Assembly (NCBI GenBank): GCA_965235115.1
Contig: OZ249437.1
Location: forward strand, 15,500,001 to 15,564,000
Source: Laetmonice hystrix
Taxonomy: Eukaryota
Length of the DNA stretch: 64,000 nt
Reading direction: 5' to 3'
Position 1 is the first letter of the stretch. Each line of letters begins with the position of its first letter. This document shows positions 1 to 64,000 of this stretch, piece by piece. A model generated the notes under the pieces. That model was not told the DNA's origin, made no database searches, and saw only the letters and a program-made list of their open reading frames with translations. The position numbers and the translations under genes are program-made.

Positions 1-94
1 CAAATACACCCATCCCCTCCAATGGCGGGGTCCGGGGCGGCTGGGAGGGGGGGGGGGCTGTAACCCCCATATTAAATTCCCAAATTAAAGTTAT

Positions 95-905
95 ATTCTC
101 TCTTCCTCTCCCTCTCTGTCTCTCGTCTCTCTCTCCCTTCTTTCTCTCTCCCCTCTCCCCCTCTCATCGCCCTCTCCCTCTCTCCCCACTGTCTCTCCAC
201 TGTCTCTCGTCGCTCCCTCCCTCCCNNNNNNNNNNNNNNNNNNNNNNNNNNNNNNNNNNNNNNNNNNNNNNNNNNNNNNNNNNNNNNNNNNNNNNNNNNN
301 NNNNNNNNNNNNNNNNNNNNNNNNNNNNNNNNNNNNNNNNNNNNNNNNNNNNNNNCTTTCTCCCACTCTCTCTACTCTCTCTTGTCGCTCTCTCTCTCTC
401 TCGTCACCCTCTCTCTCTCTCGTCGCTCCCTCCTCTCTCCCCCCTCTTTCTCTCCCTCTCCCCCTCTCGTCGCCCTCGCCCTCTCTCTCGTCGCTCTCTC
501 CCTCTCTGTCCCCTCTCTCTCGTCACTCTCTCCCTCCCTCTCCCTCTCTATCCCCTCTATCTCTCCTCTCTCTCGTTTCTCTCCCTCTCTTCCCTCTTTC
601 TCTCTCCCTTTTTGTCTCCCTGTCTCTCCCCTCTCTCTAGCTCTCTCCTCTCTCGTCGTTCTTTACCTTTTTCCCCTGCAGGCACGGATCCAGAGAGCAC
701 GTGCCCCCCTTCAGTTGGCTGGGCATTTTTTTTTATTACAAAACCGCGGCATTTAAATGTGACTATGTTGCATTATTTGGCTGCTTGAATAAATAATGTT
801 CTTTTGGTTCACATAACATTGCTGTTATTTCAAACATCCTGGATACGTGCCTGCCCTCTCTCTCTCGCCCCTCTCTTCCCCTCTCTCTCCTGTCTCCCTC
901 TCCCT
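95..905. repeat. CT-rich low-complexity/microsatellite tract spanning an assembly gap (N run 226-355)
   Basis: (CT)n/(CTC)n-like degenerate sequence on both sides of 130 Ns; a second CT block at about 855-905. Confidence 0.9.
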
Positions 906-1105
906 CAGTGTGTGCTATAAGCTTAGCGTAATGCAGACATCCTTGGTGACACAAACCAAGGAAGGAATATAGTAGAATACACACGTCTACTCACTTCTGA
1001 CAGAACTTTCTGGTGCTTAACGAAGAAAACATTGTTTTAATCTGTGGAAACTCTCAAGCTATAATGAGGTTTCAATATCTGCCTAGCGGACGTAGCAGAC
1101 ATTAC

Positions 1106-1435
1106 CCCAATAATCGATTACTCCTTAAAGAAACTATCCCTATTCCAGGCCCTGTCCCAATAATCAACTACTCCTAAAAGAAACTATCCCTATTCCAGGC
1201 CCTGTCCCAATAATCGATTACATGTACTCCTAAAAGAAACTATCCCTATTCCAGGCCCTGTCCCAATAATCGATTACTCCTAAAAGAAACTATCCCTATT
1301 CCAGGCCCTGACCCAATAATCGATTACTCCTCAAAGAAACTATCCCTATTCCTGGCCCTGACCCAATAATCGATTACTCCTTAAAGAAACTATCCCTATT
1401 CCAGGTCCTGCACCAATAATACTCCTTAAAGAATT
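1106..1435. repeat. 50-bp minisatellite, about 6.5 copies
   Basis: Unit cccaataatcgattactccttaaagaaactatccctattccaggccctgt starts at 1106, 1156, 1206 (with a catgta insertion), 1262, about 1312, about 1362. Confidence 0.9.
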
Positions 1436-1617
1436 CCTGGCTCTAATGTAAGACAAGATCAGTCTCCCAGATCTGAGAGAAGACCACTTCGATATATCCA
1501 CTCTAACATAAGATTAAAAATTCCACTGATATTTCCAAGGTATATCATCAAAACGAACCCGTTTTAACCGCCATATTCGCCATTGTTAGACGTACTTCCG
1601 CTGTTCTGGAAACTTAC

Positions 1618-4600
1618 CTTTTTCGTTCTGTATTTCCTTTTTAACTCCCTCATCATTCAGCTTCCAAAGCGTTCCCTTCACAGCATGTCGGACTTTATTA
1701 ACCTCACTGGTCTTGTGTATTTCAAGAGCGTCGACACATCCTGGCTCTTCTGATATCAACTTGGCGACCTTGGGGTCGAAGGCCAGCGTCCAAAGACACT
1801 GCGCAGCCGCGTAGTTCTCTTCCGGGTCACTGTAGTTCAACATGCGGACAAGCAATGGCAGGGCACCTTCGTCTACGATCTGGGATGATGAAAGAAAAAT
1901 ATGTTCAATACTAGAGATGTACCTGGTGGAATATGGACCGCACCAGAACCAGCATTATGTACCCGGTCCCCCTCATTCCTGACAATTAATAAAGGCTTTC
2001 CTCATGGACACTGAAGCAGCCTCGTCTTGAATGCCCAAAGTTGGAAGCGACCCCCCACCCCCACCAAAAAAAACACCAAAAAACTACCCCGAACAAAATG
2101 AACCTGAACAAAGATATGTACCGTTTACATGCAATGTAAGACCTAAAGTGTGAGTAAAAACAAGGATCGAGGTAAACTCGTTAAGGCAATGTACTTCGAC
2201 GATCCATAGGAGGAATGTAATGCCAAACGTAAAGATATCAAGGATATTATAAGGTAGCAAAAGACAAAAACTGAACCAGAGTGCCTGCACAGACAGGAAT
2301 TTTCATTTTTATGTCCGGAGATGATGAGAATGAAATGATACTGGAGAAACCTGTACACCGGACCAATGCCTTACCGGTACTCTTATCGAGAAGTGGCAAG
2401 GGTTCTTTTATGTGCAACACAGAGCATTCTGCACAATACGTACCTTCATTTTATTGTTGTCATTTGCTGCCATTCTAAACAGACATTCAACCAGTTCGGT
2501 GGGCGTAAACCCGCGGTGTCGACGATTCTTAGTGTTTAGTAACGCTTTCTTTATGCACACCACCATGAAGGGAATCACACCTGGATGATAATAAAAATAC
2601 AAGTTCTATATTTCAGACAACTTTTGAGGGGACCGAGTAAGGCCGAGTGACAGGAATATGTATGAATGGTTATAAAACAGGTTTACACTGACCCTTGTCC
2701 TCTAAGAGAGCATTGTCTTTCTCCTCTATTAGAGTAGTTAGTACCATCATCGACACTGCCTTGAAGAAATCGTTGGTCGAATCCGTAAACGGGGAGAGCG
2801 CCTGTAAGTACGATAACAAAGTTATTATGATGTCGCTGGCATTTTTACATAGAAACGGCCGATCTCTGTGACACTGAACCAATCACCCCTTGATTGCACT
2901 GTATACCTACCTCCACGGCGTTGTGCTCCAGGAAGATGGGCTTCAGCTCTGGTACTTTCGACATATTCTGTAGAATGCTAAGTGAAGACTTGATAACGTA
3001 TCCAACGTTCTGAATAAGTAAAACTCTCTGTAGTTTGAGCCATTTGGCACGTACTTTTCTCCAACAGAGTCTAAATCTTTCTGATTTTCAAATGGATTAA
3101 CGTCGTGAACAATACATCTACAAGATCTAGTAACATTCGAAAAGGTCATGCAGATTGAAAACCTGGAATGTGAAATGTAGTAATGCCACTGTGGCGATTT
3201 TGGGTTTGTGTGTGCATTTTTCCCTTAAGTTTATTGTAAGGCCTTACTCTAGTGTATGTGCCGGTGACCGTGGTGGCCTCCCTCCCACCGCCAGTGTCCA
3301 GACTGTGCGTGCGTGGGCGTGGCCAAGTGGGGAGCTGAGACGTCAATCTCAGGCCACTCCTGGGCGGATGCTTGCCCATTGGTCAGCCCCGCTGGCCGGG
3401 TGGAGAGGGCTGCCCCTCACTGGTCGCCGGCCTGGTAGGCTGCAGGGTCCCCCCTTTATAAGGGCCTGCACGCCCTGTATTCGGGGAGAGTGATCCACCC
3501 TCTCCGATGGGACGGCAGCCAGCACCACCACACGCCTGAGCAGCAGTAGAGCAGCAGTAGAGCAGCAGTCGGGGAAGCAGAATAAGCGCGCAGTTGGCGG
3601 CACTGGTCTACAAGAGATTCTTCAGTTTCCAGCAGCGGGAGTGCATTCGGCAACCTGGTCCGGCTGAGGCTGGCGACTGATAGGTCAATGCCGAGCCTCC
3701 CAACCCAGTGCTACCTTCTGCGCCGAAGACCTACCCTGCTGTTCCGCGGTGTGTGTTGCTAGCTGGCTCGCCTCCCAAAGGAGTGGCGCTCTCCCAAGAG
3801 ATGTACCCCCCCCCCCTCTGTCTAAACCCGCTATCTTAATTTGTAAATGACGTGCACATGAAACAGGTAAGCCGCCAACCACAACGGGTCAGGGACCGTG
3901 AAGTGACCAATATATTTCATTATCAACTATATGCTGTGTTATGTCTCGCCTCCCCTCTTTGCCCATATTTAACACCTTAGTCCATTTTCCCCCACTCCAG
4001 CCACACCGTCTCAATCCTTTCGAGGTAAATGAACACAACGAGAAGTAAAATATCCCCGGCCCTGTACTAAAACTAACACCCACAGTCAGGGTCGCTACAG
4101 AATTTCTGGTGCGCGTGACCAGGATTGGAGCTGTGTGCTGGCGTGAGTTCAAGAGCGGAGATGGACCGGGCAAAGGACAGGCTCAGGCGGCTGTCTGACT
4201 CTATCAGATCGCTGCCCTGCCTACTACGCAGACATGCATCCACCTCCAGTTTAGGCAGCCGACAACGAAGCGATGTCCGGGCAGCGTACTCCCGGGAGTC
4301 GGTTGCACTAAGTGTGCATAGTGACTCCCAAGCTGAGTACGTTGATGCACTCTGTGTGCATAGTTGTGACTCCCCAGAGGAGTACGTGGTCACCGACTAC
4401 GTGCTCCCAACGCCAGACCAGTCCCCCAGCAGTCCACATCGAAGGAACGCCCAGTCCCCCAGCAGTCCACATCGAAGGAACGCCCAGTCCCCCAGCAGTC
4501 CACATCGAAGGGACCCCGACAGCCCCATCAGACTGGCCAGCCCGCCAAGGACAGAGCCCCATTGTGTGAGGACACCCTCCCACCCATCGGTAGATCGCCC

Positions 4601-7600
4601 CCGCCGGTCGGCTGGCCGGCCCCGTCCCACCCCCCCGCCCAAGCCAGTGGGTGGGCAGCCCACAGCAGGGTGGACACCATCAACAGGAGGTCTACCCACA
4701 GCGGGAGGCTCTCACACCGAGAGAAGTTTATGATGACCCCCGTCCCCACAGGGAGCCCCACCGTGGTCACCCCCGTTCCCATATGGCCACACCATATTCC
4801 CATATTAACCCCCACCCCCACAGAAAAGACTATGATCTATACAGCCCTGATGTGCCTCTACGCACCCGCCCCCAATGGCCAAGTCAACGGCCAAGCCACT
4901 CAGATAGTTCGGCTGATGAGGGTGATGGTGGCCACTACCCCAGATTCAGCGTGCGCCGAGGCGGGAGAGACAGTGAGATGGAGAGATGGCACAGAGACCC
5001 CCGCCCAGTCACCCCCAAACTAATTAGAAGGGACCCATTAAACTTAGACAAGTTCGATGGGAAGGCCCGGGAATGGGAGGATTATGAGGAACACTTCGAC
5101 CAGGTGGCTGGTTGGAATGGCTGGACAGATGCCGAGGCTGCCGTGCAGCTGGCGGCTGCTCTGCGACCTCCGGCCAGCGCAGTAATGCGGGACCTCCAGC
5201 CATCCCAGAAACGCCACCTTGGGTCACTGAAACAAATGTTAAATAGTAGGTTCGCTCCTGAAGGCAGACAAGTTGCTTTCAGGACGGACTACTATAACCG
5301 TTGCCAGATAAAGGGTGAAGCTGTAGACGAGTTTGGGCGGGCCCTCAAAGACCTATACAGAAAGGCTTTCCCAGCTACATATGGTAGAGATGAGTATGAA
5401 TTGGTCGAACGGTACTGCCAGGGTTTGTGGAGTGAGGAGGTGCAGCAGGACGTCAGAAAGGCTCGATGTCGCACGCTGGAGGAGGCCGTGACCGTGGCTA
5501 TTGAGAACCAGTCAATAGCCAAGGCTATTAAGAGTAGGAGGGGAAGGCTGGCAGCAGTACAGCCTGTCGGGAACTCTATGCCTCCTCGCGTGCCGGCTGA
5601 CGGCCAGCTGACGGCCCCTGCACCCCTCAGTCCCAACCAGCTGCAGGAATTGATAGTAAAAGCGGTGCGAGCAGAACTGACTAACAGATCCCGTACGGGG
5701 AGGGAAGAAAGTGTATGTTTCTACTGTCAAAAGAAGGGGCATTTCCAAGCCGATTGTAGGCTGAGGCAGGAAGACATGAGGCGAAGAAATCCAGTTTGGC
5801 AGAGAACGAACCGAAGAGAGGGGGGAAATGATGCAAGGCAGGACCAACCGGGTCCACCGGGCACAGAGCAGTCGGGAAACTAAGGCAGGCTGGCTTGACG
5901 ACCAACAAGCCAGCTAGTGTATCTGAGCAACATAGGTCAAATAAAATCGAGTTGATCTGGGGACTGGAAAAGGGAAGCTGTAGGTATGTTGTGGTATATA
6001 TTTGTGGTGTCACAGTTGAGATGCTCGTTGACACAGGTTCATCTGTAACGCTTATTGACAGAGCAGTTTTTGAGAAAGTAGGTAGTTTGGCAGAGATAGT
6101 TCATAGCGGTTCTACACTACAGGCAGTTAATGGGGATCGTCTGGACGTGTATGGAAAAACGAGTATGATATTCGGCATACAGGGCAGAGAGTATGAACAG
6201 GAAACGGTGGTGGCTGATATAACTGGTCTTCAGGGTGTCTTGGGTTTGGATTTTCTGATAAAACAAAATGGTGTGATCGATTTGAGTAAGGAAATCATCA
6301 GGCTGAATGGCGAGGCAGTGTTCATGCGTCCTGGGGATGTGAGATCGTGTGCACACGTGTGCGCGAGTGAGGATGTTGTCATTGAGCCAGGACAGGAGGC
6401 CATTCTCTGGGCCAGTGCAGAAAAGGGGGCAGCGATGTTCCCAAAACAAATAGGGATGGTGGAGCCCAGGAGTCAGGTCGGACTAGGCGAGCTGGTAATC
6501 GGCAGAGCCTTAATTGACACCTCGGCGGCGGAGTTCCCCCTGCCCGTGCTGAACGTGGGAGGGGAGGATATTTGCATAAAGGCTGGTCGCCACCTTGCGG
6601 TCGTCGTCCCCGCTGAGCTGCTGGCCGCTGACTCACTTTCAGACACCCATGCCACCTGCTGTGGGGAGGTGGACATCGCGGCTGGCGTCCTTGAGGAGGA
6701 CCCCCCGCGGCCGGGGTGGACCCTGCCTCCCCATCTCCAGCCGATACTTGATAACCTCCCCAGTGACGTCACATCAGATCAAAGGCGGGAGGTGGCAAAG
6801 ATTTTGTTTGAGTTTAGAGATGTGTTTATGGGGCCTGATGGAAAGCTTGGGCAGACGGACTTGGTGGAACACACTATTGACACGGGCGATGCTAGGCCCA
6901 TAAAACAGCCCCCCAGGAGGGTCCCCATTGCGATGAGGGAAGTTGTAGATGGTGAAATTAACAAGATGCTCGACGAGGGGATAATCAGACCAAGCAACAG
7001 CCCTTGGTCGTCACCTGTGGTGCTAGTCCGTAAGAAAAATGGTGGGGTCCGTTTTTGCGTTGATTACCGTCAGCTGAATGACAAGACAAGGAAGGATAGT
7101 TACCCCCTCCCTAATATTGCGGAAACGTTAGATACACTAGGGGGCGCCACCTGGTATAATTTGTTGGATATGGCGGCTGGATTCTGGCAGTGTCCTATGT
7201 CTGAATCTGACCGGCCTAAGACAGCATTCGCCACACACAGAGGTTTATATGAGTTCAATGTAATGCCATTTGGGTTGGCGAACGCGCCGGCAACTTTTCA
7301 GCGCCTGGTGGAGCTGATGCTGCACGGGGTCCACTGGAAAAGATGCCAGTCGTTTCTGGACGATCTCCTGGTCCCTGGAAACTCATTTGCGGCCACCAAG
7401 AGTAATCTGAAACTTGTACTAACCCGGCTCCGCCAGGCCGACCTCAAGCTTCGGCCAGACAAGTGCCTATTGTTTCAACGGAGCGTTAAGTACCTAGGAC
7501 ATATCGTGTCGGCAGATGGGGTACGCTGTGATCCAGACAAGGTTTCAGCTGTAAAGGATTGGTCAACCCCTCGTTCCGTTTCAGACGTGCGAAGTTTTCT

Positions 7601-10600
7601 CGGCCTCGCCTCCTATTACAGGAAATTCATCCCCAACTTCGCGTCGGTGGCAGCCCCACTTCATAGACTGACAGAAAAAGGGTGTAAATTCCATTGGGAC
7701 CAGTCATGTCAAACCGCGTTCCAACAATTAAAGGATCTCCTCACCAATTCCCCAGTACTCTCCTACCCCACGCCCTCCGATCCGTTTATCTTGGATGTTG
7801 ACGCCAGTGGTTTCGCGATTGGGGCAGTTTTGTCGCAGCGACAGGGGGAATCAGAACGAGTAATTTGCTACGACAGTAAATCGTTAAGCAAGACACAGAG
7901 GGCCTATTGCACAACATATAGAGAACTGCTGGCTGTGGTAAAGTTCATTAAAACGTTCAGGCATTTTCTGTGGGGGCGCAAGTTCACTGTTCGCACGGAT
8001 CACGCATCTCTGCGGTGGCTCAGAAACTTTAAGGAGCCAGAGGGGATGCTGGCAAGATGGTTATCTGTATTGGGAACCTACGACTTTACCATTGAGCATA
8101 GACCAGGGCTACGGCATGGGAATGCAGACGCTCTAAGCAGGGGGCCTGGGGGGAGGAGGGCCAAGCCCTGCCTTCGTGTTGGTTGTCCACAGTGCTCCAC
8201 CCCCGCGGTGGACACCCCTCCATGCAGTCACATGGTGGCGGCCACCACCAGAGCCCAGGCCAGGCGGCGAGATCAAAGGGCGCCAGTTGACCATGGACGC
8301 GAGTCAGAGGGAGGTGAGTCCAGCGGCAATGAAGATGAGGGAGATGAGGCCAGTAGCAATAAAGATGAGGGAGATGAGGCCGGTAGCAATAAAGATGAGG
8401 GAGATGAGGCCAGTGGCAATGAAGACGATGTGGTCGAGGGCCGACCGGATCATGCCAGTGGTGGGAGCAATGAGGTGGACAATGGCGGCGCTGTTCCCGC
8501 CCCACCCTCCCCTGAACCTGAGTGGCTGGGCCACGGTAATTGGTTACAGGGACTGAGCGGAGAGGACATTAAAACTAGCCAGGCAGCAGACAAGAGTATA
8601 TCACAAATACTCAAATGGATGGACGAAGGGAAACCCCCCTATCAAGTTGTAAAGCCATGGGGTCAAGAGGTCAAGGATATGTGGTCACAGTGGGAGAGGC
8701 TGAAATTAATCAATGATATCTTGTACCGGTTGGCACCCTTGGGTGGCACTGGGTATGCACAACTAGTGGTCCCCACGAACATGAGGCCAATGGTTATGAA
8801 ACAACTACATAACAACAAGACTGGTGGCCATCTGGGTATAAATAAGTCCCTCGCCAGCATAAAGCAAAGGTTTTATTGGGGAGGTTACAAAAATGATGTC
8901 ATCAGTTGGTGTGCCAAGTGCGAAGTATGCTGCCGAACAAAAGATGGTCCCCCCCAGGGGGCGCGCCCCCCTCAAACAAGATTTTGCAGGTTACCCTATG
9001 GAGAGAGTTTCTATTGACATCCTGGGGGAACTCCCCAAAACAGCCAACGGCAATAAGGTTATCCTTGTAGCTACGTGTCATTTTAGCAAGTGGACGGAGG
9101 CATATGCCTTACCAGACCAAACCGCACAAAGTGTCGCTGATGCACTCGTTACAAATTTCTTTTGTCGTTTTGGAATGCCCCGTATCCTTCACTCGGACCA
9201 GGGAAGGGATTTTGAATCCAAGTTGTTTCAACAAATGTGTTCCCTTCTAGGAATAGAGAAAACCCGGACATCATCTTACCATCCCCAGGGCAACCCACAG
9301 GTTGAAAGATTCAACCGAACTCTTCAGGGGATGTTAAAGGCCTATGTGAATGAAAATAGGGACGACTGGGATGACTTGCTGCCATTCGTCATGCTGGCTT
9401 ACAGAGCCACTGCTCACGAGAGCACCCGTCTCTCCCCCAACAAACTGATGCTAGGTAGGGAGGTGGCCGTCCCCCTCGACGTGGTGATGGGCCGACCAAG
9501 GGAGGACACCCCCGCCTGCCCCACAATGTACACCGAGTGGCTCCGTCAGTCTCTGGAGACAGCCCATCAGGTGGCTCGGGAGGAACTGGGCAAGGCGTCT
9601 CTCAGGCAGCGGCGGGGCTATGATAAGCTCGTTAGAGAACGACAGATGAAAGTTGGGCAATTTGTGTGGTATTGGTACCCCCCACGAGCAAAGGTCAAGC
9701 TTGGTACCGGATGGACGGGCCCCTACTTAGTGGTCAAACAGATTTCCCAATTAAACCTAGAAATACAGCTTAAGCCAGGTGGCAAAACAAAAATCGTACA
9801 CATCGACTCGTTGAAGGTCTGTTGTCAGAATGACCTCCCTGACCCCTGGGTGCCAGTAGAACCGGGACCCGCCCCCGACACCGCCGCACCAGACGATACA
9901 CTACACCACGGTGACAGCGAAACCACAACTGAAAGCTCTGAAAATGACGATTAAAGTATAAAGGATAGACCGCCAAGTAACGGTTGAACAGGAGGGATGA
10001 TAACTGCGAGAGATAAAAGAAAGGGAAGGAGTAGTGTTGTTAACTAGGGTATTCACACATGTACGCCCGGGTTGTTGAGATAGTTGAAGAGATTAGTGAG
10101 CAGTCGAGAGTCTGCCTGATGTGTGTGTCAGTCTCAAAGTATAGACTTTTGTTGTCTCGTCTGCAATAGGTTCGGTGCATTTTTTTTTATTTATTCAGTG
10201 TCGTACGTTCCATGAGAAGCGCCAGTGGTAGCCACGGATGCAGCATTGAGTTGCGGCTAGACTTAGGGTTTTATCTTTTCTTGGTATCGGGACAAGCTGC
10301 CAGGTTGATCCTCTATCACTCATTATGGACAGCTGAGGAAGCAGCAGTGAGCTGTGGCTGTAGTTGATTTTGTCGCACGAGGGTGCAGTATTTTTTTTAT
10401 TGAGTGATAGGGAAGGCATCCGTTGAGGTTGGGACCTTTGAGGACTGACATACGGTTAAAAAACATCAGAGGAATATTTGGACTGAGTCAGTCTAAAGAG
10501 TGAAAATGTAGACACAGGTGTTTTGCCTACAAAAGTTGTTTCCTTCAGTTGGAGGTACATGTTGCAGGTGAATGTAACCTATAGATGGGTTTCATTGTGA

Positions 10601-13600
10601 ATTCTAGTACAGAGTGTGTCGAGTGAAAGTTTCCAATTTTTCGCAGTGGTTGTCTGATCAACGGGGTAGGTCAAGAGTGCAAAGTAATTAGATGAGGTGT
10701 GAAGTGCGGTAGAACAGAGCGGTCAGTGAGCTGACCACATCGCCGGTCATCAAAGACATCTAGTGTGGGAGAGTTACATCCTAGCGGCAGGACGGCTCTG
10801 ATGAGGAGCATCCCTTGGAAATGTTTATGAGGGGAGAGTTGGATAGCTAACAAGGGTTGGTGTGTGGTGTGTGTATTATCGCTGGCTATTGATGGTGTTA
10901 ATGGGTGTACTTATGTGTCGGTTAGGAGGTGCCAGGTTTCTGCAGAAACAAGATATGATAGGTGAAGACGGATAGGCAAGTGCCTTTGTAAATTTAATGT
11001 GTAAAGTGAATATTCGTTGAGGATACAGGACAAAGGTCCTGGGGTATATAGGCCGCTACTTGGCCAGAAAGATGATGTTGTGCGCTGATATACGTTTCCT
11101 AGAGTTGAGCGGTTACTCCAGGTTTGTTTTTTTTATTGTTATTTTTGATTGTCCTATTTGGATATAGCTACGTGAAGATGGGTCATACAACTCATAGGTC
11201 GCTCCTATGGACTAAGCCAGTTTTTGTCCTTGTAGTTGATCACGGAAATATTTTATATTCTATGTCAGTGGGTGTGATCCCTGTTTTAACCAGGACCAGT
11301 TAGAATAAGTCAAGGGACTTATTTCAGTGACAGTTTCCCTGTTAGGTAGGGTTACTGAGTACATACACATGTACATGTATTTGGTGGACAGTGCTATGGC
11401 GGCAAGCACATTATGTATTTCAGTTGTTTGAATTAGTCTTTTAGGTGTGATTATTTCTCACATGTATTCATTGTGTTTATGGGAGGTTGAGGCTATTCGA
11501 CCACCAGTTTTTGCATATGACTTGAGTGCTATTACAAAGCCCCATGTGGAGCGAAGCATTAAGGGAAGTTTATAGTTTCAAAACAGTTATTATTGGAGTT
11601 TGTAGTATGACGTAATATGGTCGGTAGGAAACTCCGCGGGACACAGATTCCAGCTATGTATGATGGGTAGTTAGGTAGTTTTGTATTACTAACTAGTTGA
11701 GTGGAGACTAGAAGAAGGGTGTTTTGTCTGCTGGCCATGCCCAGTTAGGTGCCATGAGGGGGCCAGCGTGGTGGCACCGCCACCCTCCCCGTGGCCAGGC
11801 CCCGGCAGGGGGTCGTCCTTCAGCGCACAGGACGGACTGCGGCAAGTCCCCTTGATCTGTTGATCTGCCGCCACCATTGGACGCTATCACTCTGGCGGTC
11901 AACACCATTTAGGGCAGCATACAGGGGTAGCATCGGGCAGGCCGCCCCACACCGCTGACCAACGGAGGACAGGAGGACGGGGAGGCCGCCTCACACCGCC
12001 GACCAACGGAGGACAGGAGGACAGGCGCTGAGGCAGCGCCATTGGAGTGCCTAGGGCACGGTGATTGTGCCCCGTGTGGCATCAGGCCGACGGGATGGTG
12101 GTGACGGCTGGCGCCTGAGGACCAGGGACCGCCGGGCAACAGGCACATGAGGGCGCGTGCAGACGTGTAGGGCGGAGGTCGGAGAGCGATGGCAGCCGGG
12201 AGGTTCAACAATTACTTCCAACCGCATCTCAAGCTTTGTAAGGTAAAGTGTATTGGCTCCAACGCTGGAGGGGGCAGAGTAGATTAGCACCCTGCCCCAG
12301 TAGCTATTGTATTTTGTTTGAGCCACATGTGTTTAACTTTAAAGCAGACCGTCAGGACTATTTGTGTTAATGTGTTTTATTTACAGGCCCCAACGCTGGA
12401 GACTGAGGCAGACTAGCCCCTTAGTCGTTATTTTAATTTTCTGGGCCGGTGTTAGATTGACAGGATGTAATTATTGTGTTAACGTATTTTGTTTTACAGG
12501 CCCCAACGCTGGAGACTGAGGCAGACTAGCCCCTTAGTCGTTATTTTTAATTTTCTGGGCCAGTGTTAAAGTAGAGTTTTGTCGTGTGACCCCACCGCTG
12601 GAGAGGGAGAGGCAGATCAGCCCCTCTCCCCATCGTTTACTTTTCCTTGGGTCAGTTATTAAAGCAGGTGTTAGGCCAAGGAGTTCTTTTTACAGTACTT
12701 TTGTAGGTATACTTTTGTGAGTGTTTTTAAGCATACTTTTGTAAGTATACTTTTGTGAGTGTTTTTAAGCGTACTTTTGTAAGTATACTTTTGTCAGTCA
12801 ACGTTCTTGTTGACCTTAGCTTTGATTGTACTCCCGTTTATGTAGTTCCCTCCTTGCCTTAAACTCGAGGACGAGTTTTTACGAAGGTAGGGTGGGATGT
12901 GGCGATTTTGGGTTTGTGTGTGCATTTTTCCCTTAAGTTTATTGTAAGGCCTTACTTACTCTAGTGTATGTGCCGGTGACCGTGGTGGCCTCCCTCCCAC
13001 CGCCAGTGTCCAGACTGTGCGTGCGTGGGCGTGGCCAAGTGGGGAGCTGAGACGTCAATCTCAGGCCACTCCTGGGCGGATGCTTGCCCATTGGTCAGCC
13101 CCGCTGGCCGGGTGGAGAGGGCTGCCCCTCACTGGTCGCCGGCCTGGTAGGCTGCAGGGTCCCCCCTTTATAAGGGCCTGCACGCCCTGTATTCGGGGAG
13201 AGTGATCCACCCTCTCCGATGGGACGGCAGCCAGCACCACCACCCGCCTGAGCAGCAGTAGAGCAGCAGTAGAGCAGCAGTCGGGGAAGCAGAATAAGCG
13301 CGCAGTTGGCGGCACTGGTCTACAAGAGATTCTTCAGTTTCCAGCAGCGGGAGTGCATTCGGCAACCTGGTCCGGCTGAGGCTGGCGACTGATAGGTCAA
13401 TGCCGAGCCTCCCAACCCAGTGCTACCTTCTGCGCCGAAGACCTACCCTGCTGTTCCGCGGTGTGTGTTGCTAGCTGGCTCGCCTCCCAAAGGAGTGGCG
13501 CTCTCCCAAGAGATGTACCCCCCCCCCCCCTCTGTCTAAACCCGCTATCTTAATTTGTAAATGACGTGCACATGAAACAGGTAAGCCGCCAACCACAACG

Positions 13601-16419
13601 GGTCAGGGACCGTGAAGTGACCAATATATTTCATTATCAACTATATGCTGTGTTATGTCTCGCCTCCCCTCTTTGCCCATATTTAACACCTTAGTCCATT
13701 TTCCCCCACTCCAGCCACACCGTCTCAATCCTTTCGAGGTAAATGAACACAACGAGAAGTAAAATATCCCCGGCCCTGTACTAAAACTAACACCCACAGT
13801 CAGGGTCGCTACACCACAAATTCAATAACAATCCATTAGGAATTCCACATCAGCGGATACATCTGCATACTTCCTACCGACTGTTGCCTTTAGCCACCTC
13901 ATAAAACGGTTAATGCACATTTAGGATGACGGACATCAGTACCATACATGTTTAGAAACTTGCCTTGCTAGTCATGTTGTCCAGGTAAGGCTTGTGGGTT
14001 ATATTGGCGATCATCAAAGATACCATACCCTGGTCTGCCAAATCCTGAAAACCAAATGAATCGTTAACAAGTGCAGTGCGGGGAGTGCATGAAGCAAGGT
14101 TTATAAAACCAAGAAGAACATGATTGGAGGTTGACGTGATTCAAGCATTACTTTAGCCAGTTCCTTGGAATTGTCGCTGTAGTTCCATGCAGTGTTGAGT
14201 GTATAGTAAGTCGGGAACCATACATCGTCGTTTTTAAAGATTCCCGTCTTGTTGAAGAAAACCAACATCTTCACGACGAGCCCTGCGTGAGAGGACGTCA
14301 GGGATCAGGTGATATCATTGTATGATACTTTGGTCGTCATGTTCTCAATTAGGCTAAGTACCAATAACCTTAAAAGTTCTCACTGCAATTACTTACAGGG
14401 ATAGCGAGGCGAATTTAAAACTATATGGGGGAATAGCAAGTAAAGGGCATGGTTGGATTAGCATAATAATATTATAGAGCACATGTATATACTAAGAGAT
14501 AGGTGTGGTGAGTGGGGGAGCTCCATTATTCCTATTTTTACATTCAGACTGCATTCATTTCAGGACAGGAAAGAAGTAACGTTAACATTACACTTTTGCT
14601 GACACTCACCAGCAAAGCCATCCTTGACAAGAGCTGCGGAGACCGACGTCCGATGAATCCGGTAGTTCCAGTAGGCTCTGCCAATGTTTTTCATGGCTGC
14701 ATGAGCCTCGTCATTGTCGTAGGTCTCCATCCCTTTCAACGTTGCCATCAGATTGAGGACATTCTGTACAACTGCCTCACCTTTAATGCCCTTTCTTTTA
14801 ACTCCCTCTTCCTTTTGTTCTGGTTGCGTCATGTCATTACTTTGTTCAGACGGCGTTTTGCTGCCCCTGTCAGTCTGGTCTTCACTGGCCTGATTTGATC
14901 CTGGAATATCTTTGGTTATTTGTGCTGTGATTATATCATTAGGCCTACTCTGTGTCACTGTTTCCTCGCTGAGCTTTGAGTTTGACTCTTTTGTTTCCTT
15001 TTGATCTGATGGTGGAGTTTCCCCTGGTTGTTCGTCCTGACCCGACAACCCGGTCTCCAACTGACCCACGGACGGTTGGTTAACTAACAACTCGAGGGAT
15101 TCCCCTTCTTTCTCGGGGACAGAAGGTCCTTCTGCCGGATCATCCCGCTCTGGAAACACCTTACCCTCTTCCTTGTCCAGCACAGTTTCTTCAACCTCAT
15201 TCTTAATGATCGCTGTGGACCTAAGCTTCTCGTCTGACTGCCTTACTGTGTCGGTTCTGTCTTCACTACTCTGACCAGATGCTGGCCTGTTTTCGGATTT
15301 AGTTTTGGGAGACGATGGGGCTTCTTCCGCTTTACTAAGAGGAGATGTAGACCTCTCTTCACCTTGGGAAGGTATTGACGCGTTTTGTGCTCCAGAAGGC
15401 CTTTCCTCATTTTCGCTGGGTAAAGAAAACGGCTTGTTTTCATCCTCTGCAGACGACGGTCTTTCATCTGGTTTGATACTAGCAGACGGCGGTCTCTCCC
15501 TGGTTTGGATACTAGCAGGCAACGGTCTCTCCCCGGTTTGGATACTAGCAGACGACGGTCTCTCCCCGGTTTGGATACTAGCAGACGATGGTCTCTCCCC
15601 AGTTTTGATGCTGGCAGACGACGGTCTCTCCCCGGTTTTGATGCTAGCAGACGACGGTCTGTCCCCGGTTTTGATGCTAGCGGACGACGCTCTCTCCCCG
15701 GTTTGGATACTAGCAGACGACGGTCTCTCCCCGGTTTGAATACTAGCAGACGACGGTCTCTCCCCGGTTTCGATGCTAGTAGACGACAGTCGTCTATCTG
15801 TTTTCTCACTCGCAGACAACGGTCTGTCATCAGCTTTACCGTTCGCAGACGGTGGCCTGTGTTCTGTTTTACGAACTGCCGAGGAGGGCCTTCCTTCAGC
15901 GTTACTCTGTGCAGACGACGATCTTTCTTCGGTTTTCCTTACGACAGATGAAGGCCTTTCTTGTGAAGGGGACGCCCGTCCGTTCCGTAACTTCTGTCCC
16001 GATGAAGGTCGTTCACTTTTTGAGGATGGTCGATCTCCTCTCCGCCCCCCGCTGCCTGAACCGGAACTAGACCCGGAAGAGGGCCTCCTGAGACGCCTAG
16101 CTGTGGAAGGAGCACGCTCCCCCTTGGACACAGGCGGCGGACCTTCAGGTTGCAGGTCAGACGGACTTTCACCCTTTTCAACTATTTTCTCAACTGTGGC
16201 TTCTCTATGGGTACCTTGTGCCTCTGGATCAAAGTTTCTAGATTTAGTCTGCTCTGTGTCTTGCCTGTCTTCATTCTTTATACCACTGACATTGTGGTCG
16301 GGCTCTATAGGTGTTTCAGTTACCAAGGACACCAGTTCGCGGGAAACAGGGGCAGAAACTAACTCTTGGAGTTTCTCTCCCAGTGTAGCTGGTATTATTT
16401 GCTGATCACAAACATTCAT
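1618..16419 (-). CDS. Armadillo/HEAT-repeat protein with long disordered N-terminus (3' end not located; resembles ARM+TIR innate-immunity family of invertebrates)
   Basis: Manually spliced exons with consistent phases and AG/GT(GC) ends: 16419-14610, 14282-14152, 14044-13964 (GC donor AAG|GCAAGT), 3009-2911, 2801-2693, 2580-2444, 1879-1618 (876 codons). Peptides: GLVVKMLVFF...TLNTAWNYSDNSKELAK, DLADQGMVSLMIANITHKPYL, NVGYVIKSSLSILQNMSK, GFTPTELVECLFRMAANDNNKMK, IVDEGALPLLVRML...AAAQCLWTLAF...VKGTLWKL (ARM-like helices). In-frame TAA upstream of ATG 16419 supports that start. No TIR exon is visible in the window, so TIR is inference. Confidence 0.8.
3190..4099 (+). repeat. 5' LTR (910 bp)
   Basis: Begins tgtggcgattttggg and ends gggtcgctaca; TATA-like TTTATAAG at 3455-3462. 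Confidence 0.95.
4107..4126 (+). promoter_or_regulatory. Primer-binding site, tRNA-His type
   Basis: TGGTGCGCGTGACCAGGATT, 7 nt after the LTR. It matches the complement of the invertebrate tRNA-His(GUG) 3' end as I recall it (TGGTGCCGTGACCAGGATT) with one extra G. Confidence 0.7.
4161..5883 (+). CDS. gag: Gag (frameshifted near 4647-4654), capsid-like domain plus CCHC zinc knuckle
   Basis: ATG at 4161 opens the ORF ending 4733; ORF 4651-5883 carries PLNLDKFDGKAREWEDYEEHF and CFYCQKKGHFQADC (CX2CX4HX4C). Removing one GTGG of the GTGGGTGG duplication fuses them into 572 aa. A 33-bp repeat x3 (QSPSSPHRRNA) lies at about 4418-4520. Confidence 0.88.
5874..5915 (+). promoter_or_regulatory. Putative -1 programmed ribosomal frameshift signal (gag-pol)
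   Basis: G_GGA_AAC heptamer in gag phase (5874-5880) directly before the gag TAA; 9-bp stem GCTGGCTTG/CAAGCCAGC (5889-5897/5906-5914) 8 nt downstream; pol is in the -1 frame. Confidence 0.8.
5877..9954 (+). CDS. pol: Pol polyprotein (protease, RT, RNase H, integrase) with a +1 frameshift at the C7 run 8949-8955
   Basis: Protease MLVDTGSS; RT MPFGLANAPATFQR and FLDD; RNase H ILDVDAS/ELLAVV/RTDH; integrase HHCC (HNNKTGGH...CAKCEVC) in ORF 5895-9017. The DDE core (SIDILG, HSDQG, QVERFNRTL) and GPY motif are in ORF 8893-9954. Confidence 0.92.
12254..12654 (+). ncRNA. Four copies of an unassigned structured cis-RNA motif in the retrotransposon 3' region
   Basis: Copies at 12254-12325, 12386-12447, 12499-12561 and 12587-12654, with covarying outer and inner stems, a conserved CA(A/C)CGCTGGAG junction and an AGAYYA loop (see findings). 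Function is unknown. Confidence 0.65.
12883..12897 (+). promoter_or_regulatory. Polypurine tract
   Basis: gaaggtagggtggga immediately precedes the TG of the 3' LTR. Confidence 0.85.
12898..13813 (+). repeat. 3' LTR (916 bp)
   Basis: Copy of the 5' LTR. Differences I could see: a TTAC duplication, C13 versus C11 run, and one A/C substitution (cacacgcc versus cacccgcc). Confidence 0.95.
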
Positions 16420-16740
16420 TTTGACGTTGCTTGTTTATTCTTTTGCCCTTTGTCTAGAAACCCTAAGAAGAAAGGAAGAAGAAAAAAAACCTTGAAATAT
16501 GTGTAGCTGTTTTACTGTTGTAGCAGAGTCTTTCAATCTTCATGTCTAATGTGGGGTGTGGGTAAAGTTAACCAGAGTGGGCGCAAACAGTATTATAAGA
16601 GCTTCCGAAGTTTGAGGAGTGATGTTTTGAAGGGCAATAACATGGCAATAAATGACAACAATATTTATTAACATGAGAAAATCACCACCTTGACAGGCCA
16701 TAAAATAACACTATTATGGAATCCAGTGACAACACTGCTG

Positions 16741-17324
16741 GGCCCGGTTTCTCGAAGCATCTCAAGGATTTTTGAGAACGTATGCTCAACTGGCGTGCTC
16801 AATGGCGTACTCAGCGGTTCTTAACCGTTTCTCCAAGCATCTCAGGCTTGAGAACCCGTTCTCAACTCTAGACAATGCAAGATTCTATTACGTCACTGAT
16901 GACAATGAACGACGTCACTGACGACAATGAACGACGTCACTGGTGACAATAGATTACGTCACAATAACAATAAGTGTGTCAAGTTGTTTGAGCGATTGTC
17001 TGCTGGCGCGTATTTTTATACACGACTTGCAAATGTTCCTGCCGACTTTTGCGGTCGTTTTTTCGCATTATTATTTCACAAAGACACTCATGAAGGGCAA
17101 AGTTAGGAAAGGAAGGAAGATGGCTGCTAACTGGAGTGTGGAAGATGAGTTAATTTTAATTTTAGATGATGGTGCTCAGAGTTGAGCATGCTATGGTAGC
17201 ATGCTCAGAATCAGGCCGTTGAGCACATGCTTAAGTACGTGAAAAAGTTTCGAGAAACGCCTCCGTGCTCAATTTGAGCATAAGGTACTTAAGTACGCCT
17301 TGAGATGTTTCGAGAAACCGGGCC
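16741..17324. mobile_element. Non-autonomous PIF/Harbinger-like MITE
   Basis: TIRs GGCCCGGTTTCTCGAAGCATCTCAAGG / CCTTGAGATGTTTCGAGAAACCGGGCC; CTG TSD at 16738-16740 and 17325-17327; internal 22-bp repeat gacgtcactgacgacaatgaac. No ORF. Confidence 0.8.
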
Positions 17325-17682
17325 CTGGTGTACAGGTTCATTTTGGCAGATCATAACAATAATCGTGCCAACACTGTATCAATTATTTAAAACACTACTA
17401 CCATATTCTACTATATTGGTAGTACATAAACTATCACACAAACTGAGGCGGACACCACTGTTAATAGCATAGCGATAATTTATATATTTCTAGGGAGGGG
17501 GTGTGTAAATTAAGGCGTCGGGGAGCTTAGAACATTGGGACATTGTGATGAAGTCACAAGGAGTCGTTACCAAGAGTCAATGAAAGAGTGCAGAGTAAAA
17601 TATGGGGCTACTCAGTTTACATGGCCTCAGAGGTAGCAAGGGGGTGCTAGGTGTGAGGCGGGGTGTGAGGCGGAGCAGTGCG

Positions 17683-17915
17683 GGTGTGGGTAGGAGGGGT
17701 GTGGGCAGGAGGGGTGTGGACAGGAGGCCAGGGTGTGGGCAGGAGGGGTGTGGACAGGAGGGATGTGGGCAGGACTGGTGTGGACAGAAGGGTATGGGCA
17801 GGAGGGGTGTGGACAGGAGGGGTGTGGGTAGGAGGGGTGTGGACAGGGCAGTTGATGTGGACAGGGGGTGTGCGGGTAGCTATAGGAGGGGTGTGGACAG
17901 AAGGGTGTGGACAGT
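17683..17915. repeat. G-rich 15-bp minisatellite
   Basis: Degenerate gtgtgg(a/g)caggaggg units. Confidence 0.8.
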
Positions 17916-18401
17916 GTGAATCCCTAGCTGCCAGGGGAGTTCGGGGGTATGCCCTCTGGAAATTTGGTTTAAACTAAGAGTAAAATGGTGCATTCTGGAC
18001 ACATTTGACATCATATGAAAAATAGGCCTAAAAATCCCTTATTGCATATTATTGGTCGGGCCTGCACGAATTTATCCCTACCCTACAATGACCACTGGTT
18101 ACGGTAGGCCTAGAGCTAGACCTATACTATAGATCTACTGCCTGGCGACAATATTTTTTGTATGCCTACCGCCAGTCCGTCGGTCTACTGGGAGTGGAAC
18201 CATCAATCATGCATGATGAATGGATTAGGACTCAAATCAATGCCAAGTGGCTGCATCAGTGCATGCTCGGTTGTTGTGAATGAAAATATCGGTCACTGCT
18301 ACCAACCAGGCATAGATCTAGGCCTATCGGCTGGCATTAAGAGTGAGTGAAGTTTTAACGAAGCACACAGTAAGTGCCACCCTACAATAACCTAACTTAC
18401 C

Positions 18402-18876
18402 TTGCTAACAGCAGTGTTTCTCCGGTGGGACCCCCGCATACATGTCACTCGCCCACGTCCCGACCGACACACACCGTTGTGAATGTAAACAACGTGTTGA
18501 CAACATGAACTCCCCAGTCGGGTTCCCGGTCCCATGAAGGGATTCCCCCGACCTTCGGAATCCCCCCCCCCCCCCCTCTCTGGTACTCTCCAAACTACAT
18601 GTAACGAGAAGCATTCTAGCTACTGGATTAAGATGTTAAAATTCTAACAAACACTTTATAGTTATGGACACATCCATATCGCTAACCGATTTTGAGTTTC
18701 ATATTAAATATTATTGGATACAACCCGAAAATAATCAGGTGAGCTAAGCTTTAAATTTCGAGATTATCTCGACTTTGTCCCCCCCCTCGCCCGCCCCCCC
18801 ATCCATCACACAGTGGACTTTGATTTGCCGCCGAATGCAAAGCGTGGACGCAGGGCTTTGAGAAAGTTGCCTAAAG
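18402..18876. promoter_or_regulatory. Putative bidirectional promoter / 5' UTR region shared by DHFR and the ARM gene
   Basis: Perfect minus-strand donor AAG|GTAAGT at 18401/18400 and acceptor at 16463 define a 5' UTR intron of the ARM gene; the DHFR ATG is at 18877 on the plus strand; the interval is CpG-rich. Confidence 0.45.
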
Positions 18877-21800
18877 ATGACGTCTCGGAAACTGTCGCTG
18901 GTTGTTGCTGCATGTAATAATAGAGGGATAGGTGTCAATGGGACGCTTCCCTGGCGACTGAGGTTTGTACTACGACGGGAGACTCGGAAATCGGGGACCT
19001 GCCAAGGGGGTGGGGCGATAATAGGGGCGATGAGCCTAGTAGTAGTGGCAGTAGTAGTAACTGATGTCTACCCTTTGTACCCATCGCGCATGTACGCATA
19101 CCCTAACTTCACGCACTTCCCCGTGTGTGCACCCACCCTGTTGCCGGGTGGATATCTTTGCTTTGCCACATGAATTCTTTATTCGTTTTTCCAACTGACA
19201 ATCTCTAAACTAATTTAGTCAGCTGCTGTCGAATTTTGTTCAGCATGATCTCGCCCTAGTCTAGACGTGGACACCCTTAACAGCTTCGCGTTAAGGATGT
19301 GGGACAAGCCATAGAGAATTTACCAAATGCGTGGGTTGGCTCGGTTTCAACGCCAATTTCAAACCCCTGTCGCGATGTCTACTTACAATAAAATGCCCAT
19401 GTTAATTTGTATAGTGTTCGCTAGGATCTTGGTCAAGGAATTGTCTATTCCGAAGGTGATTTTGACTTGTCAGGCCTTTTGTTGTAAGTTCAGTCCAACT
19501 TATTAAAACTCTCCATCGCCATTCGGCATCCGGGATAACATGAATCAGCTGGTTCCGGTTCCATTTGCACATGCGCAGTACCGACAGACAACAATGGCGG
19601 ACAGGAACGAATCTTCGATTTGCTTCGATTGAGGGTATAAAAACGGCCGTAATATATTACAGAAGGAGCGCATTACTTCCTGAACTGTGCGCTACACGTC
19701 GTCAGATGTAAATGGAAGTAATCATGTATTCGTAGAGATATGAATCGGTGCCATTTCTTTATTTGAAGGGATTTTGCAAATTCTCTATGACGATTCCAAC
19801 GACCCTAACACGCTAGTGTATAGGGGAGAGTCAACGGCTAGATCTCGCCCCTGACAAATGCCATCAAATCAGTCTTCACAAGCTCCCTCGGCCTCGCCAT
19901 AGGAAAAGCATTTCTAACGTCACAATGCTGAATTAATTCAGAAAGGATGCTCAATTTATAGCAGAATGGGGAGGCACTGAGAAATTAGGACATGATAACA
20001 AAAATCACACTGAGGTGGGAAATTTCTGTGTTGATAAAAATCGGGCAAATACAGGGGTGAGGGTGCACCCCCCTTTCATTAAAAAAAGACTTGCACCCAT
20101 ACTTTGTGCAGCGCACAGTTCACCACTCAGACCCTACCCCCCCTTTCCACCCCTCATATCCCCCATTCCAAAATCCTGAATTTGTCCCTGTTTTGTTCAT
20201 TGGGAACAAAGGATAACATGGAGTTAACAAGGGTCAAGGCTAAAGCTGGCTACACAGATGAGTGTGTGAACAGAACCATTCATGTAAATGAGGGCTTGTA
20301 ACACCTTCAGAACCTGTCAGCCATTAGCCATTGTGCCGTTGTTGTCTCAACTTGATTTGACAGGTCACACCTTGGCGACAATAGGTGAGAGCCAACTGAT
20401 GCGCCGGGTGGCCAGAGTGATGGGTTGGAAGGCCATTTGGGACTGACAAAAAGTGGTCAAAATGCGGGGTGGTCGTAATAGAAGCGGCCGCTATTGGGGG
20501 TTTTTGACAAACATTAAATAGAGGGAAAAAATTCAGGACTGAGCCAAACTGGCCGTAATTAAGGGTTGACCGCTTTACTGAGGTGGCCGTTAAGTGGGGT
20601 GCAACTGTATATTGCATTGCCTTGTCCAGGGGTGGCATTTGGAGTCGACCGAGGCGACAGAATTCGAGCTCAGGTGACTAGACATTCACAGAATACATGC
20701 CCGGTTGGCGAGTAACATATTCTGGGGATGGGCCTACTTACCAGGTCTGACTGGGGCTAATTTATTGCAAAACAGATCTGGGCATCTGACGTTTCCATGA
20801 TGTGGGCAGGGAAGTGCCCACGCTGGGCAGCGCCCTTCTCATCTCATCTGATGATGTAACAGTGTGTACATATTCTCATACCGTCTCTTGTTCATTCATA
20901 CCAAGGCGCTAATGGCCCCCACCCCCACCCCTTGCCAACTGAAAACCTTGTGCCTTCGATGCTAGTGCAAAACTACCGCCCAGCACATCCCTGTGTGGGC
21001 TAGTAATTTTTCATCCAGGCTAGTTGATTTTTTACTTTACTAGCCCGGCTGGCTAGTAAACTAAAAAGCTTATCCCTTGTATGACCAGGCTACATTTGGT
21101 TTGCTTATGTCATTTCTAAGGCCCATACATTATTATGTCCTTTTGAGCAAGGTTTCAGCCTTCCGGGAAATATCCAATAAGTTGGGAAAATAAGTAAACA
21201 TTATTGTGATAAATATGCATACCGGTACATTTACCAGCAGTTAGAAAGATACCAGAGTGCTGTAACTGTCTTCGAATATGTATGAGTGCCAGTGTTCCAG
21301 CTATTTTGGCGTATGCTGCGTATCGGCCTGAGACACTATACACTAGGTTTCAGCCCCAATACATGACCAAAATGACTGATATGTTGTTCTTTAGGGCTGA
21401 TACGTGATAAAAATTACCAACATGCTATAAAATGTAGAAGGGTTATGTTAGCTATGATGAAAACCAGTCGTGAGGAAGTGATAGAGCCTCAGAAAGTTCA
21501 CCAGCTTGCACCAGTTTTAACATGCTTACGGGATGCCAGGAGAAGAAACCTGGTCCGCATCCTCCAATTACCTGCCTGGTACTAACAAATTACCTGCCTA
21601 GTACTAACAAATTACCTGCCTAGTACTAACAAATTACCTGCCTAGTACTAACAAATTACCTGCCTAGTACTTATTAACAAATTACCTGCCTCAGGGTTTC
21701 ATACAGAGGGGGGGACGGGGGGGATTTATCCCCCCCCATGATTGGGACATGAGGGGGATATCCCCCCCCCCCCATCAATCTGCAGAGCAGTGTTTTTTTT

Positions 21801-24800
21801 TAAAGGTATCTGAACATAGTTTTAACGTCGACAACGAAATGTCTATGAATAATCCTGACAATCCTCCCTTCTGATGTCGAATAATATTGTAATGATGCAT
21901 TTATTTAAAACCTTTGTATGATTCTGTTTGCTGTCACTGCCAATTTTGTGTTTTTGGGCGTAAAAATTGTGGATTTTTTGGTGGTCGATTTAGTGAAGAT
22001 TCTCGCTCTGAGAGGCCAGGAAAACGCATCTCTGGAGTTCCTGAAAAAAAAATTCTGGGGGAGGGCTCCCAGACCCCCCGTTCCGGCCCGCCTTCGGCGG
22101 GCTCGCCCGTCCCCCTCATTAATTATTTTCTGGCGGAAACCCTGCTAGTACTAACAAATTACCTGCCTAGTACTAACAAATTACCTGCTGAGTACTATCA
22201 AATTACCTGCCTAGTACTAACAAATTACCTGCCGAGTACTATCAAATTACCTGCCTAGTACTAACAAATTACCTGCTGAGTACTATCAAATTACCTGCCT
22301 AGTACTAACAAATTACCTGCCGAGTACTATCAAATTACCTGCCTAGTACTAACAAATTACCTGCTGAGTACTATCAAATTACCTGCCTAGTACTAACAAA
22401 TTACCTGCCTAGTACTAACTGGCAGTTACCCCAACACTGCGATTTGCTTCGAGCTAGAACACCTCAGTCATTTAGTGTTATGGCCATGGGAGAGAATGTT
22501 TGCCTAATCCATGTAAGTTCCAGGAACCAGAAGATATGAAAGTTAATTGGCACAAAGTTCTTATTATCATTTTGTGTCTAGCATACTTTTTGTTCAAGGG
22601 AAATATTTATAATATAATTTGTAATAAGAACATGTGAAATTTGGATTTCAGAGGTGACATGGCGTTTTTCAAAAGGATCACCTCCGAGACAAAGAACCCA
22701 GGTGAGACTTGCCATCTCAGAACCTTCTTCAAACACTTTCAACAATGCCACAATCACATTATAGTTGGGATGGCTTCTTTGGTGTGCTTTGAGTGAATCT
22801 GTAAGAATTTGTTTGGGTGGCCAAACCACTGAATGGCAGTGTGGTAACTGTGGTTACAAAGAAACAGATTCAGGTTTTCAATGATAATTTCTTTCCCCCT
22901 AAGATTTCTTGATAAATAACATTAAGGTGTTCAGACTTTAAACAATTGACAATAACGGTATTTCTCTGACTTCAGAGCTACAAAATGCTGTCATTATGGG
23001 AAGGAGGACATGGGAGTCCATCCCAAAGGCACACCGCCCTCTAGCAAACAGACTAAACATCATCATCAGTCGGACATGGCAGTAAGATTGCATAGATTTC
23101 TGCACTGAATTATGTTGTAATCATTTCCTTGTACTGAGGGTATGTCTTTGTGAACAGAAATACCTGATATACTCATGTCTAGTGTATAGTATTGAATAAT
23201 TGTGAGGACTGTAACAATTACAGATTATTTGAAATGTTCCCAAGATCTGTTTTTCTTTCCTTCAGAGAGTCACCAGAGGGGTCGTACCTGGTCCGGAGTC
23301 TGGACGAAGCGATTGAGCTTTGTATGACAGGGGTACTCTCCTCCAAAGTGGAAACCCTTTTTATTATTGGTGGCAGTTCCATATATGATGTAAGTAGAAA
23401 CACTTTGCCAGTTGGATGCTTTAAACGTCAGCTAAAATTTGTCTGCTAAAGAATTTTTGATATTGCTGCCAAATGCCTTGCTGTGCAGAGCTTTAAGAAA
23501 TGTAAAAAAAAAATCTGCTTGTCCACCTGATCCTACAAAAATACAAATTCGACTTTGTACATAAAGTTTTTAACTCCAGAGTACAGGTTGACTGGCAATA
23601 CTTGTAAATGTTGATGAAGAAGTGCTCCTGACTTTTTAATACAAGTTCTGGCAGATTCCATGATTAAAATGGAGGTTGTCACTGCTGTATGAGGCAGAGA
23701 TTCAATAACAATAGGATGGCTCTCATGTTTCATAGGACTCTCTATCTGTTAGTATAGAGGTCAGGAGAACTGCTAATTAAAGTATCACCTTAAAATGTCT
23801 TTAAAATGTCCCTGCAGATGGCGTTTGCTTCCCCAGACTGTCACCGGATCTACCTGACCCAAGTTATGGGAGAGTTTGAGTGCGATACATTCATGCCTGA
23901 ATTTGATAAAACAGTTTTCAAGAAAGTCCAGTAAGTTTCAACCGTTTATTTCTTACTGATAATTCATGTTCTCATCACAAATGTACCTGACCCCGTCACA
24001 GGGCTCGAATTAAGCCACGGCACCGACGGCAAGTGTCATGGTTGAACTCCCCACTTGCTGTAGTCCCCTGATTATATAGACGATGTCCACGGCAAGAAAA
24101 TGCCATGGCTGCCCCACCTGGTTTGCCTGTGTGCCTTTCCCATAAATTCCATAAAATTTCTGCTAAAGTGCTTAGACCCAAGGCAACACTTGCCATGCCC
24201 TAAAAAAATTAAAATTCAAGCCCTGCCGTCACCCTGAGCCTTTGTTACTAATTGGTTGGACCAGCCCCGCTGGCTGTAAAATGTGAGTTTATATGGTTGC
24301 AGCTGCAAAATGTTCTGAGACACAGTAGAGTAGTGCCACACTAAGTACTGTACTTTGATATTTTTTTGGTTAAGTACCTCTGAATGCTACCTAGTGTGGG
24401 TATTTTTTAGCTACTATAATCCCCCATGCATAAGCCACTTTTTTTTATCATCAAATTTTTTTCTGAAAATCTAGGGCAAGTAGTTGGGCCAGAATAAGTT
24501 GTCATGATGATTTGACTCAATGTGCACACCTTCAACTGTTTTGTATCTCAATAGATATATTTTAAACTGAAGACTACAGAGGTACGATCAGTTTGTTTGC
24601 TCAGTTGTTGTAGCTATATGTTAAACATGCTTTAAAATGACTTACAAAAATCAGCCAATAGATGTTAATGCAGTGTTTCATTGCACAAAATATGTTACTC
24701 CTTTGTTTACAGTTATAAATGTGTGTGCGTAAAGAATCAAAGAGAACCTGGATAAGTTTTACTGTTCAGTATAATCATCGATCTTCACGAAGAAAAACAG

Positions 24801-26856
24801 ACAGAAAAAATAACAAGTGGAAAGAGATAGGGCTATTATATAGATCTGTGTCATTAATCTTTATGCCTAATGTATGGTCCTTTGAAGTGGGCCATTAGCA
24901 GTTTTGAAAGCTTCATAACTTTCAGAATAAAAAATGGCATATTATGATATCTTGCCCTAATGGTATAAATCGTCAGATATTTTGAGTAGGACTTTAAGAG
25001 AGGGTGATATCTGAACAGGATGAAGTGGTGGTTACGAGTGTTGTCTTATTGCACCAGGTTCTTGTGGCTATCAACAAAACACATCGCTACTTCTGTAGAG
25101 TTTCAACATATGGATGCCGACTGCCGATAGTCTACCTAGTATTTAAGGTACAATCTCTAGGATACAGGCATGGCTTTAGGTGTTATGAGATAGCCTTTTG
25201 CACCTCATAAAGAAATATAGAATATTCAGAATTAATGAAAATAGTGTCTCGCAAGGGAAGGGGTTACAAGCATCTTGGCTGGTTACAGAAAAACAAGCAC
25301 TGATGTACGCATAGTGCGTACAGGAACGGCAGGGTAATGGTAAACCCAACAAGTCACTTTTTGTTGATAAAGTTTGACTGATATTTTTAAATTTACCAAT
25401 GTTTAGTACAATATAAGTCAAACAGATGACAAACGGGCGTCACAGCCCTTTGCTGCTCTGTATCTGGTGAACTCCTGACCAAACAGATGACAAACAGGCA
25501 TCACAGCCCGTGCTGGTCTGTATCTGGTGAAGTCCTGACCAAACAGATGACAAACAGGTGTCGATCACGGCCCGTGCTGGTCTGTATCTGGTGAAGTTCT
25601 AACCAAACAGATGACAAACAGGTGTCGATCACGGCCCGTGCTGGTCTGTATCTGGTGAAGTCCTGACCAAACAGATGACAAACAGGTGTCGATCACGGCC
25701 CGTGCTGGTCTGTATCTGGTGAAGTCCTGACCAAACAGATGACAAACAGGTGTCTATACGGCCCGTGCTGGTCTGTATCTGGTGAAGTCCTGACCAAACA
25801 GATGACAAACGGGCGTCACGGCCCGTGCTGGTCTGTATCTGGTGAAGTCCTGACCAAACAGATGACAAACGGGCGTCACGGCCCGTGCTGGTCTGTATCT
25901 GGTGAAGTCCTGACCAAACAGATGACAAACGCGCGTCACGGCCCGTGCTGGTCTGTATCTGGTGAAGTCCTGACCAAACAGATGACAAACGGGCGTCACG
26001 GCCCGTGCTGGTCTGTATCTGGTGAAGTCCTGACCAAACAGATGACAAACAGGCATCACAACCCGTGCTGGTCTGTATCTGGTGAAGTCCTGACCAAACA
26101 GATGACAAACAGGCATCACAACCCGTGCTGGTCTGTATCTGGTGAAGTCCTGACCAAACAGATGACAAACAGGCATCACAACCCGTGCTGGTCTGTATCT
26201 GATGAAGCCCTGACCAGACAGATGACAAACGCGCGTCACGGCCCGTGCTGGTCTGTATCTGATGAAGCCCTGACCAGACAGATGACAAACGCGCGTCACG
26301 GCCCATGCTGGTCTCTGGTGAAGTTCTAACCAAACAGATGACAAACGCGCGTCACGGCCCGTGCTGGTCTGTGTATCTGGTGAAGTCTGAGGATGATTTT
26401 GCAGTGTCGCAGACATTTGACACAAAACGATGATTTTTCAGTATCCCAGTCATTTGACATGGAACGTATCTCTGAACAGCTGGGGCCCGTTTTACTAAAG
26501 AGTCGAAAATAACGACGTCGAAAATTTAACATAGAAGTGGATGGGTTGCTAGGTTGAAAATAACGACCTAGCAACCATTCACTTCTATGTTAAATTTTCG
26601 ACGTCGTTATTTTCGACCTTTAGTAAAACCGGCCCCTGCATTGTTACATGGAAGAAATATGTGTATTTCGTGTACTGCTTGTAAACTTGAAAGGTAGAAA
26701 ATTAAACTTGATTGTGTCCCTAAAATTTGTCCTTGATATTGTTGTTGCAGACTTGATGGTATCGACCCGGAGATACAGACAGAGAATGAGATAGAGTACC
26801 AGTACGAAGTGTATGAAAAGGTAGATGTCAATCCAGAGGTGGAGGCCTGTAGATGA
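18877..26856 (+). CDS. DHFR: Dihydrofolate reductase, canonical copy (194 aa, six exons)
   Basis: Exons 18877-18962, 22652-22701, 22976-23081, 23266-23389, 23818-23930, 26751-26856, all GT-AG with consistent phase. Motifs [58 protein letters not shown]. Exon sizes 86/50/106 match the vertebrate DHFR layout. Confidence 0.96.
21567..22418. repeat. 22-bp minisatellite (ttacctgcctagtactaacaaa) interrupted by a MITE
   Basis: Blocks at about 21567-21691 and 22145-22418, in DHFR intron 1. Confidence 0.9.
21692..22144. mobile_element. Non-autonomous DNA transposon with CAGGGTTTC TIRs inserted in the 22-bp array
   Basis: CAGGGTTTC...GAAACCCTG termini; comparison with the uninterrupted repeat unit indicates a 2-bp CT duplication. 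Confidence 0.7.
23999..24225. mobile_element. hAT-like MITE with 6-bp TSD
   Basis: TIRs CAGGGCTCGAATT / AATTCAAGCCCTG; CCGTCA duplicated at 23993-23998 and 24226-24231. Confidence 0.8.
25419..26385. repeat. 60-bp minisatellite, about 16 copies, in DHFR intron 5
   Basis: Unit aaacagatgacaaacgggcgtcacggcccgtgctggtctgtatctggtgaagtcctgacc with homogenised sub-blocks of variants. Confidence 0.92.
26483..26635. mobile_element. 153-bp almost fully palindromic Harbinger-like MITE
   Basis: Termini GGGCCCGTTTTACTAAAG / CTTTAGTAAAACCGGCCC; CTG TSD at 26480-26482 and 26636-26638; arms are complementary almost to the centre. Confidence 0.85.
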
Positions 26857-29800
26857 TTGGACGCTGGTCTGACCTTGAGCTGGGGGAGACGGGGTGGCCA
26901 GGATTATCTTTAGTCCCACAGTGGGGATTTTGGAATGAATCTTGGATTTTAATAATTTAACCTTTTTCGAAATCCCAAGAAAATCAAAACCAGAACAATA
27001 TTGGCAGACATCATGTTTGGACAAGATGTCAGGATCAAAAGTATATAAATATCCTGTCAACATTTTTGGAAGGTTTAGGCGTTTTGGGACTTGCAGCCAC
27101 ACATCCACCCTACCCCTAGCTTCCGGCTACGGGTCTGCTGATAATGTCATTCCAAAATACATTGGTAGTTAGATTCAAGCGCTCTTTGAAACTGTGTTAT
27201 TGCAGCGTGTAGGTAAGTTGAGTTAGGGATTACCAGCGGTATAGAGAATCGAGCTCTGATTTAATGAATGAATACTCAAAGGGAAACCGAATCAAACTTA
27301 TCGTGCAAGAAGTAGTTCCCAAACATTTTAAAACTTTTACAAGAAAAAGATCCCTTTACTTTCCCAGCCTTGGGAACAAAGACTCAGGCTATTGTCAATT
27401 TACTTCACACAATGTACGTATGTACTTTATGAAATACCTCTTGGAGTAGCAGGGATGCTGGCACTTTGATTTCTTCAGTCCTTAGAAAATTTGATGTTTT
27501 ACTTCTTCCTTATGGATCATGCAGTGGCCACGATCTCGTGTGTGTATGACTTAAGGCTTACAAATGAACAGAATCCATAATAAATAGTAAAAATATATAT
27601 CGTTAGCTTTCATGTTACCATGCCAATCCATTGGATACACAGTCTAAAACTACATCAAAGGTCAGAAAGACGTGTTTATCTTCCCACAATTCCAATATTT
27701 ACTTTTTGTTCGTCTGTATATAGTAGTCCTCTGTTAGCTGCTACTGATGGAGGAAACTTTTAGGACGAGACAGAGTGATTGTAAGTGATAGAGTTTGAGC
27801 AGACATACGTATTGTTGTCTAGTGTTCATTTTACCAGCATGTTAGTTCTAAGTACGTACATATTATGGCATGCAGTAATTCACTATTTTTATGCGCACAT
27901 ATCGCTGTCGACAAATTCTGTTGTTATTTTTGGTTGCAATAAATGCTGGCGTCTAGTGTTAGTTATTCTATAACGGTGTTGTGTTGTGTGTGTCAGCTTT
28001 CACAGTTTCTGACTTGGACTAAAAGACATGGTACTATTGGATCATATTTTGAGACTTTATGTATAGGATCGTATGTTGAAGCTAAGCAGGAATGCGGTGA
28101 CCGACGAGGACACCGACACTTTAACTTTATACATTAATTTTCATGGATATTTTCACGGTACTGGAAATATCACCTCGGAGAAAATATTACCACCACGGTT
28201 AAATTATTATTACTGTGAAAATATCGATGAAAATCAATCTAGAACGTTTAAAACACTAAGGTCTATGTCCCTATGGGCTGACGTAGCTGTGCTTAGCTTA
28301 AAGCTTGCTGCTTAGAGCCTTTCTGAAATCGGGACCTGATATGTGTGAGACCTTCTTCTTTTTACCAGATGACATTACAATCAAATGATGGCCCCACAGT
28401 TCTGCAGTAGTCCGAGAAAAAACAATTATTTTGAATAAGTAAGGACAGAGTACCGGGGCATTGGAAAGTTCGGGAAAATCATACGATGTTTAAGATTAGA
28501 ATAAATCCTGTCATTTCGGTGAAAGAAGTGTGAATTGTAATTTCGCAATTTTTCAAAAATACGCCGAGTTACAACAGGAGAGATGAGCTGTGCTCAGGTG
28601 AGAGACAATGTAATCTTGTTTTCTTTTTCCCATATCATGGAAAAATGCCTTTTACGTTCAACTAATCAATCGGAAGAACGCTTCCACGGCAAATACTAGT
28701 ATGATGAGGGATTTAAGAGCGTTTTAATTTATGTCGCTTTTAGAATTCACACAAGGCACTGTGTATTCTGCCCAAAGAAAAGTTTCGTCCTATATAGGAC
28801 AGCGCCTATAGATGTTAGTCCGCCTGCCATAGATTTATGTTCTGACGGCAATTCCTCAATAAATTCGTCATTCTGATCCGGTGGAAAAGGCGTAAAGAGA
28901 AGCGTGGACAATAAACCATTTCCCAGTGTGGTCGCAGTGTTTGAGAATGGGCCGAGAGCTCTGGGAAGTGCTACTCCAGTAACAGTGTTTGGTTGGCATT
29001 GAAGCGATTCCATTGCTTTCTTAATCGAACTGAGTGCTTCCATTCAGCGAAAATGATAATGCTGTATACACTGTACATGTACGTGGAATACTCCCAAGTT
29101 GAAGAGGTATCTACAGGAGCGGGGTTTACCAGACAACATAATTATAAAAAGGCAACTTCTAAAAGGTTTTGTTCAGTGTCACTGTCAGCGTACAGAACCT
29201 CAATGTCGACCAAGAGTAGGCCTGATATGAATGTGACAAATCATGCGGTTGATCGTATTAAGGATCCAATGTGAGTTTTTTTTAACCCTATATTAGCTAA
29301 AGTATTTAAAGACGATCTCCTTGGTGCCCCATCGAAAGTACGCGATAATTTTTTGTGTATTTGAGTACACACGCGCTGCTTGCCTCCCAGACCGCGACGG
29401 CTGCAATTCTTGGAAATAGTCTTGAGTAATCTAATGACCCAAGGCTGTATACGTTAACAAAAGGCTGAAGGGTAGGGTTTGCCTTTACTCTGGGGTAGGA
29501 AAGTGAACTACTCAAGTACCGGTCGTTGTGTGTGTAAAGTCTCCGCTGAGTTAGGCCACGACACATTCACTGGAAAGCTTAATTGAAGCGAAGCGCTCGA
29601 TGCTGTATTGAAAAACAGGAAACATATTTTGAAACACTAATTCAAGATTAATTAAATTAAAATATTATCCTTTTATATAAAATGGAATTGATACAACACT
29701 GAAAAACGGGACGTTTGCGTACATACATTGTTCCTGGATTGCGGGTAACGATAGCGTCCATCGCAGTCTGGAGGTCTACATTTGTTTAGTTTGATATCTT

Positions 29801-30539
29801 ATAGGCTCCTATAAAATTAATATGGGCGCCATGCACACTTAATTCCTAAGATCGGTAACGGAATAATGAAATCCTGCTATAAGTATTTGATCAACAGATT
29901 GTGTATACATGGGCGCTGTCGTTATTTTACGTTACTCGCCAAAAGATCATATTTAAATACATTCACGAGGCTGAGGGCCTAAATTGAGGGTCACGTGACA
30001 CCAGGTTTTAATTGTATGGACTATAGTGGGGCCTTGAATCAAAGTATGAACAGTAGACTTTCATTTCCGTCCGAGGTGTGACCCAGATACGACAGGTGTG
30101 TGTATACATGCCATTACTTCATGAATAGATTCTTCGTTAGTGGACCCTGATTATCACATGGGTGGGACCGTGGCTAGTGTAACTTGGTATTTCTCCCCTG
30201 GCATTGCGTGCTCGGGAATACCTCATTAAATCTCGTACTCTATGCTGTCAGCAGTGGTATCGCGAGCTGAATCTCTCCATCTTTCTTACCAATTTGTCTT
30301 CAAACTATTCCAAGAATAGGGATATACCCGATATCTGTCATTTGACTGCATCAGGTGGAAATCTTTTGGTGTAGACACTAGAAGTAAAAACTAACTTTTC
30401 CTTTAAACTGGTGTAGGTTAATGGTACAAGCAGAAAAACAAGAGTGAATATGAAAATAATAAAATGGGAGTTGGCAAAACAATCTAATGTAACCTACGAG
30501 CGGTGAAAAAACGCGCTTACAAGCTGTTGAATGGGACTA

Positions 30540-30615
30540 GGTGGGTGGATGGGTATTTGGGGCTTTACGCCTTGCAACAGCCCGGGTCATATCGCTTTCT
30601 TGGTGGAGGAAACTT
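30540..30615 (-). mobile_element. Truncated 3' fragment of the same SINE family as 38070-38340
   Basis: gtgggtggatgggtatttggggctttacgccttgcaacagcccgggtcatatc...ttcttggtggaggaaac matches the tail of the full copy. Confidence 0.75.
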
Positions 30616-30937
30616 GGGCTTTGAAATGTAACACATGGGCATATTTCTTTTTTTAAATATTTTTTATTAACCATATTTAACCAGGATTACCCACAGCCAC
30701 CCGGCTCTTCATACCGGGTCATGTAGGGTCCTGGGGTAGAAATACGACAAAAATATTTACATTTAAAATGAATCCAAATTCATATCCGCAATACAACTGT
30801 ACATACAGAGTAGTAATACAAAGCAAACTTAAAACAAACCATGTGCACCAGCATCCATTTGACATTGTAGCGATTATTTTACAATCAGCCGGAAGGTATT
30901 CATCGGTACTGACGGCAGGTGTTTGTTTGACTTCCAG

Positions 30938-33900
30938 GACCAAGGCGGCACGTCTGATAACGCAATCCGTCCATTTAACGTCGTGGCCGCCATGTTGGAG
31001 GACCGTGGTATCGGCTTTAAAAACACCCTGCCCTGGCCCTCCCTCAGGTAGGCATCAGGTCACCCTGCCCTGGCCCTCCCTCAGGTAGGCATCAGACACC
31101 CTGCCCTGGCCCTCCCTCAGGTAGGCATCAGGTCACCCTGCCCTGGCCCTCCCTCAGGTAGGCATCAGGTCACCCTGCCCTGGCCCTCCCTCAGGTAGGC
31201 ATCAGACACCTGGCCCTCCCTGCGGTAGGCATCAGGTCACCCCGCCCTGGCCCTACCTGCGGTAGGCATCAGACACCCTGCCCTGGCCCTCCCTCAGGTA
31301 GGCATCAGGTCACCCTGCCCTGGCCATCCCTGAGGTAGGCATCAGGTCACCCCGCCCTGGCCCTCCCTGCGGTAGGCATCAGACACCCTGCCCTGGCCCT
31401 CCCTCAGGTAGGCATCAGGTCACCCTGCCCTGGCCCTCCCTGCGGTAGGCATCAGATACCCTGCCCTGGCCCTCCCTGCGGTAGGCATCAGACACCCCGC
31501 CCTGTCCCTCCCTCAGGTAGGCATCAGGCACCCCGCCCTGTCCCTCCCTCAGGTAGGCATCAGACACCCTGCCCTGTCCCTCCCTCAGGTAGGCATCAGG
31601 TCACCCTGCCCTGGCCCTCCCAGAGGTAGGCATCAGGTCACCCTGCCCTGGCCCTCCCAGAGGTAGGCATCAGGTCACCCTGCCCTGGCCCTCCCTGCGG
31701 TAGGCATCAGGTCACCTTGCCCTGGCCCTCCCTGCGGTAGGCATCAGGTCACCTTGCCCTGGCCCTCCCTCAGGTAGGGATCAGGCACCCCGCTCTGGCC
31801 CTCCTTGAGGTAGGCATCAGGTCACCCCGCTCTGGCCCTCCTTGAGGTAGGCATCAGGCACCCCGCCCTGGCCCTCCCTGAGGTAGGCATCAGGTCACCC
31901 CACCCTGGCCCTCCCTCAGGTAGGCATCAGGCACCCCGCCCTGTCCCTGGGGGGTGCGGTGCCTCCGAATTGAGCATCCGGCGCTTGTGTCCATCTCTGT
32001 CCAATTTGTGAGGAGCAAGGGGAATATGTAGTCTTCCTTTTTTTCTGGGGGAGGGGGGTAGAAGATATTGACAGTCGCTCCCCGAGTAACTGCAGGGGCA
32101 TTAATTGCCCACAGTGGCAGGCGAAATGAATAAAGTATCTCCACGTCTTTGAGCACGTCTGTTTGAGGGTATTTCTCTACAGTCTTTGATGGTGTTAATC
32201 ATGATGGATTGTTTGATCGATGGCACAACGCCGTCAGTCTCTGAGTCAGGGACGCCGTCAGTCTCTGAGTCAGGGACGCGGTCAGTCTCTGAGTCAGGGA
32301 CGCGGTCAGTCTCCGAGTCAGGGACGCCATCAGTCTCCGAGTCAGGGACGCCGTCAGTCTCCGAGTCAGGGACGCCGTCAGTCTCCGAGTCAGGGACGCC
32401 GTCAGTCTCCGAGTCAGGGACGCCGTCAGTCTCTGAGTCAGGGACGCCGTCAGTCTGAGTCTCTGAGTCAGGGACGCCGTCAGTCTCCGAGTCAGGGACG
32501 CCGTCAGTCTCCGAGTCAGGGACGCCGTCAGTCTCCGAGTCAGGGACGCCGTCAGTCTGAGTCTCTGAGTCAGGGACGCCATCAGTCTCTGAGTCAGGGA
32601 CGCCGTCAGTCTCTGAGTCAGGGACGCCGTCAGTCTCTGAGTCAGGGACGCCGTCAGTCTCCGAGTCAGGGACGCCGTCAGTCTCTGAGTCAGGGACGCC
32701 GTCAGTCTCTGAGTCAGGGACGCCGTCAGTCTCTGAGTCAGGGACGCCGTCAGTCTGAGTCTCTGAGTCAGGGACGCCGCCGTCAGTCTCTGAGTCAGGG
32801 ACGCCGTCAGTCTCCGAGTCAGGGACGCCGTCAGTCTCCGAGTCAGGGACGCCGTCAGTCTCTGAGTCAGGGACGCCGTCAGTCTGAGTCTCTGAGTCAG
32901 GGACGCCGTCAGTCTCCGAGTCAGGGACGCCGTCAGTCTCCGAGTCAGGGACGCCGTCAGTCTCCGAGTCAGGGACGCCGTCAGTCTCTGAGTCAGGGAC
33001 GCCGTCAGTCTGAGTCTCTGAGTCAGGGACGCCGTCAGTCTGAGTCAGGGACGCCGTCAGTCTGAGTCTCTGAGTCAGGGACGCCGTCAGTCTCTGAGTC
33101 AGGGACGCCGTCAGTCTGAGTCTCTGAGTCAGGGACGCCGTCAGTCTCTGAGTCAGGGACGCCGTCAGTCTCCGAGTCAGGGACGCCGTCAGTCTCTGAG
33201 TCAGGGACGCCGTCAGTCTGAGTCTCTGAGTCAGGGACGCCGTCAGTCTCCGAGTCAGGGACGCCGTCAGTCTCCGAGTCAGGGACGCCGTCAGTCTCCG
33301 AGTTAGGGACGCCGTCAGTCTCTGAGTCAGGGACGCCGTCAGTCTGAGTCTCTGAGTCAGGGACGCCATCAGTCTCTGAGTCAGGGACGCCGTCAGTCTG
33401 AGTCTCTGAGTCAGGGACGCCGTCAGTCTCCGAGTCAGGGACGCCGTCAGTCTCCGAGTCAGGGACGCCGTCAGTCTCTGAGTCAGGGACGCCGTCAGTC
33501 TCTGAGTCAGGGACGCCGTCAGTCTCTGAGTCAGGGACGCGGTCAGTCTCTGAGTCAGGGACGCGGTCAGTCTCTGAGTCAGGGACGCCGTCAGTCTCCG
33601 AGTCAGGGACGCCGTCAGTCTCTGGGTCAGGGACGCCGTCAGTCTCCGAGTCAGGGACGCCGTCAGTCTGAGTCTCTGAGTCAGGGACGCCGTCAGTCTC
33701 CGAGTCAGGGACGCCGTCAGTCTCTGAGTCAGGGACGCCGTCAGTCTGAGTCTCTAAGTCAGGGACGCCGTCAGTCTGAGTCTCTGAGTCAGGGACGCCG
33801 TCAGTCTGAGTCTCTAAGTCAGGGACGCCGTCAGTCTCTGAGTCAGGGACGCCGTCAGTCTCTGAGTCAGGGACGCCGTCAGTCTCTGAGTCAGGGACGC

Positions 33901-36900
33901 CGTCAATCGCTGAGTCAGGGACGCCGTCAGTCTCTGAGTCAGGGACGCGGTCAGTCTCTGAGTCAGGGACGCCGTCAGTCTCTGAGTCAGGGACGCCGTC
34001 AGTCTCCGAGTCAGAGACGCCGTCAATCTCCGAGTCAGAGACGCCGTCAGTCTGAGTCTCTGAGTCAGGGACGCCGCCGTCAGTCTCTGAGTCAGGGGCG
34101 CCGTCAGTCTCCGAGTCAGGGACGCCGTCAGTCTCCGAGTCGAGGACGCCGTCAGTCTCCGAGTCGAGGACGCCGTCAGTCTCCGAGTCGAGGACGCCGT
34201 CAGTCTCCGAGTCGAGGACGCCGTCAGTCTCCGAGTCGAGGACGCCGTCAGTCTCTGAGTAGAGGACGCCGTCAGTCTGAGTCTCTGAGTCAGGAACGCC
34301 GTCAGTCTCTGAGTCGGGAACGCCGTCAGTCTCTGAGTCAGGGACGCCGTCAGTCTGAGTCTCTGAGTCAGGGACGCCGTCAGTCTCCGAGTCAGGGACG
34401 CCGTCAGTCTCCGAGTCAGGGACGCCGTCAGTCTCCGAGTCAGGGACGCCGTCAGTCTGAGTCTCTGAGTCAGGGACGCCGTCAGTCTCTGAGTCAGGGA
34501 CGCCGTCAGTCTCGAGTCAGGGACGCCGTCAGTCTCCGAGTCAGGGACGCCGTCAGTCTCCGAGTCAGGGACGCCGTCAGTCTCCGAGTCAGGGACGCCG
34601 TCAGTCTCGAGTCAGGGACGCCGTCAGTCTCTGAGTCAGGGACGCCGTCAGTCTCTGAGTCAGGGACGCCGTCAGTCTCTGAGTCAGGGACGCCGTCAGT
34701 CTCTGAGTCAGGGACGCCGTCAGTCTCTGAGTCAGGGACGCCGTCAGTCTCTGAGTCAGGGACGCCGTCAGTCTGAGTCTCTGAGTCAGGGACGCCGTCA
34801 GTGTCTGAGTCAGGGACGCCGTCAGTCTCTGAGTCAGGGACGCCGTCAATCGCTGAGTCAGGGACGCCGTCAGTCTCTGAGTCAGGGACGCCGTCAGTCT
34901 GAGTCTCTAAGTCAGGGACGCCGTCAGTCTCTGAGTCAGGGACGCTGTCAGTCTCTGACTCAGGGACGCCGTCAGTCTCTGGGAGGGAGGGAGGGAGGGA
35001 GGGAGGGAGGGGGAGGGGAGGGAGGGAGGGAGGGACTTCACGACATCGTGGAATTTTAATTTAATCGTTGAGTATAAGGGATAAATTACAAACAATGCTG
35101 GTAACTTATAACGTGTGTGGTTTGAATACGGCTTAAGCCGCTTTCACATGCACACGGTTTGCGGCGTGCGGCGTGCGGCGTGCGGCGTGCGGCGTGCGGC
35201 GTGCGGCGTGCGGCGTGCGGCGTGCGGCGTGCGGTGTGCGTTTTTGCAGAATTGGAACAACTGAAAATATATATAACCGTTCACATGCCCGCGGTTTGCG
35301 GTGTGCGGCGATTTACATTGGCTACATTATTAAAACGCACGCCGCATGCCGCACGCCGCACACCGTATGCATGTGAAAGCGGCTTAAGAGGCTGCACGTT
35401 TCTTCCAGACGTGACTACCAACATTACATCAAACTTACGAGTACCTCGAACCAACCAGGTAGGTTGACGTACGCAATCGGTTCCATCCTATACCTGTTCT
35501 AACGGAATATCAAAAAGGGAAAAGAAGTGGCTGCTTTTTGTTGTTGAGGTCTTGGATCGGAGGTGGATTTGGTTTTAGGCGAGCAACAGTGATCAAATTG
35601 TAATTCTGTCCACCAATTTTCATATTTCATAGGATGCTACATTGGAGGACCTAATTGTCTTAAGGAATACTAATATTTTAAAGGGGCCCGAACCCGCTCA
35701 TTGGAAAACGAAAACATTACTTTGAGACATTTGTATTCGTTTAAAACCGTTTCAGCCTTGTTTGTGTAAATCAAAACTCGTTGCTTGCCGTGATTGCATT
35801 CCTTCATACTTGTTACAAATATAATTTCACTGTTATGGCAACCTAATCAGACTAAGATGCGGTTAATAACACCAATAACTGCATAAATTCATTGATTTGA
35901 TTGGGTTATTCTTAGCTGGGTTACAGACAACCCCTATCGTTAGAAGAAGTAAGGCAGTATGTTTTTGTGGGATGATGGGCATATGTCATATGTTTCATTA
36001 GTTATTAGGGAAAGTTTGAAAACTTCGTCAAGTCAAGGGTCATTAAAGTAGGATTATACCACAATATTTCTAAGGAACCGACCATAATTATCAGGGAAAA
36101 CAGCGATGAAATCTTTAGGACCTGTTGATGTTTTGTATTTGCTCTAAAATGTCATGCGATTGGTAGAAAATTCGCGCGATTTCCGATAATCTGAAATGAA
36201 CTAGGATCGCGCGGCCTAGACGAAGTCTACCGTGAGACATGTGTAAAGTTTTCTGTGCAGGTCGGAAGTGTGTCAACATTAAGGGTCGGCTGACGTGGGA
36301 GAGTACTTGTTTGGAGGAAAAGTCCAATCCGAACATTATCAACATTGTCATCTCAGGAACGCTCAGGTACTCCTTCCGGTACGGTCACAGTCACAGCTGG
36401 GTGCTGACCGATTATCTTCAGGGATTTTTTAGAAGAGAGAATAAATTTACACACGTTTCTGGAACAAGGACAGCGCTGTACTTTTTTTCTGGTCCTTATC
36501 AAACAACAATATACATCATGCATGTAGATTACTTTTTCTTTTTACACCGACCACCTATTGTTAGGGTCTGAGAAATTATTTGTAGGGGTAGATCTACGAG
36601 AAAACATATTGCCACCTCCCAGGTGATTGTAGAGAAGGGCCATATTTACGACAAGGCGCCCGCTGGAGGCAATCTTACGCTGTAAATTGCCCTATTAAGA
36701 CAGGCTGAAGGGGGACACAGGCTTACATAATATAAAGTTTCGTTCCTGCAGCCAACCACCAGAGTACGTCCATCACGTGGTGCGAGATTTGACGTCAGCA
36801 CTTCGGATAGCGTCAGACCCTTCCCTCGGTGACGTCATTGGTGACGTCTGGGTCATGGGGGGTCAACAGGTTTACGAGGTAACTTATCCCTGACTCCGAT

Positions 36901-38798
36901 ACCAATATTTTGGCTACACTTACAAATGCTCCGTAGTCTATATTCCAAAAATCGATTATTCTACAACCATAACGTGCTGGTATAGTTGCACTTAAAGTCC
37001 ATAATGGCACGAATATTGATCTAGACTCGAGATGAGCTTATTTTGGGAAGATAGGTCTATCTGAGAGGATACAGGGGTTTCTTAACGGTAGATCGATGTA
37101 ATTGGTCAGTAATTATTTTGACCAACCACCACAGTTTAGGGGTTGTTCACAAGTAGGCCTAGTCCTTAGTTGCCGTCCCTGTAAGCTATTAGGTAGATCC
37201 ATACTGCCCTCCCAAGAGAGACAGAAAAATAATGTGAAATAGAGAAAATCGACCCTAAAGTTTATCCCTCAGCCATATTAAATTATATTTGGACCACCTA
37301 AGTAGCTATGGCATATAATGTATATGCCATAACAACAATTTGAGTCGTTTAAATACTTTAATCTTGCCGAGGGATAAGCTTTAGCGTTGATTTTCTCAAT
37401 TTCACAGTTTTGTAGATACTGCAATCTCCCTAGGGAGGGCAGCATAGCACACCCACCATTCGGTGCCTCTGTATACATAGTGTTTAAAAGTAGGCAGTTG
37501 GGCCCTTGCCTTGGCTCAGATTGCAGTGGCGTCGTAAATCTATAAAAGCCCTGAAGGCTTCATGGATTTTTTTTTATATATCCCTTGTTTCACTGTCTAG
37601 AGATTAAAGATTTAGATATATCCTGTGGCACTCCATACAGTGTCGCCTGAAATATCATTTTGATCTACAGTAATCAGTTTATTGGGCGGATATTATGAGT
37701 TGTACATTCGTCTTCAGGATGCTGTGAGGTCGCCACACTGTGAGCGGATTTACCTCACACGAATCCAGGCTCTGTTTCCATGTGATGCTTTCTTCCCCGC
37801 AATAGAGGAGAACTTTCACGTAATCAGGCAAGTAATCCTGAAATTTGATGTTTCTAAATATCTCAGGTGTTATGCGTGAGTAGCTCAATACTGTGAGTGT
37901 GTGAGAAACTTTTTTTCATAATCTTACTTCAACACACAAATCGAATTGCAATATGAAAGACATCCGACAGTGCAATCAACATTTGATACACGCTGTTTTC
38001 CTTTGGTTGAAACAGTGTGATTGTGATTTATATTGGATGGTATTGCGGCCAAGAATTACCGCGCCTGTGGGTGGGTGGGTGGGTATTTGGGGTTTTACGC
38101 CTTGCAACAGCCAGGGTCATATCACGGCGGTGAAGATGAGATGAAAGTCAGTTTTTCTTGGTGGAGGAAACCGGAGTACCCGGAGGAAACCACCGACCTT
38201 CGGGAAGGAACTGACTGACAAACCTTTCACACATGCAGCCCAGGCCGGGAATCGAACCCGGGTCGCAGCGGTGTGAGGCGATGGTCCTAGGTGTCATGAT
38301 GGAGCCGACACCTTAGACCACTCGGCCACCCGAGGCCCCGACCGCGCCTGTGAATATAGGCCTATAATAAAATTATTTAACCAAACAAATACCAAGAAGT
38401 CAACGTTTGTTTGGCCTTATACTGTGTCCCTTGAAGCTTGAACCACCTTGTTGTTATTAAATTCGTCGAAAAGTTACCTTTTATCCTTGGCACCACCATG
38501 TTAAAATTTCATGTTAGAACGATGAGTGAAAATATAGAAAAATAAATAAATACGAGGATAAGGAAAGTAGATCTAGTGCGTGCATTAGTCGGATGCAGGG
38601 GAATATTTTAAATATGGTGTTGTTGAGGATAAAATAACTGGAGGAAGTTAACATGCCGCTTTAATGTTGTAATGATTTATTCTCATTTTCAGTGATCCGG
38701 ATATCGAATCGGCGGTTCTTGAGGACAACGGAATTCAATACAAGTTTGAGGTGTACGGCCGAAACGCCGCCCAATCATCGGTTCGTGGCGCCACCTGA
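30938..38798 (+). CDS. Divergent DHFR-family paralog (intact; start codon in an unlocated upstream exon)
   Basis: Exons 30938-31047, 35409-35458, 36261-36366, 36752-36878, 37718-37827 (GC donor CAG|GCAAGT), 38693-38798; 202 codons with no stop or frameshift and the same intron phases as DHFR. Motifs FNVVAAM...GIGFKNTLPWPSLRRDY, KGRLTWES, WVMGGQQVY, IYLTRI...CDAFFP, YKFEVY. A candidate start exon ATGAGCTGTGCTCAG|GTGAGA (28583-28597) is unverified. Confidence 0.88.
31024..31946 (+). repeat. 35-37-bp minisatellite made from the paralog's exon end plus splice donor, about 25 copies
   Basis: Unit caccctgccctggccctccctcag|gtaggcatcaggt; the first copy is the true exon end (TLPWPSLR). Confidence 0.92.
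32228..34980. repeat. 24-bp minisatellite (with 30-bp variants), about 2.75 kb
   Basis: Unit acgccgtcagtct(c/ct)gagtcaggg, with a sporadic 6-bp gagtct duplication; followed by (GGGA)n at 34981-35033. Confidence 0.95.
35137..35383. mobile_element. MITE with TTAA (or TA) TSD and internal (GCGGCGT)n
   Basis: TTAA|GCCGCTTTCACATGCA ... TGCATGTGAAAGCGGC|TTAA; it ends 25 nt before the acceptor at 35408. Confidence 0.8.
38070..38340 (-). mobile_element. Full-length tRNA-derived SINE (V/Meta-type core, tentative)
   Basis: Minus strand: A box gtggccgagtggt, B box ggttcgattccc, core ggtggtttcctccgggtactccggtttcctccacc, (ACCC)n tail; 12-bp TSD ACCGCGCCTGTG at 38058-38069 and 38341-38352. Confidence 0.9.
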
Positions 38799-39514
38799 CG
38801 GATTGTGTCAGTCATAAATATACGCCACATTAGTCGTTCAGGAAGGGGGCAGTTATGTTCTGGTGAAACCAAAAACTTATAGGGCCACAAATCAGCCTGT
38901 GATTATTGAAAGGTTCAACCTATCTGCAGTAGGCCTAGTACAGGCGTTCAAACGAATGCAGCCGTGAACCCTTCAACGTAGCCTAATTCAGCCAGTCTAA
39001 GCGCGGTATGGATGGCTGTAGGCCTATCACCAATTACAATTTAGCCATCTGTGCCAGTCGTTTGAAGGTTTATTATTAGTGGGGGGGGGGGGGGGGGGGC
39101 AAAATTGTAAGGTTTTACAACATATTCTATGAAGCTAAAGGCAGGTTTTCCCCAGTTCCCCTGTCCGGTCTCGTATTAGGCTACATGTCGAGAGGTCTAG
39201 ATCTAGGCCTATAGGCCTAGGCCTACTTAGGCCTAATTCTGTTCTACACAAACTGTGACAAGTTCAATAAAAAAAAAAGCTATTTATACCTACTCCGTTT
39301 CCTGGTTCGGAAATTAGTGTGTAAGTAGACAGTAGTAAAATGATTTAATCTTATTTTTACTGACCCGAATACTGAGTCAGACATGCTCTGGGAGAACGTC
39401 AATATCAAGTCGACTGACGAACGCCGACTGAGGGTGCACGCGTGGCTCCATCTGACGGGAGAAGCTGTAAATTAGGTGCATCAAATTTTCTTCAGTTTTT
39501 AGACCAAAGCGGTG

Positions 39515-39693
39515 CAGGCGCGGATCCAGAGGGGGGGGGGGGGGTCCAGGGGGTCCGGACTCCCCCCCCCCTGCTCGGGACCAACTTAGGTTTTTGTAAT
39601 GTTATCGGGGAAGGCCCCCAGACCATTGCCCCATCCCCCGGCGGCTCGCATCTTCTGGACCCCCCGCTGCAAAAATTCCTGGATCCGCGCCTG
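39515..39693. mobile_element. hAT-like MITE with 5-bp TSD
   Basis: TIRs CAGGCGCGGATCCAG / CTGGATCCGCGCCTG; CGGTG duplicated at 39510-39514 and 39694-39698. Confidence 0.8.
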
Positions 39694-39706
39694 CGGTGTC
39701 CATATT

Positions 39707-41733
39707 GGGTCATTCCGTGCGGAATCACCTGAAATCCAGAAATCTTCCCAGGTGACCAGCTCAGATTTTTATGATTTTTTGTTTACAGGTACCTCCATAT
39801 GTGTGATAAACACATGCAAAATCTTTTGCTCCAACTCCCAGTAGTTTTCCAGAAATTAATTTTTAAAGTTTGTGTGTCAGTGCAGACTTTATATGTAGAA
39901 AGTCATTTTTGTGTTTTTTCCCATTTTCAAAGCGTTATATCTCAGGACTGGTTGCATGTATCAGGCTGAAATTTGGTATGTGCAAGGTCCCCACCCACGT
40001 ATTCAGTGCCAATCATCAAAGTTGTGCTAAATTGCATTTTTCTATTTTTTATAGCTGACTGAAAATGACATTTTGTTCATATCGGAACATTTTTTTCAAA
40101 CTTTAGGGGGCTCTACACAAAATGTGTATTAAGTGATCATCTTCATATTACACAGCTCACCTCAGTAGATTCCCACCTTGTGTTTAGCCAAAAACAATGC
40201 CCATCACAATAATAGTTTTTGAGCTGTAGCTCCATAAAAATCGATCATGGTTGAAAACGTCGAAAAAAGTTCTCCATTCTAGGTCGGATTTCACCATGTA
40301 GGCAACTACTCAGAAACTTCAAATTTTTTTAAAAGGTAGAATGTCTATATGACATTTGTCAGTAGAATTCTTTTTATCTAACTCAAAAGGCTTCATGTTT
40401 AAAAAAAACAGTTTAGACGGTATTAAACAGAATGTAGAAATCCATAATATCTTATTAAAAAATATCTAAAATGGATTTAGCATAGTTTATAACTACTAAA
40501 TAACTACTGAACATACATCTGTTCATAATCATAATTAATTCATAATTAAATGATTAAATGAAAAAAGCTCTCCATGTTTTTTAACTAACTCACAAGGCTT
40601 CATGGTAAAATAAATTTATTTAATTATTTATTTAATTTATTTACTTAATTATTTAATTTAGTTTATTTATTTACTTAATTATTTTATTTAATTAAATTAG
40701 GTAATCAAATTAGTTAATTAAATTAGTTAATTAAATTAGTTAATTAGTTAATTATGAATTAATTATGATTATGAACAGATGGATGTTCAGTAGTTATTTA
40801 GTAGGCATAAACTATGCTAAATCCATTTTAGATTAATTTATTAATTCAATTAATTTATTTAATTAATTATTTTATTTAATTATTTTATTTAATTATTTAA
40901 TTATGAATTAATTATAATTATGAACAGATGTATGTTCAGTAGATATTTAGTAGGCATAAACTATGCTAAATACATTTTAGATATATTTAAATGAGATATA
41001 ATGGATTTCTACATTCTGTTTAATACTGTCTAAACTGGTATTTTTTTAAACATGAAGCCTTTTGAGTTAGATAAAAAGATTTCTACTGACAAATGTCATA
41101 TAGTTATTCTACCTTTTGAAAAAAATTGAAGTGTCTGAGTAGTTGCCTACATGGTGAAATCCTACCTAGAATGGAAAGCTTTTTTCGACGTTTTTCACAC
41201 ATGATCAGTTTTCATGCAGCTACAGCTCAAAAACTATTACTATGATGGGCATTGTTTCTGGTTAAACACAAGCTGGTAATCTACTGAGGTAAGCTTTGTA
41301 ATATGAAGATGATCACTTAATGCACATTTGGTGTAGAGCCCCCTAAAGTTTGAAAAAAATGTTCCGATATGAACAAAATGCCATTTTCAGTCAGCTATAA
41401 AAAATAAAAAATGCAATGTACCACAACTTGGAGGATTGGCACTAAATATGTGGGTAGGGGACCTTGCACATACCAAATTTCAGACTGATACATGTAACCA
41501 GTCCTAAGATATAACGCTTTGAAAATGGGAAAAAGCACAAAAATGACTTTTGACATGCACAGTATGCACCGACACACATATTTTAAAAATTAATATCTGA
41601 AAAACTACTGGAAGTTGGAGCAAAAAATTTTGTATGCCTTCATCAAACATGTGGAGGTACTTGTAAAAAAAAATTCATAAAAATCTGAGATGGTCACCTG
41701 GGAGGCTCTAGGTGAATCCGCGTGGAATGACCC
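39707..41733. mobile_element. 2-kb foldback element with inverted arms of about 830 bp
   Basis: Starts GGGTCATTCC and ends GGAATGACCC; arms about 39707-40535 and 40895-41733 align along their length; AT-rich spacer; no ORF and no clean TSD. Confidence 0.85.
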
Positions 41734-44700
41734 CCTTGTCCTGAAATGCTTGGCCGTATTCTTCTATATTCGGCGGACTGAAGCTCTAAGATAATCTGTG
41801 GCTATTTCAGGGAGGACAACATATATTGGGGACTAGATCTATAGCTCCTTATAAAAGATAACGTCAGGCTTAATGCCAACTATGAATACCTTCCCACGCC
41901 TTCATACTAGGTCATGGCTCTCGATTATAAATACTGTTATTTTCAATGCTCTGTGAGCCTGTAAAGCTTATGTTCTTTCTTTTCCCATAATTCTTCCTCG
42001 TACTGGCATTCATTCTTCCGGTCACGCATGCGCGGCATACTGCCAGACAAAGACGCGTCATGATTGTCAATTCACAATCTCTGGTTGAAAATAGTTTATT
42101 ATCATTCATAGAATACCGGATAGCTAGTCTCGGTAAACAGATGTAAACAACACTAACACATTTGCATAAAATTGCTTTAAACAAGCAAAAACGATGAGCA
42201 CCAGACACACAATATGTCTGAAAGTTCTTTCCCGCTTTTTCTAAAGTTACCTACAAATCATCTTTGGAATTAATTTAATCTTACTTACAGTAATTCAGTT
42301 CAAAAATATACATGCATATCATATCACTATTCAATTTTCAGAATATTGACCTTCAATTAAGAACGGAAACAGTGCTAACGGTAGTAGCTGACTAGTGCCC
42401 TCCTCCGCAGGGTTTTACGTGTTGGGGTACATAACCAGATAACGTCACATATTTACGGACTAGCTCATGGACAAATCTTCACTCGTTATCTTTAACGTAG
42501 ACAAAAATTGTGCTCTTATCTATGGTACTGACCGCAGCTCTGCAAATCTATATTACGGAACCAAAACGCTAACCACATTTTCTCAAAGACCGTCTATGGT
42601 AGAATCTTGGTCTGGTTTTATCAAAAAGTTTCAAGATTTGTTTAGTAACACTGGGTAGTAGTAATACTGGTGCATCATCTTGGGTCTTGAAATGACTTTT
42701 ACATGGTCCTCAGTCATTATTGACAAGGTTTTAATAATGTTATTTTGTGCTTTCCATTCAAGCAATCGTTCATGATTCTCAGACATATTACAGGTAGATT
42801 TTTCCAACCAAACTTAAAGAAACCGGGCACATTAACTGCTGATCTGTAGGAAGGCGGGGTGTGGGTGTGGGTGTGCCCGTATACTCGGGGGCACAATACA
42901 ACGAACGCGCTGACCACAGACAAAACTACACAACATAGGGTACCGGTATCCTAAATAAACTACCACAACTCACTGTCTAACTGTGGAGCGTTTAAAAATG
43001 TGTGACCAACTCTTCCCTCCCTCAGGGAGGTTGTTGTGTCGGAAAGGTCGGACTGACCGTTGTTATGACAACAGTCGGGTCCCAACCTCGTCAAGACCAT
43101 ACGACACTGACACCTGGTGGCGAACGAGCAGACTAACTTGTCTCAAAGATCATATATCTACCCATTTACACTTTACGACATCACTTAACATATAATAAAA
43201 GGTTTCCTCAGAAAAAACATCATCCCAAATTTTATCTACATAATCGTAAGAACTGAGCAATGTTGGACATATTCCGACGGATAATTACGATAAATTATTC
43301 AGGCAAGGCCAAGTGTAATTCTCAATGTGATAGCAACAGAACTGTGCAGTTCATCTATATATATATCAGCAGTAACTGTGTGAAGAAGACATAGCGGTGA
43401 AAATATACCGTGTTCATGAATGTGGACTGACCATATACAAAAATAATCTCATAAATCTCTGAAACAAACAGTGACACAAACTAAACTGCAGGCGAGCAAT
43501 ACGATATGCCAGTACGGTTCTGTTCGAACTCAATCCTTACTCTAGATCTGTAGCCGTCCATGACTCAGGGCAGTTGACCTCGCTAGACAGTGCTACCTGA
43601 GCGACTTTATCTGTCTACGTCATTTTGATATAAGCCATACGTATCAAACTCTGCATAGACGAAGTTTTGGTGTGATTAAAGAGGGCAGGAGATTCAATAT
43701 ATAACTCGAAATGAGTGCCTCAGTCGAATATTTTCATGTCAGGGAAAGTATTTTCTCGCGCAAATCTGCAAATGTTCAGCGACAATTTTGACAGTTCCTG
43801 TCTGGCACTAAGAAAAATGCCGGAGGTCAGGCGAACAGGAAACAAGCCTACATTACACAGCTATCGGTGATCTTTGTTGAGTGCTACATGTTTCAGCGTG
43901 TGACATGGAGAAATATTTATAGCACCATAGATTTTGAGTCGGCTTGGAATGGATGTCAGTTTGACAATGCCGATGTTCAGGCCCCATGTAGTGTTTTTTC
44001 AGTCAGTGAATGGGTCCACAGACGACTCAATGACTAGATCTGGTTACTAATTCACTGCTCTCTTTCAGGGAATAACTCCACCTCAATTATATTGCACCGT
44101 ATCTCTTCCGCATGACGTCATAACAATGTATACATGTATGAATAAATTCAAAAATAAAAACGAGCATTGCAAAACTACAATTAAAATATAGTGTTTAAAT
44201 TCACTGCAGTGCGGTAAGGACATAAACAAGGCACTGGACCCGCACAAAATGATTGATGCAGACTACAAAAGTAGCACACAGAAAGCTGGGCTTGAATTGT
44301 GAAGTTATAGTGGCACCTAGGATCAGGGCTTGTAGAACATCACGTATATTGTAAAGATAAAGCTTTGGGACGTGAAGCTGGTTATAAGCATTAATCTCAA
44401 CCTGTTTTCCTCACTCTAATCCAGTTGTACTTGTAGGTATTTCCAGAACAGTAGTTTTCCCACAATGTTTAAAGTTAGAATATGACTTTTTCCACCCATT
44501 TTTGTATAAGTACGGGTACAAAATATATAAGTCGATTCATATTTGCATTATTGTTTACCCCTGATGAGAATGATGGCACGGTGGCCGTACAAAGATCTAT
44601 GCTAGGATAGCGTCCGTCTTTTGGTCTGACTCTGCCGCTGCCCGTTAGAAGCGAGCCGTTTTTAAACTCACATTTCTTACAATCTAAAGTTGTCAAGAGA

Positions 44701-45489
44701 TAGATGTCTGCGAACAATCTGTACCACAGATCTCTGATATGTACGACCTCATGAGTTCTATCTACCATTCCTTGCTTCACATACTGATGAAGATACACTG
44801 AAAATAAAAGTTTAAAATGTTCAATTTAAATGGTGCTTTAAGATATCTTAAGTTTTGTCGTTTGAGATGGTTCACTATTACATCACATTATCGCCACACA
44901 GTTCAAACTTTGGTATAATACACGTGGATTTTGACATAACCATGTACATGTGTACAACATGTCATATATATAATTTAGACGTCCCACTCAATACATACAG
45001 ATTCTCTTATTTTAAAATGTACATATACCGGAACACGACAATTATAAACCCCTTCTATGTGGCTGACTCGCAGCCCAGCTAGGTATCTCCGTTATTGCAT
45101 CGGTTACCAAGGTAACCGGAAGATGTATCATACATTAGACAACATTTACAGACATAAATAACTCCGCTACAACAACCATTTACAACTGAGCTTCAGGGAA
45201 AAAAAACTTAATAAATTAGAGAAATCTATACAAAGAGTCTTCAGGACAAGTGACTTGATAGAAAATGTTGCCACCAAGAGATCGAGAATGATGGAGATCA
45301 GGGATGACTCCGCCGTAGAGTGAAGTCACGTTTAACATACAGTAGCCATTTTGTGCAGCATATCGTTTAGTCTTGTTTTCAAAACATCTTCATGGTAAAT
45401 ATTTTAAACGGGCTGCCTTTCTCGAGCAATGAATGACTGTGTGCCTTTAGGAAACGGCATTTGTCATCCAACAAGACCGTATAGACGTG

Positions 45490-48400
45490 TTAGCCTTGTA
45501 ATAACTGCGCCGCGTCCCAGAGGGCAGCACCAGTCGTGGTGGACAGAAAGAACACTCGTTGAGCATCCTCCTTGGAGGCGACGAAATCTTCGATGGCAAA
45601 TCGTCCTATAGTGTTCGCCCGTGATAGATCTAACCAGACTGCTAGCGCCTCCTGTGGGCAGGCCGAGGTCAGTACTGCCTTGATCTCCTGCTCCCCAGGG
45701 CCCCACAGCATGAACTGACACATCATATGTGCCTTTATTATCGTCTGGATGGTGTTCTCCTCCAGTACCATGGCCACCTTATTGAGGCCCCTGGAGTAGC
45801 GCGTCTGTGACGGTATGGTCCCCCGTCGTGGTGCGGCCTTAGAGTCCTGAATCAGATATAGTATCAAGTCCCGAAGCTGTGCCACGAAGGACCCACGCTT
45901 GACACTCTTGGCGGTGATATGACAGTGATGTGGCAGAACGAGCACGTAGTTCTCTTGGAGTCCGCTAGGTGTCACCCCGAGCACCTCGTTGGTCTGGAAG
46001 CAGCGCGGGGTGCAGCCCTGGTCGAGAAGGTAGAGGATTGCACTCAGTGTTTGCTGGAGTACCGTACAGAGGGCGCGGTGGTAGACTGGAGGTTTGATAG
46101 CATACAGACCCCGCAGGGCCATGCAGTGGTCCTCTAGAGTACACACACTGGCGAACGGTAGCACCCAGACTGTGGTTGGGACCATACCACACGGTCCGTA
46201 CACGTGAGGATCCGACATCTTGGATACGTCAGGAAAATACGATGATGACACATGGTCCTGGTAGAGGGCGCTGGGGTGGAGGACCCCGACGTGAGGCTGA
46301 GGAGGGACGTCGGTTGGCAGAGGACGAACACTTATCTAAAACCGGGACGGTACACAGTTAACCACGGAATGTAAAACTTACCACGCTGGTTAGGATTGTA
46401 GACTGGGTCAGATATACATGAAAAATTCCTGCATCTGTTGTACATATTAACAAACATAACATTTCTATATAGTTACTTTCACCTGGTTCTATAAACAAAT
46501 AACCTTTTTGACGGTCAGCTCATTTACTACGTCCTCATCACTGCAGATACATGATTGTTTACAAAGAAAATAATATAAGTAAATTTATCAAGACCAGAAA
46601 AATGCTGAAGAAATTAAAAAAAATTGTAAAAAGCTTGACTTACCATGAGCATACAATCCCGAATGCTGAGTTTGTTAGTGGAGACCCGGTAGTAGGCCAT
46701 ACCCTCGTGTGAATACACAGGGGTCTCACTCTCCAGGCTGAAGTCTGACCACCGCAGTAGTGTAGGCGAGGCTGGGGCTCGGACAAACATCGAATCGACG
46801 GCCTCCCTGATCTGTAGGAGAGTCATCATCTGCATCCCAGTCAGTCTCTCCCAGCCGTCAGGTAGTGTGAACCCGAGCCCGCCTGGCTCAGCCCCCAGCT
46901 CGTCATTAGTGTACATGACCACGTACGAACTGCTACAACCGGCTGGTCGTGGGGACAGTTTCCGCCGTGGGATAGGTTTCGGTCGCCAGTCGCCAGTGTC
47001 GATGTCCAGGTTGGTTTCATTGGTACAGGCCCCGCCCAGGTTCATGAGGAGCGGGTGGGTGTCCAGCAGCGGGTCGTCACTGCCGGGACCGCCAGGGCAA
47101 CCCCCGCACACGTGGTCCGGGGAATGGTCGTGGAGTACAGGCGCCAGGTAGTCGGAGCTCGTCGTCATGACGTTCGGATTGCTAGGCTCAGCTGCTGACG
47201 CTAACGACGCCGACGATGACGACACAGGACTCTTGAGGACGACAGTGGTCTTGCTCTGTGCCGAGGACGAGCTCGTGGATGTCTGGTCAGAGGGTGTGTC
47301 AGCGAACATGTCATCATCATCCTCCACGTCCTCGTACGGCGTGGTGGATCGTTCCCGCCGGTCCCGGCCAAGGAGGGCACTCACCGGGTCGAGCACCCGG
47401 GCTGTCCCGGCCGGGTGCCCGGCGGGGTGTCCAGGGGACAGCCCGGAGGGAGCGTCCCCTGGCTCCTCGTCATCATCAGGAGAAACTGTCTCGTATACAT
47501 TCTCTGGGTGGAACTCCTCCTCCTGTACTGGAGGCGGAGACGGCAGCTTGCGGGAGGAAAACTTGCTACCACTCAGCTCCATGGAGAGGTTAGTCAGCGT
47601 GTCGTGTTCTGTACCAACAAAATACAATCACTCAAGTTTCAGGATTATCAGCCGCTTAGATTAATTTACTGCAGATTACTGGATACAACTAAAAGCCCCT
47701 CCTATGTTTGTTCCCAGTGGAAAAGCACTTTCAAAAAAGGCTTCAGCTCAGATACAGCAAAATTATCTTATTCAGAGAATGGGAGGGACTCACTGAGAAC
47801 GGTGTTGATGAGCTCGACGTCACAGGACATCCCCTCAGAGAGGGTTTTAGACCGGAACTGTCGCCCCTTGGGTCTCTGCGCCTGCCGACCCGTGGGAACT
47901 TCCTTGAAGCTGGTGGTAGGTCGGGGCAGGGTCTGAGTCTTCATACGAACCTCCTCCGGGGTGAAGGAGGACAGAGGTCGGGGGGTACCGTTCGGGGGGG
48001 ACTGGAGGTCGGCACCGCCCGAGAGACGCCTACCGCCATCTGGTGGCGGCGGAGGGGCACTAGCTGGTTTCCGACGCTGGCCTTTCGCTGAAACCACAGT
48101 GAAATGACACAATTCTAATTCGACGCCATTTCGGATTCTCACAATACTTACCAGAAATTGTAAAATACAAATCTACTTTCGGAAAGAAATTATATTAATA
48201 TATATAACTGCCTGTGTCTCCACACGCTCTGACGCATAAAAATTGGTTTCACCAAGCGTTATAGGCAAGTCATTCATATTGTTCCTTTGAAATTTGTCTC
48301 AGTGCAAATTGTGCTTATATTACCAGGTGAACCCTCTACATTATGACTGGCATAGTGAATTACAGGTTAGGCTCCTTGAACCTCAGTTCCACATAATGAA

Positions 48401-51120
48401 GCGATAACGCCCAGTTTCCACTCACCAGCATGCAGCTCAGACTTTGGCCTTGGTTTCCGATCCAGCGTCATGGTGTGTCCGGCGTGGCCGTGGGTGGCGC
48501 CACCGTCGAGCGAGTCCCGCGGTGAGACAGCACACGGTGGAGGACTAGTGCTGCCCCCTCCCGCCTCGATCATTCCGACGTTCACCTCGATAATGGCCGA
48601 TGTCCGGTCGAGTCGGGGAGCCGAGATCTCGGGCCGCCGACCGTAGATTTCCGAGAACGTCTCGCCCTTACCACCGTCCTTCCTGTTGGTCGGACTTAGC
48701 GGCCCCTTGGGGCTAGCAGGGCCGTCTGTAGGCGAGGATGACTTGGAGGGGGTGTTTTGGCTGGGGTCTGGGTATTTAGGGGAGGGAGGAGGGGGGACGT
48801 TTGGGCGGGGTGAAACTGGGGACGTGCACGAGCTGCGGCGGTTCGTCTGCTGGCCGCTAGGCGGCGGAAGAGGGGGTGGCGCTGCAGGAGCCCGACGTGA
48901 CTTCTCGGGTTTGGCCTTGACCTCGGGTTTGGCCGAGACATCCGGCTTACTGACCGCTGTTACCTTGGTAACGTCTTCCAAACCACACGTTTCCATGGAG
49001 GTCCTCCTTACTGGGGACGTGCTGCCCTTCACAGCCGGGCCCTCGATACTGATCGAGTGCCGGTCCTTACCTGGGACTGTATCCTTCCAGGTACCTTCAA
49101 CAGACTTTCTATCCTTCCCACTAGGGGGCGCCTGGTCCGTTTTGGCGTTCGACTTCTGTGACTCCGGTCCTGCTCTTTGAGGTTGACTTTCACTACTGCT
49201 TCTCCCGACCTGCTTCAAGGTAGACTTGTCACACCCCTCCGTTTTGGGGTCATCGACTCGCTTTAATAGTTTCTTCTCAAGAGCAGGGGAATAGTTGCCG
49301 TCTGACGCCGCTGACCCTTCTCGCTTACTCTCGCGGTACTTGGCGATGGCTCCAGCTATATCTTTCTCGCCTATAGAAGAGTTCCTTGCCAGTGCTTGTT
49401 TTAATTCAGCGTTGAACAAAGCGGGTTCCCTCACGGACTCGACCCTGGACAGGGACTTGGCGACCTGCACCAGTTTCTCGTCGGTATCACTGGGCACCCG
49501 ACCCCGGGGGAGTCGTGGGGAGTTCTCCACGCTCGCCGATAGACTGCTACCCTTGGACGTCCCCTGGCCTTCCTCACTGCCCACACTGACCACGTCAGAA
49601 TCCAGGGTCGTGGGACCGTCATTCGACCCTGCCCCACCTTCCTCACTCTCTGCACTACCACTGCCCAGGCCAAACAACTTCCGAAAGAACGACTTGCCAA
49701 CGCTACCTTTGCGGGTTTTCTCCGGCCTGGTTTCCTCTTTCGCTGCCTGTGCTGCCTTCTTCTTATCCTTCTTACTGATAGGTACCTGGATCAGCTCAGT
49801 GTCCCCGCTAGGTGGCGACTCTGTGCAGGATGGCCCCGTTGCCTGCTCAGGACATTTCCCTGTTGCTTTCTGTTTATGAAAGTCCAAACTCAGGGCTATC
49901 GTGCTGACCTTGGCCTCGAAAACCGCTGATTTCTGACTGGAGGATCGACTTGGAATGTTCCTGGCGAACTTCCCCTCCCCGTCCTTGCTCTCTTGTTTGG
50001 ACTGTTTGCCGGGATCAGTCGCTATGTCAGCTGGGTCCTCAACATCCTCATACACCCCATTGTCTGTTCCTGGTGGGGCCACGGCCAGCATCTTCCTGGT
50101 CGTGGTTGGTGATCGGAACGGGAGGGTAGACTTACCAGGTGAAGCTCTCCCCCCTCCGCCCCCGCCACTGGGGTCCGTACCCCCACCCCCACCCTCAGGA
50201 CTCTCCCCGGATTCTAGCATCCGCATGAAATGCCGCAGCTTAGGACTGCCCCCGTCCTTCCTCCGGCTGAGTGGAGAGCTAGTTGGGGAGCCCCTAGCGA
50301 GGGGAGAGGCACTGCGGCCCCTGCCATTGGTGTCCTTGTCAGGAGGACCCGAGGCTGGCATACCAGGCGGGCCTCCACCGTCCGGGTCAACCCCTGGAGG
50401 GTCGGTACTGATATCAACCACTGTGTAGGGCATGACGATGTCGATGTCATACTTGAGTCTGTCTACGGATGGGTTCCTGACGTGGCTGGCGACCGGCGCT
50501 GGACACCCGGACATTCCCTTGAAGGACACGTCGTACTTGGAGTAGTAGTGCTGCTCATTGCTCTCAGGGACAGCAACAGGCTTGGGGACAATATCATAGG
50601 CGCCGTCGGCTGGGGCCTGCTTCGTGTTTCCGCCAGCAGAGGGCGCGCCATATATCCCTCCATCAACGACGATCCCGGGGTCACCCTTGGCATCCAAAGA
50701 CGAACTCCTTGGTTCGCAGTTTACTTTCTGCGATTTAACTGAAGACTTGGGTGAGATAGTTGGTTTGGCGGCAGTCACGGCAGGCTTGGCCCGACCTCTG
50801 CCTTTGCCCTCAGCCTCTGGGCTTCCTTGTTTGAGTCCTCCTGGTTTGGCTGCTATGGTCGGCTTCACCCTGGCCTCTGGTTTTGTCCTCAGTTTCTCAG
50901 CGTTGCCGTTTTCCACCTCGCCTCCGTTCCTGTCCTGGGCAGTCTCGGGTGGCGTGGACGACTCGGCATTGGAGGGGGTCCGGCTGGCTGGCCTGGCCGG
51001 TTTCACGGGTCGTTTGGCCGGGACTGGCGCGTTGGCGTGCTTGTCACGGGGCTTGAGACAGTTAGCGCAGAGGTCCTGCTTCCAGGCGTGTTGGGAGAAC
51101 GAGTCGCAGGCCTCCGACAT
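45490..51120 (-). CDS. PEAK1: PEAK1/pragmin (SgK269/SgK223)-family pseudokinase scaffold, 1599 aa
   Basis: Exons 51120-48426, 48087-47794, 47608-46644, 46335-45490 splice in frame (4800 nt). The N-terminus MSEACDSFSQHAWKQDLCANCLKPRDKH matches the PEAK1 N-terminal Cys/His motif; also MPYTVVD and C-terminal FMLWGP...WLDLSRA (SHED helices). Orthology to PEAK1 versus PRAG1 cannot be resolved here. Confidence 0.85.
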
Positions 51121-54100
51121 GTCGGTAAGAGGAGCTTACAGAGGCGTCAGGTGTACATGTGTTATTGTAGTGTAAGGGGGGCTCTGGATACACTCCACTG
51201 CCTGGTCTGGTAGGTCAGTGCATTAACCGTTACCGTTTTCACATAATCTTTAATCTCCTGAGACTCGTACAGCGGTCCTCAGAGCCTCCACCACTTACAC
51301 ATGTTGTTGTGGGTACCTTAATGGCAAGGTCACGTGACCTACCCCATTTCATACTATCCGTTGTACCGAAACCGTTTCATGAACGTTTTCTATCCTCTCA
51401 TATTATCGTACAGGTCTTACTGTCGGCAAAACCATGTGTTTGCCAAATGCCAGTCATTGTTTTCTTGTTTATAAGCCACGTTCAAGTCCAACTGCTCCAC
51501 TCTGAAACACACGAACGGCAAAAAAGATGAGAATTTGAAAATATAATAGCGAAACTGACCATTAGAAATTTACAGTAAACGGTCACCTTACTGTAACAAT
51601 CAAGTCGAGCAAGTCATTTTTAGAGTAACACAGAAACCAACATAAATTTGCCTGAATTGTAATTATAATCAGTTATTGTAATTTATTTTTTTTAATATTG
51701 CAAACAAAAGAATGTACATGCCATCAGTTACTATCTTAAGAAATGCGAAATTAAGAAGATACGTATAATATTAAGATGTACAAAATACCAATTGATAGAT
51801 TAATAGGTGCCTTATGTCGGTTCTGCCAACGTTAAACACCTCCTGATTTTTCCTCCTCACTTTTGTCATGTAGTTAACCTGTTTTTTTATCCTAGATTAT
51901 TATCCTAGATCTTTCTCTTGTACTCATAGACAAACACCCACACTGCTATCAATAGGCGGCACTTCTCACATAATCGAAATGACAAATATATATATATCAA
52001 CTTTATCATATCAGATTAACATAAATAAAACAAAATACTATATTTATGAACTAATATTTCCAAGATAAACATTGTCTATCAAAACTAGGTTGAAATGTTC
52101 AATAAAAATATTTAGCCTATCATGACGGTATGACATGTTGAAGTGTCTTTGTAACGTCGTGGTGGTAATAATTTACAATACATTCCTCTCTAATGTTCTC
52201 CTAATCCGTTGAGTCACTGGACCTCCCACCCCTGTTTCCACCACCTCCATTCAGTGGTAATCCCACCCCCACCCCAGCTGAACTTTGGCACCCTTATCTC
52301 TAACCCCAGCCGGTAAACACCACAGCCGGTGTTGTATCCGGGACCTGCCTGCCATGTTGGCCCGGCACACCACAATTCTTGCCTTATTAGGACCGAGTCG
52401 TGCGTTCCGCCTTTTAACGTGAGAACGTAGCAATCATCCGCTTCACCGGTCTCCATCTCCCTAATGTTCTCCTGATCTGTGAAAGGCACAAACGTCATCA
52501 TTCACTTACCAGTATACGCCGAGTTTTCCCATGCTCGTGTTCAAACATGAAACATGCCAATATCTTCTCATAGACGTCCGTTATGGCAGTAACAAATGGT
52601 TTAAATTAATACCACTGCCAGCCCTACCTCCTGTCTCTGGGTACCGTTCCCACAGAACACAGTCCCAGACCTGTCAGTACGTTAGAATAGGTACAGTTGA
52701 TACCAGTGTAACCAGGCCCAAACGATGCCTGATTCAAACTGCCATTTGCCTGTACTACTACTCGTGCCAATGACGACTGGCTGGCAGTGTCTGGTCGGGA
52801 CGACACCAACCACCTGCTGCTGGGGATGTGGAGGACGGCGGCTACCCGCCCTCACTCCGCTCTGACGCACTTTACGGCTCAATCGATCGCTCCCCTTTTC
52901 TGTCTCTTAAAAATCCACGAATCAATTTACCCCAAAAAATCACTAAATTGCTGCCAAAATAAAAGTATGCATACTGTAAGGCAGCGCTCACCTGTGGAGG
53001 AGATCTAAGGTTGAATCACACTGAGTGGCCTACATGTTCAACAGGCCTCATCCAGCATAGCACCATTTCGCAGAGATGCTCTGCCTGACCCGATATGGCT
53101 TTCTTCTGACCACTGTCTAATTATTACATTAGCATCAGTCGAGCTGTGAGCGCTTACGATGTAATCGTTGACGAGCTGGTGGTCGTCAATGATCAATGGT
53201 TAGATGGTGACGGACAGACGGACGGACCGAGGCTCGGCTCGCCATGAGTCATCGACCGTTCCGTCACCCACCCACCCACCCCACCCCCGTATAGAGTCTA
53301 CACACAGACACATCGTCTCCTCTTGTCTGCCTGACTCAGCCAGCCAAGATGATGACGGTGGTGCCCTTCACGGCAGGCAGAGAGGCTGGACACACATACG
53401 TGTTGTATATCTCCAGTACAGATGACCGTTAGACTGCCCAGTGGTCAACGCAACGCCTGCTATGATGGCAGCATCATGCCATTACTGCATTATATTCCGG
53501 CGTTTCAACTTACAACGTTTTACAAGAAATATGACAGGCTCCATTGTCTCCAATTGAAAGAGTGTTTTTAACTGACCATGCAGGGATCGTGCAGAAGAGT
53601 GCTGACCATGCAGGGACCAGGGCCTTGGCCTACCTCTGTCCCAGTGTTTTCTGCTGGTTGACCTACGGCCGCCTTTGATGATCGCAAACGTAACTTGCAT
53701 CCGAGATCAACAACAGAGGATTGCCAACCTAAGGAGGCACACTACTTATCTAAGAGCACCCTTGGGGTCGTTGCCTTCATCACCTCTTTGATAGCGCGGT
53801 CACGTGATGACGTGCGTACACCATGACTCCCGGGTCTTCCAGAACCAGGCCGGTCTCTCAGGCAACAATACCTTACTCAGGCGAGGTTTAGAGCAGCCAT
53901 TATACTGGTCATTGTCCCAAGGTTGCCTCGTCAAGGCCCCTGTAATCAATCATCTCGACTAGCATTCCGTGCGTACAACCATCCCCCTTCCCCTAACAGG
54001 TCCCCATCATCCCTGACATAGGGCATTGAGATGGATACTGAAGTCTCGTCGTGGATTCTCCATCGCCGGAAGTAGGTGATGCCCTACCCGGAAATACGTG

Positions 54101-56596
54101 AACCTAAACAAAGATTCAAGAGGTTTGCATTTAATTTATCAGCGAAGTTTTCAAGAGTAAAGGGCAACATGACCGCAAACTTTTTTTTCAAACAACAAGA
54201 ACCCAGAGAGGTATTTGATACTGGCAGCATGTTCATGTTTAAGTTTTTAACTGCAAGGACTGTGACTGACCCGCCATCTGGCGGAGATAGGCGATAGTCC
54301 TACTGACCTACTGGATCCGACGAAAACATTACAATTGACCGCTGTGACGTCATCATCCCCACCCATAACTCCAATCTCCGACCCTAAATTCTCTCACTCA
54401 GGGTAAGAGACTGCAAACCCTTTTGGTACCCCCTCCCTCCCTGGCATAGCCAGCCAGTCTTGCCCAGCACTCACTGGTCACCCTTCTCACCCCACCCTAC
54501 TGTGGGAATGACTGGTTGGCAGTCATGTCAGGAGCACGGCTGGAGGATCCCCACGGCCTACTGTAGGACCCTGCTGGTCCACTCAGGGCACGGAGAGACG
54601 TAGTCATCTGAGGTTAACTATGCGGTCGTACATTACGTCAGGCGAGCAAGGCGGGAAATGTAATATGTTATCACAGACCTGACAAATGTCGCTACAGTAG
54701 TATGCAGTTAGGGAAATGGTGGGGTTAAATCAGACGAAAAACACCCCAAGGGTGTTTACAGCTGGGGGGAAAACGTCTCTATGCATGAAATCCACATAAA
54801 GGTTTTCATATAGTTTAGAAATTCTTTACTGAATTAGAAAAATAGAGGTCAGATACGAAGACAACACTAACAATGCTCAGTACATCTTTCAAAATAATGA
54901 TCAATAATTGCAACGACAGATTGAAGCCGTGGTCCCAGTCATCAAGCAAGAATTACCAAGCTTACCAATATGTCATCTACTCTCTTCAAGGTCACACAGC
55001 CGTTCTGTGGTGACCTTGACGGAGGAGAACTCTACACCAAGTCACCTCTCATACGTCAGATCATGATTGTGTAATGTGTAAGTAGGCCTACATTAGTTGA
55101 AAGAGAAGTCAGGTTTGACATAGTGGAGATCAGAGCCAGTGGTGAATGTATGTCATTGAATGTGTACCGCTCACAGGTCGTAAAGATCACAGGCAGGGTA
55201 TCCTTGACGGGGTGTCCTCACCACCCGGGGTTAAACTGACGGACGGTAGTGACGTCATAACCTACATATACTTCAGCCAATCACGATTCGACATGGTTGA
55301 TGACAGACTCCTCCTCCATCAAGATAAAAATGGGAACAATAGAAACAACAGTACATGTAAACACGATGTTCTATTGCAGCCCTTTGTCATTGTATCTGAA
55401 ACCCTCCAGAGGTAGGGCAATGTAAACACCCCCTTTAATCACGCAGGACTCTGCGTACATAACGACCCCCCCCCCCCCTCCTTCCCCCGCAGGACTCAAT
55501 ACACCACCACCACCCGGCTCACAGCATAGAATCCTGGACAGAACGCGCTCTCACTGTACTACTACATAAAAACAGGTGCTTTCGTTTAAAAACAACATTT
55601 CTGAAAATCTGGTCGCATCCGGTTATTTGGCATTTTTATAAAGATATGATGTTATTTTATGAACGAGATAATATTATATGCTAGTACACAATGTATGTGA
55701 GTAAGTGCTATAAAGGTTATGCAGTGACGTCATTTTGAGGGAAACAGCATGGTAATGTTTATGTTTATGTGCATGCCCATTGGCGGAGACAGGTCACGGT
55801 TCATTGGCTTCTATTCTGCTGGGCCTATTTTTAATGTATACCTCGGTTTGTTTTCCCTCCAAAATACGTCACCTACACAACCTCTGTTGTGATCATATTT
55901 GGTTAAAACTGCCACAGGTCTGACGACCCAAACACAGTAATAAATACGTTTATGAAATCACCGATCAACATCAAGGTATACAACCCGATCCTCAAACATT
56001 CCAGTTGAACATGAAATGCTAACACACTGCAGCACCCTTAAATGTTAAAATTCGTATTCTTAAAGCAGGTTCGTTAAATTATAGATGCTATTAACGAGCA
56101 GGTGCCTTCTTGAGCTGTTCCTCTATGTGGTGAGGGTTGAGAAGCTGTTGATTGTGTCGTCATCAGTCACTGACGGTAAATGTGGTAGTAAAACGGTAAA
56201 TTTACCGTAACCAACAACACGCACCTGGATGCACACATATACCGGTGCTGGAGTCTACAACACGTCTGCTATATATATTCCCATATGGTGGTAATTAACC
56301 GTACATTTGTACCTGCATGAATTACTGCTTCCTCAGATCCTGTCATGAAAAGCACAGCGGCAGACATTGTTAAGATAATTACCCGTATGCCATTACATAT
56401 CGATTCACTTATAACAACATTAAAGGGTAAAAGTGGGCCGACAAGAAAAGACATCGATAACACAATGAACCATATATACCGGGGTATTCATCTGCGGCAA
56501 GAGGAAGAAAATAACAGAGCAAGACTGAGGCGCCCCCTACTGGGGATTTAATATAGCTAACACCCCTCATTATCAGGTAGTAGAGACTACCAGTAC

Positions 56597-57072
56597 CAGT
56601 CAGTGGGGGCTGGGGGGGGGGTCCCCTACCAGTACCAGTCAGTGGGGGCTGGGGGGGGGGGTCCCCTACCAGTACCAGTCAGTGGGGGCTGGGTCCCCTA
56701 CCAGTACCAGTCAGTGGGGGCTGGAGGGGGGTCCCTACCAGTACCAGTCAGTGGGGGCTGGGGGGGGGGGGGGTCCCTACCAGTACCAGTCAGTGGGGGC
56801 TGGGGGGGGGGCCCTACCAGTACCAGTCAGTGGGGGCTGGGGGGGGGGGCCCTATCAGTACCAGTCAGTGGGGGCTGGGGGGGGGCTACCAGTACCAGAC
56901 AGTGGGGGCTGGGGGGGGGGTCCCCTACCAGTACCTGTCAGTGGGGGCTGGGGGGGGGCCCCTATCAGTACCAGTCAGTGGGGGCTGGGGGGGGGGCTAC
57001 CAGTACCAGTAAGTGGAGGCTGGGGGGGGGGTCCCCTACCAGTACCAGACAGTCGGGGGTGGGGGGGGGGGT
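56597..57072. repeat. G-run minisatellite, unit about 38-42 bp
   Basis: ccctaccagtaccagtcagtgggggctg(G)n units with variable G-tract length. Confidence 0.88.
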
Positions 57073-57194
57073 GTTTTTTTGCTTGTGTTGAGAATTAATG
57101 AACAGTTTCCCACGTAATTCACCACAATGACCCTGTCTCATCCTTGGATGCATTCATTCTGAACACGAATACCGTTTTCTGTTATCGGGAAAAC

Positions 57195-58547
57195 TGTGTC
57201 CCTGACATCTCAAATAGATTCGTGTCCCTGACATCTCAAATAGATTCGTGTCCCTGACATCTCAAATAGATTTGTGTCTCTGACATCTCAAATAGATTCG
57301 TGTCCCTGACATCTCAAATAGATTCGTGTCCCTGACATCTCAAATAGATTCGTGTCCCTGACATCTCAAATAGATTCGTGTCCCTGACATCTCAAATAGA
57401 TTCGTGTCCCTGACATCTCAAATAGATTCGTGTCCCTGACATCTCAAATAGATTCGTGTCTCTGACATCTCAAATAGATTCGTGTCCGTGACATCTGAAA
57501 TAGATTCGTCTCTCTGACATCTCAAATAGATTCGTGTCTCTGACATCTCAAATAGATTCGTGTCCCTGACATCTCAAATAGATTCGTGTCCCTGATATAT
57601 CAAATAGATTCGTGTCCCTGACATCTCAAATAGATTCGTGTCCCTGACATCTCAAATAGATTAGTGTCCCTGACATCTCAAATAGATTCGTGTCCCTGAC
57701 ATCTCAAATAGATTCGTGTCCCTGACATCTCAAATAGATTCGTGTCCCTGACATCTCAAATAGATTCGTGTCCCTGACATCTCAAATAGATTCGTGTCTC
57801 TGACATCTCAAATAGATTCGTGTACCTGACATCTCAAATAGATTCGTGTCTCTGACATCTCAAATAGATTCGTGTCCCTGACATCTCAAATAGATTCGTG
57901 TCCCTGACATCTCAAATAGATTCGTGTCTCTGACATCTCAAATAGATTCGTGTCCCTGACATCTCAAATAGATTCGTGTCTCTGACATCTCAAATAGATT
58001 TGTGTCCCTGACATCTCAAATAGATTCGTGTCCCTGACATCTCAAATAGATTCGTGTCCCTGACATCTCAAATAGATTCGTGTCCCTGACATCTCAAATA
58101 GATTCGTGTCCCTGACATATCAAATAGATTCGTGTCTCTGACATCTCAAATAGATTCGTGTCCCTGACATATCAAATAGATTCGTGTCCCTGACATATCA
58201 AATAGATTCGTGTCCCTGACATCTCAAATAGATTCGTGTCCCTGACATCTCAAATAGATTCGTGTCCCTGACATCTCAAATAGATTTGTGTCCCTGACAT
58301 CTCAAAATAAATAGATTCGTGTCTCTGACATCTCAAATAGATTTGTGTCCCTGACATCTCAAATAGATTCGTGTCTCTGACATCTCAAATAGATTTGTGT
58401 CCCTGACATCTCAAAATAAATAGATTCGTGTCTCTGACATCTCAAATAGATTTGTGTCCCTGACATCTCAAATAGATTCGTGTCTCTGACATCTCAAATA
58501 GATTTGTGTCCCTGACATCTCAAATAGATTTGTGTCCCTGACATCAA
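57195..58547. repeat. 26-bp tandem satellite, about 52 copies
   Basis: Unit ccctgacatctcaaatagattcgtgt, head-to-tail with no spacers. Confidence 0.95.
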
Positions 58548-61500
58548 ACAGACGTCTGTGTGTGAGAGAGAGAGAGCTGACGTGCCTCCTGAACCTCAGC
58601 CACACCTGTCAAACACCCTGACCGAGATACATATATTTCTGAGGCAGGGTCTAGATACATTTACCTTTGTGTCACCAATCTATTTTAAGATTTTACAGTA
58701 CGGATTGACTTGTATTTTACCGTCGGGTGGGTCTATTTCTATGGATTTCCATGTGGTAAAATATAATCACCATCATCATGCTACAGTCAATACGATAAAA
58801 CAGCCGTAAGGAGCAATTTCATCTCTACATCGGACGGGCTTAAATGTAATATAAACCATGCATCTTTGTATTGTCTGCTTCTAGACGAAACGCCATTAAC
58901 CGTACGTTTTACTTCCATTACTGATGTTTAAATTTTTTTATATACCATTTACACATTGTCTGATTTCCCCCCTCCATACAGAACCTATAGACTGCGGTAC
59001 GTGATGACAAAGTTATTTATTATTATTATTAGTTTATTCTACAACGTTCGATATTCGCAAACCTAGACCTCAACACTGATGAATTTTTCTAGTGCTGTTT
59101 TACATCCATAATTAACTTAATCCATACTCAAACAACATTTTCAAGGCAGCACATTACGCCAAGGCATGTCTCGCGCCACATTGTCATTCCTAATTTAAAA
59201 TGCAGATTTATTTTCATTCCAGTAGCACTTTATCTGGTATAGACTATAGGTCATGTGACCAGACCGGTTGCCATGGTTCCAATCTCTGCCACCGTTTCCA
59301 TCCTTTTTACCATTCATTGAGGTTACTGAAGCACCTATCACAATGAGATAGAGTGCCTATGTTCTGTACATGTTAACACCGGGTCTGTAGGGCTCTGTGA
59401 GACATGTTCTCCATACATCATACCCCCACCGACGACCTCCCACTGGATGTAGCTCCATGGCCCGCATCGCCCCCCCCCCCAACACCAGACGGCGCTGCTG
59501 GTACTGGCCACCCCGCGGTAGATTCCCCATGGTAATATCTACGCGAAAATGGGTGGCAAAAGTAAAAATTCTATTACTAGTACTGTTCCCAGACCCAAAT
59601 CTAATATTAACCCCTTCTAGACCCCCCCCCCCCGACCGCCCATACCACCCAATTTCGCACGCCACTCACTACCCCCCCCCCCCCCTCCCGACACACACGT
59701 TTTTTGGTTGACACCTCACTACAGCCATTCAAACCCTTTAACGGCTCATTCCCACGGTAGCATCAAGTTAATACACTCTAGCCATGTCTTCATCATCTGG
59801 TTTGCGCATAGGTCATGCATACAATTCTTAGAAATGACGCAAAGTCAATGACAAGATTTGTCTTTTAGAAATTGTCCTCCGTTAAAGAATTAAGGATTTT
59901 ACGGTACACTGTAAAACTGGGGAGCTCTGTCAGAAATCTTAGTGGGCAATACTTTTAAGTAACGTGATGATGACTTGACCCAATCTTTCTCCATCAAGAA
60001 AGCCACAGTCCGTGGTACATGTATAGAGAGCCGGTCTACAGCCCCAGAAATAACCCACATAAACTCCCAATCCTGCCACAGTCTGTCAATTCCAGACCGT
60101 CTTTCATGGATTCATGCATTCAGTAATTAAAGTAAATGAGTGTGTCCCAATTAAATAACCAACCTTTGAAAGTATTTAGATATTGACATGGTACTTTTAC
60201 GTGCCTGGGTTAAAGTACCGGTTCTCGTTTAATATACGACAGTATATAGGCGCACTGGAGGCAATATATGTAATGGTGTATGTGGGAGATCAGGCGGCAA
60301 CATTGTCAATAAAAGACAAACGTCTCATTAATCATTGGGCACGGGTATATAATAGCCAGGGACTCGAGGCTAGTGTTAATCTACATGTATACTGCCAGAT
60401 TCAACAGCGAGGATGTACACTGATGAGAACTTCTCCAGTATGTTCAGATTTTAGCGGGCGCAATATTACGAGTCTTGGTCTCCATGCAAAAAAAAAGAAG
60501 GAAGAAATTCTGATCCTACTGTCCATTCCAGCAACCGTATAGGTTCGACCTACAGATACACCGACTAACCGACCCGACCTATACCCGATTAACTATACTC
60601 TGCACAAAGGTTTCCCCTTTTTGAAACACTTCTTGAAATTGCGTAGCAAATGCAGGCAATGCCCCCTTACTGGGACAGGGAATTTAGAAATAAAGTTCTT
60701 AAAAATAAATGCTGCCTGTGTTCTTAGTACACTACAAAAAGACAACGGGTGGGACCCCCCCCCCCCGCCCCATGCGGATGATTATATACAATTGGGTAGT
60801 CAGAATGGTAATGTGCTAACTTTATACCAGATCATCCAGTACTAAATACTGCCACCAACTTCTTGAGGTCAATTATCGGTTCTGGCCGGGGACCACAGTG
60901 ACATGTAATTACTTCAATTATATTATAATAATAACAAATTCTTGCTGTTGATGAATCAGACGTTTGCATGTGGGAAGTCATGAGAATAATCAGAGATGAA
61001 AGGCAAGGTCGACTTCAAGGTCGATCCCCACGGTAACTCCACGAAATTAGGAGGGGGGAGATACTACAAATCTCTCACTATTTGCATATGATTGCATATG
61101 TGTAATCCTAATCCCTAAAACTGTCCCCAGACCTCTCCACAATACTTACCGTATTCCTAGCCCTACCTCTAACATGAACCCCTCCAACCAGCCCCTAGAC
61201 CTCTCCACAATATTTACCCTATTCCTAGCCCTACCTCTAACACGAACCCCCATATTACGATTTTCGTGGGAAGTTCACCTGGAGGATTTACCGACTTCAG
61301 CTGGCACCCCGGTGCAACCACTCTAATCCTGCTCCCAGAGGGCCACAAATAACGATTTATGCTTTAAGTGCCGCCTTTAAAAAATAGTACATGTGTATCC
61401 ACAATTACAAATATTTTGTGAACACGCATTGACCACTCTAATTTTAGACAGACTATTATGGTCAATCGCAAACTTCCCAAATATTTGTAGACTTTATAGT

Positions 61501-62195
61501 GGTACTTTTCTTGAAGGATATATCACTGGCTTCTTTCAAGTTCCTCATTTTAGTGCTTCCTTCTTTTATTCTTAAGAACAAAGCTGTTCTTGCCGTATTG
61601 TTACTACCCATCATTGTTGCTTCTGAATGCTATATTTTACATGCCCGGTCTATTTTGATATCTACCCTCATAACATGCCGATAAAAAGGATTTAACATCC
61701 AAGAGTCGGATTCTGTGAACCCATACGTCTCTCGCTCGTACTCCTGAAGGTATAGTTAATATTGGCCGGTCGGTGGGGCTCGGGATGACCTTTCCCGACA
61801 TGACAGATGACCTCCCATCGCCGACACCAGAGGACAACGGGCGCCCGGACAATCGGTCAGCACGTACGGGAGTAATGAGTCTCAGGAGGACAATCTTGTG
61901 GTCATCTTGTGGTCAGTATGGGAGGGGCTGGACAGACAGCTACCACCTTCAGACTTTCGTCTCCATGCAAGCTCTGTTTCACCATTATCATGGAAGCGAT
62001 AAATCTTATCTGTGAAACTTGTGAACACGGAATCTTTTAGTTTAGGAAAAACTTTTAGGTGGGGACGGTTCAAAATTAACAAAGTTCCCATACAATATCC
62101 CGATTATTTTACCCCCCCCCCCCCCCGACTGATATTTCTCAATTGTTCCAACGGGTCACGTTTTTAACAGCCCTGCATTTCCAAAGTATACTTAC

Positions 62196-62480
62196 GTGTG
62201 TTCTTCCCGGTGTTTCCCTACTAGTAATCTAATCAATGAACCGAATTATCTAACTCAATGTTTGCCGCTAGTTCTCTGTTCTACAATTACAGCCGGCGGT
62301 CTGTTTGTATTGGCGCTGCCGGGATCACGTGATGCCAGATTACACAGCAGCCCGCCAGAAGGTGACGCTGTACCCTGTGTCACCATGTCGACCGTCAGTG
62401 TTCCTTGACATGTGATTGGCTCGGTGCCACCACGTGACAGCCGTCTGGGCGGTAATTAGTGGGTACCGAATGATTGGTTG
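62196..62480 (-). promoter_or_regulatory. Candidate promoter and first non-coding exon (possibly of the PEAK1-like gene)
   Basis: CACGTG E-boxes at 62326 and 62431, ATTGG (CCAAT) at 62415 and 62473, CpG-rich; minus-strand donor CAC|GTAAGT at 62196/62195. Confidence 0.3.
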
Positions 62481-64000
62481 AAAATGATCCCATCATAATT
62501 CGGCAAAATGACGTTACATACTGGCCCCAGAGCAGAGCATGGACAATATTGTACTACATGTGAAATAGGCTTCTTTGGTCTGTCAAACACAGTTTAAAAT
62601 AGGCAATGTTATTAACATTGCCTATTTTGTTAACATTGTTAACATGTAATTTGCAACTATAAGTATAGGCCTGCTGATTGGATGATGTACAGTTCAACCC
62701 ATACCTGTTTAATGGTGTAATTCCATTTAAACTATGATAAATTATTATTTCAATATTCGCCACTACAACATATAGGTGAAATTATTGAGATTGGATCAGA
62801 CAAAAACTGGAATATTCCCATGATTTACATCAAGACCGAGCAAATGTCGTCGTATCCGTTCACAGGGCCGTACCTGGCCGGGGGTGGGGAGTAATCATGG
62901 TGAAAAAATGCTTTTTACGAACAGTCAGAGGAGGTGCATTTTTAAGGGTGTGAATTCATCCTTGTGATAAGGATGCCCTTCTAAACCTATGTCCCCCCAG
63001 CAAATTTTGGCTGCATTCGGTCCTGGTTCAGCTGTTTTATGCCCTAACTGACATCCAGAGTTCCCTGATAATAACCTTTGTACTTTGGACCACCAATTAT
63101 GACACTTTAATCAAATGTGTCATTATCTATAAGGTATAAAAAGGTCCCTCTCCGTACACGTGTACAATCGGCTGGGGTCAGTCGGTTGTAGATATAATCA
63201 GCGGGTTGTCTGCCAGCTCTGGGTGCCCTACGTGTCATACCGCTGACGTTATATCAGTATAAAGTCGTCCCAAGGCCAGAGGTCGGTACAGGATGGCGGT
63301 GGACCACTGAACCTAGGGCTCTGTGTATCCGTACGATAATGGGGCCTACATGAATGATACATGAGGAGAGACCTTGGTCGCCATGGACCGTAAGGAACAA
63401 TTCGTACCGGCCAAGGCTGCCTGGACCCTACGGCAATGGACCGCTAATTCTGCCAACCCGGACTCCTCATACATGTAGCAGGGGGGGGGGGGGGCTTCGG
63501 GATTTTGGGAAGGGGGAGGGGGTCCAAGGGGAAAATCTCTTGCAAAGGGGGGGGGGAGGTCCAACTTGGTTAGTTCTGGGGGCCCTGCTGACCAAACGGA
63601 CCTGTGCTTCACTAGAAAGCAGCAGGGCCCCGTTTTACTTTAGGTTCTAATAGAAGGGTCGTTGCACAATGTGCACTAACTTTCCAGGACGTATTACATG
63701 CTGGTTTTCTTGGATGTCCTGGCTTAACTCCCCCCCCCCCCCCCCCTCCGCCCTCCGCCGAACTCAAGTACCTGGAAACAGTCTGTCGTCCTCACGATAA
63801 GTACAAGGGTTATACCAGGCTTGTTTATACCGTCAGTGTGGAGGTGGCCGCCATGCCCCTTTGGCACATTGCCTCTCATATCCTCAGAACCCTTCACACC
63901 AAGGTCACAGTTCTTGTGGAGAAGTGCCCCCCGGTTTACTTCTCTCCATCTGGTGCGGGTTTTACCTCAAACCTGCTCGGGAAAACCCACACAGTCACAA

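Follow-up and report, generated by a model that had tools for sequence, protein, structure and literature searches.

A 64,000-nucleotide window of the Laetmonice hystrix genome (contig OZ249437.1, positions 15,500,001 to 15,564,000) carries at 30938-38798 a diverged dihydrofolate reductase (DHFR) frame. Judged from its sequence and those of its relatives, this frame is rather probably the second domain (D2) of a two-domain DHFR locus conserved in annelids and molluscs. We infer that in this genome it is joined to the canonical DHFR (D1) encoded upstream. D2 keeps the residues that hold the pterin head and bind NADPH but has lost those that hold the folate tail, a combination found throughout its clade.

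Gene model of D2

D2 consists of six open exons on the + strand, whose joined frame of 609 nt holds 202 codons and TGA; an initial annotation of this DNA had given the same open exons and outer limits, and both are exactly right. Exon 1 (30938-31047), behind a phase-0 acceptor (ttccag/), encodes the linker and strand A as far as P-W-P-S-L; exon 2 (35409-35458) encodes Asp30, Tyr31, Tyr34 and Ile35; exon 3 (36261-36366) Lys52, Gly53-Arg54, Thr56, Glu64, Ile70 and Ser76-Gly77; exon 4 (36752-36878) Trp113, Met115, Gly116-Gly117 and Tyr121; and exon 5 (37718-37827) Thr136, while exon 6 (38693-38798) ends in the TGA stop at 38796-38798. Exon 3 corresponds to the part of canonical DHFR in which the folate tail is held. 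From exon 2 onwards the exon sizes of D2 and D1 are 50/50, 106/106, 127/124, 110/113 and 106/106 nt, and the phases are those of the canonical copy, as had been claimed; the two are 33% identical in the window.

No in-frame ATG precedes strand A of D2. Exon 1 has a single in-frame ATG, that of Met10, and upstream of the exon a TGA at 30860 closes the frame; where the scallops have their ATG, two codons before strand A, this genome reads CGT. This ATG is kept in the scallops and in Paralvinella and is absent from both the window and the animal contig L008, whose D2 is likewise ATG-less, yet intact. The codons for F4, V6, V7, A8 and A9, ahead of Met10, are conserved in relatives, which indicates that they are translated. 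Exon 5 requires a GC donor (AG/GCAAGT, cut between 37827 and 37828), at a position and phase where relatives have a GT donor; AG/GCAAGT is the standard form of a functional GC donor, and splicing at the GT that lies 4 nt further on (after 37831) would bring in a TGA immediately.

Intron 1 contains two minisatellites on the + strand, one at 31024-31948 with 25.5 copies of a 37-nt unit made up of the end of exon 1 and its donor, and the other at 32228-34981 with about 110 copies of a 24-nt unit. Read-through beyond the first intron-1 donor meets TAG at once, and the approximately 25 decoy donors could sap productive splicing, a point that counts against the fusion model. The description of D2 as intact therefore stands as regards its six open exons but needs qualifying for the absent ATG before strand A, the GC donor of exon 5 and the decoy-donor repeat in intron 1. 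A look for sequencing runs of this organism gave three DNA runs of one sample and none of RNA. Outside the repeat, DNA contigs show 32 differences between 35300 and 38900, of which one is exonic and synonymous.

Residues kept, changed and fixed in D2

The D2 ortholog of one scallop can be aligned with mouse DHFR over residues 3-77 without a gap, and so can the window D2 with that ortholog, so that the numbering transfers to the window. On this numbering every residue call of the initial annotation proved correct, both those retained (A9, G15-I16-G17, L22-P23-W24, D30, G53-R54, T56, S59, S76, G116-G117, Y121 and T136) and those changed (F31Y, F34Y, Q35I, N48C, V50N, M52K, I60T, P61C, R65K, P66S, L67N, R70I and R77G), and the model of D1 bears out that the canonical neighbour retains M52, S-I-P, R-P-L and R70.

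D2 retains the group of residues that grips and protonates a pterin head, namely Ala9, Leu22, Trp24, an acidic residue 30, aromatic residues 31 and 34, Tyr121 and Thr136. The catalytic network of D30, T136, W24, L22 and Y121 is present in the window, and across the clade the acidic residue 30, T136, W24, L22, Y121, A9 and G116-G117 are invariant or conservatively kept in 11/11 D2 sequences (L008 has Ile22). The NADPH motifs G15-x-G17, G53-[KR]54-x-T56, S76 and G116-G117 are likewise all present in the window D2.

Arg70 (Arg57 in E. coli) binds the glutamate alpha-carboxylate of folate in canonical DHFR. The proposed loss of folate-tail residues extends beyond the window: Arg70 and the I60-P61 wall are absent in every member of the D2 clade. 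At position 70 the D2 sequences have I (as in the window), V, C, S, L or T, and none has a basic residue. The hydrophobic wall of the p-aminobenzoyl (pABA) site is T60, C61 and N67 in the window, against I60, P61 and L67 in canonical DHFR, and I35 and E64 stand in place of Q35 and N64. Lys52 and Glu64 are invariant across D2, where D1 has M at 52 and F or H at 64. The window carries all of these D2 hallmarks (K52, E64, W113, a non-basic residue 70 and the motif I-K-G-R-x-T), and retains 25/25 of the positions invariant in the other ten D2 sequences, more than several of its relatives do. Positions 77 and 118-119 vary within the clade. The R77G change, which had been linked to cofactor preference, was called correctly, but it does not define the clade, since the window has Gly77 and the scallops keep R77.

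The D2 clade and its predicted fold

Phylogeny placed the window D2 inside a clade of 11 sequences, comprising an annelid, four scallops and uncultured animals, that stands apart from D1 with support of 99/97; an orthologous clade of this kind had been suggested as something to look for. Between the window and L008, dN is 0.46 for D2 and 0.33 for D1; only dN was compared, as dS is saturated and dN/dS not computable. The earlier view that D2 is not a pseudogene gains support from this conserved, constrained DHFR-fold frame within the clade.

Matches of PF00186 to single D2 exons of the window are weak (exon 5 at 22 bits and E = 1.5e-4, besides one match in the genome scan), whereas the orthologous D2 domains form a second PF00186 stretch in their proteins and find the DHFRs of mouse, chicken and human with E values near 1e-30 (6e-31 for a scallop D2 with mouse). 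Exon 3 alone gave no match to solved structures, single exons being too short or too diverged. A protein search with a profile built from phage DHFR and the window exons returned phage and bacterial DHFRs only, and an ESM Atlas look-up with a stand-alone D2 returned only generic DHFR clusters. Among proteins of 107-340 aa, a length range that leaves out the fusions, the sole match to the D2 half of Paralvinella was a bacterial DHFR beside thyA.

The fold was judged from an AlphaFold2 model of the scallop fusion, which stands in for the window D2. Both domains have pLDDT of about 90, the linker below 50 and the whole a pTM of 0.54; D2 itself (residues 195-375, pLDDT again about 90) has the same order of strands and helices as D1. 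D2 is thus predicted to be a well-folded DHFR-type domain on a flexible linker to D1. The predicted-complex score between scallop D1 and D2 was 0.00, which counts neither way on contact between the domains.

Evidence for a D1-D2 fusion

The canonical gene lies upstream on the same strand (18877-26856, +), its spliced model comprising exons at 18877-18962, 22652-22701, 22976-23081, 23266-23389, 23818-23930 and 26751-26856, with PF00186 matches on them. It has its own ATG and GT-AG borders at every intron, and encodes 194 aa. Within its last exon is a candidate internal 5' splice site (26815-26826, +; GAAAAG/GTAGAT), which cuts in phase 0 between 26820 and 26821, immediately 3' of the conserved Y-E-K codons and 36 nt 5' of the D1 stop codon. 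Joining 26820 to the phase-0 acceptor at 30938 gives an open frame of 385 codons. The candidate donor is off-consensus at +4 and +5, which counts against fusion; its AAG/GTAGAT is identical to the donor of the annotated Argopecten fusion model, where it follows Y-D-K.

The same arrangement recurs elsewhere. Tandem D1 and D2 with a donor after Y-E/D-K, a phase-0 acceptor ahead of D2 exon 1 and an open frame on joining are also found in loci L006, L008 and L010, Y-E/D-K followed by GTA being present in L006 and L008, and the donor after Y-E-K is kept in 4/4 genomic loci. Annotated D1-D2 fusions of 350-381 residues, each with two PF00186 stretches, occur in Argopecten, Pecten, Ylistrum and Paralvinella (P. 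palmiformis KAK2164111.1). These scallop and Paralvinella proteins come from computational gene prediction, and prediction programs do merge tandem genes, which weighs against fusion. The intron-free environmental contigs L011 and L013 hold D1 and D2 in a single continuous frame, introns being present in 4/4 genomic loci examined. The family can do without fusion, since D2 also stands alone with its own ATG in P0139 (a Mizuhopecten isoform with a different N-terminus) and in P0140 and P0141, both from intron-free contigs. For the window, the initial description of D2 as a free-standing tandem paralog gene is not supported: D2 has no start codon, and the comparative evidence points to the C-terminal domain of a fusion.

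The 4.1-kb spacer between D1 and D2 (26857-30937, +), which would be an intron in the fused form, contains AATAAA at 27579 and 27938, either of which could serve polyadenylation of a D1-only form. Spliced-leader trans-splicing onto the acceptor at 30938 was considered and set aside; a leader would not provide the missing start codon, and annelids and molluscs are not known to use such trans-splicing.

Proposed mechanism and alternative explanations

We propose that the upstream gene yields ordinary DHFR, and that its weak donor after Y-E-K can be spliced across the spacer to the 30938 acceptor, giving a D1-linker-D2 protein of 385 residues. This fusion is probably the sole productive form of D2 in this genome, because the start codon still found in some relatives has been lost from D2 here. 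Beside the folate-reducing D1, D2 would most likely act as an NADPH-dependent reductase of a compound that resembles a pterin but is devoid of folate's anionic p-aminobenzoyl-glutamate tail, or as a domain that binds such a compound. The residue changes make a changed substrate for D2 a reasonable inference; dihydrobiopterin or pigment substrates, antifolate insensitivity and a shifted cofactor preference, all raised by the initial annotation, are guesses. Our fullest reading is put forward tentatively: a two-domain enzyme of annelids and molluscs that predates their split, in which D2, lacking the tail-holding Arg70 and bearing Lys52 and Glu64, reduces a tail-less pterin (for example 7,8-dihydrobiopterin) or some other heterocycle, and in which the donor before the DHFR stop decides whether plain DHFR or the two-domain protein is made.

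D2 could instead be a translated and conserved pseudo-enzyme, a non-catalytic module that tunes D1 by sensing NADPH or a ligand or by stabilisation, and no reductase with a new substrate. Its frequent covalent attachment to an active DHFR would fit such a role, as would the variability of positions 118-119 and 77 and a tail pocket that has been rebuilt rather than merely opened, with K52 and E64 fixed. That the catalytic set is strictly or conservatively retained in each of the 11 sequences is hard to account for without hydride-transfer chemistry, the scallop model shows a flexible linker with no fixed D1-D2 packing (pTM 0.54), and stand-alone forms of D2 exist; we consider this explanation doubtful. 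That D2 is a free-standing paralog after all, with its own promoter and a short, overlooked first exon in the spacer that provides the ATG and splices to 30938, seems unlikely. Its relatives P0139, P0140 and P0141 do stand alone, and the acceptor at 30938 shows merely that some upstream exon is needed. Nevertheless, tblastx comparison of this spacer with its counterparts in L006, L008 and L010 showed no conserved coding block, CGT stands in place of the scallop ATG, each of the four genomic loci keeps the donor after Y-E-K, and no stop interrupts the joined frame.

The peculiarities of the window D2 might also mark a recently silenced, untranslated relic, its start codon lost, its exon-5 donor decayed to GC and its first intron filled with minisatellite; the 25 decoy donors and the TAG met on read-through past the first donor would agree with this. 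We regard it as very improbable. All 202 codons are open across six exons, the 25 clade-invariant residues are retained, conserved codons precede Met10, and the terminal branch of the window D2 (0.44) is shorter than those of L008 (0.68) and Paralvinella (0.77). Moreover, L008 is intact despite having no ATG, the exon-5 donor has the usual form of a working GC site, and within-sample differences avoid the exons.

Relation to known DHFR systems

Animal DHFR is in textbooks a single small monomeric enzyme, heavily studied and a drug target. D2 is a further domain of the DHFR fold, conserved and present in two large animal phyla, whose substrate pocket has been rebuilt and which is often fused behind the ordinary enzyme; no description of such a two-domain DHFR protein was found in the literature searched. 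If active on another pterin, D2 would add a step to invertebrate pterin/folate metabolism and offer a natural experiment in re-specification of the DHFR pocket; if inactive, it would be a rare conserved pseudo-DHFR. A donor just before the stop codon would make a neat switch between one-domain and two-domain products.

D2 shares with canonical animal DHFR (EC 1.5.1.3, PF00186; human and mouse) its fold, length, six-exon layout and intron phases, together with A9, G15-G17, L22-W24, the acidic residue 30, T56, G116-G117, Y121 and T136. It differs in that the clade replaces Arg70, Ile60-Pro61, Leu67, Gln35 and Asn64 and fixes Lys52 and Glu64, and in that the window D2 lies without a start codon behind a complete DHFR. 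The models from scallops (Argopecten, Pecten, Ylistrum and Mizuhopecten) named 'dihydrofolate reductase-like' or 'uncharacterized protein', and KAK2164111.1, are true orthologs: they have the same tandem locus, carry the D2 hallmarks and are joined directly after Y-E/D-K. In the DHFR-thymidylate synthase of protozoa and plants DHFR is likewise one of two domains joined by a linker, but its partner there has a different fold and catalyses an adjacent step of the folate cycle, whereas D2 is a diverged DHFR fold joined through a donor in the last exon of D1.

Among animals, humans too have an additional gene of the DHFR family, DHFR2 (DHFRL1). It is described as a recent retrocopy without introns that shares 92% identity with DHFR (PMC10884974); D2, by contrast, is old (annelids and molluscs), intron-bearing and 33% identical to its neighbour, with a changed pocket. 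A precedent for the DHFR fold acting on a non-folate substrate comes from bacteria, where SacH, a DHFR-like reductase that serves self-resistance to safracin, is reported to use NADPH on such a substrate (PMC10031226). SacH belongs to a bacterial biosynthetic cluster and is kin to D2 at the family level only.

Organisation of the two DHFR-type genes

The window contains two DHFR-type genes, both on the + strand, and a profile scan of the whole genome found no PF00186 match beyond them. The canonical copy, D1, starts at its own ATG and has six exons (18877-18962, 22652-22701, 22976-23081, 23266-23389, 23818-23930 and, last, 26751-26856), every intron being GT-AG and the product having 194 residues. 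The divergent copy, D2, is a six-exon frame (30938-31047, 35409-35458, 36261-36366, 36752-36878, 37718-37827 and 38693-38798) of 609 nt, or 202 codons and a TGA, with exactly the limits placed by the initial annotation. The two share exon lengths and phases, with products just 33% identical. D1 in the window (18940-18962) and at three other genomic loci (L006, animal contig L008 and Argopecten L010) has a one-residue deletion after Trp24 (P-W-R-L), whereas D2 retains the vertebrate-length P-W-P-x-L and is, in this respect, the more ancestral-looking copy.

Two long open frames of 917 and 337 aa lie on the - strand at 48367-51120 and 46614-47627. They are low-complexity and Pro/Ser/Gly-rich, gave no significant match in a Pfam search, and are presumably exons of an adjoining gene for a disordered protein.

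Conservation of D2

Exon 4 was used to search the full library, and a profile search came next; together they recovered relatives from Paralvinella palmiformis (KAK2164111.1, 379 aa), from Argopecten irradians, Pecten maximus and Ylistrum balloti (models of 350-381 aa) and from Mizuhopecten yessoensis (a 221-aa isoform), together with two JGI proteins (374 and 359 aa), two stand-alone proteins (188-190 aa) and exon-sized fragments from animal contigs L008 and L009; full gene models were built for L008. The only labels given to D2 ortholog models in public databases are 'dihydrofolate reductase-like', 'uncharacterized' and 'hypothetical'. The initial annotation had suggested looking for an orthologous clade, and in a maximum-likelihood tree window D2 falls within one of 11 D2 sequences (support 99/97), separate from a prawn DHFR and from the D1 of these species. 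This separation indicates a duplication older than the annelid-mollusc split.

Window D2 has every one of the 25 residues found invariant across the ten other D2 sequences, one to three of them being absent from several relatives. With a length of 0.44, the terminal branch of window D2 is shorter than the L008 D2 (0.68) and Paralvinella D2 (0.77) branches. In the comparison with L008, where synonymous sites are saturated, D2 has a dN of 0.46 and D1 one of 0.33, so that D2 is evolving just modestly faster than a housekeeping enzyme. The earlier view that D2 is not a pseudogene is upheld by the clade, the invariant positions, the short branch and dN. DNA contigs from one sample showed 32 differences from the window across 35300-38900, the multi-copy repeat being left out; one lies in the 499 exonic bases, where about 5 were expected, and is synonymous (GCG>GCC), and all eight indels are intronic. 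This avoidance of exons, in a single sample that is perhaps the assembly's own source, lends weak support to constraint on D2.

Substitutions in the D2 pocket

The scallop D2 ortholog aligns with mouse DHFR without gaps over residues 3-77 and well further on, and window D2 aligns gap-free with that ortholog over the same span, so vertebrate numbering can be transferred. By this route every residue call in the initial annotation proved correct. D2 retains A9, G15-I16-G17, L22-P23-W24, D30, G53-R54, T56, S59, S76, G116-G117, Y121 and T136, and carries the changes F31Y, F34Y, Q35I, N48C, V50N, M52K, I60T, P61C, R65K, P66S, L67N, R70I and R77G; D1, as described, has M52, S-I-P, R-P-L and R70.

Throughout the D2 clade the cofactor motifs show either no change or conservative changes. 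The same is true of A9, L22, W24, the acidic residue 30, the aromatic residues 31 and 34, Y121 and T136, which hold and protonate the pterin ring in DHFR. The residues for the p-aminobenzoyl-glutamate tail are gone from all members: I, V, C, S, L or T occupies position 70, the S-I-P motif has disappeared, and position 35 (Q in DHFR) is hydrophobic. Lys52 is fixed in D2, with Met in all D1 sequences, and so is Glu64, which is Asn in vertebrates and Phe or His in D1. The link drawn between R77G and cofactor choice is not borne out as a trait of the clade, as scallops keep R77.

Start, splice sites and repeats of D2

D2 exon 1 opens at a good phase-0 acceptor (ttccag|), its frame being closed upstream by a TGA at 30860. 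Between this TGA and Met10 there is no in-frame ATG ahead of strand A, and a start at Met10 would cost strand A and A9. The donor of exon 5 has to be the GC site AG|GCAAGT, since the GT donor 4 nt downstream would put TGA first in exon 6. The term 'intact' was thus too strong for D2. The corresponding exon in L008 and Argopecten ends at a GT donor of identical position and phase, and D2 exon 6 has the conserved motif N-G-I-x-Y-x-F-x-V-Y in the GC-donor phase, which argues that the GC donor is the one evolution has read.

Intron 1 (4.4 kb) consists mostly of two minisatellites. One (31024-31948; 37-nt unit, 25.5 copies) is made up of the last 24 nt of exon 1 and its 5' splice site, so that the real donor has some 25 nearly identical ones behind it; read-through past the first gives AGG TAG, an immediate stop, leaving the first alone productive. 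The other (32228-34981; 24-nt unit, about 110 copies, 88% matches) is GC-rich and makes long spurious ORFs on both strands. A very high-copy repeat lies in intron 5 (37962-38560), with a related copy near 30503-30660; its contig word depth is 1e4 to 8e5, against about 40 in the flanks. In each of the three DNA runs, contigs of single-copy depth lack 38058-38340 (283 nt), an insertion either missing from one allele or collapsed in those contigs.

Evidence for a probable D1-D2 fusion

Each of the 350-381 aa models from Paralvinella and scallops consists of D1 and then D2 and has two PF00186 stretches. In the Argopecten genome the last D1 exon has GTAGATAATTAA after Y-D-K; the annotated model splices from AAG|GTAGAT to an acceptor 13 kb downstream, just before D2 exon 1. 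Equivalent donors are AAA|GTATAA in Paralvinella and AAG|GTACAG in L008. The window has AAG|GTAGAT at 26820|26821, in phase 0 and 36 nt ahead of the D1 stop codon, and a join from 26820 to the phase-0 acceptor at 30938 gives a single open frame of 385 codons. L008 D2 exon 1, too, lacks an ATG and opens at an acceptor with an in-frame stop inside it, which indicates that two genomes rely on an upstream exon. An in-frame ATG just ahead of strand A is kept in scallops and Paralvinella; the window codon at the scallop position is CGT. Two JGI environmental contigs, L011 (1452 nt) and L013 (2598 nt), have one continuous, intron-free D1-D2 frame with UTR-like flanks. Since introns are plentiful at each of the four genomic loci, the simplest reading of these contigs is as spliced mRNAs.

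Window D2 could instead have its own unseen first exon, as would accord with the different N-terminus of the Mizuhopecten isoform and with L012, an intron-free ENA scaffold (ERZ23489928, 779 nt) that encodes D2 alone (190 aa) and has an ATG of its own, stops upstream in all frames and AATAAA near its end. L012 indicates that the family exists as a single-domain protein too, and the fusion is not universal within it. For the window we consider a hidden exon unlikely, since tblastx and blastn against three other loci found no conserved coding block in the spacer between D1 and D2. The missing ATG, the GC donor and the decoy donors of intron 1 might also suggest that window D2 is silenced; the fully kept invariant positions, the short branch and the similar lack of an ATG in L008 make this very improbable. 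Window D2 is probably not a separate gene and, from the combination of the missing ATG, the 26820 donor with its open join and the fusions in relatives, is best understood as the D2 part of a DHFR-D2 locus rather than the free-standing paralog first proposed. Fusion through the 26820 donor appears likely in this genome.

Predicted structure and possible function

The Argopecten fusion was modelled with AlphaFold2 from 11 sequences. D1 and D2 have pLDDT near 90 and the same order of strands and helices, with a linker (186-190) below 50 and a pTM of 0.54; the model describes a predicted pair of well-folded DHFR folds on a flexible tether. D2 may be an NADPH-dependent reductase whose pterin-like substrate lacks an anionic tail. 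Such a reductase would explain better than decay why the pocket has been remodelled into a new, fixed state while the catalytic set has persisted over hundreds of millions of years, and a fixed glutamate where the carboxylates of folate would lie also favours a tail-less substrate. That D2 is a non-catalytic ligand sensor is a serious alternative. Of the original interpretation, a conserved and apparently re-specified D2 is borne out by the clade-wide residues; its free-standing nature gives way to the fusion evidence.

Comparison with known DHFR proteins

D2 belongs to the DHFR fold family and lacks both Arg70 and the p-aminobenzoyl wall, two defining features of a DHFR that reduces folate. 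DHFR-TS differs from it in having thymidylate synthase as the partner domain. Human DHFR2, unlike D2, is a young retrocopy 92% identical to DHFR (PMC10884974). SacH (PMC10031226) provides a bacterial precedent for action of a DHFR fold on a non-folate substrate. A full-text literature search found engineered DHFR-DHFR fusions and no natural two-domain animal DHFR.

A 'dihydrofolate reductase-like' protein of the lungfish Protopterus annectens (XP_043943525.1, P0132) has Cys in place of Arg70, with Cys52 and Ser56, and retains both I-P and P-L. Its placement with the D2 clade is weak (83/71) and on a long branch. Seven exon-sized animal fragments (P0122, P0124, P0125, P0127, P0128, P0130 and P0131) share its exon-4 motif, P-D-H-A-H-F ... 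I-W-I-V-G-G, and with it may represent a separate divergent DHFR-like lineage in vertebrates.
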